Source of the DNA: a virus
Strand: one strand, 5' to 3'
IMG/VR virus record: IMGVR_UViG_3300002460_000007
DNA: 47,457 bases
In this document: in pieces, positions 1 through 47,457 of the stretch
How positions within the stretch are numbered: the first letter of the stretch is position 1
Layout: the number at the start of each line of letters is the position of its first letter
Program-made: the position numbers and the translations under genes
The notes under the pieces: generated by a model
Databases searched by the model: none
What the model saw: only the letters and a program-made list of their open reading frames with translations
Told to the model about the DNA's origin: nothing

Positions 1-43
1 ACAATCGCCACACCAAGAGGCGCTGCTAGTACACTCACCACAA
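1..43. repeat. Terminal identity, left copy: identical to 47415-47457
   Basis: Direct comparison of both ends: acaatcgccacaccaagaggcgctgctagtacactcaccacaa. The identity ends at 43 nt. Confidence 0.9.
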
Positions 44-100
44 CGTCTGCATGAGTGGCAGCAATCAGTACAGGTGCCACAATCGCCACACCAAGAGGCG
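1..100 (-). repeat. 78-bp coding tandem repeat: full unit 1-78 plus a partial diverging unit from 79
   Basis: 1-23 equals 79-101. The unit encodes a 26-aa Cys ladder, CGDCGTCTDCCHSCRRCGECTSSASW, on the minus strand. Confidence 0.85.
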
Positions 101-624
101 CAGCTAGAACAACTCCGAACTCCACAGTCCCCGCAAACCGAAAACCCCCTCACGAACTCATTGCAGTCTGAACACCAATGGTCGCACCCCTCACACTCAC
201 ACTCCGCACAATTTGGACACCTATTAGTATCTTCCTTGCATTCCTCACACTCTAATTGCAGTTTCCACAGGAATCTTTGCACAGCCGATAATAGGTCAAA
301 AGTCTCCCCAGTAGATTGTGCTACCTTTTCGGCAGTTTGGTAATGCTTCGCACACCAATACAAGCCCTCGATACTTCTCGTTCCCTCAAATAGACAGATT
401 ACACAAGACAGAGAATGGGCAGAGACAAGGGCATCATGCATTTGTACCATATACATAAATGGTGCATCCGCATATCCTAATGTTCCTGCTAATCTGATTA
501 TTTCGTTGTAGCAGTCCTTACAGAGATAAACATCCTCCTTGTATTGTTTTATGTTACGCGGTTCTGAAAGAGTCCAAGTAACAACAGCAACACCATGTCC
601 AAAGATGCATTGAGGTGCGTTCAT
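1..624 (-). CDS. N-terminal part (208 codons) of a junction-spanning Cys-ladder protein of about 456 aa; continues at 47414 down to 46668
   Basis: ATG at 624-622 with aggag upstream. I translated all 208 codons on the minus strand with no stop down to base 1 (MNAPQCIFGHGVAVV...CHSCRRCGECTSSASWCGDC). It is absent from the ORF track because it runs off the window. Confidence 0.8.
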   Translation of the reverse strand, partial: MNAPQCIFGHGVAVVTWTLSEPRNIKQYKEDVYLCKDCYNEIIRLAGTLGYADAPFMYMVQMHDALVSAHSLSCVICLFEGTRSIEGLYWCAKHYQTAEKVAQSTGETFDLLSAVQRFLWKLQLECEECKEDTNRCPNCAECECEGCDHWCSDCNEFVRGFSVCGDCGVRSCSSCASWCGDCGTCTDCCHSCRRCGECTSSASWCGDC

Positions 625-627
625 GCT

Positions 628-726
628 TTACTCCTGTTGGTCTATCTCTTTCACGGCGGCGATAGCGGCGCGGTTGTCTATGCATTGGCCCCAAGAATCT
701 GTAAAGCATACGTCACATATCATCAT
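628..726 (-). CDS. Small early protein, 32 aa (MMICDVCFTDSWGQCID...)
   Basis: ATGATG preceded by gaggag. Its stop lies 4 nt before the next ATG (624). Below the track size cut-off. Confidence 0.45.
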   Translation of the reverse strand: MMICDVCFTDSWGQCIDNRAAIAAVKEIDQQE

Positions 727-727
727 G

Positions 728-904
728 TTAACTCCTCGAATTCCGATAAGGGATATACTCCCTACCATGAATAACAATCGCCGTGCTCAGGGGATTAGGA
801 TACTCTACCTTCTTTGCCCTCCTTGCTCGTGTACGTGCGGCCTTCTGTCCTGCGAGCTTACGCATTAGTGCTTTGTGTTCGAGAAGTTCTAGCTCTGTTG
901 CCAT
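728..904 (-). CDS. Small basic early protein, 58 aa (track ORF 728-967 trimmed to the ATG with an SD)
   Basis: SD aaaggagaga before ATG 904. Promoter 956-984 lies just upstream. Confidence 0.5.
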   Translation of the reverse strand: MATELELLEHKALMRKLAGQKAARTRARRAKKVEYPNPLSTAIVIHGREYIPYRNSRS

Positions 905-955
905 TGCTGTCTCTCCTTTTCTCTCCTTGCCGCCCCATTCGGAGCGGCCACGACT

Positions 956-984
956 ATTATCGCACACTCCGAGAATCGTGTCAA
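956..984 (-). promoter_or_regulatory. Sigma70-type promoter: ggggTTGACA-17-tgcGATAAT
   Basis: Read on the minus strand. The -35 is at 979-984 and the -10 at 956-961, with an extended TG. It is intergenic. Confidence 0.6.
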
Positions 985-1010
985 CCCCAGATAGGCTCAG
1001 AGATAGGTGC

Positions 1011-1184
1011 TCACCTCCTTGCTAGTGCCTTAGATAAGTCTGAGATAAGTCTTACAACATCATCATCTGACATCCCAATATAGTAATACTTAGTCTTGTC
1101 TATGTAAGGTACAAACTCCAAGACTATAGCCCCATCTTGAAATCGGATATTGTAATCAACAATCTTGCCAGCTTGGTCTCTCAT
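1011..1184 (-). CDS. Small early protein, 57 aa (MRDQAGKIVDYNIRFQDG...)
   Basis: ATG 1184 preceded by gagaggagaag. Open to TGA at 1013-1011. Below the track size cut-off. Confidence 0.5.
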   Translation of the reverse strand: MRDQAGKIVDYNIRFQDGAIVLEFVPYIDKTKYYYIGMSDDDVVRLISDLSKALARR

Positions 1185-1228
1185 TTCTTCTCCTCTCTCT
1201 AGTGACCGCTCTCCAGTCGGCCACCATC

Positions 1229-1256
1229 ATTTTACCACAACCGCACCCGATGTCAA
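1229..1256 (-). promoter_or_regulatory. Leftward early promoter: ggggTTGACA-16-tggTAAAAT
   Basis: Minus strand. It is divergent from the promoter at 1359. Confidence 0.6.
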
Positions 1257-1358
1257 CCCCAGACTATCGCTTGCCTATAGATACTTCGCCCCTGCCTTTC
1301 TCAATAACCCCTTACGCACCCACAGTCTACCCTTATGCCTTACGCCTGTGCTTGGGGC

Positions 1359-1387
1359 TTGACAAACTTGCTTAAATATGTTATGCT
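1359..1387 (+). promoter_or_regulatory. Rightward early promoter: TTGACA-17-tgtTATGCT
   Basis: Perfect -35, 17-nt spacer and extended -10. Confidence 0.7.
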
Positions 1388-1393
1388 AGAAGC

Positions 1394-1419
1394 AGTGATT
1401 CGCGGGAGTCTTATTAAGG
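1394..1419 (+). promoter_or_regulatory. Promoter-proximal leader box: AGTGATTCGCGGGAGTCTTATTAAGG
   Basis: 19 of the first 20 nt are identical to the minus-strand leader at 30005-30030. Both sit the same 6 nt from their -10. Confidence 0.6.
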
Positions 1420-1550
1420 CACGGCCTATCACTTAGTCGGAGAGAGAATTGCCCAGCTTTGCACAGTTTCTCGCCGACTGTCTACCAAAATAACGCATAC
1501 CGACAGGCGAGTTTACCCTTAGCCCTTACCCTAGCCTTGAGCCGTGAGAT

Positions 1551-1898
1551 TTGCGCGTTTCGGCTGTCAGAGGGTCGCCAGCACGCGCATGTGCGGTCAA
1601 CAGATATGGGGCCGCTGTTGGGGTATGGGCAACAAAAAACGCGCCGTCTGTTGGCGCGTACAATGTGTCCCATGTCATATTGTCTCTAGGGTGTCAACAT
1701 TGTGGATACAACGAGCATGCCTACGCTTTGGACTTAGACCACATTGACCCATCCACTAAGTTTGCTCCGGTCAGTGCGATGGTGGGTAGCTACACCCTCA
1801 ACAGACTAAAAAAAGAGGTGGCAAAATGCACTGTCCTATGTGCAATCTGCCACCGTATTAAAACCTGGGAACCCGAACGGCTGTCCCTAGCGGTCTAG
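1551..1898 (+). CDS. HNH homing endonuclease; true start probably GTG 1665 or TTG 1680
   Basis: CQHC...LDLDHIDP...NRL...CAICHRIK, i.e. CxxC / DH / N / CxxCH, a zinc-type beta-beta-alpha-Me finger. Confidence 0.75.
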   Translation: MRVSAVRGSPARACAVNRYGAAVGVWATKNAPSVGAYNVSHVILSLGCQHCGYNEHAYALDLDHIDPSTKFAPVSAMVGSYTLNRLKKEVAKCTVLCAICHRIKTWEPERLSLAV

Positions 1899-1935
1899 GA
1901 TGCTATCTACGCGCTATCTACTCACTATGCGTTCG

Positions 1936-2286
1936 TTACTTCGCCTGGAGTAGCTTAGTAGCCACCGTTAGGGCATTGGCGCTTACTGTCGCAGGCGAGC
2001 TAGCCGGGGCCTTGTCCGGTAGGTAGAACCGAACGCCGCCTTTTGCGGGTAGACGGACTATCTCGCCCGTGTCAGTCATGGCATCGGTCACGGCCCGAAC
2101 AGCTTGGGTATCGATGCCAAACTCCGCACTAACCAGCTTGTTGAATGACAGATTGCCAGCCCACACAAGCGGGAAATTGCAGTGTACGCCGTTGAATCCC
2201 GTTTGCTTTGCGTTGACCGCAATCAGCTTGAGGATAAACAGACGTATCGCCAGCCCCGTTGTCTTACCCTTGCCTCGTGTTGTCAT
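1936..2286 (-). CDS. Putative winged-helix DNA-binding protein, 116 aa
   Basis: LSFNKLVSAEFGIDTQAVRAVTDAMTDTGEIVRLPAKGG resembles an HTH plus wing. The N-terminal GKGKTTG is P-loop-like. SD aagggaag. Confidence 0.45.
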   Translation of the reverse strand: MTTRGKGKTTGLAIRLFILKLIAVNAKQTGFNGVHCNFPLVWAGNLSFNKLVSAEFGIDTQAVRAVTDAMTDTGEIVRLPAKGGVRFYLPDKAPASSPATVSANALTVATKLLQAK

Positions 2287-2292
2287 TGGAGT

Positions 2293-2502
2293 CTACTTCC
2301 CTTCCTTGTCACCGTAACACGGGCGACATACAAACTGCCCATCATCTGTGAGCACTACATCTCGGACAGACTGCGAACAGTCTGCGCAGTAAATGTCATG
2401 CCCATGCCTCAGCCAATCGCTCAAATAAGAGACTAGATATTCCCGCTCATCTGGCGATAGCTCAGGGTCTGCTGTACCGATGCAATAGCTCGGTACTGTC
2501 AT
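2293..2502 (-). CDS. Zinc-ribbon protein, 69 aa (track ORF trimmed to the ATG with an SD)
   Basis: CADC...CRPC pairs. SD ggaagga before ATG 2502. Confidence 0.5.
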   Translation of the reverse strand: MTVPSYCIGTADPELSPDEREYLVSYLSDWLRHGHDIYCADCSQSVRDVVLTDDGQFVCRPCYGDKEGK

Positions 2503-2538
2503 GGGAGTATCCTTCCCGACAACGCGCAGAAGCATTCT

Positions 2539-2560
2539 AAACCGCTAGTGAAAGCGGTTT
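2539..2560. terminator. Intergenic hairpin aaaccgct-agtgaa-agcggttt
   Basis: Perfect 8-bp stem. The T run is partly inside the stem and the flanks are weakly U-rich. Confidence 0.35.
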
Positions 2561-2567
2561 GGATTGT

Positions 2568-2596
2568 GAATCAATGCCCTAGCTTGACTGTCGGGC
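2568..2596. repeat. Left arm of a 29-bp inverted repeat (27/29 with 2881-2909)
   Basis: GAATCAATGCCCTAgCtTGACTGTCGGGC compared with the reverse complement of 2881-2909. Confidence 0.85.
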
Positions 2597-2606
2597 GAAT
2601 TGTCAG

Positions 2607-2864
2607 TCAGGAAATCTCTTGCGGATTGCTTAGGTCACTAAGACGCCAGCCGAATGACCGCCACCTCCCAGGAGTCACCTGATAGGATGCATTGGCTTTG
2701 TTGCCGTGAAAGACGCGAACGAGCCCTATCCGTCGTTCGCCTTTGCGCGTTAGCTCCACGCAATCCTCGCTTGTACAGGGAAAGCATGCGTCATACCTAA
2801 GCATGTCAAAGGGGAAGTATCCGCTTCCCGATACGTTGAATGTCAGGCGGTATAGCTTGGCCAT
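2607..2864 (-). CDS. Hypothetical protein, 85 aa, bracketed by the 29-bp inverted repeats
   Basis: Only long ORF between the repeats. The SD is weak. Confidence 0.5.
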   Translation of the reverse strand: MAKLYRLTFNVSGSGYFPFDMLRYDACFPCTSEDCVELTRKGERRIGLVRVFHGNKANASYQVTPGRWRSFGWRLSDLSNPQEIS

Positions 2865-2880
2865 CGGGAGCTCACTCTCT

Positions 2881-2909
2881 GCCCGACAGTCAGGTTAGGG
2901 CATTGATTC
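2881..2909. repeat. Right arm of the 29-bp inverted repeat
   Basis: gcccgacagtcaggttagggcattgattc. Confidence 0.85.
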
Positions 2910-3007
2910 GTATTGCGGCGGCTCTGGAAGTCACGGTGGGGGACTTTTGCTGCCAGCTTGTCCGCCGTGCGCCTGATATGTGGGCGCTATGTGAATGTAC
3001 TATGATG

Positions 3008-3037
3008 AGGGTACTCCGTTCATTCGGCGTTTGTCAA
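3008..3037 (-). promoter_or_regulatory. Possible weak leftward promoter: gTTGACAAAC-18-TACCCT
   Basis: The -35 matches the phage promoter family. The -10 is only a TAnnnT match. Confidence 0.3.
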
Positions 3038-3358
3038 CTTGCGTCGCGTTCCTATCACAGCCCAAATGCACCCAAATACTCCCACGTCAGATAGGGGCAT
3101 CTCAGAATAGCTCATCCTCAGATACGACTTCATATACCCCCTGGGGGTATGCCCATCGTACGCCGCACGTGCACAGGCAGGCGCGAGGGATAGGATGTCC
3201 ATCGGACAAGGCACGGCCCGCGAAACCAGACCCTTAACTTTCTATGGTATCAAGAATTAATAGGGGGGTAGGTACTTAAATCGAGAGCGGGATTTTCTGC
3301 AAAGGGTGGTCAAAAGGGGGTGTTATAAATAGGCAGAAATATAAAATAGTGTGGGGGC

Positions 3359-3387
3359 TTGACAAAGGTGCGCGGATATGTTATAAT
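3359..3387 (+). promoter_or_regulatory. Consensus promoter: TTGACA-17-tgtTATAAT
   Basis: Perfect hexamers and extended -10. Confidence 0.8.
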
Positions 3388-3397
3388 GTAGGCAAAG

Positions 3398-3616
3398 ATG
3401 AGTAATGTTATGGAGGAGGGAAAGATGCAGTCAATGAGCGGGAGCAATTCGTCCTTTGTCTTGTGTACTTATTGTAATAGGTATCCGTGCTCTTGTTACA
3501 TTAATTATAGACCTTTTGCCTGTGAGCACTGTTACTGCAGTGAATACTCCAATGACCATCTACAGTGTTGTAAGTGTTATACAACTATGCACAAGAAGTT
3601 CGTTGAGAAGATGTAA
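3398..3616 (+). CDS. Small Cys-rich protein; alternative start ATG 3425 after ggaggaggg
   Basis: 12 Cys in the last 63 aa (CTYCNRYPCSCY...CEHCYCSE...CCKCY). It has its own promoter. Confidence 0.6.
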   Translation: MSNVMEEGKMQSMSGSNSSFVLCTYCNRYPCSCYINYRPFACEHCYCSEYSNDHLQCCKCYTTMHKKFVEKM

Positions 3617-3637
3617 TTGATAACTTTCCCTCACATC

Positions 3638-3666
3638 TTGACAAACTCTTTCAAATGGTGTATAAT
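3638..3666 (+). promoter_or_regulatory. Consensus promoter: TTGACA-17-TATAAT, head of the structural arm
   Basis: Perfect hexamers. Confidence 0.8.
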
Positions 3667-3680
3667 AGCAAGGAACGAGC

Positions 3681-3696
3681 GCAGGGGGTCTTTATA
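3681..3696 (+). promoter_or_regulatory. Conserved downstream box: GCAGGGGGTCTTTATA
   Basis: GGGGGTC starts 18 nt after the -10. GGGGGTC (3685-3691) can pair with GACCCCC (3722-3728) around the terS ATG. Confidence 0.55.
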
Positions 3697-3703
3697 ATAA
3701 CAA

Positions 3704-4132
3704 ATGGCCGTAACCAAGCTTGACCCCCGAAAAGAGAAAGCAGCCCTCCTCATCGCTGAGGGATGGAAACAGGTAGACGTAGCCCGTGAGATGGGAGTTT
3801 ACCCACAGACTGTCAGTCGGTGGATGAAGGAGGAGGACTTTACAGCAAGGATTGACGAACTTCGAGTAGACCTGACAAGTCAGGCCGTCACCTTGCTACG
3901 CGAAAGCGTAGTTGAGAATACCGAGATAGTCTTGAAGATTGCGAAACAAGGCGGCGAACCAGGAGTGGTTAGCTCACAATTAAAGGCCGCACTATGGGCA
4001 ATCGACAAGGTGCTCGGCAAATCAGCAGAGGAAACCGCTACGCGTTCAACTAGAGCGGTTAAATCTGTTGAATCTACTCTTCTAAAGCAACCAGAGGAAG
4101 AGTTGCAGGAGTTGCTTGATAGAGGGAAGTAG
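3704..4132 (+). CDS. terS: Terminase small subunit candidate (HTH protein)
   Basis: HTH-like VDVAREMGVYPQTVSRWMKEE. It overlaps the start of the large terminase. Confidence 0.65.
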   Translation: MAVTKLDPRKEKAALLIAEGWKQVDVAREMGVYPQTVSRWMKEEDFTARIDELRVDLTSQAVTLLRESVVENTEIVLKIAKQGGEPGVVSSQLKAALWAIDKVLGKSAEETATRSTRAVKSVESTLLKQPEEELQELLDRGK

Positions 4133-5522
4133 TAAAACAGAAAAGTTAATAAAGCGAGGGGAACGTGCTAGGCAGAATTTTGCCGAGTTTTGCCGCTTTG
4201 TACTTGGATTCAACCCCGCAGCGCACCAAAAACAGTGGATTGAAGAACTACAAAAGATAGGAGATGACCCAAATGGGCGGAAACTTATCATCATCGCTCC
4301 CCCTGGTAGTGGAAAGACCCAGCTTGTCGGTGTGGGATTTACTGCATGGATGCTTGGTAGGCTACCGGACAGACATTACGGACTTCTCTCCTACGCGGAC
4401 TCCGTTGGCTGGAGTCGTAGTTACGCCATTAGGAATCTCATCGAGTCTAGTCTCCCCTATCGCATTACCTTCCCAGAAGTCCGACCTGACAAGCGAAGAT
4501 GGGGCACCAGTGAGTTCCAAGTCTCTAGAACAGACCTCGCTGACCCACACCCAACTCTTAGGGCTGGTGGCACTACTTCGGCAGTCGTGGCATATAGACT
4601 CAATGGATTGGTCATTGACGACCCCCACGACCAAAAGAACTCAGGAACCAAGGCAAACCTAGACAAAGTTTGGGAAAACTACGACAACGCAATCTCCACG
4701 CGCCTCACCTCAGACGCTTGGGAAGTAGTAATTGGCACTAGGTGGAGTGATGCCGACTTTATCGGTCGGAAATTGAGCCAAAAGGGAGTAAAAGTCTTGC
4801 ACACTGCCGCACTTTTGCGCGGTGACAAGTCATATTGGGAGGAGGCTTATCCCGCTGAGTTCCTGATTAACAAGCGTTACCAATCTCCGGCCATGTTTGC
4901 CATGCAATATATGGGTGATACCAAGGGTGGAGAGGCCCAAATCATCCGTAAACTGCACACTTGGGACAGCTACAGTCGTCCTCCGAAGTATATAAGGGAT
5001 GAGCTTGACCTACTTGTGGCCTCTTCGTGGGATACAGCGTTCAAAGAGAAGGAACAAAACGATTTCACAGTTGGGTATATTGGGGGGATGGACAAGCACG
5101 GACGTATTTACATCCTTGACCGCATCAAAGGACGCTGGGGACTTCCTGGTTTGCTCGACCAAATCGCTGAATCTGCCCAAAAATGGAACGAATTTGCCAT
5201 TTGGGTCGAAGATGCGGCCTCTGGAACTCCCGCTGTACAGACTTTGATGGCCCACTCGATGCTTCCAGTCCAAGCAATGCCCTACAAAGGTGGGAAAATG
5301 ACCCGCGCCCACGCAATTGCACCGTTTTTGCACGGTGGACACGTACTTTTCCCTTCTGGAGAGGAGTGGTTCCCTGATTGTGAGTACCAATTGACTCATT
5401 ACCCGAACACAGGGCACGATGACGACTTGGACGCACTTTTTTTACTCATTGACAACCTTACCAAAATGAGGCATCCTTCAACAATCCTCAATCGACCAAG
5501 GATAATTATGGAGATGCGGTGA
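4116..5522 (+). CDS. terL: Terminase large subunit
   Basis: Walker A IIIAPPGSGKT and Walker B LVIDDPHD. The C-terminal nuclease-type acidic motifs include GHDDDLDAL. TTG start. Confidence 0.9.
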   Translation: MIEGSSKTEKLIKRGERARQNFAEFCRFVLGFNPAAHQKQWIEELQKIGDDPNGRKLIIIAPPGSGKTQLVGVGFTAWMLGRLPDRHYGLLSYADSVGWSRSYAIRNLIESSLPYRITFPEVRPDKRRWGTSEFQVSRTDLADPHPTLRAGGTTSAVVAYRLNGLVIDDPHDQKNSGTKANLDKVWENYDNAISTRLTSDAWEVVIGTRWSDADFIGRKLSQKGVKVLHTAALLRGDKSYWEEAYPAEFLINKRYQSPAMFAMQYMGDTKGGEAQIIRKLHTWDSYSRPPKYIRDELDLLVASSWDTAFKEKEQNDFTVGYIGGMDKHGRIYILDRIKGRWGLPGLLDQIAESAQKWNEFAIWVEDAASGTPAVQTLMAHSMLPVQAMPYKGGKMTRAHAIAPFLHGGHVLFPSGEEWFPDCEYQLTHYPNTGHDDDLDALFLLIDNLTKMRHPSTILNRPRIIMEMR

Positions 5523-5525
5523 GCT

Positions 5526-5885
5526 ATGTCTATAAAACCTAAGAACTGTATGTCTAGTCGTGTTCTATCTATGACAGAGGTCGAAAGAGCCTGGATAGGA
5601 GCCTTGATAGAGGGAGAGGGACATGCTAGTTACAGAACCAATGGCCAAACTCCTGTTCTCTACCCCTACGTTGGTGTTTCTAACACCGACCCAGAAGTGA
5701 TATCAGTTCTTCTACGGAAAGTAGGTGCTGGTTCCATATCAGCGATATGGCCCAAAGGGTTAGGGAATAAGCTTATATTTCATTGGAATTTGCGGCGTAG
5801 AGCAGAAGTTCTAGATATCGTAGAGCAGTGTAAAGATTACAGTATGAAGCTACAGAAACTTGCTTCATGGTTAGGAGGGCAGTAG
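5526..5885 (+). CDS. LAGLIDADG homing endonuclease, single-motif type
   Basis: AWIGALIEGEGHASY motif. It is AT-richer than its flanks. Confidence 0.75.
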   Translation: MSIKPKNCMSSRVLSMTEVERAWIGALIEGEGHASYRTNGQTPVLYPYVGVSNTDPEVISVLLRKVGAGSISAIWPKGLGNKLIFHWNLRRRAEVLDIVEQCKDYSMKLQKLASWLGGQ

Positions 5886-6046
5886 TCATAGCTTTCTATA
5901 CGTACAAGTGTGACCGCGACGGCACGGAATGGGATGAAATTAGACTAATGCAGCACCGCGATGTCCCTGTTGGGTGCCCCACTTGCAGCAAAGAGGACAA
6001 AGTGCACCGTGTACTGACCACTCCGGCGCTGATAAAGGTCAACTAA
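5867..6046 (+). CDS. FmdB/CxxC-type zinc-ribbon protein, 59 aa
   Basis: MVRRAVVIAFYTYKCDRDG...VGCPTCSKEDKVHRV. Ends in TAATG coupled to the portal ATG. One residue below the track cut-off. Confidence 0.55.
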   Translation: MVRRAVVIAFYTYKCDRDGTEWDEIRLMQHRDVPVGCPTCSKEDKVHRVLTTPALIKVN

Positions 6047-7914
6047 TGACTATGAACCTACCAAAGCCCACGGCTGAGACCGTGCAAGAGCTTCACGACA
6101 AACTTATCACAGATTGGTCGCCCACTATCGCGGAAAATGAGGTTATTCGTGACCTTGTACACCGCCGAAACAAGATTGAAGTCTTGGAGGATGACCCTGA
6201 CCGCAATATCCAGCCCTTCGAGGTACATTCAGGACGCGCTGGGGGTATCATAGAGCATGCCGCCGGTCTTGTCATGGCAATGCCATCGTGGTCTATGGAA
6301 CCACTGACTCCAAAGACAGACGACAAGGCATTGGCTGAAGCAACCGAGCTTGTTGCTGCCAAGGTGTTTGAGCAGCAGCTTCTACGTACTGATTTTTGGC
6401 CGAGTATAGCCAAAGATGTACTAATCTATGGTCGTGCCTTCCTCAAGGCACTTCCACTCCCCTCAGTCTGGACAGCCCAAGCTGGCTATCCAGTCAGAAA
6501 GGCTCGGCAATCCCCAGAGGATTACCTAGAGGTTATTAAGAAGTGGAAGTCGTCTGAGGCCAAGTTCCCCTTCGTCATGCAACACATACCAACCATGAGT
6601 ATTCTGCCTCTTCTCGATGCAGAGGACAACACAATCGCCACTATTGAAGAGAAGAGGGTTGTCGCGGGTATCCTTGCCGACAAGAATGGAATGAACTCTT
6701 CTGATATTAAGGGTCTCATGGCCTCTGGTGCTCTTAAATGGTTTGATGAAGTAAGTGTTGTTGAGTACACGGACTACAATTATGTACAGTATTACCTAGT
6801 CAATACCTCTCCTGAGCAGGCACACGTTCAACTCCCCATCACCGCAACCCCAAAGGGTGACTACAAACTACTCAAATCGTGGCAGCATGGTCTAGGTAAA
6901 TGTCCCGTTGTCATGTTCCCAGGGATTAAAACGGAGATGCGGGATTACACAGATAGGTACAAAAGCTTTTTGGCCGACGCTCACGAGGCTTTAGAGGTTT
7001 ACGACCTACTCATCTCTCGTCTGGCAACTATGGTAGGAGCCTATTACCTACCCTCATATGAACTGAAGCTGCCTGAGTCTGGAGTAGCGCAGGGTGGAAA
7101 GACTCGCCCCAAGTTCCAAGTCAGGCTTGGGGGCGTTACAGCAACCTACTCAGACGAACTATTGCAAATGCTTCCATACCCACAGGGTCTCTTCGATGCT
7201 GAAAAGCTTATCACAGAGGTAGATGACCTTATTCAGCGCCATACCCTTGAGGATGTACTGTTCGGGCGTGTTCAGGGTTCGGCACCCGCGTTCCAAGTCA
7301 ACCTACGAATCAACGTCGCACGTTCCAAATTGACTCCCATCTCCCAGCACATGGCCCAAGGCATCACAAATGTTATGGACTTGTTCTTCCGTGGAGTTGA
7401 ACAGCTTGGTGAGAGTATTGTTGTAGACGGACATGAATGTACTGTGGCAATGGCTAAGGCTGCCCGTGGGCGCATGAACGCAAGTATTGAACCCAAGGGG
7501 CCGGTTGACCGTGCTCAGGACATTGGCACGGCCAATATGTTCCTCCAGTTCGGGATGCCGTGGGATTGGATTGTTGAGAATATCCTTGACGTGGAGAACC
7601 CAGCCATGCTGCGGATGGAGAAGCTAGTTGGTGAACTAGAGAAGCTGCCCCCTGTACAGGCCAAGATGATGCAAGAGGTGTTAGACGAATTCGACCTTCT
7701 TGAGAATGTTAATGAGTTTACAGACATGAGCGCTCTACAAAGTGCTCTACCACCTGAACTCCAAGACATGCTTGGCGGAATGATGGGCTTGGGCAATGGG
7801 CCATTCCCCACAGGCGGCGCTCCTCAATCAATACAGGGCGGGAGAGGGCTAACGACACAGAAGGAGCAACCAATGCCAGGGACTCCCCAAATAGGAACAG
7901 GACTGGTGCAGTAA
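6046..7914 (+). CDS. Portal protein candidate (track ORF 5974-7914 trimmed to ATG 6046)
   Basis: 622 aa, immediately downstream of terL. TAATG coupling at both ends. No motif verified. Confidence 0.7.
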   Translation: MTMNLPKPTAETVQELHDKLITDWSPTIAENEVIRDLVHRRNKIEVLEDDPDRNIQPFEVHSGRAGGIIEHAAGLVMAMPSWSMEPLTPKTDDKALAEATELVAAKVFEQQLLRTDFWPSIAKDVLIYGRAFLKALPLPSVWTAQAGYPVRKARQSPEDYLEVIKKWKSSEAKFPFVMQHIPTMSILPLLDAEDNTIATIEEKRVVAGILADKNGMNSSDIKGLMASGALKWFDEVSVVEYTDYNYVQYYLVNTSPEQAHVQLPITATPKGDYKLLKSWQHGLGKCPVVMFPGIKTEMRDYTDRYKSFLADAHEALEVYDLLISRLATMVGAYYLPSYELKLPESGVAQGGKTRPKFQVRLGGVTATYSDELLQMLPYPQGLFDAEKLITEVDDLIQRHTLEDVLFGRVQGSAPAFQVNLRINVARSKLTPISQHMAQGITNVMDLFFRGVEQLGESIVVDGHECTVAMAKAARGRMNASIEPKGPVDRAQDIGTANMFLQFGMPWDWIVENILDVENPAMLRMEKLVGELEKLPPVQAKMMQEVLDEFDLLENVNEFTDMSALQSALPPELQDMLGGMMGLGNGPFPTGGAPQSIQGGRGLTTQKEQPMPGTPQIGTGLVQ

Positions 7915-8204
7915 TGGACAAAGTAACAATGCTAGAAGAAGCCCCCAAGTTGGCTGCTGAACGTATCTACAAGCAGAAACAGGAGTTGCGGAAGGCAATG
8001 GGGGTCAAACCCTTTGGTGGTGAGGATATGACCGAGGATGAGGCATTCAATGAATACCTGGCCCTTCGTATAAACCCAGCAGCCTTTCAGAAGATGCTCC
8101 AAGATAACATGAAGATGGGCAGGGATGGTCGTTCGCTCATCAGGAAAGAAGTAGTTGAGGCTATCATAAAGATGGAGACAAAGATAAAGGAAGGACAGAG
8201 ATAA
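7914..8204 (+). CDS. Head-module hypothetical protein, 96 aa
   Basis: TAATG coupling at both ends. Confidence 0.6.
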   Translation: MDKVTMLEEAPKLAAERIYKQKQELRKAMGVKPFGGEDMTEDEAFNEYLALRINPAAFQKMLQDNMKMGRDGRSLIRKEVVEAIIKMETKIKEGQR

Positions 8205-8995
8205 TGGTATTAACTCCTGACCTATTTCTGGCCCAACAGGGTCTTGATATATGGGGAAAGCCTAAGACTGGAACAACAACACCTACTGGTGGTATTCCGC
8301 CAGAGTTGATGGCGTTATTTCAGTCATTCCTACAGGGGCAAGCGAGTGGTGGAGGCGGTGGAGGCGCTGCCCCAACTCCTTACACTCAAACTCAAGCAGG
8401 AGCACAATTTGCTGCAGGAGAACAGCTAAAGCAAATCCAGCTACAGGGAGCCGAACAGCTAAAGCAAATCCAGCTTCAGCAGAAACTCCAGTTCGACGCC
8501 GATTATGCCCTCGCTCAACTACAAGGTGCAAATGCTAAAGAACTTGAGCAGATGAGACAGGCATTTGCGGAGAAGCAGAAGTTGCAGGAGTTGGAATTTG
8601 GGCGACAACAGATGTTTGCTCAAATGCTAGGTACTGACCCTGTGCGTGCAGTCCTTCTTGCAACGGGCATGGGAGGACAAGCTCTAGGTGGAGTTGGTGG
8701 TGAGTTCAAGGCCCTACCAGCTATGCAGGGTGCTCAACAGTTTGAGCAGAGTACAGAGCAGGCATTGAGGGGGATAACAGGCGGAAATATTGACATTACG
8801 GGACAGGGTGTCCTAGGACTGCCCAGTGTTTACCAGACTGCTCGACAAGCCCAGCAGGGCGGAGATGCAGTGACCACACTCCTTCGTTCAGCTTTCGGGG
8901 TAGGCAACGAGGCACTAGGTGGTGGAGTTAGTGCTGAAGAGTTTGGCAAGAGAATACAGTCCGTCACTCCGACAGGTGTGTTTGGTGGTCGTTAG
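8204..8995 (+). CDS. Gly/Gln-rich head-module protein with an internal 33-nt duplication
   Basis: GEQLKQIQLQ occurs twice (8420-8479). The sequence is low complexity. Confidence 0.6.
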   Translation: MVLTPDLFLAQQGLDIWGKPKTGTTTPTGGIPPELMALFQSFLQGQASGGGGGGAAPTPYTQTQAGAQFAAGEQLKQIQLQGAEQLKQIQLQQKLQFDADYALAQLQGANAKELEQMRQAFAEKQKLQELEFGRQQMFAQMLGTDPVRAVLLATGMGGQALGGVGGEFKALPAMQGAQQFEQSTEQALRGITGGNIDITGQGVLGLPSVYQTARQAQQGGDAVTTLLRSAFGVGNEALGGGVSAEEFGKRIQSVTPTGVFGGR

Positions 8996-9003
8996 ACAAT
9001 TTC

Positions 9004-9039
9004 GGGGGCCGTCGAGCTTTCTCTCCGGCTCCGGCCCCC
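9004..9039 (+). other. GC-rich stem-loop: GGGGGCCG...CGGCCCCC
   Basis: Perfect 8-bp outer stem plus a gagc/gctc inner stem. No U tract. It ends 10 nt before ATG 9050. Confidence 0.6.
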
Positions 9040-9049
9040 ACTTCCCATA

Positions 9050-12000
9050 ATGTTACCTGGTTTCGCATCCAAGAAGAAACGAGCAAAGCAGCTTCAGACT
9101 GAGGCTGCCATGCGTACATTTAGGCAGGTTGAGCAACAGACTCAGCCCCGCCGTCTTGTTCCCTTTTCCACCCGCACTGCTGCTGGAACTCCCTTTGACC
9201 TTTCATTTCAGCGAGAAGACCCTGACTATGCCCGTGAGGGGATAGAGAGACTCAAGAAACTGCGGGAACACGCTACACTATCAGTACAAGGAAAAGTACC
9301 ACCAGACCTAGAGACTCCTGAACAACGCACTCAGCACTTTATCCTCAACTATGCGGGCATCCGTGCCCGACAGGGATTGGACTTTGATAGTGCTATTGAT
9401 GAGGCAGTACAAAACGCTGTAGCCCACGGTATACCTGAAAAGTATGCTAGGGATGAAGCTGAAAGGAATAGAGGATTCTGGAGTAAGCTTGGCGGTGCTC
9501 TTCTCAAAGAGGGAGACTTCATTGCCGATGTAGCAATTAGGGACACTGTGCACGATATTGAGAGTGCTTTCAATAGGACTCGTCGCTTCAAGGGTGTCCT
9601 ACCACTCCTAAAAGGTGAGGAGCCCTTTATGACAGAGAGGGAGGCTGAGGAGCACTTTGGCCCTTCTCTGGATATAAGCAGAGAATTGCAGGCTCGCCTT
9701 GATGCTGCTGATGAGGCTAAAGTTCTTTCTCGCCCAGTGGTTCTAGGAGCACAAGAGGCGTTAGCCCGAACTCTGGAGGGACGAGGGGGTAGGGAGAATG
9801 TCTTATCACGCGCAGTACGAAGCCGTGCAGTCACAGAAGTTGGGGCTGAGTTACTTAATCCGATTTATCTTGTATCCGCTTTGCCTTTCCTAAGTCTACG
9901 ACCAGGAGTTTCCGGTGCTAGAGCAACAGCGGATGTAATATCACAACTTGTTGCTACTGGATTAGAGCCTGGTGCAGCCGTTGGCTTCTACAAAGGTTTC
10001 CGCGCTATTGGCAAAGGCACTCTTCGGGCAACGCTTCGTGGTCTTGCTAAGGGCACTGTTCAAACCCTTGAGAAAGAACGAGGCACGCGACTAGCTGCGG
10101 GAATCTTAGGGGAAGCTGACCCGAAAGCACAGGGATTGGCCTTCTCTCGATGGGTTATGAACGAGGATGACCCGTATGAGGCTGGAGTCAAGTGGGCCAG
10201 AGCCACCAACTCAGGCGTGGAAACTGCCGTTACCAATGTCGAAGACCTTGCTGCGCGTCAACGCACTCTGACAGACCTTATTCAAGAGAAGGAAATCAAC
10301 CCCCTCACTGGCCGTCCTACTCAGGAACCTCCTACTATTAAGTCTCCCATGAGAGTACAGATTGAGGACGAGATAAAGGCAGGTAAAACTGCCGAGGAGC
10401 TTCTGGACGAAACGACAGCACGTATTGCTGAGAGTCCTAGGCTTGCTGGTGAAGAGGTCGGAGATGTCTCTGATTCACTTTCTAAAGCTGGAATTCCTGA
10501 AGATGTAGCTAGGCTTCTCACTGACCCTGAGAATCTTTATCCCAAGGGAACACAAGTCTCAATCACTAAAGGCCCACTTAGTGGACAAACTGGTAAAATC
10601 ACTAGCTACACCAAGGTCACAAACTCTTACAAGATTCGAGTAGGTAAGAAGACAACTGACCTTCAGGCTAAGTTCTTCGATGCTATTGAGGATATAGAAC
10701 AACAAGCTGGTAAGATTACCTCTGAGGTGGACGATATTGGTGTTCACACTAACATCAGTTCTATCCTTGATGAATCTGACAATGCTGCCCGTGCCCAACG
10801 CTCTGCCGACCTAGGTGCCGACGAAGTTACAGGAGAGCCTGTCCGCCCATCGTCTGACCCCGCGATTCCTCATCCTGACAAGATTCCCGATAAGGTGATG
10901 ACTAAAGAGGCGCGGGAAGCGATGTACCGTGTCATTGATAAGATACGCCGCACTCAATCGTGGACAGCCGTTGTCCAGAGCGCGATGGAACACGAGATGC
11001 GGGCGCTAGATGTAGATTTGGAAACAGGACTAATCCGAACTGCCACCCCAAAGGATGGAGTATCTAGCACACACTGGGCCGAAGTCTTGTCTGACCCCGA
11101 CAAGTATGATTTTGTTGGGGCTGAGGCTTCGGACATTGAAAAAGCTATACGGAGCTACAACCTATTCACCTTTCAATCCGTCGAGGACGGAGTAAGGGCT
11201 GGTATATTTGATGATGCCTTCTTAAATTTCATCAAACCTGATGGCAAGCGATACGTCCACCGCGTGGCTATCTCTATCGAACAGGATGGGGAAGTCATCG
11301 AGCTTCGCCGTTCCTCTCGTCATGGCCCTCTTGGGCAGAAACAGTCTCACCAAATGCCTCGCACAAGGGAGACTATCGACGAGGCAGGGAGACCGGAAGT
11401 TGTCTATCTAAATAATCCATCTGCGGCCCTAGCAGAATTCATTGAAGAGGTAAACTATCGAATAGCTGTCAAGGAACTAGCCAACGACCTAGAGAAGTAC
11501 GCGGTCACTCCCCACGCACAGCAAGCAACCCGTGTGGCTTATGATGAGGCACGAGAGAAGGCACAGAGTCTCTCCACACAGTTAGAGGACTTGACCCGAA
11601 CTCGTCTGGTTATGCTTGATGAGGAACGTTTAGCTGAGGCAGCGGGTGAGGTAAAGAATGCTGAACGTCTGCGAAGCAATCTTACAGCTATTGAACTAGA
11701 CCTTGACCAAACCAACAAGGAGCTAAAGACTGCCCGCTCTCAGGCCAAGCGACTGCAAAAGACAGTTGCTTACGAGAAAAAGACTTTCCGTTCTATCAAC
11801 ATAGAGCTACAAGGAATCCGTGAGCCGTTTGCTGGAGGCAAGCTCTACCCTAAGTCTGTAGCAGATACAGTTGAACGAACTCTCCGCCTAAACCACCGTG
11901 GTATTGTCTATGGCACAGCTGTCAAGGGCCTTGAGCTTCTGCGGGAAGTCAACAAAGTATTCAAGCCTGTCTGGGCTAGCGCGGACATGTCATTCATCGG

Positions 12001-14080
12001 GCTACAGACCTTGCCCTCTCTTGCTGTCAATCCTGTTGCTTTCGCAGATATGATGAAAGTCACATTCTCCAGTGCAGTCGATGGAGACGTGTACAATGCT
12101 TGGGTTCACTCGCACTTACCTCTTCTACAGGATATGATTGACGATGGTGTTCCCATGTTGGGCACCGAACTCAGCGCAACAGACCTACTAAACCGTATCG
12201 AGAAGACTGCCGGAAAATGGAGCACTAAGTACACCCCACTGTGGTTTATGAAGGGTGGAAACCATATGTGGAATAGGGCGGTGAACATGATTGGTGCTTC
12301 TCTATATGAGCAGAATCGTGCTCTTATGGAAGAGGTTGGTCACAGCAACTATCTACATCTTGCCCAGAAAGCATTTGGCCCCAATATCGTTGGCAAGGAC
12401 ATAACCTCTGCCAGACGTGCTTTGGCCGATGTTGTGTCGCACGGTACTGGACGACTCTCGGCCAATGACCTCATGCACCGTGGCCCAGGAATGAGGCTTC
12501 TATCTGACTCTATTCTATTCGCCGGACAATACTTTGAGTCGTACTTACGGCTCATTATGGACGCACGGCGATTAGGAATTCGTGGCAATCTTGGGCGTCG
12601 TCTCCTAGCAGGATGGGCAACTACAGCTATTGGTGGTTATGTTGCTCTATCTTATATACTAGGACAGGAACCAAAACTAGACCCCACGAAGTATGGCTCC
12701 CAGATTCTTACTGTGCGTTTGGGAAATCAGAACGTGGGATTTGGTGGTGTATTGCAGCAGCTTATGCTCTATGGGGGCAGACTGTCAGAAGCAAAAAGTC
12801 CTCAAGATGTTTTTGATATTACTGAGAGGTTCGTCCGCAGCAAGCAATCTCCGGCCCTATCCTTTGCCTCAGACCTATTCATCAATCGTGCGGATTACAT
12901 AGGGCGCAAGCTTGACACTCGTAATTCCATCCTTGCATATTTAGCCAGTCGTTTTGTCCCCTTTGTGGGCCAAGATATGCTTCGGGAAACGCTAGCAAGG
13001 GGACTATCTGGAGATTGGAGACTCCCAGAGGAATTGAATCCTACCAATGTAATAGGGACACTTCTCGGAGGTCGGTCGTTCCCTGTCTCCAAGAAGACCC
13101 TCCGTAATGAAATCGGAGTGGAAGAGTATCGTCTAAATAATCCACAATCCAAGGAGACTGACGAGTATATTGTAGACAACTACATAAATCCCCAAGTCTT
13201 CATGAGTGACCCTGAGAACTATCCGCGTACTATGAAGGCACAAGAAGAGGTAGATGCGTGGCAGCGAGAGACTGGTTCAAAGTGGCAGGAATATTCTGAT
13301 AAGCGACAGAGTTATAATGATAATCAATTCCAGAAGGATATTGAAGATGGGGCTAAGGAAATTCAATGGGGTCGCGCTGGCGGAGGGGTAACATTTCGAG
13401 AGGATGTACTGCCAGAAGCCTATGCTGGAAAGAACTCATATAACGACCAGACACTTCTAGACCTTGGGCTCAATCCAGATGACTTGCCCGAAGTACAGGG
13501 GAACGACATCAAACTTCTGCGAGACTATCATGCACTGAATTATGATAGTTATAAGGCAGCGGATGGAATTACTCCCGACCCAGAGGGGTACAAAGCTGCT
13601 CAACAGAGTATCCTGAACCAGATGTCCCCTGCTATGAGAGGCTTCATTGAGTCTGGCAAGGATGGTAGGATTACGTCAAGGAAGGGTAAAGACGCAAATA
13701 CTCGCCTAATTTCTACTCGTACTGACCTTCGACGGTGGTTTGATGCTCCGAAATATAAGGGACTCACTGGAGACGAAAGTAAACAGGTTGACCAACTCCT
13801 TGAGTGGGCCTCTACTCTACACGACATGGCAACTCTATCCGGTGTATCCATCGACCGCCGAAAGATTATAGCAATGATGGGGTCTATTCCTCAATATTCT
13901 AAGCTTGCTGCTGTCGCCTTCTTCGCTACCTTCGAGGGTCTGAAGAGTATGGTTCTCAGCGATGAGCAGGAAAAGATAACGATGTCCAACGGGGATTTGG
14001 CAGTTTTCTACCCATTCACCTACGAAGATTTATCTGACGAACTCAAGGTAGACTGGGCAAAACTGTATGGAATGAGATAA
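9050..14080 (+). CDS. Giant virion-associated protein, 1,676 aa (polyvalent or internal-protein type)
   Basis: Uninterrupted ORF between the portal and scaffold genes. KOW/SH3-like GTQVSITKGPLSGQTGKITSY, long coiled coil and hydrophobic segments. No recognisable SD. Confidence 0.6.
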   Translation: MLPGFASKKKRAKQLQTEAAMRTFRQVEQQTQPRRLVPFSTRTAAGTPFDLSFQREDPDYAREGIERLKKLREHATLSVQGKVPPDLETPEQRTQHFILNYAGIRARQGLDFDSAIDEAVQNAVAHGIPEKYARDEAERNRGFWSKLGGALLKEGDFIADVAIRDTVHDIESAFNRTRRFKGVLPLLKGEEPFMTEREAEEHFGPSLDISRELQARLDAADEAKVLSRPVVLGAQEALARTLEGRGGRENVLSRAVRSRAVTEVGAELLNPIYLVSALPFLSLRPGVSGARATADVISQLVATGLEPGAAVGFYKGFRAIGKGTLRATLRGLAKGTVQTLEKERGTRLAAGILGEADPKAQGLAFSRWVMNEDDPYEAGVKWARATNSGVETAVTNVEDLAARQRTLTDLIQEKEINPLTGRPTQEPPTIKSPMRVQIEDEIKAGKTAEELLDETTARIAESPRLAGEEVGDVSDSLSKAGIPEDVARLLTDPENLYPKGTQVSITKGPLSGQTGKITSYTKVTNSYKIRVGKKTTDLQAKFFDAIEDIEQQAGKITSEVDDIGVHTNISSILDESDNAARAQRSADLGADEVTGEPVRPSSDPAIPHPDKIPDKVMTKEAREAMYRVIDKIRRTQSWTAVVQSAMEHEMRALDVDLETGLIRTATPKDGVSSTHWAEVLSDPDKYDFVGAEASDIEKAIRSYNLFTFQSVEDGVRAGIFDDAFLNFIKPDGKRYVHRVAISIEQDGEVIELRRSSRHGPLGQKQSHQMPRTRETIDEAGRPEVVYLNNPSAALAEFIEEVNYRIAVKELANDLEKYAVTPHAQQATRVAYDEAREKAQSLSTQLEDLTRTRLVMLDEERLAEAAGEVKNAERLRSNLTAIELDLDQTNKELKTARSQAKRLQKTVAYEKKTFRSINIELQGIREPFAGGKLYPKSVADTVERTLRLNHRGIVYGTAVKGLELLREVNKVFKPVWASADMSFIGLQTLPSLAVNPVAFADMMKVTFSSAVDGDVYNAWVHSHLPLLQDMIDDGVPMLGTELSATDLLNRIEKTAGKWSTKYTPLWFMKGGNHMWNRAVNMIGASLYEQNRALMEEVGHSNYLHLAQKAFGPNIVGKDITSARRALADVVSHGTGRLSANDLMHRGPGMRLLSDSILFAGQYFESYLRLIMDARRLGIRGNLGRRLLAGWATTAIGGYVALSYILGQEPKLDPTKYGSQILTVRLGNQNVGFGGVLQQLMLYGGRLSEAKSPQDVFDITERFVRSKQSPALSFASDLFINRADYIGRKLDTRNSILAYLASRFVPFVGQDMLRETLARGLSGDWRLPEELNPTNVIGTLLGGRSFPVSKKTLRNEIGVEEYRLNNPQSKETDEYIVDNYINPQVFMSDPENYPRTMKAQEEVDAWQRETGSKWQEYSDKRQSYNDNQFQKDIEDGAKEIQWGRAGGGVTFREDVLPEAYAGKNSYNDQTLLDLGLNPDDLPEVQGNDIKLLRDYHALNYDSYKAADGITPDPEGYKAAQQSILNQMSPAMRGFIESGKDGRITSRKGKDANTRLISTRTDLRRWFDAPKYKGLTGDESKQVDQLLEWASTLHDMATLSGVSIDRRKIIAMMGSIPQYSKLAAVAFFATFEGLKSMVLSDEQEKITMSNGDLAVFYPFTYEDLSDELKVDWAKLYGMR

Positions 14081-14093
14081 TTCTGTGCAGGAC

Positions 14094-14122
14094 TTGACAA
14101 ACTTGCCTAAGTGTGTTATAAT
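14094..14122 (+). promoter_or_regulatory. Consensus promoter: ggacTTGACA-17-tgtTATAAT
   Basis: Perfect hexamers and extended -10. Confidence 0.8.
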
Positions 14123-14165
14123 GAAGATTAGGTAAGAATGATTAGTTTCAAGACAGGAGGTTTCC

Positions 14166-14906
14166 ATGCTGGACGAGGATACGACTTCCACCGAGGAGTC
14201 TACCGACCAGACGAAAGAGACAACCGACGAGACTACATCCGATGCGACGGATAAGACCGTAACATTGACCGATGAGCAGATTGCTTCTTTGGTTAAGGAT
14301 GAACGGCTCGCAAAAATAATTCAGTCCGAGGCCGACAAGAGGGCTGCGACTATCGAGAAGCGTATGCGAGTGGAGCAGAGCCAAAGGCTTGCTGCTTCCA
14401 AAGCACAGCGCGAACAGGATGAGTTGCTGTCCTTAGTTGACGATGAGGACTATGAGGGTTTAGGTAAGCGCACTGCCCAGACTCTCCAAAGTACAAGGAG
14501 TATGCAGGATGCAGCAGTGCAGTTCTCAGGTGCGCTAGAGGGTATTCTAAAGGAACACCCTGAATTCCGTGGGTTAGGACAAGACAGGATTGATGAGGTT
14601 TACCAAGATGTCATTGATAAGCAAGGCAACGTGGTAGATTTCATGATTGGTCTATCTAAGGCACGGGAATCACAGGCGATAGAGGTGTCCATCGCCACGG
14701 CTCAAAAAGCTTTTGCTGCAGAATTGGATGCCAAACTAACAGAATATGGACTCTCTCGCAGAGACAAAGAGGGCGGGCCTGACGAAAATGTGTCAGGAGC
14801 CACAGGTAATGTGGCAACGGCTGACGAGGATGCACTCCTCGAAAACCCGAACACACCAACCAAAGTCCTCAAGGAAATTCTTGCCAAGCGGGGGATACAA
14901 ACTTAA
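14166..14906 (+). CDS. Scaffolding protein candidate
   Basis: Acidic N-terminus and helical, charged composition. It lies directly upstream of the capsid candidate. SD aggagg. Confidence 0.55.
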   Translation: MLDEDTTSTEESTDQTKETTDETTSDATDKTVTLTDEQIASLVKDERLAKIIQSEADKRAATIEKRMRVEQSQRLAASKAQREQDELLSLVDDEDYEGLGKRTAQTLQSTRSMQDAAVQFSGALEGILKEHPEFRGLGQDRIDEVYQDVIDKQGNVVDFMIGLSKARESQAIEVSIATAQKAFAAELDAKLTEYGLSRRDKEGGPDENVSGATGNVATADEDALLENPNTPTKVLKEILAKRGIQT

Positions 14907-14921
14907 TAAAGGAAAATAGAA

Positions 14922-15800
14922 ATGGCATCAGGAGAAACCAATACTGGTTCTCTAGGCGATAGTCTACCTACGATGGTTGCCTCGGCCCGTATCGTGCGAG
15001 AGTACGAGGGCACGGTGCAGCGGCTCGTAGAGAACCAGACTCTCGGAGAAGGGACTGGGTTGTCCTGGCGTGAGGTTAGTTTCGCTGCTCTGGCAAGTCA
15101 GAATATCACTGAAACGACACAGTTGGATAACCCTCAGCAGCTTTCGGACGCTCTCATCTCCGTCACCCCGTCCGTTATCGGAATTCACACAGTCGTTACC
15201 GACCGAGTGAAGGCTCGCATCGCCAAGAACGCTCTTGCGAAGATTGGTGGGCTGGCTCAGAACGCGGTTGAGAGGAAGAAGGCACAGGACGGGCACACAA
15301 TGCTCGACGGTGCTACGACCTCTCTCCCTGGTACTGGTAACACTCTCACTTCTGGCCACATTGCGGCTGCGGCCTCCCGTGCCCGCCTTGGCGGAACAGC
15401 AGAACCCTCCAACCCCCCACACTACGCTGTCCTTCACCCCTATCAGATTAAAGACCTGTTCGATGTGGTGACGGCTGGTGTTGGTACATACAACATCCCC
15501 GAAGGTGAAACCGCCCGTGTCTTCAAGGAAGGCTTTAGAGGTTCCATCTCCGGTGTTCAGATTTTCGAGGACAACCTTCTGGCAGCGGACGCAACTCCAG
15601 ATGTCAAGGGTGGTGTCTTCGCCAAGGAAGCGATTATTCTCGTGCAGGGTCGCTCTCCTCGGATGGTTAACCTGCGTAACGAAAAGCTCGGCGGTGGTGC
15701 CGACGAAGTCATCCTCTACGATGAGTACGCCTATGGCGAACGTTCAGTTGGCAACTGGCTGTACGAAATCATGAGTGATGCTACCGCACCCACGTCGTAA
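14922..15800 (+). CDS. Major capsid protein candidate
   Basis: 292 aa after the scaffold-like gene and under a strong promoter. The fold is not verifiable by eye. Confidence 0.55.
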   Translation: MASGETNTGSLGDSLPTMVASARIVREYEGTVQRLVENQTLGEGTGLSWREVSFAALASQNITETTQLDNPQQLSDALISVTPSVIGIHTVVTDRVKARIAKNALAKIGGLAQNAVERKKAQDGHTMLDGATTSLPGTGNTLTSGHIAAAASRARLGGTAEPSNPPHYAVLHPYQIKDLFDVVTAGVGTYNIPEGETARVFKEGFRGSISGVQIFEDNLLAADATPDVKGGVFAKEAIILVQGRSPRMVNLRNEKLGGGADEVILYDEYAYGERSVGNWLYEIMSDATAPTS

Positions 15801-15840
15801 CCCAATCACCTCAGGACGAGGTAGAAAGGACAACTAAATA

Positions 15841-16641
15841 ATGGCCATTCAGGACGAATTTGGCCGAATAGGATTTTTCGAGGACTTTGGTGGTTATAAT
15901 GCCACCGCCTCAATTGCAGACGCAACAGCGGGCACACGGTATAACCAAATCTCTTTGGTTGCCGTGAGCGGTGCTGTTGACTTCATCAACACAGTAGACG
16001 AGTCCGGTGGTGTTGCTTCCTTCAGTGGCGCTGCCGGAGCCGGTGACGGTATTGCTATGTTCGGTGCGCCGATGCAGCCCTCCACCAACGGTACTATTAG
16101 TATGGGTGCGCGGTTCAAGGGTGCCTCAGCGACAGACCTGCGTGTATTCGTGGGTTGGGCCGAGACGGTTGCCTTGGCCGAGCCCATTAACCCGTTCACT
16201 CTGAGTGGCTCGACTCTGACTTCAAACGATGCTGGTAACGCGGTTGGTTTCTACGCTGACACGGGTGCCACCACGGATGACTTCAGATTCCACTACTCAC
16301 TGGACGGGGCAGAGGCCACGACCGCTGCCCTCGATTTTGCTCGTGAGGGCTCGACCACGCTTGGTGCCTTGGGTATCCGCGCTGGTTGCACTATCACTGC
16401 AGATTCGTGGTACGTCGCTAAGGTCGAGATTGCTCCTAGCGGTAAGTGCTCTGGCTACTTCGGTGGGCCTGGGATGGGGAACCAGCTTGGGTTGACCCCT
16501 GTTGCCGAACTTAGGGCAGGTACTTTCGACCAGACGGCGCTAGTTTACCCCGTGCTGTATCTCCTGGCGGAATCTACAGGTGACCCTCTTCTGGAGTGTG
16601 ACTACTTCTGGGCACGGGGCTTCCGTGAGTGGACTACGTAA
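15841..16641 (+). CDS. Beta-rich virion protein (decoration or second capsid protein candidate)
   Basis: 266 aa, Gly/Ala/Thr-rich, followed by strong stem-loops. Confidence 0.45.
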   Translation: MAIQDEFGRIGFFEDFGGYNATASIADATAGTRYNQISLVAVSGAVDFINTVDESGGVASFSGAAGAGDGIAMFGAPMQPSTNGTISMGARFKGASATDLRVFVGWAETVALAEPINPFTLSGSTLTSNDAGNAVGFYADTGATTDDFRFHYSLDGAEATTAALDFAREGSTTLGALGIRAGCTITADSWYVAKVEIAPSGKCSGYFGGPGMGNQLGLTPVAELRAGTFDQTALVYPVLYLLAESTGDPLLECDYFWARGFREWTT

Positions 16642-16662
16642 CAATTGAATAGCAAGGCTTAC

Positions 16663-16691
16663 GAGGGGTGAGCCTAGTGAAATCACCCCTC
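16663..16691 (+). other. Stem-loop GAGGGGTGA...TCACCCCTC after the capsid genes
   Basis: Perfect 9-bp stem with no U tract. A second small hairpin gcagc-ctta-gctgc lies at 16703-16716. Confidence 0.55.
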
Positions 16692-16733
16692 ACCTATCAA
16701 GTGCAGCCTTAGCTGCTAGGAAAGGAAAACGAA

Positions 16734-17282
16734 ATGGCAACAAGTCCTGTTCATAAGGGATGGTTGCGTGATATTCATAATGGTCGCCTCGCGGCTGTTT
16801 ACAACGGCACTGAGGTTTTTGACTTTGATGCAAACGATTTGGACGTAGCAGTTGCCGCTATCTTTTCGGCTGATGTTAAATTTGAACTAACCATTACTGC
16901 TGGTGCAGATGGTGTTGGTGCAGATGGGGAGCAGCTTACCTCTGGTGGTGCTGCTGCCGAGTGTGATTGGGCCGCTGCCGCCTGCCTCCGTGAATATAAG
17001 AATGTTCAGGGGGAACGAACCGATGCACAGGAAGTGCTCTCTCAGATAATTGCAACTCCTGTGTATGACTTCCAGTACAAGAGTAAGGCTGAGAGTGATG
17101 AGCATGTTATCTCTACGGGCGACCTAACCACTACATACACGGGAATCATGGCTGACGAAGCTCCGTGGGCAACACATTACAAGGGGCGGATTCTTAACCC
17201 CATCAACACGTTTGGGTACACCGTTTTGGCTATCAAGGCTCTGAACGAGAAGATTGCCAAGCTTGAGACGATGGTTAGTTAA
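16734..17282 (+). CDS. Short fibre-like protein with a C-terminal intramolecular-chaperone (peptidase S74-like) domain
   Basis: The C-terminus, PVYDFQYK...TGIMADEAP...GYTVLAIKALNEKIAKLE, resembles the endosialidase chaperone domain. Confidence 0.5.
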   Translation: MATSPVHKGWLRDIHNGRLAAVYNGTEVFDFDANDLDVAVAAIFSADVKFELTITAGADGVGADGEQLTSGGAAAECDWAAAACLREYKNVQGERTDAQEVLSQIIATPVYDFQYKSKAESDEHVISTGDLTTTYTGIMADEAPWATHYKGRILNPINTFGYTVLAIKALNEKIAKLETMVS

Positions 17283-17520
17283 TATCATGAACGTACCTAT
17301 AGAGTTTCTATTTCAACTATATGGTGAGGCTATGGTCAAAATCCGTCTATTGGAAAATGAAATTCTTAGGTTGTCCGAGCCAGAGAAAGAAAAGGAAGAA
17401 TAGTGTTCTTCGAGGTAGCGACAGAGGAGGATGAGGCTCGCCTAGCCGAGATTCTCAAACGTGAAGAGAAACTACTCAAAACTAGGCAAAACTTAGATGA
17501 AAGGATAAGGGAGAAAAACG

Positions 17521-17925
17521 GTGGAAGGGCTTACGTTTCCAGCGACCGTAGTGTACGCCGACGAATTGGCATACGGTCTATCCGAAGTTAACCTCCTCTC
17601 TCCTCTGTCGGATGCCATCACGGGAGTGGGGCAGACAATGCGCCGCTACCAAATCATCATAGTAAATCGTAACGACCAATTGGCTGAATACCGAGAGGAC
17701 TTGGGTTTGGCCTCAGACTTCGACGCTATTCAGTTCCGTATTCCCAGCTTTTGGGTACATACAGTGGGAGAGCTAAAGGAAATGGCTGAAACCCTGCGAC
17801 TGAACGAGCCAAGTTACTTGCACGAGGCGATACCAGTGCCAGATTCCGAGAAGTTCTGGCGAAGGTACAACGACTTGAACGAGGGAATTAGGGCATACAG
17901 AAAGGGGAAAAAGCACTATGCCTAA
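17521..17925 (+). CDS. Virion-module hypothetical protein, 134 aa
   Basis: GTG start after agggaga. Confidence 0.55.
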   Translation: MEGLTFPATVVYADELAYGLSEVNLLSPLSDAITGVGQTMRRYQIIIVNRNDQLAEYREDLGLASDFDAIQFRIPSFWVHTVGELKEMAETLRLNEPSYLHEAIPVPDSEKFWRRYNDLNEGIRAYRKGKKHYA

Positions 17926-18511
17926 GGACAATCAGAACATGGCACCTGACTCCGACGACAACGAGGAAATCATTGCCTTCCTTCAGGGAGACATGGACAG
18001 GGCACAGGAACCAGGGGATATGCCGCCTGGAACTATTGTAGACACAGGAAAGAGTGAGGAAACTCCCTTCCCAAGTGTGGTGGCGTCTGTTGAGAGTGCG
18101 GGGTATGTAACTCTGTACAATCGTCAGACGGGTGACCCCAGTATTATCAACATTAACAACTTGTCACCCAAACTGAAGCAGCGGTATAACGATGGGCCGT
18201 TCACAGGGGAGCTAGTATTCACTCTTCGTGACCCTGGTTTCCGACCTCCGAAGGGTACGGAACTCTGTTGGCTACACGCTGACCATCCCCGTCGGGCTGA
18301 GTTTGACAAGTATGGCTTTGCGGTGTGTCCTGCAGGTAGTCTACAGTCGGAATACCAGCGAGACCGACACGCTGAGAAGAGGCACAACACGGAGTTTGCA
18401 ATCATTAAGGATATGCTGAGGCGCGAGAAGGACTCACAGCGAGATGACATCGAGGCGCAAGACCGTGAAGAGCGTCGCAAACTGCTAGAGATTCTAGCGA
18501 ATAGAGGGTAA
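17918..18511 (+). CDS. Virion-module hypothetical protein, 197 aa
   Basis: Long ORF coupled to its neighbours. Confidence 0.6.
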   Translation: MPKDNQNMAPDSDDNEEIIAFLQGDMDRAQEPGDMPPGTIVDTGKSEETPFPSVVASVESAGYVTLYNRQTGDPSIININNLSPKLKQRYNDGPFTGELVFTLRDPGFRPPKGTELCWLHADHPRRAEFDKYGFAVCPAGSLQSEYQRDRHAEKRHNTEFAIIKDMLRREKDSQRDDIEAQDREERRKLLEILANRG

Positions 18512-18514
18512 ATT

Positions 18515-18811
18515 ATGGCTCGATTTTCAATGACACCAGGAGATTACCACGCGTATGAAACTGTGACTGTTGCTGGAACAGCAGTGGAGTTAACGGACGC
18601 TACTAAACTTAATGCCACTTTTGCTACAATTACTGTTGAGACCGCACAGATAAGGTTCACATTAGACGGAACTACACCCACTGCTACTGTGGGGCACTTG
18701 CTAGAGCCTGGGGACGTTCTCACTCTCGACAGTGCTGAACAGATTACACAAGCACAATTCATCCGTGTGGGTGCGACTAGTGGCACAATTCAAGTGAGTT
18801 ACGGGAACTAG
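18515..18811 (+). CDS. Virion-module hypothetical protein, 98 aa
   Basis: Long ORF, tightly packed. Confidence 0.6.
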   Translation: MARFSMTPGDYHAYETVTVAGTAVELTDATKLNATFATITVETAQIRFTLDGTTPTATVGHLLEPGDVLTLDSAEQITQAQFIRVGATSGTIQVSYGN

Positions 18812-18813
18812 CG

Positions 18814-19254
18814 ATGAAGATAGAACGTTCAGCACCAGGAGCCCCAACTTACGTAGCCCGTGGAAACTGGAACTTTACAGATGACACTGGTGCTACTGGA
18901 GCATATACTATTTTCACCGTCACTGGAGATGTATTAATCCAGACCTTTGGTATCTGTAATGTCAGCCTAACTGGGGCAACAGCTACAATTCAACTTGGTG
19001 TCTCTGGTGACACAGCGGCATTTGTAGCCCTAACTACTGGAACAGACTTGCTTGCTGATGAGGTGTGGATAGACGCTACTCCCACTCTGACGAAGGAGAT
19101 ACTAGACCCAGCTGCAATACCCAGAACATGGATTGTGGCTAATGGCCAAGATGTAATACTCACCATTGCTACAGCTGCTCTAACGGCTGGTGATATAGAC
19201 TTCTACGCTCGCTGGAGTCCTCTTTCTGCAGATGGTATGGTGGTTGGTGGATAA
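18814..19254 (+). CDS. Virion-module hypothetical protein, 146 aa
   Basis: Long ORF, tightly packed. Confidence 0.6.
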   Translation: MKIERSAPGAPTYVARGNWNFTDDTGATGAYTIFTVTGDVLIQTFGICNVSLTGATATIQLGVSGDTAAFVALTTGTDLLADEVWIDATPTLTKEILDPAAIPRTWIVANGQDVILTIATAALTAGDIDFYARWSPLSADGMVVGG

Positions 19255-19550
19255 TGGCGTGGGTAGTTGATGAAGACACAAGCTTTGTTGTAGGTGATAG
19301 TCCTCACGTTATAACAATCAACGCGGACTCCACTCTGCACAAGTACCCCCCTGTCAAGGGCTACATTGCCTGCGATGGGACAGGCAACATACTCATAGAA
19401 ATGGCCAGATTTGGCACTGGTTATGAAGACCAATTCACCTTAAAGACTGCTGAGGTAGTGGAGTTTGAGGGAGAAATTGGACTAGTACGAATCACCTACT
19501 CAGGAACAGACTCAGCTTATCGCTGTGTGGTTCAAACACTAATCAATTAG
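19254..19550 (+). CDS. Virion-module hypothetical protein, 98 aa
   Basis: ATAATGG coupling with the upstream gene. Confidence 0.6.
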   Translation: MAWVVDEDTSFVVGDSPHVITINADSTLHKYPPVKGYIACDGTGNILIEMARFGTGYEDQFTLKTAEVVEFEGEIGLVRITYSGTDSAYRCVVQTLIN

Positions 19551-19554
19551 GGAC

Positions 19555-19583
19555 TTGACAAACTAGTGAAAATGTGTTATAAT
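19555..19583 (+). promoter_or_regulatory. Consensus promoter: ggacTTGACA-17-tgtTATAAT
   Basis: Perfect hexamers. Confidence 0.8.
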
Positions 19584-19596
19584 AAAGCTGTATACG

Positions 19597-19611
19597 GCGG
19601 GGGTCTTTATA
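19597..19611 (+). promoter_or_regulatory. Conserved downstream box: GCGGGGGTCTTTATA
   Basis: GGGGGTC starts 15 nt after the -10. The box ends 1 nt before ATG 19613. Confidence 0.55.
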
Positions 19612-19612
19612 G

Positions 19613-20893
19613 ATGAGACTCAAGAAACTTCCATCTTACTTCGCCACGTCAGGACATACCCACTCTATCTATGTCTTGACTGCTGACCACGGGGGCACTA
19701 CTCCGTCTGGGCACCACTCCAACACCAACGATGTTACCGCTGCTGCTGTCCTCGCCGACACCGCGCTGGTTCGCGGCTCAGGTGGGGCTAGGGGTGTTCA
19801 GGATTCCCTTGTCCTTTGCGATGCCGGAGGTAACGTTACGGGGGTCGGTCAGCTTACAGCAGTCAGTTTCGCCACCACACCTACGTCACCGACTAAGTTC
19901 ATAGGTACTTATTCTGGGTCAGATACACCCAGCTTGGCCCCATTTTTCGTTCTCCGTAGGGCCAGAGACGGCACCCCAACTTACATTGTAACAGCGGGCG
20001 ACTACCTGGGAGGGTTTCAGTGGGCTGGAGGCGCTACTGAAGTCCCTGCCTACGGGACGGGGGCGGCGCTGTACGCCATAGCGACTGAAGCGTTTGGTGT
20101 TCTTAATTACGGCACCAAACTTGAGTTCTGGGTCTGTCCTAACGGCTCGCCGACAGCGGCGGTGAAGATGCGGCTAGACCAGGACGGCAAACTGTACGCG
20201 CTCGGCGGCCTGGATGTGACGGGGAACATTGTTGTCTCCGGTAACGTAGATGGGGTGGACGTAGGAGCGCACGACGTTGCGACAACTGGAGTCCATGGTG
20301 CGGGGGCGAATACGCTCTTGCACTCGGCCTCGGCTGCGGGGGGAGACGCTACGGGAACACTAGGGGCGTTGGTTATCGCTGATGATAGTCACGGGCACAC
20401 AAGTACCACCGTAACGACACACAGTACGGCCCACGCTAATGACCACACCCGCTCCCACGACCTCGAAGGCGCGTCCGACCACACCACATCTTCAGGCGTG
20501 GACGGCCACTTCATGCGGCAGACTGGGGTGACAACCTATGCCTTTGAGGCAGACTACTACACCATCAACTTCATCATCAATGGCGGCGGCGCGGCTATCA
20601 CAACTGGAGTCAAGGGCTGGGCTGAGGTTCCTGGGCCTGGGGTACTGGAAGAGTGGCGCATCCTGCTATCGGCTGCCGAGAACATCACCGTGGACATTGA
20701 CTATGACACCTACGCGAACTTCCCCACGGTGGGGAACAATTTAGTAGCGCCGTCCACAACGGGTGTGCAGAAAAACGAAGCCACGGGGCTTTCCGCCGCG
20801 ATACCCGACAAGAGCATCCTCGAATTTGATGTGACGGGCGCTCCTGCCACAGCACAGATGTGTACCGTAGCACTTAGAATAAGGAAGACATGA
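19613..20893 (+). CDS. Tail fibre protein candidate
   Basis: Gly/Thr/Ala-rich with a His-rich HxH-type segment (HGHTSTTVTTHSTAHANDHTRSHD), as in trimeric fibre metal sites. Confidence 0.6.
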   Translation: MRLKKLPSYFATSGHTHSIYVLTADHGGTTPSGHHSNTNDVTAAAVLADTALVRGSGGARGVQDSLVLCDAGGNVTGVGQLTAVSFATTPTSPTKFIGTYSGSDTPSLAPFFVLRRARDGTPTYIVTAGDYLGGFQWAGGATEVPAYGTGAALYAIATEAFGVLNYGTKLEFWVCPNGSPTAAVKMRLDQDGKLYALGGLDVTGNIVVSGNVDGVDVGAHDVATTGVHGAGANTLLHSASAAGGDATGTLGALVIADDSHGHTSTTVTTHSTAHANDHTRSHDLEGASDHTTSSGVDGHFMRQTGVTTYAFEADYYTINFIINGGGAAITTGVKGWAEVPGPGVLEEWRILLSAAENITVDIDYDTYANFPTVGNNLVAPSTTGVQKNEATGLSAAIPDKSILEFDVTGAPATAQMCTVALRIRKT

Positions 20894-21675
20894 GAGTAGT
20901 TCTCACTAACCAAGACTTGACCGGCCAGGTACTTGACGCCTCCACACGACCGGACGGTCATGCCCGCGAGTCTCTGGTTCGGGGTTGCACGTTCGACCTC
21001 GGCACTCGTTTTGTGGGGGACATTCGCGGTACGGACTTCATAGGCAACACCGGCCCTGCTGATTGGCGAGCCGCCCAGACCTATAGTTGTTACTGGCGGG
21101 GCAATCAGAACCTCTCCGGCTCTCTGTGGCCCGCCGACATCGGGTCTCTACACCACGAGCCCGTGGGCACCATCATCAGAGACAGGGTGGCCCTAGTCGC
21201 TGCTACTGCCAGGCCCAAGGTCATAGCCGTTGCTAGCTACGTGTTGGGGGGCGATTATGCCAGAGCCTCCTGGGACACCTCCAAGACCTACTGGTGGGAC
21301 GGGCTTACGGTCACGCAGAGGGAGAAACTGGCAGCAGCCTTCCGTCTGGTGTTCCAACCTTACCCTGGGTTGGCCGAGCGGTTTGAGGAGTTGGTCAAGG
21401 CACTCAAGGAGGGGACACCGCTATTCCAGGGCGCGCCCCTGGCGACGGACGTGTCGTGGCCGGACGGAGCTAGCATTCATCTGGACGCTATGAACCTACC
21501 CGCTCTACCTGAGCCCAGCCGCTATGCGCTGGCCCGCTGGCTGGAGGCCCAAGCTGACTTGCAACAGCCCGCCCCCCATCACTGTTTTGTCTACTCTGCT
21601 CTACCTCCAATCGTGCGGCCCCTACCCCAACCTGATGACTGGCTGAACCCAGGCTGGCATTGGCGGGGGTACTAG
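20890..21675 (+). CDS. Fibre-module hypothetical protein, 261 aa
   Basis: ATGA coupling. GC-rich like its neighbours. Confidence 0.55.
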   Translation: MRVVLTNQDLTGQVLDASTRPDGHARESLVRGCTFDLGTRFVGDIRGTDFIGNTGPADWRAAQTYSCYWRGNQNLSGSLWPADIGSLHHEPVGTIIRDRVALVAATARPKVIAVASYVLGGDYARASWDTSKTYWWDGLTVTQREKLAAAFRLVFQPYPGLAERFEELVKALKEGTPLFQGAPLATDVSWPDGASIHLDAMNLPALPEPSRYALARWLEAQADLQQPAPHHCFVYSALPPIVRPLPQPDDWLNPGWHWRGY

Positions 21676-21676
21676 G

Positions 21677-23053
21677 ATGAGCCGTAGCTGGCTACACGTA
21701 GGGGGCGGCTGGGAGCATGGCCCCATCCGCTATCTCTATTCCGCCAATGACACGCAGACAAAGACGTTCATCACAGGCCCCAACTGGAACGTAGGGGGGT
21801 CTGGCCCTCCCGCTCCTGAGAAGTCCACTAAGCGCAGTGGCTACTTCGCTCATCGGATGCTCGGCGGCGGTTTCTCGTCTGGCATTGACGCCCGCTGTGG
21901 CCATGTGTTCGCCCGCACCAAGGACTGGTTATTCTGGGTTGTCCCCGTGGCCATCATCGGCTTTGACACACCCCCAACTGTCGGCAATGATTACCTTGCT
22001 GCCCGTTGTACTGAGCATTGGGCACCGGCCACTGGGGACAAATACCTGGGTGTAGGTGTCGCTATCGTCTCGGCTGGCCCGCCCGCCACCTTCCAATTCA
22101 CCATCCAGCGTTTCACCAACACTGGTGCCTTCGATGTTAAACTGGGCGGCAACAGTGCTACCTTCACAGCCGGGACGACGGTACGCTATATCGTCCTGGC
22201 CCTGAACACAGCGGGCGGGACAGACAACTGCAAGCTATGGGTGGACGGGACGGCGGGAGCGGCTGTTACCTCCGGCACTGTTCGCACCTCTGGCCATCTC
22301 CTGCCTGACTCCCGAAAGGTTGCGGGCGCTAAGGGTGCTGATACTGGTATGCAAGTGGTGGCCGATGACTGGTGCAGCGCCGAGGGAGACGCTGAGGCCG
22401 ACCGCCCAGGGCTGAATCTACGGACGATATGTTACCAGGCCCGCAAGAACGTCACGGGCGAGAACGCCTGGACGGGCTCGCACCTGGACGTGGATGACGA
22501 GAAGGACGCAGGCGTGGGGGATGCCAACACCGACACCAACGTTTGCACCCCTGGGGCCGCCGACCAGCTTGAGATATTCGGCTTTCCCGACCTGGTGGAC
22601 GAGGCTGGACAGACAGCCACGGTGGAGGCCGTGCTGCTGTGCTGGGAGCAGGTCATATCGACCTTTAGGGGTGAAGGTTTTGCTCCTGCCTATGAGGGCC
22701 ACTACCCCCACGCCCGCACTACCAGCAGCAGCCTGACCGACCTCAGCGGCGATTACGGTAGCGGCTATAATGCCAATGGCACGCCTTCGCGGCTTTGGTT
22801 CTCCCGTCTGATGCGTACCACGCCGGAGGGCTCCGCCTGGACGCCGACCCTGTTCAACGCCCTCCAGGCTGGTCTGAAGTCGCGGAACACCGAGGAGATG
22901 GGGGAGTTCTATGCCATCCCCATTGGGGACTATATCGATGCTCCTGCCGATACGCCAACCCCACCTGGAGACCCTCTTTGGGAAGACCCACCGGCTGCGG
23001 CTGCGGTCAGTCTAGCCATCCCGCGTCGGATTAATACACTACTGAGAATGTAA
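21677..23053 (+). CDS. Fibre or receptor-binding module protein, 458 aa (possible LamG-like domain)
   Basis: The segment TVRYIVLALNTAGGTDNCKLWVDGTAG resembles the concanavalin/LamG core. Confidence 0.45.
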   Translation: MSRSWLHVGGGWEHGPIRYLYSANDTQTKTFITGPNWNVGGSGPPAPEKSTKRSGYFAHRMLGGGFSSGIDARCGHVFARTKDWLFWVVPVAIIGFDTPPTVGNDYLAARCTEHWAPATGDKYLGVGVAIVSAGPPATFQFTIQRFTNTGAFDVKLGGNSATFTAGTTVRYIVLALNTAGGTDNCKLWVDGTAGAAVTSGTVRTSGHLLPDSRKVAGAKGADTGMQVVADDWCSAEGDAEADRPGLNLRTICYQARKNVTGENAWTGSHLDVDDEKDAGVGDANTDTNVCTPGAADQLEIFGFPDLVDEAGQTATVEAVLLCWEQVISTFRGEGFAPAYEGHYPHARTTSSSLTDLSGDYGSGYNANGTPSRLWFSRLMRTTPEGSAWTPTLFNALQAGLKSRNTEEMGEFYAIPIGDYIDAPADTPTPPGDPLWEDPPAAAAVSLAIPRRINTLLRM

Positions 23054-23064
23054 AGGAGGAAATT

Positions 23065-23547
23065 ATGGGACGGATGTACGTATGTGAGTTCGCGGACGTA
23101 TCAGTTACGGCGGCGGATGGGAACGTGGACTTCTGGGAGTTGAAGCCCGCGACCAACAAACCCATCCGCATTCATGCGGGCTATGTAGGGCAGACGACAC
23201 TCGACCAGGACGCCAATGAGCAGATGTTAACGATACAGATTCTCCGGCTTCCTGCCACAGTAACCGACGCCACTGGTGGGACAACGGCAGTGATAAGCCC
23301 ACTCGACACCAACGATACCGCCGCCGGTGTATCAGGGGTTACGGTGGCCGATGTGGTAGCGACATCAAGTGGAACTATCATTGACATCCACTCTGAGACA
23401 TTCAACAACCGCTCAGGCTGGGTTTATCTACCGACGCCAGAGATGCGAGTCCGTGCCCTTGCGGGTGAGGCGATTTGCGTCAGGCTCACCACCGCTGTCG
23501 CTGCCACGACCACGTTCTCAGGCACGGTCTACATAGAGGAGTTGTAA
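23065..23547 (+). CDS. Virion-module hypothetical protein, 160 aa
   Basis: SD aaggagga. Confidence 0.6.
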   Translation: MGRMYVCEFADVSVTAADGNVDFWELKPATNKPIRIHAGYVGQTTLDQDANEQMLTIQILRLPATVTDATGGTTAVISPLDTNDTAAGVSGVTVADVVATSSGTIIDIHSETFNNRSGWVYLPTPEMRVRALAGEAICVRLTTAVAATTTFSGTVYIEEL

Positions 23548-23657
23548 TGCACGTCTATCGCCGCCCCCACTTCTACCGAGCGCGGAGATTATGGATTGGC
23601 ACCGTCACCGCTGCCCCGCCTGCGGGCTTTCCGTACTCGCAGGTAATCATATGCTAG
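23547..23657 (+). CDS. Small basic ORF, 36 aa
   Basis: TAATG coupling to the upstream stop. Confidence 0.35.
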   Translation: MHVYRRPHFYRARRLWIGTVTAAPPAGFPYSQVIIC

Positions 23658-23667
23658 GGAGAGGATT

Positions 23668-23892
23668 GTGGACATTAACATACTACAAAATTTAGAGAAT
23701 ATTACTCAGGCTCAGGCGGAACTGATAGAGCGATTGACCTCTAAGAGTATCTTTGGTTTCTTCCAGCGTAGACGAGTTCGGAAGATGTTACAAGGCAAAC
23801 AACTGGTACGTAGATTACGGGAGGATGAATTACGCGCCCATGTCCTCCGTCTCAAAAAGGAGTTGGCAGAGATGAGAGTAGAGAGAGCATGA
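23668..23892 (+). CDS. Hypothetical coiled-coil protein, 74 aa
   Basis: GTG start after gggagagga. Confidence 0.5.
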   Translation: MDINILQNLENITQAQAELIERLTSKSIFGFFQRRRVRKMLQGKQLVRRLREDELRAHVLRLKKELAEMRVERA

Positions 23893-24104
23893 ATGTAGAG
23901 ATAATCACCGCATTGGGTGCAATCCCTGTAGGTATCGTAGGGATGTACTTGATGTACAGGATTGTTGGAAATCATCTCGACCATAATACTGAGGTTCTCG
24001 ATAAGCTTACTAAGTCTATTGACCGAAGCACTGAAGTCAGTAACGTATTCTTTGCATGGTTGAAGGGTAGACTGGACGTGGGGCGTGCCAGAGAAGATAA
24101 CTAA
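23889..24104 (+). CDS. Small membrane protein, one N-terminal TM (holin candidate)
   Basis: Hydrophobic segment ITALGAIPVGIVGMYLMYRIV. Confidence 0.4.
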   Translation: MNVEIITALGAIPVGIVGMYLMYRIVGNHLDHNTEVLDKLTKSIDRSTEVSNVFFAWLKGRLDVGRAREDN

Positions 24105-24246
24105 AGTCAAGGGAGGATACAGAGTCAGCACCCCGCATGGAGTGAAGGCTAAGAAGACTAGCAAGAAAAAGGCCAAGTCTCAAGCACGTTTGCTCCGAGC
24201 AGTTGAGCACGGATGGAAGCCCACGGGAAAGAAAGCCAAGAAGTAA
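24085..24246 (+). CDS. Small Lys-rich basic protein, 53 aa
   Basis: GTG start. KGGYRVSTPHGVKAKKTSKKKAKSQ. Ends in TAATG coupled to the next gene. Confidence 0.4.
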   Translation: MPEKITKVKGGYRVSTPHGVKAKKTSKKKAKSQARLLRAVEHGWKPTGKKAKK

Positions 24247-24539
24247 TGATAGAAGCAGTGCGAAGATTCTACAGATTCTTTTGGATTCACACATCTGGTC
24301 GCCCCTGGACATACGAAATTCGTGACTGGACAGAGAGACATCGAATATGGGGCGCTCTAATAACAGGTGGTGTTACGACTGCCTTCTTTACTGGACAGAT
24401 GCTACTAACTATATACTTCGGGTATTGGTCTATACCATTCATGGTGTGGGCTGACTTCATGGCGTTTGTTGCGGGTCATTTATTTTGGGACAGCGAAGGT
24501 ACGTACATTCAACTTAAGGAGAAATTTCGTAATGGCTAA
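24246..24539 (+). CDS. Membrane protein, 97 aa with 2 TM segments (track ORF trimmed)
   Basis: TAATG coupling. Hydrophobic segments IWGALITGGVTTAFFTGQMLL and IPFMVWADFMAFVAGHLFW. Confidence 0.55.
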   Translation: MIEAVRRFYRFFWIHTSGRPWTYEIRDWTERHRIWGALITGGVTTAFFTGQMLLTIYFGYWSIPFMVWADFMAFVAGHLFWDSEGTYIQLKEKFRNG

Positions 24540-24933
24540 GTCTAGAACACCACTGACAGTTCCTCAGATGACTCCAGTTGAATGCGCTTGGTTAGGGGCC
24601 TTTCTAGAGGCTGATGGGAATGCTAATGTTTATCATAATAGGGGAGGCTCAAAGAACACAACAAGCTTGGTTCTTAGGATAAGCCAATCTATCGTGAACC
24701 CAGAGCCTATTTCAGCGGCTTTACGATGTACTAACGCTGGTTCGGTATCTGTTTCTAACATTCAGTATAACTCCGAGATACGTCCAGTTCTCCAATGGCA
24801 GGTTGATAGTAGATTGAATGCAGTCTGTTTGGCAAAACAACTAGCTCCCTACTCACCTAAAGTTAAAGATGCCTTAGATAAATGGTTAGCTTGGGACACC
24901 GACGGCGCCTACATTCACATGAAAGGGACATAG
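24532..24933 (+). CDS. LAGLIDADG homing endonuclease, paralogue of 5526-5885
   Basis: CAWLGAFLEADGNANVY motif and PEPISAAL, compared with PEVISVLL in the other copy. Confidence 0.7.
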   Translation: MAKSRTPLTVPQMTPVECAWLGAFLEADGNANVYHNRGGSKNTTSLVLRISQSIVNPEPISAALRCTNAGSVSVSNIQYNSEIRPVLQWQVDSRLNAVCLAKQLAPYSPKVKDALDKWLAWDTDGAYIHMKGT

Positions 24934-24935
24934 TA

Positions 24936-25046
24936 ATGCCAAAGAAAAAGAAGAAAGCTAACAAGAATGGCACGCACAAGATGCCAAACGGTATGATGAT
25001 GTCAGATGCAGAGATGAAGAAGCACCGAAAGAAGATGATGAAGTAG
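24936..25046 (+). CDS. Very basic 36-aa peptide (MPKKKKKANKNG...)
   Basis: SD aaaggga 8 nt upstream. Confidence 0.4.
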   Translation: MPKKKKKANKNGTHKMPNGMMMSDAEMKKHRKKMMK

Positions 25047-25067
25047 TGACCAATCCCTGGAGGCCCA

Positions 25068-25193
25068 ATGCGGTACAACTTTTGCGGGAAATGTCACAAG
25101 ATGAAAGTCAAGGGGACAGACTGCACTTACTGCAAGGTAGTCAAGAAGTCCTGGTGGAGTAAAGTATGGCAAACTATTCTGCGACAGAGCTAG
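25068..25193 (+). CDS. Zinc-ribbon peptide, 41 aa (CGKC...CTYC)
   Basis: SD ggagg 5 nt upstream of the ATG. Confidence 0.5.
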   Translation: MRYNFCGKCHKMKVKGTDCTYCKVVKKSWWSKVWQTILRQS

Positions 25194-25202
25194 ATAGATA
25201 CA

Positions 25203-26510
25203 ATGAGTAATTACCCAACCGTAACAAGAAAAGCACTAAGACAGAACATCATCAAGAAGTTCTATAAGCCTAGGCACCCCATTGTCTCCGCTACCACAAC
25301 CACAGCCAGTGATACCACGACTCTGATTGACAGTGTGTTGGCTCCAGCAGGACAGACTGAGGACTACAGGGGTGCATGGGTATTGATTACGGAAGTTGGA
25401 GCATCTGGCCCAGCGGTGGGAACCGTTGCTCGTGTGACCAATACATCTTTCTCTGGAAGTAACAGCACTCTTACCATTGCCCCAGCGTTTAGTGCAGCCT
25501 TGCTTACGGCGATGGACTATGAATTGCACTACAAGTATCACCCAAATTACATAGAATTCCTCATAGATGAAATCTTAGGAAACCTAGAGAATCCTTACTA
25601 TTTCCCGCTAACTCTAATCACCGATGGTGACATGGAGAATGCCCCAGCTACCAGCTTTACAGCCTCTAATGCAACCCTTGCCAACGAGACAACTACCGTC
25701 CTGCATGGTCGAAAGGCACTCAAGATAACCGCAACTGCTGCCAACGGTCATGCGCGGTCAGCTACCGTGAACCTACCTAATTCTACTCAAGTCTTATGTG
25801 CTGCCGATGTATTTATTACAAGTGGAGACTCAGCAAAGTTGACACTGTATGATGTAACCAACAGCGCCGTGCTTGAGACCGCCGAATCAGCCTCCACCGG
25901 ATGGGTGAGATTGCAGTTCACGGCTACAATGCCATCAACCTGTGAGCAGGTGCGGTTGAATCTTGAGTCACAGGCTAACACAGACATTACATACTGGGAC
26001 AATGCAATTTTACTGCCTTGTTATCAAACACAGTACACGCCGCCGGATGAGATAGAATATGCGGAGGATATTACGGGGCTTTACTTCTGGCCCAAGGGTG
26101 CAGACATTGCAGGAAGTGCCGAGGATTTCTCGTTCAGACTTCATGAGGGCGGGCTACAGACATTCAGTCAATGGCACAGTGAAAGGGACGAAACTGCTGT
26201 GGTTCCGTGGAGACTGAGTATTGACCAGCCTCCTATCACAGAACCAATATTCATTCAGACTTTGGTGGACTACGCGGCTCTTGCCTCGGATACTGCAACT
26301 ACTACCGCTCCTGCCCTCTTGGTTGAGGAGCTAGTCTTGGCCGAGCTATACGATGATATGGCCGACGAGGAGGAAGAGAATGGTAATCTCCAGTCTGCCA
26401 ACTCTTTCCGCACCCGTGCTGCACGCACACGGCAAGGAGTGAGCCCTATCTATCGGAAGTTCCGCCCACAACAGACTTTTGTAAAGGGGGCACGTCTTGG
26501 CAGCGGGTAA
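25203..26510 (+). CDS. Tail structural protein candidate, 435 aa
   Basis: Large ORF in the late arm. Confidence 0.55.
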   Translation: MSNYPTVTRKALRQNIIKKFYKPRHPIVSATTTTASDTTTLIDSVLAPAGQTEDYRGAWVLITEVGASGPAVGTVARVTNTSFSGSNSTLTIAPAFSAALLTAMDYELHYKYHPNYIEFLIDEILGNLENPYYFPLTLITDGDMENAPATSFTASNATLANETTTVLHGRKALKITATAANGHARSATVNLPNSTQVLCAADVFITSGDSAKLTLYDVTNSAVLETAESASTGWVRLQFTATMPSTCEQVRLNLESQANTDITYWDNAILLPCYQTQYTPPDEIEYAEDITGLYFWPKGADIAGSAEDFSFRLHEGGLQTFSQWHSERDETAVVPWRLSIDQPPITEPIFIQTLVDYAALASDTATTTAPALLVEELVLAELYDDMADEEEENGNLQSANSFRTRAARTRQGVSPIYRKFRPQQTFVKGARLGSG

Positions 26511-28683
26511 GACGCAACGGCTGAAGATTTGGCGAGACTGGAGTGATGGGGTAGGATTCCTCGATGACAGTCCTGATGCAAATGGATTGTATTATGCGTC
26601 AGGGATTCTCGGTATGCTTGGGGAATTGCGTCCTGCTCCGTTGAAGAATACTGTTGCTGTTGGTATCGATTCTTCTAGGCATTTTCAATACTTCTTTGAG
26701 GAGCCTGTAGCAACAGCGAACCCTGTTTTTGACGCAAGTTCGTCTGGGTCTACCAATAACGTTAATACCCTAACAGTCTCTCACACCATTGCTAATCAGC
26801 CAAATCAAGTCCTTTTTGTCTGGGTGTTTGTCAATAGCACACTTGCTTGGTTTGAGTCTGACCTTACAATTACTTTTAATGGCGACACCTTGATTAATGC
26901 TGTAGATGAGGCGTATAGTTCGAGCTTCGCAGGTATATTGTATTACCTACCTAATCCTGACATTGGAGCACATGATATAGTTGCCACCGTCAGTAATGGG
27001 GGAACCGCAGATATTATACTCATCGCTGCTAGTTATTACAAAACAAGCCAAACCGCTCCTATCCGAGCAACCTTTTCAGCCGATGGCCTTGGCACCAGTA
27101 TTGCCAAGACGGGGATAGTTAGTTCCACTAGCGAAATTATGGTAATGGGAAGCGCAACCCCAAATAATCTTACTGATACTCAGGACGGAGCGGAAACTCT
27201 AATCGCAACGATTCTTAATGCAGGTAATGATATGAGAAGTACCGCTAGTTCTAAGGTGGGAGCAGCCAGCGGCTCAATGACTCACACGTTGAGTGGTGCC
27301 GGAGGAGCATGGATAAGTCTGGGAGGCTCTATTGTTGGCGCTGCGCCTGGCCCAAGCCATCTCTACGCGATGAGCGGAGGGCGAGTGGGTAATACCTCTT
27401 GTTTCCTCGATAAGTTTGACCTTTTCAATAGTGCCTTCGCTACACAGGAGTCTGGCTTTTACGCGCTAACCAATCTACTAAAAACTGGACAACCCACACG
27501 CTATCAAGGCTTCTGGTGGATACCAGATGGGGATGAGTTCGACCCTCGGAAGTTGACTCCCGCCACCGGAGGGTGCTCTGGTGAACTTGCGGCTTCAAGT
27601 GCATGGACAGGCGGTGGAGCCGACCATCTTGGTAATATGAACGGGCAGATGATAGCTGGGTTGAAGGACAATGGATACGCTATTCTGTCCGTCAATGGTA
27701 CTCCAACCACTACAGCAGATTGGGGTTCTTATTTCACAGTTGGTGATAAGAATGAACGGCCCGCCGCAATCTCAGGGCTTAGTGGGCTGTCGTTCGTCCT
27801 AACAGTAGAGGGTCTCCTATCCTTCAATACTCAAGGCCGTTCAGGTCTTATCTTCGAGGATTTCCGTTCGTGGCGCAATGTGTTTGACAATATTCCAATG
27901 CCATCATGGAGAGGAGGTCTTCTGATACCCCACCCCACAGGACTCCTCTACTATACCCCTGGGGAAATACCAGTCAATATAGGTATTGAGGCGAAGTCTG
28001 GTGTAGGTTCCATCCCACCGTCGGGAGCAACCGAACTACACGGCGGGCGATACATGGGAGTACACGCCACTGGTGACTATGTATGGGCAGTGTATCAACC
28101 ACTACTTAGTTCTACGGCTGCCTTAATTCTATGTGGATACTCTAAGACCAGAGACCCACGGAATCTAACCTGGCAAGTAGTGTCAACCACAACCCTGCAA
28201 GATGCTCAACATCTCTTGGGTATCTTCGTCTCTGCTCAGAGTCAGCCAAATTCATCCACGTACAATACTCCTTGTGTCTGGTATGGGGACACGGGCAACC
28301 TATCTTACAACATCCTTGACCCACGAGCAGGCCCATTCCGTTCTCGGACAGACACTCACAAGGTAATCACAAGTGGCAATGCCTTTCTCAGTGAGATTAC
28401 TCTACCTGAGCCAATGGATTTGGACAGAGTAACCTTAGTGGTTCAAGACATGGCAGCGGGAGATGAGTGGCAAATATCTGCCATAATCAATAACGATGGG
28501 AATGACATAAATCTAGGAGCGCCGATTGTAGGGGATGGATGGCACAGTCGCCCGTTCGGAGTGCGGGGACAGAACGTCTATCGCATTATGTTCCACCTTA
28601 CATGGATAGCCACATCATCTAGTGCAAGAGTACCGCCGACTATCCGCTTGATGGAACTATGGGGGAGTCCGCCCATTGCCTAG
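26497..28683 (+). CDS. Tail structural protein candidate, 728 aa
   Basis: Largest ORF of the distal late arm. Confidence 0.55.
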   Translation: MAAGKTQRLKIWRDWSDGVGFLDDSPDANGLYYASGILGMLGELRPAPLKNTVAVGIDSSRHFQYFFEEPVATANPVFDASSSGSTNNVNTLTVSHTIANQPNQVLFVWVFVNSTLAWFESDLTITFNGDTLINAVDEAYSSSFAGILYYLPNPDIGAHDIVATVSNGGTADIILIAASYYKTSQTAPIRATFSADGLGTSIAKTGIVSSTSEIMVMGSATPNNLTDTQDGAETLIATILNAGNDMRSTASSKVGAASGSMTHTLSGAGGAWISLGGSIVGAAPGPSHLYAMSGGRVGNTSCFLDKFDLFNSAFATQESGFYALTNLLKTGQPTRYQGFWWIPDGDEFDPRKLTPATGGCSGELAASSAWTGGGADHLGNMNGQMIAGLKDNGYAILSVNGTPTTTADWGSYFTVGDKNERPAAISGLSGLSFVLTVEGLLSFNTQGRSGLIFEDFRSWRNVFDNIPMPSWRGGLLIPHPTGLLYYTPGEIPVNIGIEAKSGVGSIPPSGATELHGGRYMGVHATGDYVWAVYQPLLSSTAALILCGYSKTRDPRNLTWQVVSTTTLQDAQHLLGIFVSAQSQPNSSTYNTPCVWYGDTGNLSYNILDPRAGPFRSRTDTHKVITSGNAFLSEITLPEPMDLDRVTLVVQDMAAGDEWQISAIINNDGNDINLGAPIVGDGWHSRPFGVRGQNVYRIMFHLTWIATSSSARVPPTIRLMELWGSPPIA

Positions 28684-29197
28684 CTACGAAGAACAAATTG
28701 CAGCCCTAGCCCGAAAGATGGACAGGCTGGAACAAATGCTACAATCACAGCCTAACTCTCGTTATGACCGACGCATCCCTGAATTGGCTACCAACTATGA
28801 CGTGGAAGACTCTATTTTCCGCCCCACACTAACAGGAAAGGCCACAGCAAATCTTACACTAACCACTGGCGCTCAAGCTGTTGTAGGCACCACCATCACA
28901 TTATCTCCTGGTGGTATTTGGCTAATAACGGCTAGCTCATTAATGCGAGACAGTAGCGGTGCCACTGAAGCTAGAGAGGTTTACGTGGAGCTAAACATCT
29001 CTGGCGCGGGTCAGACACCCATAATGACCGGAATCCTCGCTGAAGGGTGGATGGGCTTTACTACTGGAATGGCGTGGATTGTAACAGTAACCAATAATGA
29101 GGCTGCCCAATTGCGCTCGTGGAAGAGTGGTGGCACGCAATCCACAAGCATTATTGCCGCATCCACCCTAATTTCAGCAGTGTGGATAGCGCCTTAG
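28676..29197 (+). CDS. Late hypothetical protein, 173 aa (N-terminal coiled coil)
   Basis: Overlaps the upstream stop. TTG start. Confidence 0.5.
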   Translation: MPSYEEQIAALARKMDRLEQMLQSQPNSRYDRRIPELATNYDVEDSIFRPTLTGKATANLTLTTGAQAVVGTTITLSPGGIWLITASSLMRDSSGATEAREVYVELNISGAGQTPIMTGILAEGWMGFTTGMAWIVTVTNNEAAQLRSWKSGGTQSTSIIAASTLISAVWIAP

Positions 29198-29213
29198 AAC
29201 CGTGGTATAACTT

Positions 29214-29987
29214 ATGAATGCTGATTACCCAGGAGCCATTGTCGTCGAGGCCGCTAACTACGGATACAGCGGCGCTTTCAATCGTCCTCGTGCTTGGGCC
29301 CTGCATACACCAGAAGAACTTGCTGATTCAGACCCTCAGACCCCATACTATTTCCATAATACAACTAGAGAGGCGTCCACAACATACTTCGTATCCTACT
29401 TGGGCTTTGTGTTCCAGTGTGTGCCTGAGTCCGAAGGCGCTTACGCTAATGCTGTGGAGGGTAAACCTTACCCCAGTTGGGCAGACTCAACCATCAACCT
29501 GAACCTCCAAACACTATCTGTAGAAATAGAAGGATTTGCCACTGATATTCACCTTACAATGCCACGGGGCTCTCCTCAGTGGAAGGCTCTAGTTGACCTT
29601 ATGGCTCACCGATGCAAAGCCTTGGGAATACCACCAGATAGAACATTTGGGCATTATGAGGTCAGTATATATCGGGGAGACCCAGGACAATTGGACATAC
29701 CACAGTTAGTAGCGGACGTAGTAGCAAAGATGGAGGAAGATATGCCAAAACTAATTCATTGCATAGATGGTGGTAAAGTCTATGTCGTGGGAGAAGTTGG
29801 TAAGCGCCATATCGACGACCAAGCAGAACTGGGTATTTATATCAGACTGTTTGGTGCGTGGATGGATGTCTACCAAGCAGAGGCCGACATGATACCGGAT
29901 GTCCCCAGTGTCACAGGAAATGCTGTAGATGTTGCATCTATAGCTAGCGCGGTTGCCAACGAACTAGCACGACGTATGGTGACGTAG
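29214..29987 (+). CDS. Endolysin, N-acetylmuramoyl-L-alanine amidase (Amidase_2/PGRP type)
   Basis: WALHTPEE...YFVSYLGFVFQCV...NLQTLSVEIEGFA...GHYEV...GDPG matches the T7-lysozyme-type layout. Confidence 0.75.
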   Translation: MNADYPGAIVVEAANYGYSGAFNRPRAWALHTPEELADSDPQTPYYFHNTTREASTTYFVSYLGFVFQCVPESEGAYANAVEGKPYPSWADSTINLNLQTLSVEIEGFATDIHLTMPRGSPQWKALVDLMAHRCKALGIPPDRTFGHYEVSIYRGDPGQLDIPQLVADVVAKMEEDMPKLIHCIDGGKVYVVGEVGKRHIDDQAELGIYIRLFGAWMDVYQAEADMIPDVPSVTGNAVDVASIASAVANELARRMVT

Positions 29988-30022
29988 ATAAAAAGAGCGG
30001 GAGGCTTATAAAAGACCCCCGC
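29988..30022 (-). terminator. Intrinsic terminator, functional mainly on the minus strand
   Basis: On the minus strand: GCGGGGG, a 12-nt loop, CCUCCCGC, then UCUUUUUAUC. The plus-strand version has an A-C mismatch and no U tract. Confidence 0.6.
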
Positions 30023-30036
30023 GAATCACTAATTCG

Positions 30037-30065
30037 ATTATACCACATTCAGAGGCGTTTGTCAA
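30037..30065 (-). promoter_or_regulatory. Consensus promoter: ggcTTGACA-17-tggTATAAT, pointing at the end of the late arm
   Basis: Perfect hexamers on the minus strand. The leader is homologous to the 1394-1419 leader. Confidence 0.75.
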
Positions 30066-30182
30066 GCCCCCTGGCGATAAATCTTTGACAAGGCATAGAT
30101 TAGGAACAACGGTGCTACTGCCAGCGGTGCCCACCACTGCCCGTTCATACCCGCCACTGCTGCAACGGACAGTACATAGAAT

Positions 30183-30353
30183 CTAAGCACGGTAGATTAC
30201 CTTAAAATACCCCCCGCCCGTGCTCTCCAAAGCTTCTTCTCTCTCCTTCTTTTCCAAATAGTGCTCGCAGAACTTAATGTGCCGTTTGTTTCGTCTCTGA
30301 CAAGGCAAGATATGGCCGTTGTAGTTTGTCCCTTTATGTCTTTTCCACTGCAT
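30183..30353 (-). CDS. Small basic protein, 56 aa (track ORF trimmed)
   Basis: TAATG coupling to the nrdJ stop. Confidence 0.45.
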   Translation of the reverse strand: MQWKRHKGTNYNGHILPCQRRNKRHIKFCEHYLEKKEREEALESTGGGYFKVIYRA

Positions 30354-31927
30354 TAAGAACAACCTCCTCCACAATCAGGACACATAAAGCATGTACCGTC
30401 AGGCACCGACTCACTATGGTTACAAGCGGAGATAGACTCATCTACCTTGGCCCGAAGAACCTGCTTCTCCCTACACCCATCACGGAACACTGTGACACCC
30501 TTGCAGCCTCTTGCCCATGCACGCTTATACGAGTTTAGTACATCATCTACTGTCGCAGCGTTGGGCATATTGATAGTCTTCGATACGGACTGGTCAACAT
30601 GCTTTTGAAAGATAGCTTGGTGTTCTAGGTGCCACTTCCAATCTATCTCATGCGCTGTCTTAGGTCGAAACTCCGAGAATTTCAGTGTTGGGTTAATCTG
30701 CTCGTGCAACTGTGTACCGTCACCCATAGTCCGAACCCAAGAGTCAGAGAAATGTGGCTCAATCCCTGCGGAGCAACCAGCAAGCAGCGAGATGCTGCCA
30801 GTTGGTGCAATAGCTGTCCTACACGCATTACGATAAAGAGTCCTCGTCTCCCCTTTGTAAGCAGGGGCAGGGCCCCGAACTCTGGCAAGACTAGCACTCG
30901 TTGAATCAGCCACCTTCTGTACTGTTGACATAACCTTACCCGCCAAGTCCAAAGCAGTCTGACTATCATACGGTATTCTCAACTGCGCCAACATATCGGC
31001 CCAACCCATCACACCAAGGCCGAGCTTCCTAGTCAGACGCACAGCCTCGGTTATATCTTCGTGAGGGAACTGGTTATGCTCAAGTATGTCATCGAGGAAC
31101 TGAATAGCCGTGGCAACCGTGGCCTGTAGTTCAGTAAACTTGACACGACCATCATCAGCAAACTTGGACAAGTTTATACTGCCCAAGTTACACGCCTCAT
31201 TGTCCAGAAGGGGAATCTCACCGCACGGGTTAGTGCCTGTAAGTTTGCCCAACCACGGCGTAGGATTATCTCTTTCCGCAGCATCAATGAAATAACACCC
31301 TGGGTCTCCAGTTGCCCACGCTACCTCGGCCATAAGACCAAGTAACTTCTCGGCCTGTGTGCCCCCCACCATCACCTCTTCCATGAACTTGTCTGTTAGT
31401 GCAACAGAAACATTGAAAGTCCGAAGACCATCGGGATTCACGGCCTTCATAGTGATAAACTCTTCAACATCAGGATGGTCACAGGATATGATAGCCATCT
31501 GTGCGGCCTCTCGCTTGCCCGACTGGGTGACAACTTCGCCCAACGAGTTGAACATCCTGATAAATCCCACAGGGCCACCAGCGGTATTACCCGTGCCCAA
31601 CACTGGGGCACCCTTGCCTCGCACTTCGGACAACACATACCCCACACCCCCTCCCCATTTCTGCACCAGCGCAGCTTTCTTTGCCACGTCCATGATACCA
31701 ATCATGTCATCAGGAACGTCGAACTTGAAACAAGCGGACAGTGTACCTCTGCCTGTACCAGCATTGAAAAGGGTTGGACTGTTAGGGAGAAATTCTAAGT
31801 CTCGCATCATGCGATAGTAACTTGGATTGCCGAAGCTGACTCGTTGCAGCATCTCATCGGGTGTCTCTCTCTCCATGAGATACCGTTTTTGGAGCACTAG
31901 CAAAGCATTGCCGTTGAAGTTGGACAC
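30353..31927 (-). CDS. nrdJ: Class II (adenosylcobalamin-type) ribonucleotide reductase
   Basis: Active-site NPCGEIPL and an N-terminal LQKRYL. The C-terminal Cys tail is CFMCPDCGGGCS. Confidence 0.85.
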   Translation of the reverse strand: MSNFNGNALLVLQKRYLMERETPDEMLQRVSFGNPSYYRMMRDLEFLPNSPTLFNAGTGRGTLSACFKFDVPDDMIGIMDVAKKAALVQKWGGGVGYVLSEVRGKGAPVLGTGNTAGGPVGFIRMFNSLGEVVTQSGKREAAQMAIISCDHPDVEEFITMKAVNPDGLRTFNVSVALTDKFMEEVMVGGTQAEKLLGLMAEVAWATGDPGCYFIDAAERDNPTPWLGKLTGTNPCGEIPLLDNEACNLGSINLSKFADDGRVKFTELQATVATAIQFLDDILEHNQFPHEDITEAVRLTRKLGLGVMGWADMLAQLRIPYDSQTALDLAGKVMSTVQKVADSTSASLARVRGPAPAYKGETRTLYRNACRTAIAPTGSISLLAGCSAGIEPHFSDSWVRTMGDGTQLHEQINPTLKFSEFRPKTAHEIDWKWHLEHQAIFQKHVDQSVSKTINMPNAATVDDVLNSYKRAWARGCKGVTVFRDGCREKQVLRAKVDESISACNHSESVPDGTCFMCPDCGGGCS

Positions 31928-31989
31928 GGGTACAGTTATCCTTTCGATAAACTATTAGGCTATTGGCTCTCCGAGCGGGGGAGGACTCT

Positions 31990-32018
31990 ATTATACACCA
32001 TCCCTCGTTGTTTGTCAA
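31990..32018 (-). promoter_or_regulatory. Consensus promoter: ccTTGACA-17-TATAAT, upstream of nrdJ
   Basis: Perfect hexamers. CCCCCGC, an inverted half of the box, follows. Confidence 0.8.
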
Positions 32019-32140
32019 GGGGTGGGGCCTACCACTCTCCTACCACCCACCCTTCGCCTCTGCTTCTCCTCAGTCACCATTAGACTGCCTCAAGGCGTCA
32101 CCAATACACAGAAGCGGTTTGATAGGCCCCGATATTTATC

Positions 32141-32218
32141 TGGAGTAGGGGATGGGACTCGAACCCACAACTTGCTGAGTCACAGTCAGCCGGTCTACCA
32201 TTTGACCGCTACCCCTAC
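32141..32218 (-). tRNA. tRNA, anticodon GUG (His), CCA encoded
   Basis: 7-bp acceptor stem, T arm gtggg-ttcgagt-cccat and anticodon arm gctga-CUGUGAC-tcagc. The D arm is slightly irregular. A-1 can pair with U73. Confidence 0.6.
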
Positions 32219-32222
32219 TTTT

Positions 32223-32304
32223 TGGTGGAGCCGGTGGGTGTCGAACCCACGTCCTGAGTACGTCCTTTTCAGGCTTTACTACTCAGTCGAACCCTCGCGG
32301 CCCC
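32223..32304 (-). ncRNA. tRNA-like element, 82 nt: acceptor stem, canonical T arm and CCA, but no D arm or anticodon arm
   Basis: ggggccg pairs with cggctcc (one G-U). T arm gtggg-ttcgaca-cccac. The interior folds as a 7-bp stem ctgagta/tactcag with a 19-nt loop. Confidence 0.4.
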
Positions 32305-32305
32305 A

Positions 32306-32695
32306 TTAATAACTAGCGTAGTTACTCCACTTCGTAATATACTCGTTAGGAACTCGTTTCCTCACTCCTGGTCTTTTGCCGTAAGCAGGCTTTTTCCAGT
32401 AGCAGTCCCCGCACACCGACACCCACCTCCACGCTGTCAGATTTTGCTTATCCGCTTCTGCAGAATCGACGGTGATGGCTGCCTGCCACTGCACCATGGG
32501 GCCGACGAACTCCTTGCCGCAGCAATAGCATTGTTCAGGGGGGGTGGTTCGTTGGTGCTTACCTCCACGGTTCATGTCTTTTATCCATTCCTTTTCCTCC
32601 TCTTGGGACATAGTGGGATGAGTATGTAGTTCTTTAGTACATTGTCCACGAGTAAGAGTACACTTTCCAATTACTATTCTATAAAACATTGGCAA
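32306..32695 (-). CDS. Cys-containing hypothetical protein; start uncertain
   Basis: CYCCGKEF...CGDCYW. Confidence 0.5.
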   Translation of the reverse strand: MPMFYRIVIGKCTLTRGQCTKELHTHPTMSQEEEKEWIKDMNRGGKHQRTTPPEQCYCCGKEFVGPMVQWQAAITVDSAEADKQNLTAWRWVSVCGDCYWKKPAYGKRPGVRKRVPNEYITKWSNYASY

Positions 32696-33195
32696 GTAGG
32701 GCAGTGACGAACTTTATTATGAGTTTGTGTTTCCATCGTTGCCCACCTAATGTTACTTGGTTCATAATTACCCTGCCCATCTATGCGGTCTAGTCCTCCA
32801 TCCGCCCAATCTGGTCTCCACCCTACATCAGAAAGGAAATTCGCAAAGCCGTTTTTTCCAAGCCAGCTATCGCAGACTATGATTCCTCGCCCACCATAAT
32901 GATGATAGGCAGGGTCGTTTGTCCTGTAGCATCTCGACCTCATACTTATCCAAGTATGATATTCTGTTGAAGTAGTTAATCCATGTTTGACAGCGAGGTT
33001 AATAGTAGGGTTTCCATGTCTGCGTATTCTCATGTGATGCTTGCTGCAATAACCATCGCAGAACGCTTTCTCTAGACATTTTTCAATCTTGCAAAGAGGG
33101 CGACACTCGCGGGTACAAAATCTTTGATTATGTATATTTGGGGTAAAGTCTATTCCACATGACTCACAGCTTTTATTAGCATATTCTTTCCCCAT
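32674..33195 (-). CDS. Homing-endonuclease-like DNA-binding protein (AP2/HNH-associated type) with N-terminal zinc ribbons
   Basis: YHHYGGRGIIVCDSWL...FANFLSDVGWRP...LDRIDGQGNYEPSNIRWAT is typical of phage proteins annotated as HNH/AP2. Confidence 0.55.
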   Translation of the reverse strand: MGKEYANKSCESCGIDFTPNIHNQRFCTRECRPLCKIEKCLEKAFCDGYCSKHHMRIRRHGNPTINLAVKHGLTTSTEYHTWISMRSRCYRTNDPAYHHYGGRGIIVCDSWLGKNGFANFLSDVGWRPDWADGGLDRIDGQGNYEPSNIRWATMETQTHNKVRHCPTCQCFIE

Positions 33196-33197
33196 GT

Positions 33198-33941
33198 CTA
33201 GTATACCCTCAACGGCGTCGCGCCAAGATTCCTGAACTTCACCAGATACTCGAATATCCGCTCAAGCTCCTCCACATCCTTCTGGCAGTGGTCAACAATA
33301 TATTTCATGGCCGTGCTATTGCCCTTCATTGCAGCGTTCCACACAGAGCCGATAAGACGCGTCTTGTTTGATTCACCCAGGAGTGTTTCTCCGACGGCCT
33401 GTTGACGGTTGCTATGCATAGCCAGTTGGCTCCGTGCCGTATAGTACAAGTCCACATGTCGAATGTGAGATAATGGCGCGTGACCTGATACGAGCAGTCT
33501 TGTTTGCAGAAAGGGCAAATCAAAGCCAGTTCCATACCATGTGATGATGTAGTCATATTTCATCAACTCCTCACGGATTCTGTCCGCCACTGTTCCGTCC
33601 CCTTGTCGTCCCGCAACGAATGTCTTTGTGTTTCCACCGACATTCTTAACACATCCGCAAAGAATTTCTCCGATACTCGCGTTGAGGTTGGAAGTCTCAA
33701 GGTCAAAAGTAGCGAAAGATTTGTTCTCCAATATCCACGCGTTTTTCGCCTTGTTCTCCTCTGCACGGAGCAGCTTCTTTGTCTCCTGTGCCTGCCATGT
33801 CTGCTCATCATATAGTGGTTCCTCTGTCACTGCCTGTCGGCGTACATTCTCCATGTGCCGCTTGCATTTCTGCGAACAGTAGGTTTGGTTGTGTACTTGA
33901 GGCTCAAACGCAACCGAGCACTCATTACTTTGACAAATCAT
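33198..33941 (-). CDS. DEDDh 3'-5' exonuclease (RNase H-like fold) with an N-terminal zinc ribbon
   Basis: ExoI FDLETSNL, ExoII WYGTGFDLPFL and ExoIII HCQKDVEEL. Confidence 0.7.
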   Translation of the reverse strand: MICQSNECSVAFEPQVHNQTYCSQKCKRHMENVRRQAVTEEPLYDEQTWQAQETKKLLRAEENKAKNAWILENKSFATFDLETSNLNASIGEILCGCVKNVGGNTKTFVAGRQGDGTVADRIREELMKYDYIITWYGTGFDLPFLQTRLLVSGHAPLSHIRHVDLYYTARSQLAMHSNRQQAVGETLLGESNKTRLIGSVWNAAMKGNSTAMKYIVDHCQKDVEELERIFEYLVKFRNLGATPLRVY

Positions 33942-34527
33942 GCAGTTCCTCCGCGACCTTCAACGCCCGCTCCAAATTAAACACTCGATGTAGACCTGGC
34001 TGCTTAGGGAGATGGACGTTGTATTGGTACGTTGGCATCACAACCTGGATACCGCTGTCCAATAACTCCTGTGCGTACTTCGGGCTGTCATCTATCATCA
34101 CGTTAATCTTCAGCAGCTTGCAGTGTTCGGATTTCTCTTCACCCTTCTTCACCCGTATGATGAAAGCATTGGGCATCCCATAGTTCTCCAACCACTGATG
34201 AGTCTGCTTGGCAGAATTGCCGCCGTCTCTCCTCGTGATGAACACGATAGGGTGCTTGTTGTATATCTCTCGTAGATAATCCATGTTGTACAGGGGCTCA
34301 ACACCTAGCCAAAAATTGCCATTGTCCAGTGTGAGTATGGACTTCCACGTTGCCTCTATTATCCCACTATGTGCGTACCACTCATCCCACTTCCACGATT
34401 CCACATCCATGTAATCGACAATCGGTGCCTCATCGGGGAATAATCTATTTGCGCGGGTGGAGAACGCCTTGACAAAGTTACAAACTACTCCGTCCATGTC
34501 GCAGCCTATGATACTCAAGGCTTCCAC
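33925..34527 (-). CDS. HAD-family 5'(3')-deoxyribonucleotidase
   Basis: Motif I CDMDGVVCNF, plus VFITRR and VMIDDSPKY. Confidence 0.7.
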   Translation of the reverse strand: MEALSIIGCDMDGVVCNFVKAFSTRANRLFPDEAPIVDYMDVESWKWDEWYAHSGIIEATWKSILTLDNGNFWLGVEPLYNMDYLREIYNKHPIVFITRRDGGNSAKQTHQWLENYGMPNAFIIRVKKGEEKSEHCKLLKINVMIDDSPKYAQELLDSGIQVVMPTYQYNVHLPKQPGLHRVFNLERALKVAEELHDLSK

Positions 34528-42987: not shown

Positions 42988-44508
42988 CTACCTCAGTTGG
43001 TCGTGGAACCACTGAGGAAAAGCCTTTTTATTCCGGTCATACAGGTTTGCAAAACTCCCGTCCAAAATGTAGGTTTCGCAGTAATCATCGGCACTTCGCA
43101 TTCCTCTTCCAATAGTTTGACTAGTGTAGGCGGCAGTGGAATTGAAATAAAACTTTTGTCCCATTCCCCCATCGTTTGCACGAAGATTGACGAGTGGGTC
43201 AGCCAAGTCTGGATATCTAATCTTGGCAATAAGTTGGATTCGACATTGCTCGTCGTCGAAGGACTCTCCTTCTCCGATTGATGGGTGTATAATCCATCCT
43301 GCCTTGCTTGCTCGAAACCTGTCAAGAGTCTCAACACGTTTCCCTCCACGACGTAGAAGTACCAGCCTAGACCGGCAGTCCTGACACCGTAAGATTGTCC
43401 TTGCCAGCCTATCCACCTGAGATACAGAGGCGACGTGGATGATTCCTTTATCCCCACTTCTGCTGTGTATGTATTCATGACATGCTAACCCCATCCTTTC
43501 CCAGTCCTTGACGGACGAATCCTTGTTCATCGAAGCCACGGGTCTATAATACACCGGCCAGCGCCATTTGTCAAATGGGGACGGTGCAGATATATACTTG
43601 TAGTCATCCTTGTACCCTAACAATTCTGCAAAAAAGTCTCCTCCCCATAATGTGGCTGACATAACTAATACATGATTGGCAGACTGGAGCAAAGATTCGG
43701 CGCTCTTACGGGGCCAGAGTGGAGTAGCCTCAAACAAGTCATCGGCACGGGTTACTATAAGCCCCGCCGGACTTGTGGCTAGTCCCTGTAGCTGGTACAT
43801 AAGAGATAACCAAGCCTTTGCCCATTTACTGCCAGATAACGTCAGACCGAAGGCACGTTTACGAACCTTGTCTACATTGAGCTTTGCCCAAGTTTGCATA
43901 GGTTCTATCTCGTTGGACGCTGGAACCTTTAGGTTAAGCTTCTCGCACAATCTCCGGTCAACAGTGATTGTCTCTGCTTGAGTGAGGAAATCTAACAGTC
44001 GGTGCCCCTCATCACAGACTAACAGGTGTGGACGGCGCTCATGCCATCGCTTACCCTTCAGTAGCTCAGACATATACAATGCATAGTTTGTTACCACTAC
44101 TGCCGAGCGTCTGTACTCCTCCTCCTGTGCATAAAAGTCAGAGTTACAAGATATAGACGAGTCAGCTACACACGGAGCGTTCGCTGCCGTAGTCTTGTAT
44201 CTCAGGGTGCACTCGAAGTTATCCCTGCCTACCAGTTTGCAGACACGAGGGAAGTCCGCATCGTATTGGTTCTGCAAAGATATGGTGGCCGTATTGATGA
44301 CAGTGAACGGTGAACCTATCAATTCTGCCAATGATATAGCAATTGCAGACTTCCCGATTCCAGTGGGCAGCTCTAGCATAGTAAGCCTGCCTAATTTAGT
44401 TGAAGATATTGTCCCCAATTCACGGGCTATTTTAATTAAGATATTTCTTTGCATCTCTCGTGCCTCAGCGTAGCGTGGCCCTAGTCCGGCGAAAATTTCC
44501 TCTATCAT
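42988..44508 (-). CDS. SF2 helicase, DinG/Rad3(XPD)-like (track ORF trimmed to ATG 44508)
   Basis: Walker A LPTGIGKS, DEGH box LLVCDEGHRL and a C-terminal IGRGMRSADDYC. ATGA coupling with the upstream ORF. Confidence 0.75.
   Translation of the reverse strand: MIEEIFAGLGPRYAEAREMQRNILIKIARELGTISSTKLGRLTMLELPTGIGKSAIAISLAELIGSPFTVINTATISLQNQYDADFPRVCKLVGRDNFECTLRYKTTAANAPCVADSSISCNSDFYAQEEEYRRSAVVVTNYALYMSELLKGKRWHERRPHLLVCDEGHRLLDFLTQAETITVDRRLCEKLNLKVPASNEIEPMQTWAKLNVDKVRKRAFGLTLSGSKWAKAWLSLMYQLQGLATSPAGLIVTRADDLFEATPLWPRKSAESLLQSANHVLVMSATLWGGDFFAELLGYKDDYKYISAPSPFDKWRWPVYYRPVASMNKDSSVKDWERMGLACHEYIHSRSGDKGIIHVASVSQVDRLARTILRCQDCRSRLVLLRRGGKRVETLDRFRASKAGWIIHPSIGEGESFDDEQCRIQLIAKIRYPDLADPLVNLRANDGGMGQKFYFNSTAAYTSQTIGRGMRSADDYCETYILDGSFANLYDRNKKAFPQWFHDQLR
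43546..43574 (-). promoter_or_regulatory. Possible intragenic promoter: TTGACAAAT-...-TATTAT with a 17-nt spacer
   Basis: Perfect -35 and a 5/6 -10. The flanks resemble the 42356-42384 promoter. Confidence 0.4.
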
Positions 44509-44699
44509 GGTAGACCAGACTCCAACGGGAGGAAATCTCGCGGGTCTGGGTTTATTTGTGTACCACACCACGGGCAGTAGCTTATAGGAACCTCAAAATT
44601 GTCGTCACAACCCCAGATAAGGTTATTCCATAGGTGGGGGGTACATCCCTCAGCTTTTCTAAACCTCCACATCTCGTGGCAACACATCTTCTTATTCAC
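44505..44699 (-). CDS. Small zinc-ribbon protein, 64 aa
   Basis: MCCHE...GC...CPWCG. Coupled by ATGA to the helicase. Confidence 0.45.
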   Translation of the reverse strand: MNKKMCCHEMWRFRKAEGCTPHLWNNLIWGCDDNFEVPISYCPWCGTQINPDPRDFLPLESGLP

Positions 44700-44749
44700 T
44701 TCTCAAAACCTTTTCGACTCTCCCCTTTACCGCCCGAAACGGACTAGAC

Positions 44750-45106
44750 CTAAGTGGCGTCCTCACCCTTAGCTCCTGTCAAGGTCTCTGCAAACAACTC
44801 CCACGAACTACTATAGAGCGCTATATTACGCACAGTACCATCTACATCAATTACTCTAGTTTGTAGGCTGTGTATTACCTCTTCTAATTTCTTATTTATT
44901 TTCACTATTGCTTTGAGCGATTCCGTACCTCCCCACAATATTAGAGTCTCTTGGGGGTGGGCGCACTGTGCAAATATGTGAAGTAGGAAATTAATAATCT
45001 GTTCCTTACCTACGTTATGCCTTTGAAATTCAGCCAATAGTTTTTTCAGTAGCGCATCACGGTCTGACAAAACCAGTAGAGACGGGCGGCTCTTACGTTC
45101 TTTCAT
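44750..45106 (-). CDS. Hypothetical protein, 118 aa
   Basis: ATGA coupling to the upstream gene. Confidence 0.55.
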   Translation of the reverse strand: MKERKSRPSLLVLSDRDALLKKLLAEFQRHNVGKEQIINFLLHIFAQCAHPQETLILWGGTESLKAIVKINKKLEEVIHSLQTRVIDVDGTVRNIALYSSSWELFAETLTGAKGEDAT

Positions 45107-46659
45107 GCCTTAAACTCCTCCCATAGAATCGCTGGCCGCACATGATGTGTCTTTTCTGTACAGGATGTGCAGTAAATGTCGTCCGTCGTGTCGTTCCTTC
45201 CGTGTGGTCGTTCAATCATAGACTGTAGCATGGTACAACAACTCTTGCACTGCCAGTAGAACCCATTAGTCTCAAAATCTGCAAGCCTAGTGACTCCTCG
45301 ACCCTGTGCCTCCTTCACCTTCTCCCTAAATGCTATTCGTCTTGCCTTACGCTGCTTCTTACCTTCCTTCTTCTCAGCCCGCGTCTTGTATTTCGTGCCT
45401 TGATTCTTATTAGTTGATGCACTAAGACTGACAGGAGCGGGCGGGGTAGGTTCACCAGCAAACCCGTAGATGAACGCTCGTTGTGCGTAGGTTTCGATGG
45501 CTTCTTGACAGTGGTTCTTTCGCACCAGGTTGATAGCATCTAGCGCCGTCATCTCTAACAACTCTACCGCCAACAGTGCCATGAACGTGCCCGTCCTGCC
45601 ATGTCCCCCCATGCACCCAATGTCTACCTTCTTGCCCTCTTTTATTAGCTCTGTCGCAGCCTTGACAATGTGTAGTATGTATGGACTACGCGGTGCGCTC
45701 ATGTCTGTCCAGTCGTAGAACAGGCACGGGAAAGCCACATCTATCTTTACCAATTCTCTTGGGAAGTCCGGCGTCACCGTCAGTTTATGCGACCACGAGA
45801 TAGTAGAGAAGTAGAAGCCATAGTCCGGTCGTATGTCCGTGTCCTTCGCACTATTCTTATCGGAGGATGCAGAGGCATAGACAGTGTATTCTCCTAGTTT
45901 CACAGGGTCACGCCAGTGGTCGCAGTTGTGAAATCCTCCGCCGTACCACTGTGAGTTCTCGTATCTCCCATAATTGTATACGTTGCTCCGGTGGTACGTG
46001 CTTGCCAGACTAGGTGTTACGCCCTGCCCTGTCCCAACCTCAGTGAACGAACCATCAGACATTTTGCGAAATCTATGGAATCGTGTCTGCCCACAAACTA
46101 GGCACTCTAACTTAGGAGATGTATTGTTCGTCGTCCCCATGACCACACGATAGAGAAACTTGTGCTGTTGGTTTGTGCCACATCTGGCACAGAAGATGTA
46201 ATCCTCATCCTCTTCTTCTGTATCAGCGGGGTCGTTCTCATCGGTAGTGTCAGGTATGTTGAGCACGTTCTTCTCCCACCACACAAGGAACTCAAAATTT
46301 ACACCATCTGAATACAGTTTCTCAATGCTAATGTCAGCTACGCTCACGTCCTTGCCGAAAGTGGTCTTACACTTCACACAGATAGCATCGGCGTTGGTTG
46401 CTAGTCCGTCTTCTGATTCTAGTGCGTGGTATTCCACACTTCCACAAGTGAAACAGTATAGATTACCTCCCGCCCATACCTCTTGCTCTATACAAGTGCA
46501 GCACAAATCACACCGGCCACAATCATGACATAGGCACAAGTCACAGACAGGGAATGTGTCACAGTTTGTTTCCTTGCAATAGTAAAGTAGCCCGTCGACT
46601 TTCATCTCTGTCTTACATAGCCTACAGTGTACCGCCTCAGTTGGTTTTGTTATTGTCAT
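45103..46659 (-). CDS. Multi-zinc-ribbon / Cys-ladder protein with a cysteine (CX5R) dual-specificity-phosphatase-like domain
   Basis: P-loop VDIGCMGGHGRTGTF (codons at 45586-45627). Upstream is a general-acid loop FYDWTDMSAP; downstream is AINLVRKNHCQEAIETYAQRAF. N-terminal ladder CDLCLCHDCGRCDLCCTC. Confidence 0.7.
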   Translation of the reverse strand: MTITKPTEAVHCRLCKTEMKVDGLLYYCKETNCDTFPVCDLCLCHDCGRCDLCCTCIEQEVWAGGNLYCFTCGSVEYHALESEDGLATNADAICVKCKTTFGKDVSVADISIEKLYSDGVNFEFLVWWEKNVLNIPDTTDENDPADTEEEDEDYIFCARCGTNQQHKFLYRVVMGTTNNTSPKLECLVCGQTRFHRFRKMSDGSFTEVGTGQGVTPSLASTYHRSNVYNYGRYENSQWYGGGFHNCDHWRDPVKLGEYTVYASASSDKNSAKDTDIRPDYGFYFSTISWSHKLTVTPDFPRELVKIDVAFPCLFYDWTDMSAPRSPYILHIVKAATELIKEGKKVDIGCMGGHGRTGTFMALLAVELLEMTALDAINLVRKNHCQEAIETYAQRAFIYGFAGEPTPPAPVSLSASTNKNQGTKYKTRAEKKEGKKQRKARRIAFREKVKEAQGRGVTRLADFETNGFYWQCKSCCTMLQSMIERPHGRNDTTDDIYCTSCTEKTHHVRPAILWEEFKA

Positions 46660-46667
46660 TCGCTCTC

Positions 46668-47457
46668 CTATCTAAACGTGTGGGAACCAAACTGTTTCCA
46701 CGCATGATAACGCTTAGTGTGTGGTTCTTCTTCCGGCAGATGCTTCTCAACGTACTCTATTCTACCCTCCAAGTTGGCATCGAGTATATCTTTGAGCCCA
46801 TACGTCGTCCACAGTTTGTTGAATATGCAGCCGTTGTTATGCTCCAGTCCGAAAGCGGTATCAACAAATGTGACCACACTAATCTCACCCTCCTCGAACT
46901 GCCTGAGTGTGGCCGCCACTTGTGCCCAAGCATGACCACCTACTGACCTTCCCCACTTGCCTTCTTCTAGAGCGTACTCCGCCTCTCTAAGAATGTCAGT
47001 GCCATACTCATCGCGCAGGGTTTTCCACTCTGCCCACGCCTTGCCTCGATTGATGTTACCATACTTACGATACCTTTTGTGTATTCTAGGCATCAGTCTC
47101 TTAGCCTCACCATCACCAATCGTCTCCGACCCATACCTAATCTCCCCACCAACAGCCATGTCTAGATAAGGAGCAAAGACTTCGGCCAGTTCCTTCGCGT
47201 AGTTCTCAAACTCTTGCTTGTAGCTTGGGTCACGCTCGGCCATAGTTGCTAGAGTATAGAATGTGGCCGCCGCTTGGTGTAGCTTAAACACAATGGGCAA
47301 CCCCCAATCTCCTACAGCCACATCAGATTCGGAATCGTGCCCGCAGTCACATTCACCGCTGCTAGTACACTCACCACAACGTCTGCATGAGTGGCAGCAA
47401 TCAGTACAGGTGCCACAATCGCCACACCAAGAGGCGCTGCTAGTACACTCACCACAA
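46668..47457 (-). CDS. C-terminal part of the junction-spanning Cys-ladder protein (orphan 217-aa domain plus repeat region)
   Basis: The frame is open from 47457 down to the stop at 46668. The track start (GTG 47321) is internal. The frame matches 1-624 after removal of the 43-nt overlap. Confidence 0.75.
   Translation of the reverse strand, partial: CGECTSSASWCGDCGTCTDCCHSCRRCGECTSSGECDCGHDSESDVAVGDWGLPIVFKLHQAAATFYTLATMAERDPSYKQEFENYAKELAEVFAPYLDMAVGGEIRYGSETIGDGEAKRLMPRIHKRYRKYGNINRGKAWAEWKTLRDEYGTDILREAEYALEEGKWGRSVGGHAWAQVAATLRQFEEGEISVVTFVDTAFGLEHNNGCIFNKLWTTYGLKDILDANLEGRIEYVEKHLPEEEPHTKRYHAWKQFGSHTFR
47359..47457 (-). repeat. 78-bp coding tandem repeat, right-end copies
   Basis: 47359-47414 equals unit positions 23-78. 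47415-47457 equals unit positions 1-43. Confidence 0.85.
47415..47457. repeat. Terminal identity, right copy: identical to 1-43
   Basis: Same 43-mer as the window start. It lies inside a coding tandem repeat. Confidence 0.9.

Follow-up and report, generated by a model that had tools for sequence, protein, structure and literature searches.

The two ends of the window (the whole 47,457-nt stretch of viral DNA analysed here) carry the two halves of one real gene, read on the minus strand as 624..1 followed by 47414..46668, in a genome that is circular or circularly permuted. The gene product, of 456 aa or of 456 + 26n aa if further copies of an internal repeat are present, ends in a ~200-aa all-helical domain, here termed X, which defines a large phage family with no structural analogue in the PDB and no assigned function. 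Its genes are almost invariably found with a gene for a DSP/PTP-type cysteine phosphatase whose CX5R loop is intact and, in ~70% of loci, are also linked to one for a PPDK-type dikinase lacking the PEP/pyruvate domain. We propose, considering it about as probable as all other readings together, that X forms, with the phosphatase and, in some phages, the truncated dikinase, an undescribed phosphotransfer module in which it is the subunit that binds the substrate or acts as acceptor.

The first 43 nt of the window are identical to the last 43 nt, and no other overlap length gives a match (10–399 nt checked). Once this overlap is removed, the minus-strand frame opened by ATG 624–622 runs through base 1, resumes at 47414 and reaches its stop at 46668, giving 456 codons without internal stop (chance expectation ~3e-10). 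The earlier note had described a gene absent from the ORF track, open from ATG 624 to base 1 and continuing from 47414 to 46668 after removal of the overlap, and our translation confirmed both stretches. It had also regarded the track ORF 46668–47321, beginning at an internal GTG, as the C-terminal half of the product; indeed, this GTG is the first in-frame start codon past the window edge, and the 217-aa ORF is therefore only that half. The N-terminal Zn-ribbon-like region and most of a Cys ladder are encoded by the 5' part, the frame being split by the arbitrary start point of the circular genome.

Contiguity of the two ends, on which that reading depended, was verified by an independent JGI contig (3300025159 Ga0209619_10030458, here L001; 3498 bp), showing 97.9% identity to the window over 3416 ungapped bp. 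The alignment runs from window position 2565 to 1/47414 and on to 46564, thus crossing the junction, in frame. L001 differs from the window by 32 nucleotides within the X gene and carries a called 456-aa orthologue (P0001), 97% identical to the window X protein.

The junction (gene nt 624/625) falls within the second of two 100% identical tandem copies of a 78-nt (26-codon) unit, located at gene nt 524–601 and 602–679, of which the relatives P0002–P0008 have a single copy. Since the assembly break sits inside a perfect tandem repeat, the copy number is not fixed at two but is at least two, a value that short-read assemblies cannot fix; each additional copy would bring 26 aa and 8 Cys with the frame kept. 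Perfect tandem repeats are a classic site of assembly errors, and the 456-aa ORF might be an artefact of false circularisation via the repeat, fusing two unrelated genes. This is extremely improbable, however, because a contig as distinct as L001 spans the same junction ungapped and in frame, and because in eight farther relatives (P0002–P0008 and P0013) one polypeptide likewise contains first a Cys-rich region and then X. An assembly chimera was rejected on the same two grounds. Coordinates of all features are reported in the table.

Features of the X gene and its surroundings in the window
Feature	Coordinates	Strand	Basis or remark
5' part of the Cys-rich X gene, codons 1–208	1..624	minus	direct reading; same start in contig L001
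3' part of the X gene, codons 209–456 and TAG 46670–46668	46668..47414	minus	junction crossed by L001
Assembly overlap of the circular map, duplicate of bases 1–43	47415..47457	.	removed before joining the ends
Shine-Dalgarno-like AGGAG	631..635	minus	6-nt spacer to the X gene ATG; read from the sequence
Sigma-70-like promoter candidate nearest the X gene, 11/12 with TG extension	956..984	minus	consensus scan only
Further sigma-70-like site, nearer than the block start	1256-1229	minus	consensus scan, candidate
N-terminal region, residues 1–124	253..624	minus	Cys positions and AlphaFold
Cys ladder part 1, residues 126–208	1..249	minus	Cys positions
Cys ladder part 2, residues 209–232	47343..47414	minus	Cys positions
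Repeat copy 1, encoding ASWCGDCGTCTDCCHSCRRCGECTSS	24..101	minus	repeat comparison
Repeat copy 2, distal 55 nt	47360..47414	minus	first 23 nt are window 23–1
C-terminal all-helical X domain, residues 236–456	46671..47333	minus	AlphaFold and family alignments
Partner phosphatase gene, 518 aa	45103..46659	minus	starts 8 nt after the X gene stop

The X gene belongs to a minus-strand block beginning at a divergent promoter region at ~3.3–3.7 kb, and in this respect its earlier placement in a leftward, putatively early operon holds. Its rank among the first genes of that operon does not hold to the same extent, about six small ORFs lying ahead of it and candidate promoters being predicted nearer than the block start. 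Its minus-strand neighbours include helicase, PolA, NT5C and RNR genes. The phage itself has no cultured relative that we could find: blastn of 7.9 kb of the window gave no match, and the best match of its terminase was below 30% identity.

The N-terminal half of the protein is very rich in cysteine, with 38 Cys in the whole product distributed as 6 in residues 1–124, 31 in residues 125–233 and a single one in the C-terminal domain. This is in accordance with the earlier description of an N-terminal domain of ~100 aa with CxxC pairs and of a ladder of 31 Cys in ~108 residues, the former being better delimited as ~120 aa with CxxC/CxxH pairs. AlphaFold modelled the N-terminal region, with moderate confidence (pLDDT 65–86), as a hairpin-plus-helix module occurring twice (C6/H9...C35/C38 and C74/C77...C91/H94). 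The CxxC/CxxH knuckles C6/H9, C35/C38, C74/C77 and C91/H94 adjoin the predicted beta-hairpins, as in zinc ribbons and treble clefs, which suggests that these modules bind metal. The ladder extends from Cys126 to Cys232, with Cys accounting for ~29% of residues 126–232; AlphaFold confidence is low here, and in a set of 10 relatives conservation of the Cys columns reaches 90% or more. The whole N-terminal half may thus consist of metal-binding modules, namely the two CxxC/H hairpin-helix modules and the 31-Cys ladder, whose sites are probably Zn(Cys)4, with two more added by the 26-aa duplication (Zn and Fe-S being indistinguishable by sequence). Since the partner phosphatase in this lineage bears a similar ladder, the Cys-rich modules would serve to target or assemble the pair of X and phosphatase. 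Across loci, the Cys counts of X and of its partner phosphatase correlate (rho 0.39, p 0.011, uncorrected for phylogeny).

One could also suppose that the ladder is the functional essence of the protein, acting as a metal-sequestering, metallothionein-like or Fe-S redox protein for which the C-terminal domain is a mere scaffold. Its Cys density, the exactly 8 Cys brought by the tandem duplication and the presence of CX2CX2CX3C spacings (e.g., C179-C182-C185-C189, with no Pro after) would agree with such a role, but neither a Fer4-type nor a metallothionein match was found in Pfam, and most members of the family have no ladder, a total of only 1–7 Cys being common in X proteins. What is conserved is the X domain, with 2073 representatives, and we therefore hold this explanation to be quite improbable. 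Metallothioneins are small (<10 kDa) proteins with ~30% Cys and no aromatic residues; despite a similar density (31 Cys in 107 residues), the window ladder contains Trp and is embedded in a 456-aa multidomain protein, and this identity was discarded. A DnaJ-type CxxCxGxG domain was likewise rejected.

The X domain was predicted by AlphaFold to be all-helical with high confidence (pLDDT 94.9, pTM 0.91), and the core conserved family-wide starts near residue 245, close to the GTG-defined boundary of the track ORF. With a profile combining the window domain and seven relatives, 2073 cluster representatives were retrieved at E<=1e-3, of which 682 remained at E<=1e-10 and 109 at E<=1e-30, the module being restricted to phages among the matches of the profile search. 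The PHROGs v4 family phrog_20946, to which no function is given, matched the window protein at 1.6e-13 over the HNxG motif region, as well as RcZahn gp10 (5e-78) and VH2_2019 gene 28 (1e-72). No match to the X domain was found in Pfam, NCBIfam or PADLOC, nothing below E=0.28 in the PDB sequence profile search and nothing below E=0.85 in Foldseek searches of the PDB with either the domain or the full-length model. Foldseek against BFVD gave four viral entries as the only matches with E<0.5, all nameless in the lookup table, and a second search, with a diverse X profile, yielded 26 proteins that all lack both a name and a Pfam domain. The C-terminal 217 aa, which the earlier note could not assign to any family, are thus equally unplaced by the curated libraries and the PDB, and AlphaFold combined with Foldseek gives them a confident helical fold with no PDB analogue.

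Two invariant motifs characterize the family, GGExR[HY] and HNxGxxFNK (GGEIRY and HNNGCIFNK in the window), together with R100, D162 and three Trp. The invariant positions, drawn from alignments A3, A4 and A6 (including 107 and 20 sequences) and numbered on a 225-aa fragment, are G66, G67, E68, R70, R100, W107, G136, G137, W140, F160, D162, H169, N170 and K177, all kept at ~30% identity. Among relatives, X is fused to HTH, L7/L12 C-terminal, SH3-like or Zn-ribbon modules; the HTH, L7/L12 C-terminal and SH3-like partners agree no less with a role in binding or targeting than with catalysis.

The window partner phosphatase has its own N-terminal Cys ladder and Zn-ribbons, followed by a DSP/PTP-type catalytic domain with the P-loop CMGGHGRT (CX5R). 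It matches the Pfam families Tc-R-P (2.5e-6), PTP-SAK and Y_phosphatase and, by sequence in the PDB, small PTPs (1.6e-5) and DUSP23. X is flanked on either side by at least 1.5 kb in 42 loci, of which 41 have a DSP/PTP-type cysteine phosphatase gene near X and 40 have it at no more than 1.2 kb; it directly adjoins X in 32/42 and lies downstream of it in 35/42. Because the loci include near-duplicate lineages, these counts of adjacency exceed the number of truly independent cases. The C-x-G-[GAS]-[HFYW]-G-R-T loop is kept in all 44 distinct partner phosphatases. The same pairing occurs in the cultured Rhodobacter phage RcZahn and Vibrio phages VH2_2019 and 1.215.A, in three of five MAG contigs and in the locus L066. 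No extra Pfam domain that might reveal the substrate was found in the long phosphatase partners.

An association of this kind might also reflect counter-defence, with X binding a phosphorylated host immune signal or protein, the phosphatase destroying it and the dikinase serving as an accessory for the regeneration or modification of a metabolite. In its position and style the module resembles early genes, it is found in phages only, its partner falls in DSP clades (PTP-SAK, Tc-R-P and PTP-NADK) that, according to Pfam, come from conflict or nucleotide-centred systems, and in L066 the pair adjoins RadC and a restriction-modification locus. Nevertheless, no PADLOC model matches X or the phosphatase, our literature search found no paper tying the module to defence, and we identified no defence system of the host whose phosphorylated signal would match; moreover, the module is surrounded by replication genes both in the window and in cultured phages, and does not lie in a variable accessory region. 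We rate this possibility as decidedly unlikely.

Parts of a PPDK-type dikinase (ATP-grasp and phospho-histidine swivel, without the pyruvate domain) were found in 30 of the 42 X loci. They occur in split form near X, as a stand-alone swivel of ~105 aa or a mini ATP-grasp of ~270 aa, or fused to it, as in P0076, P0139 and L033, where the PPDK model is covered to position ~520 of 865 and X follows directly after the swivel, in the place normally taken by the PEP/pyruvate domain. A T[CS]H motif pattern fits 23 of 28 swivel-domain matches, and the closest IMG/VR relative (L002/L015) has a swivel. In the circularised window, searched with hmmsearch --max over all stop-to-stop segments of at least 30 aa, no ATP-grasp (best E=0.25 with PPDK-like and mini ATP-grasp profiles) and no swivel (best E=1.1) was detected; lacking both genes, the window phage must have an X protein that works without a phage dikinase. 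The 'PPDK' proteins of cultured phages consist of PPDK_N and the mobile domain only; their C-terminal tails were considered as divergent X domains and ruled out (hhalign probability <1%).

As for the mechanism, X would be a catalytic subunit that binds the substrate or accepts the phosphoryl group within a phage phosphotransfer module, with the invariant Glu, two Arg, Asp, His-Asn and Lys forming a putative site for a ligand that carries phosphate. In phages with a dikinase, the swivel His~P of this enzyme would load the site, and the partner phosphatase would act on the same substrate as X or on X itself; the window phage would carry a minimal pair of X and phosphatase only. Because its genome encodes no dikinase, the role of His~P acceptor is weakened for the window protein. 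A nucleic acid or nucleotide is our leading guess for the substrate, because of the predicted co-transcription with the helicase, PolA, NT5C and RNR genes. A dikinase and a phosphatase working on one substrate would make a futile cycle unless they acted at different steps, which counts against the scheme.

A bolder version, which we put forward tentatively and consider the less probable one, is that X, the DSP phosphatase and, where present, the truncated PPDK-type dikinase constitute a phage enzyme system that is widespread and so far undescribed. In that case X would be a new catalytic fold using or making a phosphorylated intermediate on DNA, RNA or nucleotide early in infection, for example in a new pathway of nucleic-acid modification or end-processing.

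Alternatively, X might not be an enzyme but a phospho-carrier or switch comparable to HPr or HPt, receiving phosphate from the swivel His~P (e.g., at His169) and being reset by the phosphatase, its phosphorylation state governing what the variable N-terminal modules bind. PTS enzyme I, a PPDK relative, phosphorylates a small carrier protein and offers a precedent. The close co-location of X with a phosphoryl donor and a phosphatase, its position directly after the swivel in the fused proteins, the invariant His and the resemblance of the variable N-termini (HTH, Zn-ribbons, L7/L12 C-terminal domain) to output or targeting domains are all consistent with this idea. Against it, a simple phospho-acceptor would not need as many as fourteen invariant positions, among them Glu, two Arg, Asp, Asn and Lys, known carriers are far smaller than 200 aa, Foldseek showed no similarity of X to the HPr or HPt folds, and the window phage and ~30% of loci have no dikinase that could act as donor. 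A carrier function therefore appears unlikely to us, and a substrate-binding or acceptor subunit remains our preferred reading.

Callers of ORFs on linearised circular contigs drop genes at the cut; here the cut fell in a tandem repeat and only the C-terminal half was listed. The position of the junction inside the repeat and the ties of the X family to phosphatase and dikinase had both escaped the earlier, sequence-only reading. The recovered protein anchors a conserved phage module left without explanation by curated libraries and by the literature searched, in which a helical fold without PDB match is joined to an obligatory cysteine phosphatase and frequently to a PPDK-like dikinase without pyruvate domain. 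The vibriophage dikinase has been read as a glycolytic auxiliary gene (PMC12038007), and our literature search for a phage module of dikinase and DSP found only papers treating phage PPDK as an auxiliary metabolic gene. We argue, from the X fusions and the gene linkage, that the phage dikinase feeds a different, phage-specific phosphotransfer reaction. If the new enzyme system were real, the phage 'PPDK' genes regarded as auxiliary to carbon metabolism would be misassigned parts of it. The full module is present in the cultured Vibrio phages VH2_2019 and 1.215.A and in Rhodobacter phage RcZahn, and is thus directly testable.

Among known systems, the PEP-utilising dikinases (pyruvate phosphate dikinase, PEP synthase, rifampicin phosphotransferase, PigC/RedH) have exchangeable third domains, and X relatives are similarly fused after ATP-grasp and swivel, at the position of the substrate-specific domain, or encoded beside a split ATP-grasp and swivel. 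X differs from them in that it resembles neither the PEP/pyruvate TIM barrel nor any acceptor domain of solved structure in sequence or fold, and the window X is unfused in a genome without dikinase. In the PTS phosphorelay, phosphate passes from enzyme I to HPr, to EIIA and to a Cys of EIIB; here too phosphate would go from the swivel His~P to a small separate protein and from there to a cysteine-dependent one. However, X, with ~200 aa and an all-helical fold, is not related to HPr or EIIA; instead of EIIB, the Cys protein here is a CX5R phosphatase, and there is no transporter.

In starch and glycogen metabolism, glucan-water dikinase works alongside DSP-type glucan phosphatases (SEX4, laforin). 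This plant and animal system has no third obligatory component resembling X, whereas the X module is phage-encoded, lies among replication genes and shows no carbohydrate-binding module in X or its partner. It nonetheless pairs a PPDK-family dikinase with a dual-specificity-type cysteine phosphatase acting on a non-protein polymer, and is thus a precedent for dikinase and DSP on one substrate class. Cultured counterparts of the window protein include RcZahn gp10 and VH2_2019 gene 28 (phrog_20946). They match the window domain partially, at only 26–41% identity, have 3–5 Cys and no ladder, and their phages encode a 685–734-aa dikinase and two phosphatase paralogues, but they belong to the same domain family and have the same phosphatase neighbours.

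The terminal 43 nt of the window are the same at both ends, and no other overlap length matches. On the minus strand the reading frame is free of stops from the ATG at nt 624 down to base 1 and, once the 43-nt duplicate is removed, resumes at 47414 and ends at a TAG (46670–46668), thus coding for a protein of 456 aa with 38 Cys, 6 of them in residues 1–124, 31 from Cys126 to Cys232 and one in the C-terminal part. The probability of 456 stop-free codons by chance is ~3e-10. These observations confirm the missed gene that the earlier note had placed across the window junction, agree with its count of 31 Cys and support its interpretation: the track ORF 46668–47321, which it regarded as a partial gene, opens at the first in-frame start codon past the window edge and is a truncation artefact. 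By itself, a gene missed in this way is an ordinary linearisation artefact.

A protein search retrieved P0001, a 456-aa JGI metagenome protein 97% identical over its full length. Its contig, L001 (3300025159 Ga0209619_10030458, 3498 bp), aligned ungapped with the window, with 97.9% identity over 3416 bp, from 2565 through the junction to 46564, so that the two ends, on whose contiguity the earlier reading depended, are contiguous in an independent assembly. Between the two genes there are 32 nucleotide differences, which fall in 14 synonymous and 12 non-synonymous codons and indicate that L001 is a separate genotype and not a duplicate of the same assembly. As the more distant relatives P0002–P0008 also carry the Cys-rich region and the C-terminal domain in a single polypeptide, a chimera was rejected, and it is extremely improbable that the 456-aa ORF is an assembly artefact. 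The junction (gene nt 624/625) falls inside the second copy of a perfect 78-nt tandem repeat, each unit encoding ASWCGDCGTCTDCCHSCRRCGECTSS, with 8 Cys. A single copy is present in P0002–P0008, hence the duplication is specific to the window's lineage; since neither assembly shows any difference between the copies, the repeat number (at least two) is only a lower bound, the frame being preserved whatever the number.

A full-length AlphaFold model, made on P0001 with 20 sequences, had a mean pLDDT of 77. Residues 1–105 were modelled with moderate confidence (pLDDT 65–86) as two hairpin-plus-helix units (C6/H9...C35/C38 and C74/C77...C91/H94), which may represent Zn-ribbon-like modules; the Cys ladder (residues 126–232) was modelled poorly (pLDDT 40–68), and confidence was high from residue ~236 on. 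The C-terminal 225 aa, modelled alone with 107 sequences, gave twelve helices and zero strands (pLDDT 94.9, pTM 0.91). This C-terminal domain is here termed X. The Cys-rich half is limited to some lineages, and the Cys count is below 8 in many X proteins; a metal-centred function of the ladder appears very unlikely. The Cys count of the X protein rises with that of the phosphatase encoded beside it (rho 0.39, p 0.011, uncorrected for phylogeny), which suggests targeting or assembly modules shared by both proteins. Further small Cys-rich ORFs were observed at 2293–2535 (−), of 80 aa with a weak LIM/DUF7573 match, and at 3398–3616 (+), of 72 aa with 13 Cys; the early proteins of this phage seem unusually Cys-rich.

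The earlier note could not assign the C-terminal 217 aa to any family, in agreement with the absence of matches for X in Pfam, NCBIfam and PADLOC. In PHROGs the domain matched phrog_20946, with no function assigned there. The PDB sequence profile search retrieved nothing under E=0.28, and Foldseek, proposed in the same note together with AlphaFold, found no PDB analogue of the confident helical model (best E 1.7, TM-scores ~0.2); in BFVD, E<0.5 was reached only by four viral entries, nameless in the lookup table. With a profile of 8 sequences, exhaustive HMMER searching yielded 2073, 682 and 109 cluster representatives at E<=1e-3, 1e-10 and 1e-30, respectively. The window protein is thus an unusual, Cys-laddered member of the uncharacterised, widespread phage family phrog_20946, whose confidently predicted fold is without PDB match. 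Y30, G66, G67, E68, R70, R100, W107, G136, G137, W140, F160, D162, H169, N170 and K177 (numbered on the 225-aa fragment) are invariant at ~30% identity, and the charged and polar residues in this set suggest a ligand or active site.

The product of the partner gene adjoining X carries a Cys ladder of its own at the N terminus (CDLCLCHDCGRCDLCCTC), together with several Zn-ribbon pairs, a DSP/PTP domain and a C-terminal stretch rich in Lys; it matches Tc-R-P and PTP-SAK in Pfam, and small PTPs and DUSP23 in the PDB. Its family, phrog_17568, is labelled 'thymidylate synthase' by PHROGs, apparently in error. Neither a swivel nor an ATP-grasp gene was found in the whole window genome, which therefore represents a minimal two-gene form, as ~30% of loci do. 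Beyond the partner, the operon encodes a DinG-like helicase, a UDG-fused PolA, a Rad52-like protein, an NT5C 5'-deoxynucleotidase, an RNase H-like exonuclease and RNR; the co-occurrence of the UDG-fused polymerase, NT5C and RNR hints at unusual pyrimidine handling. Two promoters have the perfect sigma-70 consensus, and weaker matches on the minus strand are oriented towards the leftward block, suggesting that sigma-70 recognition in the host is canonical. In the structural arm, a 1676-aa ORF (9050–14080, +) had no Pfam match. No cultured relative of the phage was found: a blastn search with 7.9 kb of sequence returned nothing from 50,697 phage records, and the best terminase matches were <30% identical.

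Features of the window around the X gene and its operon
Feature	Position (nt)	Strand	Details
X gene start	ATG 624–622	−	AGGAG at 635–631, 6 nt upstream
Repeat copies	gene nt 524–601 and 602–679		78 nt each, identical
Partner phosphatase gene	45103–46659	−	518 aa; CMGGHGRT loop; starts 8 nt past X stop
Family-A DNA polymerase	39340–41460	−	706 aa; N-terminal uracil-DNA-glycosylase-superfamily domain, 3'-5' exonuclease
NT5C-type 5'-deoxynucleotidase	33925–34527		same operon as polymerase
RNR	30353–31927		same operon as polymerase
Probable homing-endonuclease ORF	38927–39349	−	LAGLIDADG-like GYVDGEGCI motif; no Pfam match; just after PolA
Probable homing-endonuclease ORF	1551–1898	+	weak HNH match (E 7e-4); inside leftward gene block, opposite strand
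Sigma-70 promoters	3359–3387 and 3638–3666	+	perfect 12/12 TTGACA-17-TATAAT; divergent region, facing structural genes

Three cultured phages, Rhodobacter phage RcZahn and the Vibrio phages VH2_2019 and 1.215.A, carry X within a gene cassette formed by 'PPDK', one or two small ORFs, PTP and X, closed in RcZahn and VH2_2019 by a second PTP; a CsrA-like ORF is contained in the Vibrio phage cassette. The 'PPDK' proteins of RcZahn and VH2_2019 have ATP-grasp and swivel domains only, and their C-terminal tails, when compared, were not X. A set of 48 IMG/VR loci was fetched, and HMMs from these phage proteins were used to scan all loci; those with at least 1.5 kb on either side of X, 42 in number, were counted. 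A PTP-like gene was observed in 41/42, within 1.2 kb of X in 40, directly adjoining in 32 and downstream in 35; the sole exception stops 1.6 kb past X, and in such arrangements the PTP usually comes later. Dikinase parts were observed in 30/42 loci, as 500–730-aa proteins, as a ~105-aa stand-alone swivel with a ~270-aa mini ATP-grasp, as a ~355-aa mini ATP-grasp–swivel fusion, or fused to X (L033). The CX5R(T) loop was kept in all 44 distinct phosphatases and the T[CS]H motif in 23 of 28 swivel-domain matches. The linkage recurs in MAG contigs and two further contigs. The phosphatase/dikinase partnership of the X family is strikingly conserved.

Variations of the module were also seen. Two X paralogues surround one phosphatase in the IMG/VR pairs L006/L039, L007/L043 and L008/L045, and two phosphatase paralogues surround one X in RcZahn and VH2_2019 (L012, L013). 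The L020–L040 group carries two lineage-specific module genes without Pfam match, one located between the swivel gene and X and encoding a protein of ~228 aa (e.g., L021, 6159–6842; HNATH motif and C-terminal Zn ribbon; phrog_6361, function not assigned), the other following the phosphatase gene and encoding a Zn-ribbon protein of ~160 aa (e.g., L030, 8486–8971).

A Pfam scan of 107 family members showed two of them, P0076 and P0139, to be fusions with PPDK_N and the PEP-utilisers mobile domain. Both align with the NCBIfam pyruvate phosphate dikinase model up to position ~520–527 of 865, and X begins ~40 residues past the dikinase match, just after the swivel part, thus replacing the PEP/pyruvate TIM barrel. 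Other N-terminal fusions of X involve HTH domains, the L7/L12 C-terminal domain and an SH3-like domain. On L064, a 335-kb Actinomycetota MAG contig, X (locus 6041–10686) is followed by a ~800-aa PPDK-like ORF and shares its stop-to-stop segment with a cyclophilin domain; a phosphatase search of this locus gave no match. Either a prophage or a cellular form of the module may be represented here.

From this gene context, we infer that X would serve a phosphotransfer module as its substrate-binding or acceptor subunit and would be loaded by the swivel His~P where a swivel is present; the cysteine phosphatase would act either on X or on that same substrate. The operon genes, the HTH, L7/L12 and SH3-like fusions and the CsrA-like ORF hint weakly at nucleic acid or nucleotides as the substrate. 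Read differently, the same partnership might make X a phospho-carrier or switch, which we regard as rather unlikely, or X and the phosphatase a counter-defence pair with X as the binder, which is somewhat less likely still.

In the literature searched, phage PPDK is treated as a carbon-metabolism auxiliary gene; one paper itself reports that the overlap with the PPDK structure 1GGO is complete only in residues 1–527 (PMC12038007). No description of an X/phosphatase/dikinase module was found there; coverage was incomplete and an earlier account may exist. The nearest known systems are the PEP-utilising dikinases with exchangeable third domains, the glucan-water dikinase/DSP pair and the PTS relay. 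Unlike the PEP-utilising dikinases, the window protein has neither ATP-grasp nor swivel features, both of which were checked, and X resembles none of the acceptor domains of known systems, which places the window protein outside all three.

Follow-up and report, generated by a model that had tools for sequence, protein, structure and literature searches.

A Repeat-Bounded Single-Gene Cassette in the Early Operon Leader of a Groundwater Phage

Introduction

A long inverted repeat that encloses a single small gene raises the question of what the repeat is. It could mark the ends of a mobile or invertible cassette, form a pair of operator sites or build a long RNA stem, the roles that an earlier note made from the sequence alone had offered for this locus. 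The locus lies in the window, that is, the whole stretch of 47,457 nucleotides that was analysed (IMG/VR record IMGVR_UViG_3300002460_000007). As set out below, the inverted repeats are very probably the ends of a repeat-bounded, single-gene indel cassette of about 340 bp. The best explanation as a whole, with a transposase-type insertion included, is that this repeat-bounded cassette was gained in the window's lineage, and in its entirety this account is a tentative one.

The Phage Genome and Its Near-Identical Carriers

The window is a phage genome, complete or nearly so. Its large terminase is less than 30% identical to that of any GenBank phage, and therefore the phage has no close cultured relative; BLASTN of positions 1500-4200 against GenBank phages returned no match. 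The genome encodes terminase, helicase, ribonucleotide reductase, amidase and one tRNA, together with a Rad52-type annealing protein, an ERCC4-type nuclease and a family A DNA polymerase. The minus-strand ORFs at 39340-41460 and 45103-46659 encode this polymerase, which has an N-terminal domain of the UDG superfamily fused to it, and a protein of 518 aa in which a dual-specificity phosphatase-like domain was detected. No serine or tyrosine recombinase, resolvase, invertase or transposase was found in Pfam scans of 28 ORFs, comprising 8 local ORFs and 20 from elsewhere, 19 of the latter from 28.7 kb on (mostly minus strand). The earlier statement that the genome holds no recombinase is consistent with these scans, which covered little of the plus-strand block at 5.5-28.7 kb, presumed to be structural.

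Near-identical copies of the phage (at least 99.9%) were found in many groundwater metagenome assemblies, and the repeat-bounded unit is real, since it is identical in contigs from many samples and from several assemblers. Of 26 contigs read, 13 loci were compared base by base, and in these near-identical loci from independent assemblies the arms have one common orientation, with zero substitutions within the unit. One contig of 47,493 bp (L040) contains a small rearranged or duplicated stretch at 3367-3423 (about 3323-3354 in the window) and is otherwise identical; this difference adjoins, on the upstream side, a rightward promoter at 3359. Repeat units with a period of 78 nt occupy both ends of the window (1-111 and 47337-47447), and the window ends are assembly ends rather than physical genome ends, because other contigs run through position 1. 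Additionally, a family of near-consensus promoters, GGGSCTTGACAAAC...TGTTATAAT, is present on both strands and delimits transcription units:

1354-1399, 3354-3399, 3637-3667, 14089-14134 and 19550-19595, plus strand: members of the promoter family
30033-30066, 31986-32019, 42352-42385, 43542-43575 and others, minus strand: members of the promoter family

The Inverted Repeat

The unit consists of two arms and one gene:

2568-2596, no strand assigned: left arm of the 29-bp inverted repeat, the 3' arm in the mRNA, starting 10 nt past the stop codon
2881-2909, no strand assigned: right arm of the 29-bp inverted repeat, the 5' arm in the mRNA, ending 16 nt before the ATG
2607-2864, minus strand: 85-aa gene, a member of a large uncharacterised phage protein family

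Sequence comparison bore out the inverted repeat as first described, with the arms GAATCAATGCCCTAGCTTGACTGTCGGGC (2568-2596) and GCCCGACAGTCAGGTTAGGGCATTGATTC (2881-2909) complementary at 27/29 positions and spaced by 284 nt. When up to three mismatches were allowed, the 29-mer matched in the window at the two arms only. A pair of this kind appeared in none of 100 dinucleotide-preserving shuffles, in line with the earlier note, which did not expect the repeat by chance. Similarly, when the best inverted repeat around a 258-bp segment was scored, the 85-aa gene reached 23 versus 6-14 for about 290 random segments of the window. The arm centres are 313 bp apart, or about 30 helical turns, and internal dyad symmetry is absent from either arm. 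Both arm mismatches are transitions, which appear as G.U wobbles in RNA of the plus strand and as A.C mismatches in RNA of the minus strand, that is, the mRNA. The local hairpin (tgactg...cagtca) reported at the left arm, over the stop codon, does exist. On the plus strand it is only moderately more stable than its shuffled versions (-12.7 kcal/mol, z -2.6), and as mRNA it has no advantage over them (-5.7 kcal/mol, z -0.2).

The arms have, so far, no further copy. Exact scans, which miss diverged copies, found none in viral contigs and none in 185,579 reference genomes (one per species), and when the unit was compared by BLAST with plasmids and phages, no match reached significance. The exact-pattern scans tolerated no mismatch, while BLAST and the searches within the window tolerated a few. 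We know of no insertion sequence with matching ends; the left end TGTGAATCAAT resembles the IS481 end, GATTCAATAGG, which is a lead only.

Two partial likenesses were noticed. The inner 12 nt of the arms occur as a simple hairpin at one site, in a Gammaproteobacteria metagenome-assembled genome (L041, PWQG01000034.1, 1695-1782), where TGACTGTCGGGC-CT-GCCCGACAGTCA, placed after an NtrC-like gene, is identical to the inner 12 nt of both arms. The motif GCCCGACAGTC is found there 4 times in 5.6 kb versus 0.17 expected, and looks like a repeated extragenic palindrome, possibly a clue to the host or to where the arms came from. As a relative of the arms the hairpin was set aside, being one match among many genomic palindromes and compatible with chance. 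The left arm also resembles, at 27/30 positions and E 0.3, a segment of Citrobacter phage Sazh (window 2566-2595 versus L042 1201-1230) shared with about 40 Tlsvirus relatives, which is the terminator hairpin after the tail-fibre gene of Tls-like phages; the likeness was treated as probable chance.

The 85-aa Gene and Its Family

As the earlier note had stated, the arms enclose one ORF, the single real gene at 2607-2864 (minus strand), and the other ORFs overlapping the unit are mechanical. The gene is considered genuine because homologues exist: nine database proteins match it and share the family motif SGSGxFPxDMLRYDxCxP...GRWRSFGW, and a profile search over 1.84 billion cluster representatives recovered 4,267 relatives of the protein at E<=1e-3. 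The sole library match was phrog_11674, whose function is not annotated, and no match was obtained in Pfam, NCBIfam, PADLOC or the PDB sequences. The AlphaFold2 model is a confident small alpha/beta fold (pLDDT 94), with which a PDB fold search returned nothing below E 0.25, and the matches in a viral structure library were only uncharacterised proteins of Caulobacter and Acidovorax phages. A 50-aa variant protein (P0002) corresponds to an alternative gene call on identical DNA.

Flanking repeats do not belong to this gene as such. In 13 homologue contexts (7 metagenomic and 6 from GenBank phages) the homologues are ordinary genes of tight operons, and the flanking-repeat scores of 7-10 equal background, versus 23 here. 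The idea of a paralogue or internal donor was rejected, since the window holds a single copy of the family, and a foreign base composition proved uninformative, with 54% G+C in the cassette versus 50% in the genome.

Empty Sites in Related Lineages

Homologues of the two genes that lie next to the unit in the leftward direction, of 69 and 116 aa, led at 83-91% identity to short contigs of relatives. In this manner, four related lineages from groundwater metagenomes of the same sample series were found to keep both flanks and to lack about 339 bp. Positions 1876-2566 of the window align to these relatives at 79-87.5%, and the homology then jumps to about 2893 or later; in the case of L024-L027/L037, for instance, 83% identity over 1876-2566 is followed by resumption at 2893 with an 11-bp overlap. 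The filled site, the empty sites and the missing block are as follows:

Lineage W, the window, filled: GGATTG[TGAATCAATGCCC ... GGGCATTG]ATTCGTATTGCGGCGG
Lineage A, L024-L027 and L037, empty junction: AAGCGGTTTGGATTG^ATTCGTATTGCGACGG
Lineage C, L032, empty junction: GGATTTCGTATTGCGGCG
Lineage B1, L028-L030, empty junction: GGTTGATTTGTATTC
Lineage B2, L003, empty junction: GGTTGTGATTTGTATTC
2567-2905, no strand assigned: 339-bp block absent from lineage A, which reads ...GGATTG^ATTCGTATTG...

The ends of the 339-bp block are ambiguous by the 4-bp ATTG present at 2563-2566 and 2902-2905, and the gap relative to the other lineages amounts to 337-342 bp, with indel breakpoints 0-4 bp from the outer ends of the arms. 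Presence and absence of the unit, the polymorphism that the earlier note had proposed to look for, thus exists between the window and its relatives. Of the mobile or invertible cassette that it had suggested, the cassette half stands on these empty sites, with their breakpoints at the outer ends of the arms, but the invertible half does not, given the single orientation and the lack of a recombinase among the scanned ORFs. The relatives also lack the arms, an outcome that the earlier note had counted against its proposals, and this absence argues against a conserved regulatory role.

Operon Context

The cassette lies within the untranslated leader of an early operon that is read leftward, with the operon promoter on one side and a conserved hairpin on the other, among the following features:

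3008-3037, minus strand: candidate leftward promoter TTGACA-N18-TACCCT, aligned by eye
2518-2566, no strand assigned: element E, kept in all relatives, with the hairpin AAACCGCTAGTGAAAGCGGTTT at 2539-2560
2293-2502, minus strand: 69-aa zinc-ribbon-like gene, which opens the operon in cassette-free relatives
1936-2286, minus strand: 116-aa gene, 83-99% identical in relatives with and without the cassette
1870-1918, no strand assigned: element E', which repeats E in inverted orientation (35 nt at 80%, about 49 nt at about 78%)

In the relatives, the operon starts at the promoter, continues with the leader and hairpin E, followed by the zinc-ribbon and 116-aa genes, and ends at the terminator E'; the leftward promoter is situated about 100 nt upstream of the empty site. 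The positional homologues of the candidate promoter are TTGACA-N18-TATTGT in lineage A and TTGACA-N18-TATGGT in lineage B. If the candidate at 3037-3008 is the one in use, the cassette begins about 90 nt into the leader; at its other end, it starts 1-2 bp beyond the end of element E. No promoter-like or terminator-like site was found inside 2567-2905, and therefore transcription of the 85-aa gene must start at the operon promoter, with this gene as the new first cistron of the operon.

Element E' is in the relatives a clean intrinsic terminator of the leftward operon. The inverted repeat formed by E and E' brackets the zinc-ribbon and 116-aa genes and is kept in all relatives, and in the window the T-tract of E' is replaced by a second lineage-specific insertion. 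This insertion of about 227 bp (1649-1875, within the plus-strand ORF 1551-1898) is absent from lineages A, B and C and supplies an HNH endonuclease domain (phrog HNH, 7e-22). It abuts E' as the 85-aa cassette abuts E, about 700 bp away; both insertions lie directly outside the outward-facing hairpins E and E', and both inserted genes point inward.

Gain or Loss of the Cassette

A tree built from the 690 bp of flank that the lineages share has the form ((W, L032 87.5%), A 83%, (B1, B2 about 79%)), with the unit in W only, so that it can be read as one gain versus two to four losses. Additionally, the arms differ at 2/29 positions versus about 6-12 predicted under neutral decay since the root of the lineages, a figure that is our own estimate from the 79-87% identity of the flanks and the 63-67% identity of the non-coding right flank. 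Gain in the window's lineage is favoured for these two reasons, as roughly twice as probable as loss elsewhere. What speaks for repeated loss, the less probable reading, is that a deletion of 337-342 bp ending no more than 4 nt from the base of the stem would turn the filled site into any of the empty ones. Deletions with end points at a stem base are the product of hairpin-stimulated deletion.

Junctions and Origin of the Cassette

The junctions can be parsed in two ways. With lineage A as the reference, the insert spans 2567-2905 and its junction shows an ATTG microhomology of 4 bp. Eight bases at the outer end of the right arm, ATTGATTC (2902-2909), then count as pre-existing flank, since the empty sites of this lineage already contain them. 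It follows that the GAATCAAT of the left arm would be an inverted copy of local sequence, and this parse points to a template-switch or fold-back origin. In the alternative parse, read from the junction sequences, the inserted element is shorter:

2573-2904, no strand assigned: putative 332-bp element with 24-bp terminal inverted repeats (22/24)

This element would be flanked by a 5-bp duplication, GAATC (2568-2572) and GATTC (2905-2909), 4/5 identical. The target of L003 reads GGTT-GT-GATTT-GTATT and, with an L003-like target, the window reads GGATT-GT-GAATC[24-bp repeat ... 24-bp repeat]GATTC-GTATT. The B2-like target assumed is GGATT-GT-GATTC-GTATT, with a near-palindromic 5-bp core and one substitution needed. 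Terminal inverted repeats with a short target duplication are the classical signature of DDE transposases. The GAATC/GATTC duplication fits an L003-like target only; versus lineage A, the repeat is the 4-bp ATTG, which overlaps the right arm. Between the flank and the left arm stand 1-2 unexplained bases (T or GT). The insertion site is a slippery TTG(TG)ATT run in which small indels differ in each lineage, and because of this variation the ancestral state of the site cannot be fixed.

Our preferred account is that the block was gained in this lineage and not lost from the others, and that it may have arrived as a non-autonomous passenger cassette with terminal inverted repeats, similar to a mobile insertion cassette or a gene-carrying MITE. 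A transposase acting in trans would have placed the cassette and duplicated the near-palindromic 5-bp target GATTC, and the repeat would seem to be 29 bp instead of 24 bp because of this duplication. Once in the leader mRNA, the arms would pair as a 27/29-bp helix closing off the new cistron and forming a plausible RNase III substrate. The predicted helix has 29 bp with two A.C mismatches, longer than the roughly 20 bp of near-continuous double-stranded RNA expected of an RNase III processing helix. It would end 16 nt before the ATG and resume 10 nt past the stop codon, which would hinder ribosome loading. Such an RNA stem across the ORF, one of the roles that had been proposed, is physically plausible and forms in silico.

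As to the mode of arrival, transposition mobilised in trans is ranked first, a recombination or template-switch scar next, and an old RNA stem with repeated loss third. Transposition has to contend with the lack of a second copy of the terminal repeat in scans that tolerate no or few mismatches and of a transposase among the scanned phage ORFs, with the substitution that the 5-bp duplication needs and with the ancestral 'GT' that is missing in the two closest relatives. Moreover, with lineage A as the reference, the flank already contained the outer 8 bp of the right arm, something that a ready-made element with repeats at its ends does not predict. These 8 bp, with their inverted local copy in the left arm, speak instead for a scar, an explanation that is unlikely but has to be taken seriously. 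According to it, the gene entered by illegitimate or short-homology recombination and the left arm was copied inverted, in place, from the upstream junction through a template switch or fold-back in replication or break repair, so that the repeat would be a by-product and the unit not mobile. The ATTG microhomology is in line with this, as are the left junction ATTG-TGAAT-CAAT, a short quasi-palindrome, and the motif CAGTCAGG, which is found at 2604-2611 and again at 2887-2894, with its inverse core TGACTG at 2585-2590. The phage also has the annealing protein, the nuclease and a polymerase of its own, a second lineage-specific insertion 700 bp off beside the sister hairpin, and a unit that is single-copy in all collections scanned. 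However, a scar requires either a single complex event or two successive ones, in which the gene was inserted first and 29-30 bp were duplicated in inverted orientation afterwards; no intermediate was seen, and the tidy parse into repeat plus duplication becomes a coincidence. Less probable again, and on the whole improbable, is an ancestral functional RNA stem, that is, an old repeat-bracketed gene whose arms are under selection because a long helix in the leftward mRNA excises or insulates the cistron, for example by RNase III processing, and which the relatives lost by hairpin-stimulated deletion. The helix is present in the minimum-free-energy and centroid folds of the leader-to-gene transcript, which is not independent evidence because it follows from the repeat itself. 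The 27/29 identity would be above neutral decay if the unit is old, the four empty junctions differ by few bases and each lies no more than 4 nt from the stem base, and cleavage would start the downstream mRNA just before hairpin E, as in the cassette-free relatives. On the other hand, the tree requires the unit to have been lost independently at least two to four times, and arms of this kind are missing around the homologues of the gene elsewhere. Selection on an mRNA helix would also be expected to leave G.U pairs in the mRNA, whereas the mismatches there are A.C and become G.U only when the antisense strand is read. For covariation in the arms the carriers are too alike, being at least 99.9% identical with no substitution in the unit.

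The remaining two explanations are very improbable. For an invertible segment, in which a site-specific recombinase would flip the 342-bp unit and so switch the gene on or off, the geometry resembles that of known invertible elements; switches of the hin, gin and fimS type have 20-30-bp repeats around a few hundred bp. Nevertheless, all 13 of 13 loci showed the same orientation in this assembly-level comparison, the unit has no internal promoter, the relatives lack the whole unit instead of carrying it flipped, and the scanned ORFs contain no resolvase, invertase or tyrosine recombinase domain, although a host enzyme is possible. Equally hard to credit are paired operators, bound at both arms by a regulator such as the 116-aa protein with looping of the DNA between them. 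Their appeal comes from the two near-identical sites 313 bp apart and from a possible winged-helix gene nearby, but that assignment, made in the earlier note for 1936-2286, found no Pfam match, and the AlphaFold model is of low confidence (pLDDT 58), its order alpha-beta-alpha-alpha-beta-beta being merely compatible with a winged helix. The arms are without the dyad symmetry of an operator and have no further site in the genome. Above all, four relatives keep the 116-aa gene (83-91%) without the arms, and therefore the arms are not a conserved partner of this protein, which leaves the proposed operator pair without support from the relatives.

Comparison with Known Systems

In mobile insertion cassettes, of which MIC231 from Bacillus cereus is an example, and in gene-carrying MITEs, IS-type terminal inverted repeats surround passenger DNA; both are non-autonomous and are moved in trans. 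The present cassette is similar to them in its 24-29-bp terminal inverted repeats around a non-transposase passenger gene, located at the ends of the insert, in its possible short target duplication, and in a site that is filled in one lineage and empty in relatives. It differs in that one copy is known, with no cognate insertion sequence or transposase found, and in that the host is a phage without a detected integrase or site-specific recombinase rather than a bacterial chromosome or plasmid. The cassette is also much smaller than MIC231 (about 1.9 kb), and its target duplication is imperfect and depends on an assumed ancestral site. In the precise excision of Tn10 and Tn5 and in palindrome-stimulated deletion, the end points fall on short direct repeats where the stem of a long inverted repeat begins, and the relation of each empty site to the filled site is of this kind; however, such excision explains loss only and leaves the origin of the repeat unexplained, and the tree favours gain.

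Closer in size are the mycobacteriophage elements MPME1 and MPME2. MPME1, an ultra-small element of 439 bp, is described as carrying a single small ORF and an inverted repeat on either side, left and right (PMC3029335; Sampson et al. 2009 as cited there). The same text describes MPME insertions as having no ordinary target duplication and extra bases between the left repeat and the target, and as present at several independent sites in many phages, with the ORF travelling with the repeats (PMC3029335). Presence or absence between closely related phages, the inverted repeats, the one small ORF and the extra bases between flank and left arm (T or GT here) are shared with the cassette. Different from MPMEs as portrayed there, it occupies one site, and 13 homologues of its ORF are without repeats. 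Sequence similarity is lacking, with no mycobacteriophage match over the arms, and the mycobacteriophage homologues of the gene are ordinary operon genes.

Morons bring their own promoter and terminator, while the promoter-plus-stem-loop (PeSL) cassettes of T4-type phages are recombining direct repeats (PMC2839356). The cassette is like both in placing a single accessory gene between conserved blocks of a variable early region, with indel borders at terminator-like hairpins (E and E'), and its gene is inserted, as that of a moron is, between two genes that are adjacent in related phages. It is unlike morons in that the gene has neither promoter nor terminator of its own, and unlike PeSL in that the bounding repeats are inverted, not direct.

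Implications

The acquisition of single accessory genes by tailed phages without integrase or transposase is mostly put down to a vague 'illegitimate recombination'. At this locus the filled site and four empty ones are resolved to single bases. Should the repeats be true transposon ends, the unit, found in a phage, would count as one of the smallest known mobile units with a gene; if they are the scar of a template switch, it would be a clean natural example of a gene gain that creates long inverted repeats. More speculatively, and with little confidence, the unit could represent a class, with no member seen before it, of ultra-small passenger-gene cassettes (about 330 bp) bounded by inverted repeats. 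Such cassettes would move accessory early genes between phages free of integrase and transposase and insert beside terminator-type hairpins, and their repeats would double as an RNA helix insulating the cistron. The first cistron of an early operon is a position often held by host-takeover or anti-defence genes, and the gene gained here is a member of a very large uncharacterised phage family that has become the first cistron of such an operon.

Follow-up and report, generated by a model that had tools for sequence, protein, structure and literature searches.

What does a consensus promoter do when it fires into a terminator directly downstream of its own start, at the point where the two transcription arms of a phage genome run into each other? 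The question is raised by positions 29988 to 30065 of the viral record IMGVR_UViG_3300002460_000007. The window, meaning the whole 47,457-nucleotide stretch of DNA that was analyzed, shares 43 nt between its two ends and is therefore a complete circular phage genome of ~47.4 kb. The sections below describe the setting of the cassette, its promoter and hairpin, its variants in related phages, and the family of leaders to which it belongs, and then weigh what such a unit may do.

RESULTS

Genomic setting of the cassette

Genes of the window are arranged in two arms that diverge at ~1256/1359 and converge at the cassette. The plus arm (3704 to 29987) carries TerS, TerL, the structural genes, and the endolysin, while the minus arm starts with a promoter at 1256, crosses the window ends, and extends to 30062; it encodes a helicase, a UDG-PolA fusion, a Rad52-like protein, nucleases, and ribonucleotide reductase (RNR). 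Only 74 bp separate the two converging stop codons, and the sole content of this gap is the minus-strand cassette. On one side lies the last late gene, an endolysin of the N-acetylmuramoyl-L-alanine amidase type (29214 to 29987, plus strand; PF01510 and endolysin PHROGs), which ends in a stop codon at 29985-29987. On the other lies the last gene of the leftward arm, a hydrophobic ORF of 42 amino acids (30062 to 30190, minus strand) whose TGA stop (30064-30062) falls within the −35 element of the cassette. Plus-strand RNA past 30000 is C-rich, G-poor, and untranslated (GC skew of −0.15). A role of the locus as a replication origin or primer was unsupported, as GC skew merely tracks the transcription arms. 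Minus-strand genes within the late arm were likewise rejected as targets of read-through, since plus-strand ORFs, one of them with an HNH hit, tile that arm without gaps.

Neither megablast nor blastn returned a close DNA relative among GenBank phages, and TerL is less than 30% identical to that of any cultured phage. No Pfam or PHROG family hit in the genome corresponds to a regulator or a Q-like protein. Scans of IMG/VR protein patterns with endolysin and RNR queries produced no matches, and in the host search the promoter and the leader motif described below occurred together in no genome scanned.

A consensus promoter at the end of the leftward arm

Read on the minus strand from 30065 to 29988, the cassette consists of TTGACA, 17 nt, (TGG)TATAAT, cgaatt, AGTGATTC, GCGGGGG, tcttttataagc, CTCCCGC, and TCTTTTTAT. 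The −35 element TTGACA (30060 to 30065) matches the consensus at 6/6 positions, overlaps the TGA stop of the 42-amino-acid ORF, and is invariant in all five cassette variants. The extended −10 element, TGG plus TATAAT (30037 to 30045, with the hexamer at 30042-30037), also matches the consensus. A promoter scan thus bore out the perfect minus-strand promoter reported at these positions in the first-pass annotation, with 12/12 hexamer matches, a 17-nt spacer, and a TG extension, and its orientation toward the 3′ end of the endolysin gene agrees with the amidase stop at 29985-29987. The same annotation had placed the promoter after the last leftward gene; the position at the end of the arm holds, but "after" is too simple, since the stop codon of the 42-amino-acid ORF sits within the −35 element.

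Eight perfect TTGACA-N16-18-TATAAT promoters are present in the genome, compared with 0.013 expected from 300 dinucleotide shuffles. Because of this excess, the consensus is clearly one predicted to be read by the primary sigma factor of the host. Across four variants of the cassette, invariant positions number 6/6 in the −35 element, 5/6 in the −10 element, and 8/17 in the spacer. The −10 hexamer of relatives reads TATAAT, TATACT, or TACAAT, the last of these in the fifth variant; TGn always precedes it, and positions 2 (A) and 6 (T) are unchanged in all five variants. That the hexamers are kept far better than the spacer and the start of the leader argues that the promoter is under purifying selection. 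Promoter geometry places the predicted transcription start at A30030 (minus strand; site 30029 to 30031), the 7th nucleotide after the −10 element, with a pyrimidine at −1 and a purine at +1. The pyrimidine-purine step at positions 6/7 after the −10 element was present in 10/10 of the cassettes listed.

A minus-strand hairpin and a predicted short RNA

Downstream of the predicted start, the minus strand can form a hairpin (29997 to 30022) with outer arms at 30022-30016 and 30003-29997 and an inner stem at 30014-30012 and 30007-30005. The arms, GCGGGGG and CUCCCGC, make 7 bp, one of them G-U, and the inner stem adds 3 bp; the predicted folding energy is −15.2 kcal/mol (z = −2.8). A U tract, UCUUUUUAU (29988 to 29996, minus strand), follows and adjoins the endolysin stop codon, and a U-rich tail is found in all variants. 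These features uphold the earlier description of a G-run held in a 7-bp hairpin and followed by a U tract, a good intrinsic terminator in the minus orientation only. The plus-strand version contains an A-C mismatch and has no U tract, as had been stated before and as both folding and the comparison of variants confirmed; a plus-strand U tract was absent from all variants compared. The built-in terminator scan missed this hairpin, as its loop limit is 8 nt, and the genome was rescanned with our own fold-based scan. Among intergenic intrinsic terminators, that scan found just one convincing case genome-wide, the minus-strand hairpin at 29997-30022. An intrinsic terminator for the late arm is missing from the window, and no variant shows a terminator on the plus strand.

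Promoter, hairpin, and U tract together predict a minus-strand RNA of ~41-43 nt (29988 to 30030) with the layout 5′-AGUGAUUC-hairpin-UCUUUUU, whose release would occur at ~29988-29990. Such an RNA would not overlap the endolysin coding sequence, since the last position of the U tract, 29988, lies just outside the stop codon at 29985-29987, and relatives share this geometry. Ending at the endolysin stop codon, the predicted RNA would have no antisense target in late transcripts other than their read-through tail. The initial proposal, a ~35-40-nt RNA antisense to the end of the late operon, is accordingly kept as far as a short, self-terminating minus-strand RNA is the best reading of the locus, while overlap with coding sequence is dropped and the predicted length is slightly greater.

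The hairpin and U tract also sit 40 nt past the last leftward stop codon and are oriented for the leftward arm. Given this orientation, and as the only good intrinsic terminator in the genome, the hairpin should also be the terminator of the whole leftward (replication) arm, which would be the simplest reason for a minus-only terminator at this place. The unit can be called an orphan in that it has its own promoter and terminator, but it is not purely so if that terminator is shared with the entire arm. No Rfam family matches the cassette. Overall, we conclude from its sequence, and from the strong backing that comparison with relatives gives (see below), that the cassette is a real, very short transcription unit whose hairpin would work in minus-strand RNA, and we regard this anatomy of terminator plus short RNA, taken alone, as highly probable.

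Variants of the cassette in related phages

Relatives were found by a pattern scan for promoter plus motif and by protein look-ups; all are metagenomic and syntenic. The cassette occurs in five sequence variants at the same genomic position, in the order RNR, a basic ORF of 56-63 amino acids, usually the 42-amino-acid ORF, the cassette, and the stop codon of the converging late gene. This synteny holds in L028, L038, L058/L060-L069, L184, and L181-L183. The junction is nevertheless mosaic. The 42-amino-acid ORF is kept in L028 (with an ATG start), L060/L184, and L181, with mostly synonymous changes, but is missing from L038, and L064 has an extra 56-amino-acid ORF. The converging gene is the amidase in the window, L060, and L181, and in L038 it is an ORF with a C terminus like that of the window's 173-amino-acid protein. 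Two distant sets, the endolysin homologues L001-L009 and the RNR phages L070-L073, were dropped, as they have neither the promoters nor the motif. A looser pattern, TATAAT-N-GCGGGGGTCTTT, gave only chance matches in IMG/VR, including L014, where it lies inside a gene.

Hairpin arms differ among the variants: GCGGGGG / CUCCCGC in the window, GCGGAGG / CCUCCGC in L038, CGGGGGG / CCCCUCG in L028, and GGAGGGG / CUCCUCU in the L060 group of more than 10 contigs. Pairing is preserved nonetheless, with standard pairs in all 28 of the 28 hairpin cells of these four variants and compensatory double changes in 4/7 pairs. These counts come from a manual structural alignment of the arms in only four variants, since MAFFT put one variant out of register. 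Four of the cells hold G-U pairs, which become A-C on the plus strand, so that these pairs work only in minus-strand RNA. Predicted folding energies for the four variants were −15.2, −21.4, −17.0, and −15.3 kcal/mol for the minus strand and −14.1, −13.4, −9.3, and −10.2 kcal/mol for the plus strand, with the minus-strand hairpin more stable than its counterpart in every one. Conservation of the loop, UCUUUAUAAG, equals that of the same motif in other leaders of the phage, and the 5′ tail of the RNA differs among variants (AGUGAUUC, AGAGCCAGAAUUGC, and AGAGGUAGUGUAC).

The fifth variant, in L181-L183, retains the leader hairpin with one mismatch, but its U tract is replaced by ~55 nt with two further hairpins. 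The last of these is a textbook terminator, GGCAGG-GAAAU-CCUGCC-UUUUCUUUUUAU, and the predicted RNA is lengthened to ~95 nt (z = −5.9). Because these phages keep a short terminated RNA with a different terminator, the arrangement of a promoter firing into a terminator close by appears to have been maintained by selection even through a change of terminator.

The cassette leader belongs to a family

The leader of the predicted RNA, AGTGATTCGCGGGGGTCTT (30030-30012, minus strand), matches positions 1394-1412 of the plus strand at 18/19 nt, with one mismatch, and both copies begin 6 nt after a −10 element. Two matches to the leader were obtained in 0/100 shuffles, and a search that allowed up to 3 mismatches found no site complementary to the 19-nt leader elsewhere in the genome. 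A match to the leader of the promoter near 1394 had been described earlier; the match and the shared −10 spacing stand, the count of 19 of 20 does not, and the pairing of the two leaders is not special, as they belong to a family of at least five.

The element common to this family, GCGGGGG-UCUUUUAUA, combines a G-run with a boxA-like GGUCUUU(U)A (30007 to 30022, minus strand, in the cassette) and is found only downstream of promoters. Specifically, GCGGGGGTCTTTATA lies ~20-22 nt after the −10 element, its TCTT beginning at 21-23 nt, in five of ~13 strong promoters (1359+, 3638+, 19555+, 42384−, and 30065−), and the motif was not found elsewhere in the genome. The paralogous promoter-leader cassettes are the one matched by the leader at 1394 (1359 to 1416, plus strand); one before terS/terL (3638 to 3696, plus strand), with orthologues in L015 and L017 that keep the motif; one within the late arm (19555 to 19611, plus strand), whose G-run is the ribosome-binding site of an ORF starting at 19613 and whose orthologue is in L043/L048; and one in the leftward arm (42327 to 42384, minus strand), with an orthologue in L051. 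In the orthologous promoters of L015, L017, L043, L051, and L023, the motif is kept while the preceding bases drift.

Leader G-runs can pair with downstream complements at variable distance, and the partner co-varies between orthologues. In the terS leader, GGGGGUC/GACCCCC of the window corresponds to CGGAGGU/ACCUCCG in L017, and in the 42384 leader, GGCCUU/AAGGCC of the window corresponds to GGGUCU/AGACUC in L051. Overall folding energies of the leaders are unexceptional. The first transcribed bases of the convergent cassette resemble the 1359 leader in the window (AGTGATTC) and the 42384-type leader in L028/L038 (CAGAATTGCGCGG). This switch between paralogues suggests an exchange among cassettes.

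Several readings of the leader were tried and set aside. A micro-ORF (GUG AUU CGC GGG ...) in the 1359 and 30065 leaders has no in-frame start codon in other family members. A Shine-Dalgarno role is true for the 19555 promoter only, where the motif lies 8 nt before an ATG; in L017, L046, and the 1359 promoter, the real site is further downstream. For a sigma-dependent pause element, the conserved part is UCUUUAUA and not TATAAT, the last T of which varies. The C-rich RNR leader CCUCCCCCGC was considered as a partner for pairing in trans, but no co-variation is seen in the L060 lineage.

Resemblance of the leader motif to boxA

NusB-NusE recognize 8 nt of boxA (PMC3177189), and GYTCTTTAANA has been used as a search consensus for the element (PMC5725501). 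A scan of 185,579 genomes for GGTCTTTA at 71-131 nt upstream of the 16S 5′ end returned 107 hits, many at chance level. Among them, GGTCTTTAACAA(C/T)T recurs as an evident rrn-leader boxA in Ca. Saccharibacteria (8 loci), Chloroflexota, and Campylobacterota, and GGTCTTTAACATC recurs in rrn leaders of Peregrini-/Gracilibacteria. The 8-nt core of the phage leader motif, GGUCUUUA, is identical to the rrn-leader boxA core of those phyla. Because it recurs in the rrn leaders of several phyla, GGUCUUUA qualifies as a natural variant of the 8-nt core recognized by NusB-NusE. The phage motif set against rrn boxA reads GGUCUUUAUAA.

Like the boxA of rRNA leaders and of lambdoid nut sites (PMC3177189, PMC5725501), the phage motif contains the core GGUCUUUA and lies near the 5′ end of long operons. 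Beyond the core the likeness ends. The 3′ half of the phage motif is UAUAA, UAUAG, or UAUAC, whereas boxA has AACAA; the phage motif is preceded by a conserved G-run and is partly base-paired; and the convergent copy in the window carries one extra U (GGUCUUUUA). At +14, the motif is also nearer to the predicted transcription start than known boxA elements. We regard boxA as the best single lead for the leader motif, a candidate identity.

DISCUSSION

A proposed composite boundary between converging arms

On balance, we favor as the probable reading that the gap cassette has two coupled jobs, one as terminator of the leftward arm and the other as source of a short RNA and a promoter that would form the other half of an asymmetric boundary. 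For the first, the hairpin and U tract would act as the Rho-independent terminator of the replication and nucleotide-metabolism arm, stopping leftward polymerases exactly at the endolysin stop codon so that no antisense transcription runs into the lysis and tail genes. For the second, the TG-extended sigma-70-type promoter would fire into this terminator and yield an abundant hairpin RNA of ~41 nt with a 5′ triphosphate (~95 nt in one relative), in effect an independent copy of the leader with which at least four further phage operons begin. Promoter-bound and initiating polymerases would collide head-on with late polymerases reading through the gap. The short RNA, in turn, would be perfectly complementary to the first ~40 nt of the late read-through tail, and the duplex may fix or process the 3′ ends of late mRNA. 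Promoter and RNA are assigned to the boundary because the late arm has no intrinsic terminator. Any effect on late transcripts belongs to the conjectural part of this model. The sequence singles out none of the roles considered at first (a small RNA, a collision device, or titration of a binding factor).

Several points weigh against the boundary model. A bidirectional terminator would be a cheaper boundary, so that a different role of the promoter is conceivable. Late read-through RNA is C-rich and untranslated, and Rho could terminate it with no device at all. Elongating polymerases usually dislodge promoter-bound ones, for which reason the strength of a head-on block is doubtful. The conserved hairpin loop, UCUUUAUAAG, is left unexplained.

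Alternative readings of the short RNA

The conserved loop is the starting point for a different account, in which the abundant short RNA displays the boxA-like GGUCUUUA and the G-run as a decoy. Whatever binds them in the leaders of other phage transcripts or of host rRNA, perhaps NusB-S10 or an RNA-binding protein of the phage, would be titrated, and the effect could be tuned antitermination or a shutdown of host rRNA synthesis. This would explain why the motif is kept in a hairpin loop, where a plain terminator imposes no constraint, and why it is confined to the leaders of promoters, always 20-22 nt from the −10 element, in five cassettes and their orthologues; the core is, moreover, that of rrn boxA in Ca. 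Saccharibacteria, Chloroflexota, Campylobacterota, and Peregrini-/Gracilibacteria, and 8 nt of boxA are what NusB-NusE recognize (PMC3177189). Yet half of the motif is locked in the stem of the folded RNA, the window copy carries the extra U of GGUCUUUUA, and the 3′ half UAUAA differs from both AACAA and GYTCTTTAANA. The G-run is equally conserved though boxA needs none, and the phage's own leaders would face the same competition, so that we consider a decoy unlikely. Distinctly unlikely, in our estimate, is the more elaborate idea that the leader is a host-type boxA which would give the long operons of the phage Nus antitermination of the rRNA style, independent of N. On this view, the convergent cassette would be a boxA placed inside a terminator behind an orphan consensus promoter, serving as a Nus-factor sponge or sensor that switches between the 41-nt RNA and antisense transcription over the lysis genes. 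If true, this reading would tie late and lysis timing to the free NusB-S10 pool.

In another reading, that of a regulated read-through, a factor bound to the emerging leader would block pairing of the G-run with the 3′ arm, giving either the 41-nt RNA or a long antisense transcript over the lysis and tail genes and thereby a late/lysis timer, much as RNA-binding antiterminators occlude a terminator arm. Promoter, motif, and a terminator with the motif as its 5′ arm would all be explained together, and in other leaders (terS/L017 and 42384/L051) the G-run likewise pairs with a downstream complement whose partner co-varies. Still, Pfam and PHROG hits offer no candidate factor, the ~12 nt between motif and 3′ arm leave scant time for binding, no minus-strand genes lie downstream, and the terminator of L181-L183 is a separate hairpin without the motif, which argues against occlusion of the motif as an essential step. 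We judge such attenuation very unlikely. The least probable of the accounts, to which we give hardly any credence, is a small RNA whose 8-nt 5′ tail or loop pairs in trans with an mRNA of the phage or the host: the layout of a short single-stranded 5′ end, a terminator hairpin, and a U tail is that of many base-pairing sRNAs, but no other part of the genome, with up to 3 mismatches allowed, is complementary to the 19-nt leader, the 5′ tail varies between AGUGAUUC, AGAGCCAGAAUUGC, and AGAGGUAGUGUAC, and Rfam yields no match. An unlikely, though quite different, alternative denies the RNA any function. Here the repeated cassettes would be sites of homologous exchange, comparable to PeSLs, which are near-consensus sigma-70 promoters with stem-loops at indel junctions (PMC2839356, PMC4122927), and the terminator would merely neutralize the copy at the junction. 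The cassette does lie at a mosaic junction, where the 42-amino-acid ORF, the 56-amino-acid ORF of L064, and the converging gene vary, and its leader start is of the 1359 type in the window (AGTGATTC) and of the 42384 type in L028/L038 (CAGAATTGCGCGG). However, the hexamers have outlasted the spacer and the leader start, and key −10 positions are constant in five variants, which points to selection on promoter activity and not on homology alone; a short terminated RNA was also retained where the terminator was replaced.

Significance

The cassette offers what appears to be a clear comparative case in which a phage fills the junction of converging arms with a single element that would terminate one arm and direct a short RNA from its own promoter against the other. 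The cassette also illustrates how a repeated promoter-leader module may become a terminator by evolving a complementary 3′ arm. The leaders with a natural boxA-variant core lead to the testable idea that non-lambdoid phages may recruit the host Nus complex directly. At 74 bp, self-contained, and strongly asymmetric, the cassette could possibly serve as an insulator part in synthetic constructs.

Comparison with known systems

Lambda pR′-tR′, the source of "6S" RNA, and Q-type late control in general employ a strong constitutive promoter that fires into a promoter-proximal terminator and yields a short RNA by default. A conserved initially transcribed region with a −10-like TATAAn is common to that system and the cassette. 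In the cassette, however, no late genes lie downstream in the same direction, the transcript being antisense to them, no Q-like protein was found among the family hits of the genome, the last T of the −10-like element is not conserved, and the same leader is also present on promoters without a terminator. The 3′-UTR-derived sRNAs MicL and DapZ have their own promoter, share the terminator of the mRNA, carry a conserved seed, and act in trans with Hfq. The cassette resembles them in the placement of its promoter, at the tail end of the last gene, and in a single terminator for sRNA and upstream mRNA, but differs in that no conserved seed or target was found.

PeSLs of T4-type phages pair near-perfect sigma-70 promoters with G-run/C-run stem-loops that terminate upstream transcription (PMC2839356, PMC4122927). 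PeSLs recur within a genome and occupy insertion/deletion junctions; the promoter-leader cassettes are repeated too, and the convergent one lies at a mosaic junction. The PeSL stem-loop, however, is located between or over the hexamers, and the transcript of its own promoter escapes, whereas the cassette hairpin lies wholly downstream of the start and would terminate the cassette's own RNA; the phage lineage is, in addition, unrelated to the T4-type phages that carry PeSLs. In view of these differences, the cassette is best regarded as a putative phage short RNA/terminator cassette that falls in no named family.

Lambda oop RNA is a 77-nt transcript that runs from its own promoter to a nearby terminator; it lies antisense to the cII 3′ end, and RNase III mediates its action. 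Like oop, the RNA predicted for the cassette is a very small phage transcript that would start at a dedicated promoter and end at an intrinsic terminator close by; it would face a converging transcript and be complementary to the 3′ region of that transcript. Whereas oop overlaps the end of the cII coding sequence, the predicted cassette RNA stops at the stop codon and would be complementary to the read-through tail only. At half the size of oop, it also derives from a repeated leader cassette, and its terminator would double as that of a whole operon arm. Apart from the coding overlap, it is lambda oop that the cassette appears to work most like.

Genome ends and lineage

The two ends of the window (1-43 and 47415-47457) carry an identical 43-nt direct repeat, which is the assembly signature of a complete genome, circular or terminally redundant. 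Over most of 5974-28683, no Pfam or PHROG match was obtained for a 1676-amino-acid open reading frame (ORF) at 9050-14080 (+), for the putative portal, or for nearly all of the structural proteins. TerL, encoded in the plus arm, shares less than 30% identity with that of any cultured phage. The phage is a deeply novel lineage.

Candidate homing endonucleases, comprising LAGLIDADG-like and HNH-like ORFs, are dispersed in the genome at 1551-1898 (+), 24466-24933 (+), and 38927-39444 (-), each identified by a single weak, sub-threshold match. The LAGLIDADG-like candidate has its own perfect promoter (39444-39416), immediately after a gene encoding a UDG-DNA polymerase A fusion.

Cassette neighborhood and variants

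Two conserved small ORFs, neither of which matched a family in Pfam or PHROG, were observed directly upstream of the promoter-hairpin cassette. The first (30183-30374, -) encodes a basic protein of 56 to 63 amino acids (WKRHKGTNYNGHxLPCQRRNKRH..C.H) that was found in all relatives and is possibly a nucleic-acid binder. The second (30062-30190, -) encodes a hydrophobic protein of 42 amino acids, faces the endolysin gene, and is missing in relative L038.

In relatives L181 to L183, the cassette (approximately 1138-1275 in L181) has lost the U tract from the leader hairpin and gained about 55 nt with two extra hairpins, and the predicted RNA is highly structured and approximately 95 nt long. Because the final hairpin is flanked by A-rich and U-rich stretches, it may terminate transcription in both directions.

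A recurring promoter-hairpin arrangement was also seen in unrelated, mostly low-GC metagenome contigs (L024, L033, L034, L036, L057, and L025/L035/L056), where a consensus promoter is followed by ACCTCT-loop-AGAGGTCTTTTTTT at about +1 and then by GAGGGAGA some 20 nt on. As this hairpin begins at the transcription start, it would be predicted to halt upstream transcripts only.

Leader of the RNR promoter and a tmRNA-like element

The leader of the ribonucleotide reductase (RNR) promoter (31968-32018, -) starts with AGAGUCCUCCCCCGCUCGGAGAG. This C-run, which is identical in relatives L058 and L184, complements the G-run that the other leaders carry. No co-variation was seen that would support pairing in trans between this C-run and the leader G-runs.

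Adjoining tRNA-His (32141-32218, -) is an 82-nt tmRNA-like element (32223-32304, -; GGGGCCG...GGGUUCGACACCC...CGGCUCCACCA) consisting of the tRNA-like domain only, with the G3-U70 pair of alanine identity; a tag-coding part is absent. In a search of the whole window the element matched the Rfam tmRNA model with a score of 61.7 bits, but it was missing from the results of a narrower re-search and was not called by ARAGORN.

boxA variants in rRNA leaders

At loci L085, L092, L093, L105, L108, L109, L112, L115, L127, L128, L132, L141, L148, L152, L156, and L157, the rRNA-leader boxA is GGTCTTTAACAA in Ca. Saccharibacteria, some Chloroflexota, and Campylobacterota, and GGTCTTTAACATC in Peregrini-/Gracilibacteria. 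The second position is G at all loci with either form, whereas the gamma-proteobacterial consensus has a pyrimidine there.

Follow-up and report, generated by a model that had tools for sequence, protein, structure and literature searches.

The viral DNA analysed here, a window of 47,457 nucleotides, encodes a zinc-decorated cysteine phosphatase of 518 residues (Zn-PTP; positions 45103-46659, minus strand), for which sequence profiles and structural models predict a catalytically competent PTP fold. Its gene comes second in a pair of tightly coupled cistrons, and full-length homologs are available (P0001-P0007 and P0013). We propose that, in an early phage module for phosphoryl transfer, Zn-PTP serves as the hydrolytic arm, acting with the product of the upstream gene (the partner) and using its zinc modules as tethers; we would put the probability of this reading at roughly 45%. 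Cysteine-based PTPs of phages have been little studied and none has an established substrate. The partner-PTP(-dikinase) cassette defined here is widespread among phages and uncharacterised, and the zinc-decorated enzyme does not stand alone, as it belongs to a gene pair that is found across very different phages.

The catalytic domain covers residues ~246-402 (45454-45924, minus strand), as delineated by Pfam, a PDB profile search and Foldseek. All three PTP motifs that had been quoted in a sequence-only reading of this DNA could be found on the minus strand. These are the general-acid loop FYDWTDMSAP (residues 314-323; 45691-45720), the C-x5-R-T P-loop VDIGCMGGHGRTGT (VDIGC349MGGH353GR355TGT, residues 345-358; 45586-45627), and the helix with the Q-loop AINLVRKNHCQEAIETYAQRAF (residues 375-396, ...HC384QEAIE389TYAQ393; 45472-45537). 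The catalytic cysteine is C349, as that reading had it. The general acid D319, C349, R355, the P-loop Thr and Q393 are invariant in 24 of 24 diverse family sequences, and in the Q-loop A-I-E389-T-Y-A-Q393 the Glu is nearly invariant in the same set. Unusual features are a conserved His353 at P-loop position X4, with which C384 co-varies, and the presence of Gly348, not His, ahead of the catalytic Cys.

The proposal of a PTP fold was checked by profile searches and structure prediction, which all agree. The best Pfam match to the core is PF22785 (Tc-R-P; 28.4 bits versus a gathering cut-off of 27), and it covers only residues 318-362. Below their cut-offs, the same region matched PTP-SAK (PF22784, the second-best match; 23.9 versus 27), Y_phosphatase (20.8 versus 20.9) and DSPc (16.2 versus 33.5). 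When the family profile was compared with PDB sequences, solved PTPs were recovered with E values from 5e-18 to 1e-12 (to 9e-13 for Tk-PTP, SsoPTP, VHZ and 25xa), the top matches being 25xa, Tk-PTP, ShufPTP, SsoPTP and VHZ. The catalytic core was modelled by AF2 with a pLDDT of 80-95, and a Foldseek search with this model gave a probability of 1.00 and TM values of 0.65-0.78 to Tk-PTP, VHZ, ShufPTP, SsoPTP and MKP-4, with the superposition spanning the whole domain of about 150 residues.

The nearest solved relatives are Tk-PTP (5z59/5z5a), SsoPTP (2i6i), human DUSP23/VHZ (4erc/2img) and ShufPTP (9e9l). With these small archaeal and VHZ-type PTPs the enzyme shares the minimal fold of ~150 residues, the C-x5-R-T P-loop with its GG motif, the xDxxxP general-acid loop and the (I/V)ETxxQ Q-loop; in Tk-PTP and ShufPTP, it is the PDF(T)AP loop with which D319 aligns. 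It differs from them in having Gly for His ahead of the Cys, an X4 His paired with a helix Cys (both invariant), an N-terminal CxH, an obligate genomic pairing with the partner, and ~360 extra residues that make up the zinc ribbons, the acidic linker and the basic helix. Zn-PTP is related to the VHZ/archaeal small PTPs, yet belongs to a distinct subfamily by its multidomain make-up of 518 residues, G348 and His353. Its sequence signature, CxH...D (general acid)...GCxG[GA]HGRTGT...[Y/H]CxxAIE[T/S]xxQ, assigns it to a phage-specific subfamily that we designate PTP2-type. The two best-matching Pfam families, Tc-R-P and PTP-SAK, are DSP-PTPase domains of polymorphic-toxin and 'Swiss army knife' proteins, and the architecture and genomic context of Zn-PTP are unlike those of these proteins.

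Zn-PTP as a whole has 29 Cys residues and 12 CxxC motifs; shuffles preserving its composition gave a mean of 1.56 CxxC motifs, and 12 were reached in 0 of 20,000. At least five CxxC...CxxC ribbon pairs had been counted in the sequence-only reading, which proved too many, as only three canonical ribbons are clear and invariant across homologs (all on the minus strand): ribbon 1 (C69/C72...C94/C97; 46369-46455), ribbon 2 (C157/C160...C186/C189; 46093-46191) and ribbon 3 (C471/C474...C497/C500; 45160-45249). Strands surround all three putative ribbons in the AF2 model, with confidence only for ribbon 1, which forms a beta-hairpin pair (pLDDT 77-88), and no Pfam zinc-ribbon family was matched. The weak resemblance of ribbon 2 to ribbon 1 (z = 4.1) is suggestive. 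The N-terminus holds a cluster of 12 Cys (residues 12-56; 46492-46626, minus strand) that occurs in only part of the family, being absent from homologs P0006 and P0007, and that is modelled with low pLDDT; this cluster could provide up to three further putative metal sites. The Cys ladder reported previously, CDLCLCHDCGRCDLCCTC (residues 39-56), lies inside this cluster, and the acidic linker and Lys/Arg-rich segment of the same report could also be located. The linker (residues 137-153; 46201-46251, minus strand) is predicted to be disordered. The Lys/Arg-rich segment corresponds to a basic helix beginning KYKTRAEKKEGKKQRKARR... (residues 423-454; 45298-45393, minus strand), in which K, Y, E, K, K and R positions are invariant, in a region with 17 K/R per 60 residues. 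The arrangement had been described as unfamiliar, and the zinc-ribbon version is indeed unusual: it is restricted to a small uncultured clade, the only one in which the partner and the PTP are decorated together, while elsewhere the decoration is sporadic.

Zn-PTP is translationally coupled to the partner gene, as its Shine-Dalgarno sequence AGGAG overlaps the stop codon of that gene (46668-46670), 8 nt away from the Zn-PTP start. Its own stop codon overlaps the ATG of the next ORF (ATGA), which is thereby translationally coupled to it and encodes 118 residues (44750-45106, minus strand); this ORF is without family match, and its sequence is not kept in relatives. The next conserved gene of the operon encodes a DinG/XPD-like helicase (Helicase_C_2; 42988-44571, minus strand). 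The location between small early genes and the helicase had thus been placed correctly, and it is syntenic in distant relatives, in which the order of helicase, UDG-PolA and protease genes is kept at 30-40% protein identity. No promoter or terminator signals above chance were detected around the gene pair. The replication arm of the window also contains a PNK-like gene. A search of cultured phages for near-identical DNA found none, and no host was assigned, since the terminase and PolA are at most 30% identical to those of cultured phages.

Window positions 1-43 are a duplicate of 47415-47457, and the partner gene runs across this circular junction. Its 3' part (46668-47457, minus strand) encodes a conserved all-alpha C-terminal domain (phrog_20946 family) and some of the Cys-rich region; the 5' part (44-624, minus strand), with an ATG at 624 after AGGAG, is Cys-rich and contains a 26-aa tandem repeat. 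The C-terminal domain was modelled with confidence (pLDDT 86, pTM 0.86), and the partner had no match in Pfam, PDB sequences or PDB folds; a BFVD fold search returned only unnamed viral proteins, four of them at TM about 0.7. The partner family is large (2,571 cluster representatives at E <= 1e-3), so that the partner stands for a protein family with thousands of members and, judging from the model, a new fold. Its invariant residues are E60, R62, H/Y63, R92, W96, W99, W132, D154, H161, N162 and K169. The predicted structure points to a new all-alpha fold with an invariant polar residue set that is enzyme-like. A Pfam search with ten long family members gave only weak, sub-threshold N-terminal matches to HTH/wHTH and zinc-ribbon domains. 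That the Cys-rich half of the PTP is homologous to that of the partner was considered and rejected, as their similarity is not significant beyond composition (z = 1.4-2.6). Fusions of the partner with a PTP, swivel or ATP-grasp domain were absent among 153 partner-family proteins; physical coupling of the partner and the PTP is inferred from gene order only.

In all 27 loci with enough flanking sequence, the partner and PTP genes lie side by side and point the same way; these loci come from very divergent phages, among them cultured Rhodobacter, Stenotrophomonas and Vibrio phages. In the latter, the pair adjoins a truncated "PPDK", consisting of an ATP-grasp domain and a phospho-His swivel without the TIM barrel. 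Swivel-His genes accompany the pair in 21 of the 28 fetched loci; an ATP-grasp sequence is detectable in 12 of these 21, and a full truncated PPDK-like dikinase in four. The phage 'PPDK' proteins contain PPDK_N and PEP-utilizers domains only, and their match to the PPDK model spans positions 12-523 of its 865. The window itself lacks both swivel-His and ATP-grasp genes, as judged by searches of ORFs of at least 45 aa with custom HMMs (E <= 1e-4), tblastn and Pfam. This implies that a complete phage-encoded phosphotransfer chain cannot operate there, and that the pair must act alone or draw on a host phosphoryl donor. In 185k species genomes there were just two distant stand-alone PTP matches, in MAGs, both without the partner.

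Among cultured phages, annotated PTPs of this type (PHROG 17568) are found in RcZahn (gp11), in the Stenotrophomonas phages Summit (gp146) and DLP5/DLP3 (gp141), and in Vibrio phage KarBoss. They share with Zn-PTP the PTP2-type signature, the position directly downstream of the partner gene and the proximity to a DNA polymerase gene, and differ from it in being much shorter (214-260 aa) and devoid of CxxC motifs. The cultured phages add a second, PTP1-type paralog and the full ATP-grasp/swivel 'PPDK', neither of which is encoded in the window. Culturable phages with the gene pair infect Rhodobacter, Stenotrophomonas, Rhizobium and Vibrio, and the module is amenable to direct testing in existing phage-host pairs.

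In the proposed module, which would be expressed early, the phosphatase would perform the hydrolytic step. C349 would attack a phosphomonoester formed on the partner or presented by it; D319 would protonate the leaving group, and Q393 and E389 would place the water that releases the phosphate. In this clade the enzyme may have accreted its three zinc ribbons, its basic helix and the Cys cluster at the N-terminus as modules. They are matched by the Cys-rich half of the partner and probably serve to tether the enzyme to the partner and/or to nucleic acid close to the machinery of replication. A kinase and a phosphatase acting on one site would constitute a futile cycle, and hence the logic of the pathway is as yet incomplete. 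In a broader form, which we put forward tentatively, Zn-PTP and the partner would be the conserved core of an unrecognised, widespread phage phosphoryl-transfer system, in the order truncated PPDK-like dikinase or stand-alone swivel, partner, PTP, which writes and erases phosphate on a target early in infection. Candidate targets would be H/Y63 of the partner, a replication protein, a nucleotide or DNA. Under this same doubtful reading, paired zinc-ribbon arrays would in this clade replace the dikinase as coupling device, and His353 and Cys384 would, together with the N-terminal CxH, make up a metal or redox switch for which other PTPs have no described counterpart. If the module phosphorylates and dephosphorylates a host or replication target, it would represent a new layer of phage-host control.

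Alternatively, Zn-PTP could be a host-takeover or anti-defence protein phosphatase acting on host phosphoproteins, such as BY-kinase or Ser/Thr/Tyr kinase substrates, abortive-infection sensors based on kinases, or PTS carriers bearing phospho-His or phospho-Cys, with the partner as its targeting or regulatory subunit. In its favour, the general-acid loop and the IETxxQ Q-loop are shared with the nearest solved structures, which are protein-tyrosine phosphatases; the gene occupies the early end of the replication operon, and Tc-R-P stems from polymorphic toxin systems in which PTP domains are effectors. We nevertheless consider this explanation unlikely, since the invariant polar residues of the partner resemble an active site and not an adaptor surface, and since it leaves the recurrent link to swivel-His and dikinase genes unexplained. 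Moreover, PADLOC and NCBIfam gave nothing for either the PTP or the partner, and the absence of PADLOC matches speaks against this explanation. The invariant X4 His, which takes the place of a hydrophobic residue in Tk-PTP and SsoPTP, may hint at a polar and not an aryl leaving group. Even if Zn-PTP were simply a host-protein phosphatase, it would still offer a clean case of a minimal PTP to which zinc ribbons and a basic helix were added by domain accretion. Another alternative is a phosphate cycle on a glycan or other polymer, in which the dikinase would phosphorylate the polymer and the PTP would remove the phosphate. Apart from plant glucan-water dikinase with SEX4/laforin, no characterised pathway is known to combine a dikinase of the PPDK family with a phosphatase of the DSP fold. 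The wider phage cassette resembles the glucan-water dikinase and SEX4/LSF2/laforin systems in this pairing, and its dikinases likewise lack the pyruvate/PEP barrel. The window, in contrast, has no dikinase, its PTP is of another subfamily, and a carbohydrate-binding module was looked for in vain; none of laforin, SEX4 and LSF2 ranks among the top PDB profile matches, and the module adjoins replication genes, not lysis or tail genes. A polymer cycle is therefore highly improbable.

The zinc ribbons and basic helix could also bind RNA or DNA, with the PTP removing a terminal phosphate in 3'- or 5'-phosphate end healing, in removal of RNA 5'-tri- or diphosphates, or from a DNA-modification intermediate. 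This would fit the three ribbons and the 17 K/R in 60 residues, the position of the gene next to those for the helicase and PolA in a replication arm that also holds a PNK-like gene, the weak N-terminal HTH/wHTH matches of some partner-family members, an RNA-ligase-like gene near locus L005, and the naming of PTP-SAK after RNA-end-processing 'Swiss army knife' proteins. RNA 5'-triphosphatases (baculovirus BVP, metazoan capping enzyme/Mce1, PIR1/DUSP11) and poxvirus VH1 are likewise virus-encoded or nucleic-acid-directed CX5R enzymes. PTP-fold RNA triphosphatases are not known to carry the general-acid Asp and have a P-loop of the HCTHGxNRT type. Zn-PTP, by contrast, has an invariant general-acid Asp, a Q-loop and the P-loop GCMGGHGRT, and no RNA triphosphatase, PIR1/DUSP11 or BVP is found among its best 60 PDB profile matches. 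Hence, of the range of CX5R phosphatases allowed by the sequence-only reading, the fold itself is upheld and the RNA 5'-triphosphatase option is disfavoured. Most members of the PTP2-type subfamily, including all those of cultured phages, are without ribbons, so that nucleic-acid tethering cannot be the ancestral determinant. The window also lacks a ligase, a hydroxymethylase or any other DNA-modification gene, and overall a nucleic-acid or nucleotide phosphatase seems quite improbable. A DNA-hypermodification pathway was rejected on the ground that the replication arm has no hydroxymethylase or other modification enzyme.

The phage literature labels the dikinase as an auxiliary metabolic PPDK and hardly mentions the PTPs. 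A literature search for a characterised phage PTP/dikinase module yielded genome-description papers only, and comparative papers on jumbo phages and polyvalent proteins do not mention such a module. The phage "pyruvate phosphate dikinase", which lacks the pyruvate/PEP domain, appears to be part of a PTP module and not of auxiliary metabolism. Similarly, the label 'thymidylate synthase' carried by PHROG 17568 was rejected as an inherited misannotation, as the CD-search reported in the DLP3 paper itself identifies gp141 as a PTP.

A single minus-strand ORF fills positions 45103-46659 and encodes the 518-residue protein Zn-PTP, which combines a PTP catalytic domain (residues ~246-402) with predicted zinc ribbons. 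The motifs quoted in the sequence-only reading were each found where it had placed them, i.e. the general-acid loop FYDWTDMSAP (residues 314-323), the P-loop VDIGCMGGHGRTGT (residues 345-358, with C349 as catalytic cysteine), the helix following it, AINLVRKNHCQEAIETYAQRAF (residues 375-396), a Cys ladder (residues 39-56), an acidic linker (residues 137-153) and a Lys/Arg-rich stretch (residues 423-454). The Pfam family Tc-R-P (PF22785) matches Zn-PTP with 28.4 bits (cut-off 27), and PTP-SAK, Y_phosphatase and DSPc match the same region below their cut-offs. A PDB search with the single sequence retrieved ShufPTP, Tk-PTP, RPTP-epsilon, DUSP23/VHZ and SsoPTP (E-values of about 1e-5 to 1e-3), in which the general acid aligns with D319 and the IETxxQ motif with that of Zn-PTP. 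With a family profile built from 24 diverse members, the best PDB matches were 25xa (5e-18), Tk-PTP (2e-17), SsoPTP (2e-16) and VHZ (9e-13), followed by classical PTPs, KAP, VSP, CDC14 and PTPMT1. RNA triphosphatases, glucan phosphatases and Siw14-type enzymes are all missing from the best 60 matches. The AF2 model, for which 18 sequences were used as input, is poor overall (pLDDT 61) with a good core (80-95 at residues 310-400), and Foldseek matched it to Tk-PTP, VHZ, ShufPTP, MKP-4 and SsoPTP with probability 1.00 and TM-scores of 0.65-0.78 over the whole target of about 150 residues. D319, C349, G351, G354, R355, T356, G357 and Q393 are invariant in 24 of 24 sequences. HMM searches and structure prediction thus both support the PTP fold that had been claimed. 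The catalytic domain belongs to the PTP superfamily, all testable defining features being present, and is closest to the VHZ/archaeal group, from which it nevertheless stands apart. Its catalytic apparatus is complete, and we have very little doubt that Zn-PTP is an active PTP-fold phosphatase.

The partner-linked subfamily of these enzymes (PTP2-type) can be distinguished from the second paralog of cultured phages (PTP1-type) by an invariant His at P-loop position X4 (H353; window 45601-45603) and an invariant Cys five residues ahead of the Q-loop Glu (C384; 45508-45510). These two residues co-vary perfectly, both being present in 21/21 PTP2-type and 0/3 PTP1-type sequences. Further common features of the PTP2-type are a Gly preceding the catalytic Cys and, in most sequences, an N-terminal CxH (C246 and H248; 45922-45924 and 45916-45918). 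In PTP1B the X4 residue, Ile219, lines the substrate pocket, and Arg257, the equivalent of C384, packs beneath the P-loop. The H353/C384 pair, together with the CxH, may form a metal or redox site beside the active site; alternatively, the pair could select for a polar leaving group.

Zn-PTP contains 29 Cys and 12 CxxC motifs, a number reached in none of 20,000 composition-preserving shuffles (mean 1.56). The structural genes of the window phage are almost without Cys and contain no CxxC, and zinc-finger decoration seems to be typical of its early and replication genes. In an alignment of eight full-length or nearly full-length homologs (29-98% identity), three CxxC...CxxC pairs are invariant: C69/72 with C94/97, C157/160 with C186/189, and C471/474 with C497/500. 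At least five ribbons had been proposed initially; the presence of multiple ribbons holds, but the number is better given as three invariant pairs plus one N-terminal cluster of 12 Cys, because two homologs lack this cluster. The full architecture is rare, being found in about nine protein clusters and two IMG/VR contigs, and no full-length Zn-PTP occurs in 185,579 species genomes.

The two ends of the window share an exact overlap of 43 nt (1-43 = 47415-47457); it is therefore a complete genome of 47,414 bp, either assembled as a circle or terminally redundant, in which the genes at both ends are contiguous. The gene upstream of Zn-PTP (the partner; 46668..47457 + 44..624, minus strand), first called as 46668-47321, spans this junction, starts with an ATG at position 624 after AGGAG, and encodes 456 residues. 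Its Cys-rich N-terminal half contains a 26-residue tandem repeat, and its C-terminal ~215 residues form a conserved domain (phrog_20946). The repeat corresponds to a 78-nt in-frame tandem repeat (unit ASWCGDCGTCTDCCHSCRRCGECTSS, two copies; 1-120 and 47336-47457, minus strand) that falls precisely on the assembly junction; whether there are 1 or 2 copies is set by the joining of the ends. The Shine-Dalgarno sequence of Zn-PTP overlaps the stop codon of the partner, and its own stop codon overlaps the start of the next ORF (ATGA); no promoter or terminator signal above shuffled expectation was found in the partner-to-helicase stretch. By this arrangement, Zn-PTP is translationally coupled to its conserved partner.

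By tblastn, the partner domain adjoins a PTP in the divergent metagenomic relatives L001, L004 and L005, and it adjoins an annotated PTP in the cultured phages RcZahn (gp10/gp11), Summit (gp145/gp146), DLP_3 and KarBoss; in RHph_Y1_11 the distance is about 1 kb. Custom HMMs applied to 28 loci and the window found both genes adjacent and co-directional in all 27 loci with enough flank, the one other locus stopping 30 nt past the partner. The early or replication-arm position of the Zn-PTP gene is also conserved. It is highly probable that Zn-PTP works jointly with the partner. The partner domain is modelled confidently as all-alpha (pLDDT 86, pTM 0.86), with no match to a fold in the PDB (top probability 0.11), only four matches in BFVD, all unnamed viral proteins, and none in Pfam, NCBIfam, PADLOC or PDB sequences. 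The family is nevertheless represented by 2,571 cluster representatives in an exhaustive profile search (E <= 1e-3). Among 186 aligned members Y52, G58, G59, E60, R62, H/Y63 (138 His, 40 Tyr), R92, W96, W99, G128, G129, W132, D154, H161, N162 and K169 are essentially invariant, which suggests an active site or anion-binding pocket rather than a passive scaffold.

CxxC motifs of the PTP number 8-10 on the N-terminal side and 2 on the C-terminal side in the window, L001/L010 and L004, where the partner has 5-9. The homologous protein P0008 (L005) shows independent decoration, as does the partner of L006, and few or no CxxC occur in the remaining PTPs and partners, among them all those from cultured phages; at least four in the N-terminal extension occur in 21 of 153 partner-family proteins. 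Zinc decoration, as predicted from these motifs, is specific to the window clade and common to PTP and partner, and homology between their Cys-rich halves is not demonstrable beyond composition.

The gene order in cultured phages is 'pyruvate phosphate dikinase' (PPDK), PTP1, partner, PTP2, a few genes, and DNA polymerase. In the phage-genome literature 'PPDK' is treated as an auxiliary metabolic gene, and the PTPs get only passing mention. The 'PPDK' proteins (L007 2188-4392, RcZahn gp6; L008 1139-3076, Summit gp140; L009 1522-3675; L005 2539-4083) consist only of PPDK_N (ATP-grasp) and a mobile phospho-His domain (swivel), and RcZahn gp6 covers positions 12-523 of the 865-position PPDK model with a score far under the cut-off. 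They therefore lack the pyruvate/PEP barrel; since no such TIM barrel was detected in these four proteins, annotation as true PPDK is doubtful, and they are probably dikinases of unspecified acceptor. Of the 28 loci, 21 have a swivel-His gene, located either upstream of the partner or between it and the PTP: four (L005, L007-L009) encode a full ATP-grasp and swivel protein, eight more have separate ATP-grasp fragments, and in nine (L001-L004, L010, L011, L016, L017, L025) the swivel is the only detectable part. It was not detected in the window, L006, L023 (truncated), L024 or L026-L028. Stand-alone swivel (PEP-utilizers) genes of 68-108 residues with intact catalytic His adjoin the partner-PTP pair in L001 (7798-8124), L004 (2225-2431) and many IMG/VR loci (L012-L022, L025).

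We tentatively propose, with a probability of roughly 45%, that Zn-PTP is a phosphatase acting within a phosphoryl-transfer module of partner and dikinase. C349 would react with a phosphomonoester to give a phospho-cysteine intermediate, with D319 as general acid and with Q393 and E389 placing the hydrolytic water. The substrate might be made on, or presented by, the partner, and in most lineages the His-swivel dikinase would be the phosphate source. Through the ribbons and basic helix, Zn-PTP could be anchored to the partner, which is equally decorated, to nucleic acid, or to both. The main weakness of this proposal is the absence of a phosphoryl-donor gene from the window genome.

That Zn-PTP would instead dephosphorylate host proteins, the partner serving as its adaptor, we consider unlikely. 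Still less probable is a nucleic-acid or nucleotide phosphatase; the catalytic domain does not fit the RNA-triphosphatase branch. A polymer phosphate cycle, comparable to glucan-water dikinase and SEX4, would be very improbable.

Plain versions of the gene in cultured phages are already labelled 'tyrosine phosphatase' or mislabelled 'thymidylate synthase', so the kind of enzyme is known, and a phage PTP alone would not surprise a specialist. The latter label, given to gp141 of Stenotrophomonas phages DLP5/DLP3 and to PHROG 17568, is a propagated misannotation of PTP-fold proteins. New are the multi-ribbon architecture, the recognition of an apparently obligate partner with a predicted novel fold, and the reinterpretation of phage 'PPDK' as belonging to the partner-PTP module. 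Zn-PTP is embedded in a widespread, uncharacterised module of conserved partner, PTP and dikinase.

The window genome (50% GC) has no close cultured relative, as megablast gave no match and terminase and PolA identities are at most 30%. On its plus-strand arm lie both terminase genes (small and large), that of a probable portal and the other large ORFs, which are unannotated. The minus-strand arm encodes ribonucleotide reductase, HNH and LAGLIDADG-like endonucleases, an exonuclease subunit, PNK-like, Erf-like and Cas4-like proteins, a DinG/XPD-like helicase, a polymerase and a protease. Four LAGLIDADG/HNH homing-endonuclease-like ORFs (38927-39349, 34515-34949 and 32674-33195, all minus; 1551-1898, plus) are scattered over the replication and early regions, one directly downstream of the PolA gene. 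Small Cys-rich ORFs are found at 3398-3616 (plus; 13.9% Cys), 44505-44699 (minus; 9.4%) and 2293-2535 (minus; 6.2%), the last with a weak LIM-like match. The DNA polymerase (39340-41460, minus) is a fusion of a UDG domain, 3'-5' exonuclease and PolA, and the trypsin-like protease (37048-37941, minus) lies inside the replication module; the synteny of both extends to L001 and L004, at only 30-40% identity.

Follow-up and report, generated by a model that had tools for sequence, protein, structure and literature searches.

PPDK, PEP synthase, rifampicin phosphotransferase and glucan-water dikinase contain an ATP-grasp domain, a phospho-histidine swivel and a substrate domain, and the pairing of a dikinase with a DSP-type phosphatase recalls the GWD/SEX4 phosphorylation cycle of plant starch. 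The Cys-based phosphatases of the PTP/DSP superfamily, such as VHZ/DUSP23 and the archaeal Tk-PTP, are characterized by a C-x5-R loop, an upstream aspartate and the PTP fold. In phages, genes for "PPDK" and "tyrosine phosphatase" have been annotated and discussed as auxiliary metabolic genes (PMC12038007). Literature searches on phage PPDK and phosphatase, polyvalent proteins, hypermodification and anti-defence yielded genome descriptions only, with no functional account of the cassette described here.

We analyzed a viral DNA stretch of 47,457 nt (hereafter, the window) that carries two adjacent genes, A and B. Gene A ends in an all-helical domain (the A-domain), and gene B encodes a phosphatase with the loop (CMGGHGRTG), upstream Asp and PTP fold of the PTP/DSP superfamily. 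The A-domain and the phosphatase constitute a near-obligate, undescribed two-gene phage module. Many relatives of this module carry the ATP-grasp and phospho-histidine swivel of the dikinases listed above.

Layout of the locus

The two ends of the window overlap exactly over 43 nt (1-43 = 47415-47457), and gene A spans the contig junction. With the ends joined, it forms a 456-aa minus-strand ORF that runs from an ATG at 624 to position 1 and then from 47414 to 46668 (Table 1). The same junction is crossed by a protein of 456 aa with 97% identity (P0001) and by an independent linear contig (L074), each with the same two copies of a 78-nt repeat. An assembly artefact was ruled out as the origin of the terminal repeat, because L074 has both copies. 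Gene A contains approximately 2.2 tandem copies of this 78-nt (26-aa) unit, ASWCGDCGTCTDCCHSCRRCGECTSS, at 47357-47457 and 1-111, as opposed to the single copy of the 26-aa unit found in its relatives.

Table 1. Features of the A-B locus and its surroundings in the window
Feature	Coordinates	Strand	Basis or remark
Promoter-like site TTGACA-17-GATAAT with TG extension, sigma-70-like	956..984	-	Upstream of the 32-aa ORF and gene A
32-aa ORF (MMICDVCFTDSWGQC...)	628..726	-	Between the promoter-like site and gene A
Gene A, 5' part, residues 1-208	1..624	-	N-terminal CxxC region and most of the Cys ladder
Gene A, 3' part, residues 209-456 and stop	46668..47414	-	Joined ORF; matches P0001 and L074
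Gene A Cys ladder, 5' part, residues 126-208	1..249	-	Translation; relatives compared
Gene A Cys ladder, 3' end (whole ladder, residues 126-236)	47331..47457	-	Continues at 1-249
A-domain, residues 237-456, all-helical, family phrog_20946	46671..47330	-	Profile match, model, invariant residues
A/B junction	46657..46670	-	Stop TAG 46670-46668 overlaps SD AGGAG 46669-46665; 5-nt spacer; ATG of B 46659-46657
Gene B, 518 aa, Cys-based phosphatase with several putative zinc ribbons	45103..46659	-	ORF, profiles, alignment, model
Gene B N-terminal putative zinc ribbon and ladder, residues 12-55, including CLCHDCGRCDLCCTC	46495..46626	-	Model pLDDT ~30 here
Gene B phosphatase domain, residues ~245-405	45445..45927	-	Profile match, alignment, model
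118-aa ORF	44750..45106	-	Start overlaps stop of gene B (ATGA)
64-aa zinc-ribbon ORF	44505..44699	-	Stop overlaps helicase ATG at 44508
DinG/XPD-like helicase	42988..44508	-	Conserved downstream neighbor of the A-B pair in the window's clade

Direct reading of the sequence agreed with the original prediction that A and B are adjacent and that the stop codon of A lies inside the SD of B, and apparent translational coupling of the two genes is visible in the window. Their proposed position at the head of a leftward unit is reasonable, since a sigma-70-like promoter sequence precedes the 32-aa ORF and gene A; homologues of this small ORF are absent from related loci. The two small genes downstream of B had been assigned to the same unit. 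Their placement was as described, but they have no homologues in related loci, and both were rejected as members of the module. As the 118-aa ORF is not conserved in those loci, it probably lies outside the module. Megablast of 17 kb of the window against cultured phages returned no match.

The A-domain and its phosphatase partner

The C-terminal domain of gene A had been regarded as a 217-aa orphan. It belongs to phrog_20946 (E = 1.6e-13), a family without annotation or given function, with the match limited to the 55 best-conserved residues of the window protein. All 92 A-domain relatives tested match the same family, the window protein matches a local HMM of the A-domain family at E = 3e-81, and 2,063 cluster representatives match at E<=1e-3. 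All 98 profile matches are unnamed or labelled "hypothetical protein". The A-domain is a phage-restricted, non-metabolic domain. No match to it was obtained among Pfam, NCBIfam, PADLOC and PDB sequence profiles, and gene A as a whole matched 0 Pfam families at E<=0.1.

The A-domain model is confident (pLDDT 89.8) and all-helical, and the predicted fold is novel: Foldseek retrieved nothing better than E = 0.5 from the PDB and only four unnamed viral proteins from BFVD. We found neither a recognized phosphate-binding or kinase motif in the A-domain nor a protein related to it in structure, an observation that weighs against a phosphotransfer function for the cassette. All invariant columns of the family (GGE-x-R, R..W..W, GG..W, D, HN and K) are present in the window protein, namely G66-G67-E68-x-R70, R100, W104/W107, G136-G137, W140, D162, H169-N170 and K177 in fragment numbering; in full-length gene A they include E299, R301, R331, D393, H400, N401 and K408. 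The polar residues stay invariant among sequences that are ~30% identical, which suggests an enzyme-like domain.

Gene B was identified correctly in the original prediction as a CX5R phosphatase. Its P-loop, C349-MGGHG-R355 (45595-45615, followed by T356), is invariant in 11 homologues, as is D319, while W317 is nearly invariant (W-x-D context). As it precedes the catalytic Cys by ~30 residues, D319 is the candidate general acid. PF22785 (Tc-R-P) matched gene B with 28.4 bits against a cutoff of 27, and scores for PF22784 (PTP-SAK), PF00102 and PF00782 fell below their cutoffs; Pfam matches were confined to phosphatase families, with no zinc-finger model matching at E<=0.1. The gene B model adopts a PTP fold with a core pLDDT of 70-93, averaging 53.5 over the whole protein. 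The best Foldseek matches were VHZ/DUSP23, Tk-PTP and MKPs (E ~1e-5 to 1e-6), small DSP/PTP-type protein phosphatases being closest and the RNA phosphatase PIR1 ranking lower down.

Of 42 informative non-redundant loci, 41 have a phosphatase gene no more than 2 kb from the A-domain gene, and a phosphatase also lies beside that gene in 6/6 further long contigs from the wider A-domain family. Many of these loci come from related phage lineages, and the counts do not represent wholly independent events. As a rule, the two genes lie next to each other on one strand, A preceding the phosphatase, with frames that often overlap or abut. Cultured phages matching the phosphatase query (Vibrio SIO-2-like, Stenotrophomonas, Rhizobium and Rhodobacter) largely match the A-domain query too, with the two matches ~1 kb apart in either order; carriers of the pair include SIO-2-like Vibrio phages, Stenotrophomonas DLP3/DLP5 and Rhodobacter RcZahn. 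The search for co-occurrence suggested with the original prediction thus revealed near-obligate pairing across divergent phages.

Dikinase genes and a putative phosphotransfer cassette

A recurrent link to PPDK-type dikinases points to phosphotransfer chemistry and away from the host-takeover or counter-defence role of the original prediction. In proteins P0095 and P0163, the PPDK N-terminal and swivel domains are fused to an A-domain that lies C-terminal to the swivel, and mini-dikinase genes are found inside the cassette in loci L075-L080. Cassette dikinases are either mini-dikinases of 345-362 aa or split genes. Phages RcZahn, DLP3 and TM16 encode a PPDK without most of the PEP/pyruvate domain 2-3 genes upstream of the A-domain gene, and PPDK genes occupy the same position in R30Z and LV6. 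The RcZahn "PPDK" covers positions 12-523 of the 865-position PPDK model; its C-terminus was considered as a possible A-domain and gave no match. Two relatives of the window (L001 and L004) carry swivel-only genes (PF00391) upstream of A. In the window, no ATP-grasp (PF01326) was detected by tblastn with the RcZahn PPDK or by the mini-dikinase HMM, no swivel domain (PF00391) was matched, and no member of marine-cassette families X and Y or of the RcZahn g12 family was found. Similarly, most soil or Actinomycetota-type A-phosphatase loci have no ATP-grasp or swivel gene within the flanks fetched (<=6 kb).

We propose, with a probability of roughly 0.6, that A and B are the smallest form of a phage phosphotransfer/dephosphorylation cassette that is widespread and uncharacterized. 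Its universal core would consist of the all-helical A-domain protein (phrog_20946) and a Cys-X5-Arg phosphatase predicted to be catalytically intact, to which many phages add a PPDK-type ATP-grasp and phospho-histidine swivel, i.e., a "mini-dikinase" without a substrate domain of its own. Phosphate would pass from ATP to the swivel histidine and on to a substrate that the A-domain holds or processes, following which the phosphatase would strip it off again, thereby resetting the system or carrying out a second stage of processing. In this scheme, the way in which phosphate flows and the use of the A-domain as acceptor module are what we infer. Because the genes sit in early/replication modules, the substrate could be a nucleotide-related compound or a host or phage macromolecule. 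The window's phage may have lost the dikinase parts or never gained them, and both of its proteins would have acquired clade-specific Cys arrays, i.e., in A a ladder that expands in tandem, and in B a ladder together with four ribbons. Since the window and most soil/Actinomycetota-type loci are without dikinase genes, the pair must work there without a phage dikinase; therefore, either the host donates the phosphate or the function of the A-domain is unrelated to phosphotransfer.

A more specific version of the phosphotransfer cassette is put forward only tentatively. The A-domain might confer substrate specificity as the third module of a new, split kind of phage dikinase (ATP-grasp, His-swivel, A-domain) that phosphorylates, at an early stage of infection, a macromolecule such as DNA, RNA or a host protein, with the Cys-phosphatase partner reversing or completing the reaction. 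If true, this would be an unrecognized reversible phosphorylation system in thousands of phage lineages, in which zinc ladders would serve as optional targeting or scaffolding arrays.

The substrate could also be sought in nucleic acid metabolism, with the pair acting on DNA, RNA or nucleotides, e.g., in polynucleotide kinase-phosphatase-like end processing or in phosphate activation of a DNA base modification, and with the zinc arrays binding nucleic acid. This proposal addresses the nature of the substrate and could hold alongside the phosphotransfer cassette, although we consider it rather unlikely. It would fit the helicase and family A DNA polymerase found beside the pair in every context (the window, L001-L006, RcZahn, DLP3, SIO-2, TM16 and L014), the early, translationally coupled operon with a helicase, and the many zinc ribbons. 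It would also fit the chemistry of PPDK-type enzymes, which elsewhere activate hydroxyl or carbonyl oxygens by phosphorylation. However, no homology to known replication, repair or DNA-modification families was found; in particular, the A-domain had no Pfam, NCBIfam or PDB match to core replication factors (primase, helicase loader or SSB), and homology of both proteins to replication factors, which had been named as grounds for abandoning the original prediction, was not found. Moreover, the structures closest to B are protein phosphatases, notwithstanding the lower-ranking PIR1, and the scanned window genes included neither a hydroxymethylase nor any other modification gene. Stenotrophomonas phage DLP3, a carrier of the pair, has its own separate primase elsewhere in the genome (PMC7326821).

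Cysteine ladders and comparison with known systems

The original prediction was built on a ladder core, D-C-G-x-C-x-x-C-C-x(1,2)-C, common to both proteins, and a regular-expression search of the six-frame translation did find this motif in A (two repeat copies) and B and nowhere else. A and B also have periodic C-x2-C spacing and CGxCxxC strings. From this similarity it had been argued that the ladders are paralogous metal-binding or targeting modules on two different putative effector domains, resembling a host-takeover or counter-defence pair; in such a pair, the ladders would bring both domains to one target or cause them to dimerize. We find this explanation improbable, although several observations agree with it. 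Ladders occur on both proteins in the window's clade and only there (window, L001, L005, L006 and L026), and the phosphatase has a ladder only where A has one, the sole exception being L029, where 125 nt separate the A gene from the end of the contig. CxxC motifs cluster in A (21) and B (12) instead of being spread across the proteome, ruling out proteome-wide Cys richness as the source of the ladders. The spacing C-x2-C-x2-C-x2-C-C recurs in both families, and 7/7 aligned identical residues have identical codons, an agreement noticed post hoc that chance would produce with a probability of ~0.5%.

Against common descent of the ladders, BLASTP between them gave E = 0.088, and hhalign of the A and B profiles gave a probability of 2.6%, with the ladder not being the top-scoring alignment. 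The observed identity was reached by 278 of 2,000 shuffles in which Cys positions were fixed (14%) and by 3% of full shuffles. Ladder similarity is thus not demonstrably greater than Cys spacing yields, and homology is not statistically detectable at the sequence level. The exact motif is limited to the closest relatives, the next A homologue reading CYHCDTCNTCC, and gene B of L004 has no ladder. The full-length gene B prediction is poor (pLDDT 53.5) and gives no confident model of the ladder, so that the two ladders are not comparable structurally. Neither A nor B matched a PADLOC model, a weak test since PADLOC covers defence systems and not anti-defence proteins.

No ladder is present on either protein in 31 of 41 A-phosphatase pairs, and the link therefore runs through the all-helical domain and the phosphatase domain. 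Accordingly, the idea of an undescribed two-component module holds with respect to adjacency, co-occurrence and the lack of a described counterpart, but not with respect to the ladder on which it was based. Judging from their distribution, the ladders are best read as clade-specific decorations and not as the basis of the partnership. Among A-family representatives whose N-terminal extension reaches 40 aa or more, ~25% have one that is Cys-rich and variable in its repeat structure, the ladder repeat unit varies from 15 to 26 aa among relatives, and L014 and L015 have a Cys/acidic array inserted within the A-domain.

It is scarcely credible that phage "PPDK" and "tyrosine phosphatase" each enhance central carbon metabolism or signalling of the host in their own right and are only incidentally adjacent to the A-domain, as the annotation and discussion in PMC12038007 and GenBank product names might suggest, given the truncated RcZahn "PPDK", the short or split cassette versions, the near-obligate adjacency to a domain of the A type, and the retention of A and phosphatase without any PPDK in the window. 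Genome papers have probably misread these genes in labelling "PPDK" and "tyrosine phosphatase" as auxiliary metabolic (glycolysis/signalling) and one phosphatase family as "thymidylate synthase".

With more than 2,000 clusters, a confident unmatched fold, a phosphatase almost always nearby and often a stripped-down dikinase, the A-domain offers a strong lead to an unknown biochemical pathway of phages. The window represents a natural minimal variant (A-domain protein and phosphatase, with ladder decorations) that helps to separate core from accessory functions, and the cultured carriers make the phosphotransfer cassette testable now.

Among known systems, we liken the ladders to tandem CxxC arrays, presumably of the kind seen in zf-CXXC ("CGxCxxC"), the DnaJ cysteine-rich domain and metallothionein-like ladders. 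They differ from these in variable repeat length, and no curated Pfam profile of known zinc-finger families (zf-CXXC, LIM, DnaJ CR and others) matches them at E<=0.1; the Cys arrays of A and B presumably bind zinc. Compared with PPDK-type enzymes, the components of the cassette are split into separate small genes, and the window phage is without ATP-grasp and swivel. The A-domain occupies the place of the PPDK substrate domain, both in fusions and as a neighbor, and has no sequence or structural similarity to known dikinase substrate domains. Unlike members of the PTP/DSP superfamily, gene B has ~240 N-terminal residues of putative zinc ribbons and Cys ladder, a basic linker and a C-terminal zinc ribbon, along with its near-obligate A-domain partner.

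A conserved pair of an enzyme-like domain and a phosphatase

Gene A, the minus-strand gene spanning the contig junction, and gene B, the phosphatase gene adjoining it, form a near-obligate pair that is translationally coupled in the window and joins an enzyme-like novel domain (A-domain, C-terminal in gene A) to an intact Cys-phosphatase. The pair is recurrently associated with two mobile parts of a dikinase. A survey of viral, metagenome and genome collections yielded 62 non-redundant loci, 42 with enough flanking DNA; the phosphatase lay within 2 kb of the A-domain gene in 41 of these 42, most commonly in the order A then phosphatase, with A-P-A or P-A-P arrangements in some loci. It was also present in 6/6 further long contigs of the wider A-domain family. 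The order A, B, then helicase is kept within the window's clade (L001-L006). Among cultured phages, records matching the phosphatase query largely match the A-domain query too, with the two matches ~ 1 kb apart in either order; the carriers include SIO-2-like Vibrio siphophages, Stenotrophomonas phages DLP3 and Summit, Rhizobium phages TM16 and Y1_11, and Rhodobacter phage RcZahn. The original prediction of a two-component module, with co-occurrence across phages, is thus borne out in part, in observation and in interpretation: the pair is real, but its basis differs from the shared Cys ladder that had been proposed.

The A-domain had been described as a 217-aa orphan, which does not hold: a profile of the C-terminal 220 residues matched 2,063 cluster representatives among 1.84 billion proteins at E ≤ 1e-3, and 660 at the stricter E ≤ 1e-10. 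Gene A is a member of an unannotated PHROG, phrog_20946, which was matched by 92/92 A-domain members tested. No match was found in Pfam, NCBIfam, PADLOC or PDB sequences, and all 98 matches in a 5.8-billion-protein collection were unnamed or ‘hypothetical protein’. The AlphaFold model (pLDDT 89.8, pTM 0.87) is all-helical and confident; none of its PDB structural neighbors has an E below 0.5, and its structural matches are limited to four unnamed viral models. The invariant residues (G-G-E-x-R, R, W, W, G-G, W, D, H-N and K) persist at ~ 30% identity and look like an active or ligand-binding site.

The gene B product belongs to the PTP/DSP superfamily. Its score exceeds the PF22785 threshold, D319, C349-x5-R355 and the TG just after are invariant positions, and its core model (pLDDT 70–93) resembles small DSP/PTPs (VHZ/DUSP23, Tk-PTP, MKPs). 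Four CxxC...CxxC ribbons, the ladder and a basic linker flank this core. The phosphatase partner is labeled ‘thymidylate synthase’ in the DLP3 gp141, DLP5, Vibrio sm030, CAU_VPP01 and 29Fa.3 records, and likewise in PHROGs (phrog_17568). The label is probably wrong, because the sole recognizable domain is a C-x5-R phosphatase, and it is probably spreading between records.

Cysteine ladders of the two proteins

The core D-C-G-x-C-x-x-C-C-x(1,2)-C was said to mark paralogous modules in A and B. The motif is literally present and, across the six-frame translation of the window, occurs only in these two genes; among homologs, only the closest have the exact form, P0001 in the case of A and P0010 and P0011 in that of B. 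The Cys arrays are real and specific: CxxC motifs concentrate in A (21) and B (12), in a proteome of 1.8% Cys as a whole. Similarity beyond Cys periodicity is insignificant: BLASTP gave E = 0.088, profile-profile comparison gave a probability of 2.6% with its best local match elsewhere than the ladder, and the observed identity was matched by 278 of 2,000 Cys-fixed shuffles and 65 of 2,000 full shuffles. A recent shared origin of the ladders is favored by a post hoc observation, that all seven identical residues in the alignment have identical codons; the exact DNA word in common is just 9 nt. The ladder on the phosphatase was seen only in the window's clade, and the homologs P0015 and P0016 (the latter from L004) are without it. 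Of the A-family representatives that have an N-terminal extension, about one quarter bear a Cys-rich array, which varies in repeat units and ends in C-x-C just before the domain; in loci L014 and L015 a Cys/acidic array lies within the A-domain instead. There, an insertion rich in Cys and Asp/Glu, some 80–110 residues long, interrupts the first A-domain copy of an A-P-A arrangement between the GGE-x-R and R..AW motifs, so that similar arrays occupy differing positions across the family. Most simply, the putative zinc ladders are clade-specific binding or scaffolding arrays. Ladder gain by both partners within one clade keeps a weak form of the paralogy idea alive.

The contig breakpoint falls within a 78-nt tandem duplication of ladder-coding DNA. 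The junction sequence holds two copies of this 26-aa unit, ASWCGDCGTCTDCCHSCRRCGECTSS, as do P0001 (456 aa, 97% identical) and L074, an independent linear contig, both of which share this sequence across the junction. The copies in L074 rule out an assembly artefact. Two copies are confined to the window, P0001 and L074, and more distant homologs have a single copy; the A ladder, as read from these sequences, is therefore expanding in this lineage by recent, in-frame tandem duplication of a putative zinc-knuckle unit.

Genome layout and transcription signals

At about 47.4 kb, the window represents a complete phage genome that is circularly permuted, with structural genes on the plus strand and a replication and nucleotide module on the minus strand (class II RNR, NT5C, RNase H-like exonuclease, Rad52, trypsin-like protease, UDG-PolA fusion, DinG-like helicase). 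As originally noted, the TAG of gene A sits within the AGGAG upstream of the gene B ATG; a 118-aa ORF begins with an ATG that overlaps the gene B TGA. A highly uniform promoter family, TTGACAAA-N15-TATAAT, has 18 matches on both strands (≤ 3 mismatches; 3.2 expected), of which seven are perfect, embedded in longer conserved repeats of 34–46 nt. The family suggests complete dependence of the phage on host sigma-70. The Rfam tmRNA match spans model positions 1–374 in 82 nt, which leaves just the tRNA-like ends, and ARAGORN called no tmRNA in the window despite this match.

Coordinates of features in the window and in two related loci
Feature	Sequence	Position	Strand	Remark
Gene A	window	624-1, 47414-46668	-	456 aa; ATG at 624; read via end overlap
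Gene B	window	45103-46659	-	518 aa; directly after gene A
End overlap	window	1-43 = 47415-47457		43 nt, exact
Duplication at breakpoint	window	1-111 with 47357-47457		
Consensus-like promoter	window	984-956	-	upstream of 32-aa ORF, then gene A
Promoter family, examples	window	3359-3387, 3638-3666, 14094-14122, 19555-19583	+	
Promoter family, examples	window	30037-30065, 31990-32018, 42356-42384	-	
Helicase ATG	window	44508	-	overlapped by stop of 64-aa zinc-ribbon ORF
tmRNA match (RF00023)	window	32223-32304	-	82 nt; 61.7 bits, gathering score 47
tRNA-His(GTG)	window	32141-32218	-	directly downstream of tmRNA match
UDG-PolA	window	39340-41460	-	N-terminal UDG-superfamily domain fused to family A DNA polymerase; fusion kept in relatives
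LAGLIDADG-like ORF	window	38927-39349	-	weak; overlaps 3' end of UDG-PolA
Structural-arm ORF	window	9050-14080	+	1,676 aa
A-domain copy with insertion	L014	4031-4963		
A-domain copy with insertion	L015	4191-5282		

Dikinase parts and comparison with known systems

The cassettes of loci L075-L080 contain two domains, a PPDK-type ATP-grasp of ~ 250 aa and, at ~ 120 aa, a PEP-utilizers swivel domain, as split genes or fused as a 345–362-aa ‘mini-dikinase’ without substrate domain. In RcZahn, DLP3 and TM16, a PPDK without most of the PEP/pyruvate domain lies upstream of the A-domain gene at a distance of two to three genes, as does an annotated PPDK in R30Z and LV6. The proteins P0095 and P0163 have the PPDK N-terminal and swivel domains fused directly to an A-domain, which occupies the position of the PPDK substrate domain. 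A swivel-only gene lies upstream of A in L001 and L004, relatives of the window; neither dikinase part was found in the window or in many soil-type loci. Two further families, both unannotated, are associated with the marine form of the cassette: X (227–296 aa), upstream of the A-domain gene in L075, L077, L078 and L080, and Y (129–200 aa), after the phosphatase in L077-L080. A different family accompanies it in large siphophages (RcZahn g12, DLP3_142, SIO-2 VPEG_00061). The window has no homologs of X, Y or the RcZahn g12 family.

We infer that phosphate may pass from ATP via His to a substrate, with the A-domain as acceptor or substrate module of this route and the phosphatase taking the phosphate off again. 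In the minimal form found in the window, a host enzyme or something else would be the phosphate donor. A helicase and PolA are constant neighbors, which hints that the target may be nucleic acid or nucleotide-related.

In genome papers, phage PPDK and PTP are classed as auxiliary metabolic genes, and viral PPDK is stated to be without functional study (PMC12038007; PMC7326821). Searches with tools and of the literature returned no described system matching this widespread, uncharacterized phage cassette, which merits experimental follow-up. In the plant starch GWD/SEX4 cycle, a dikinase is paired with a DSP phosphatase; we offer this cycle as the closest working analogy to the cassette and claim no membership in it.
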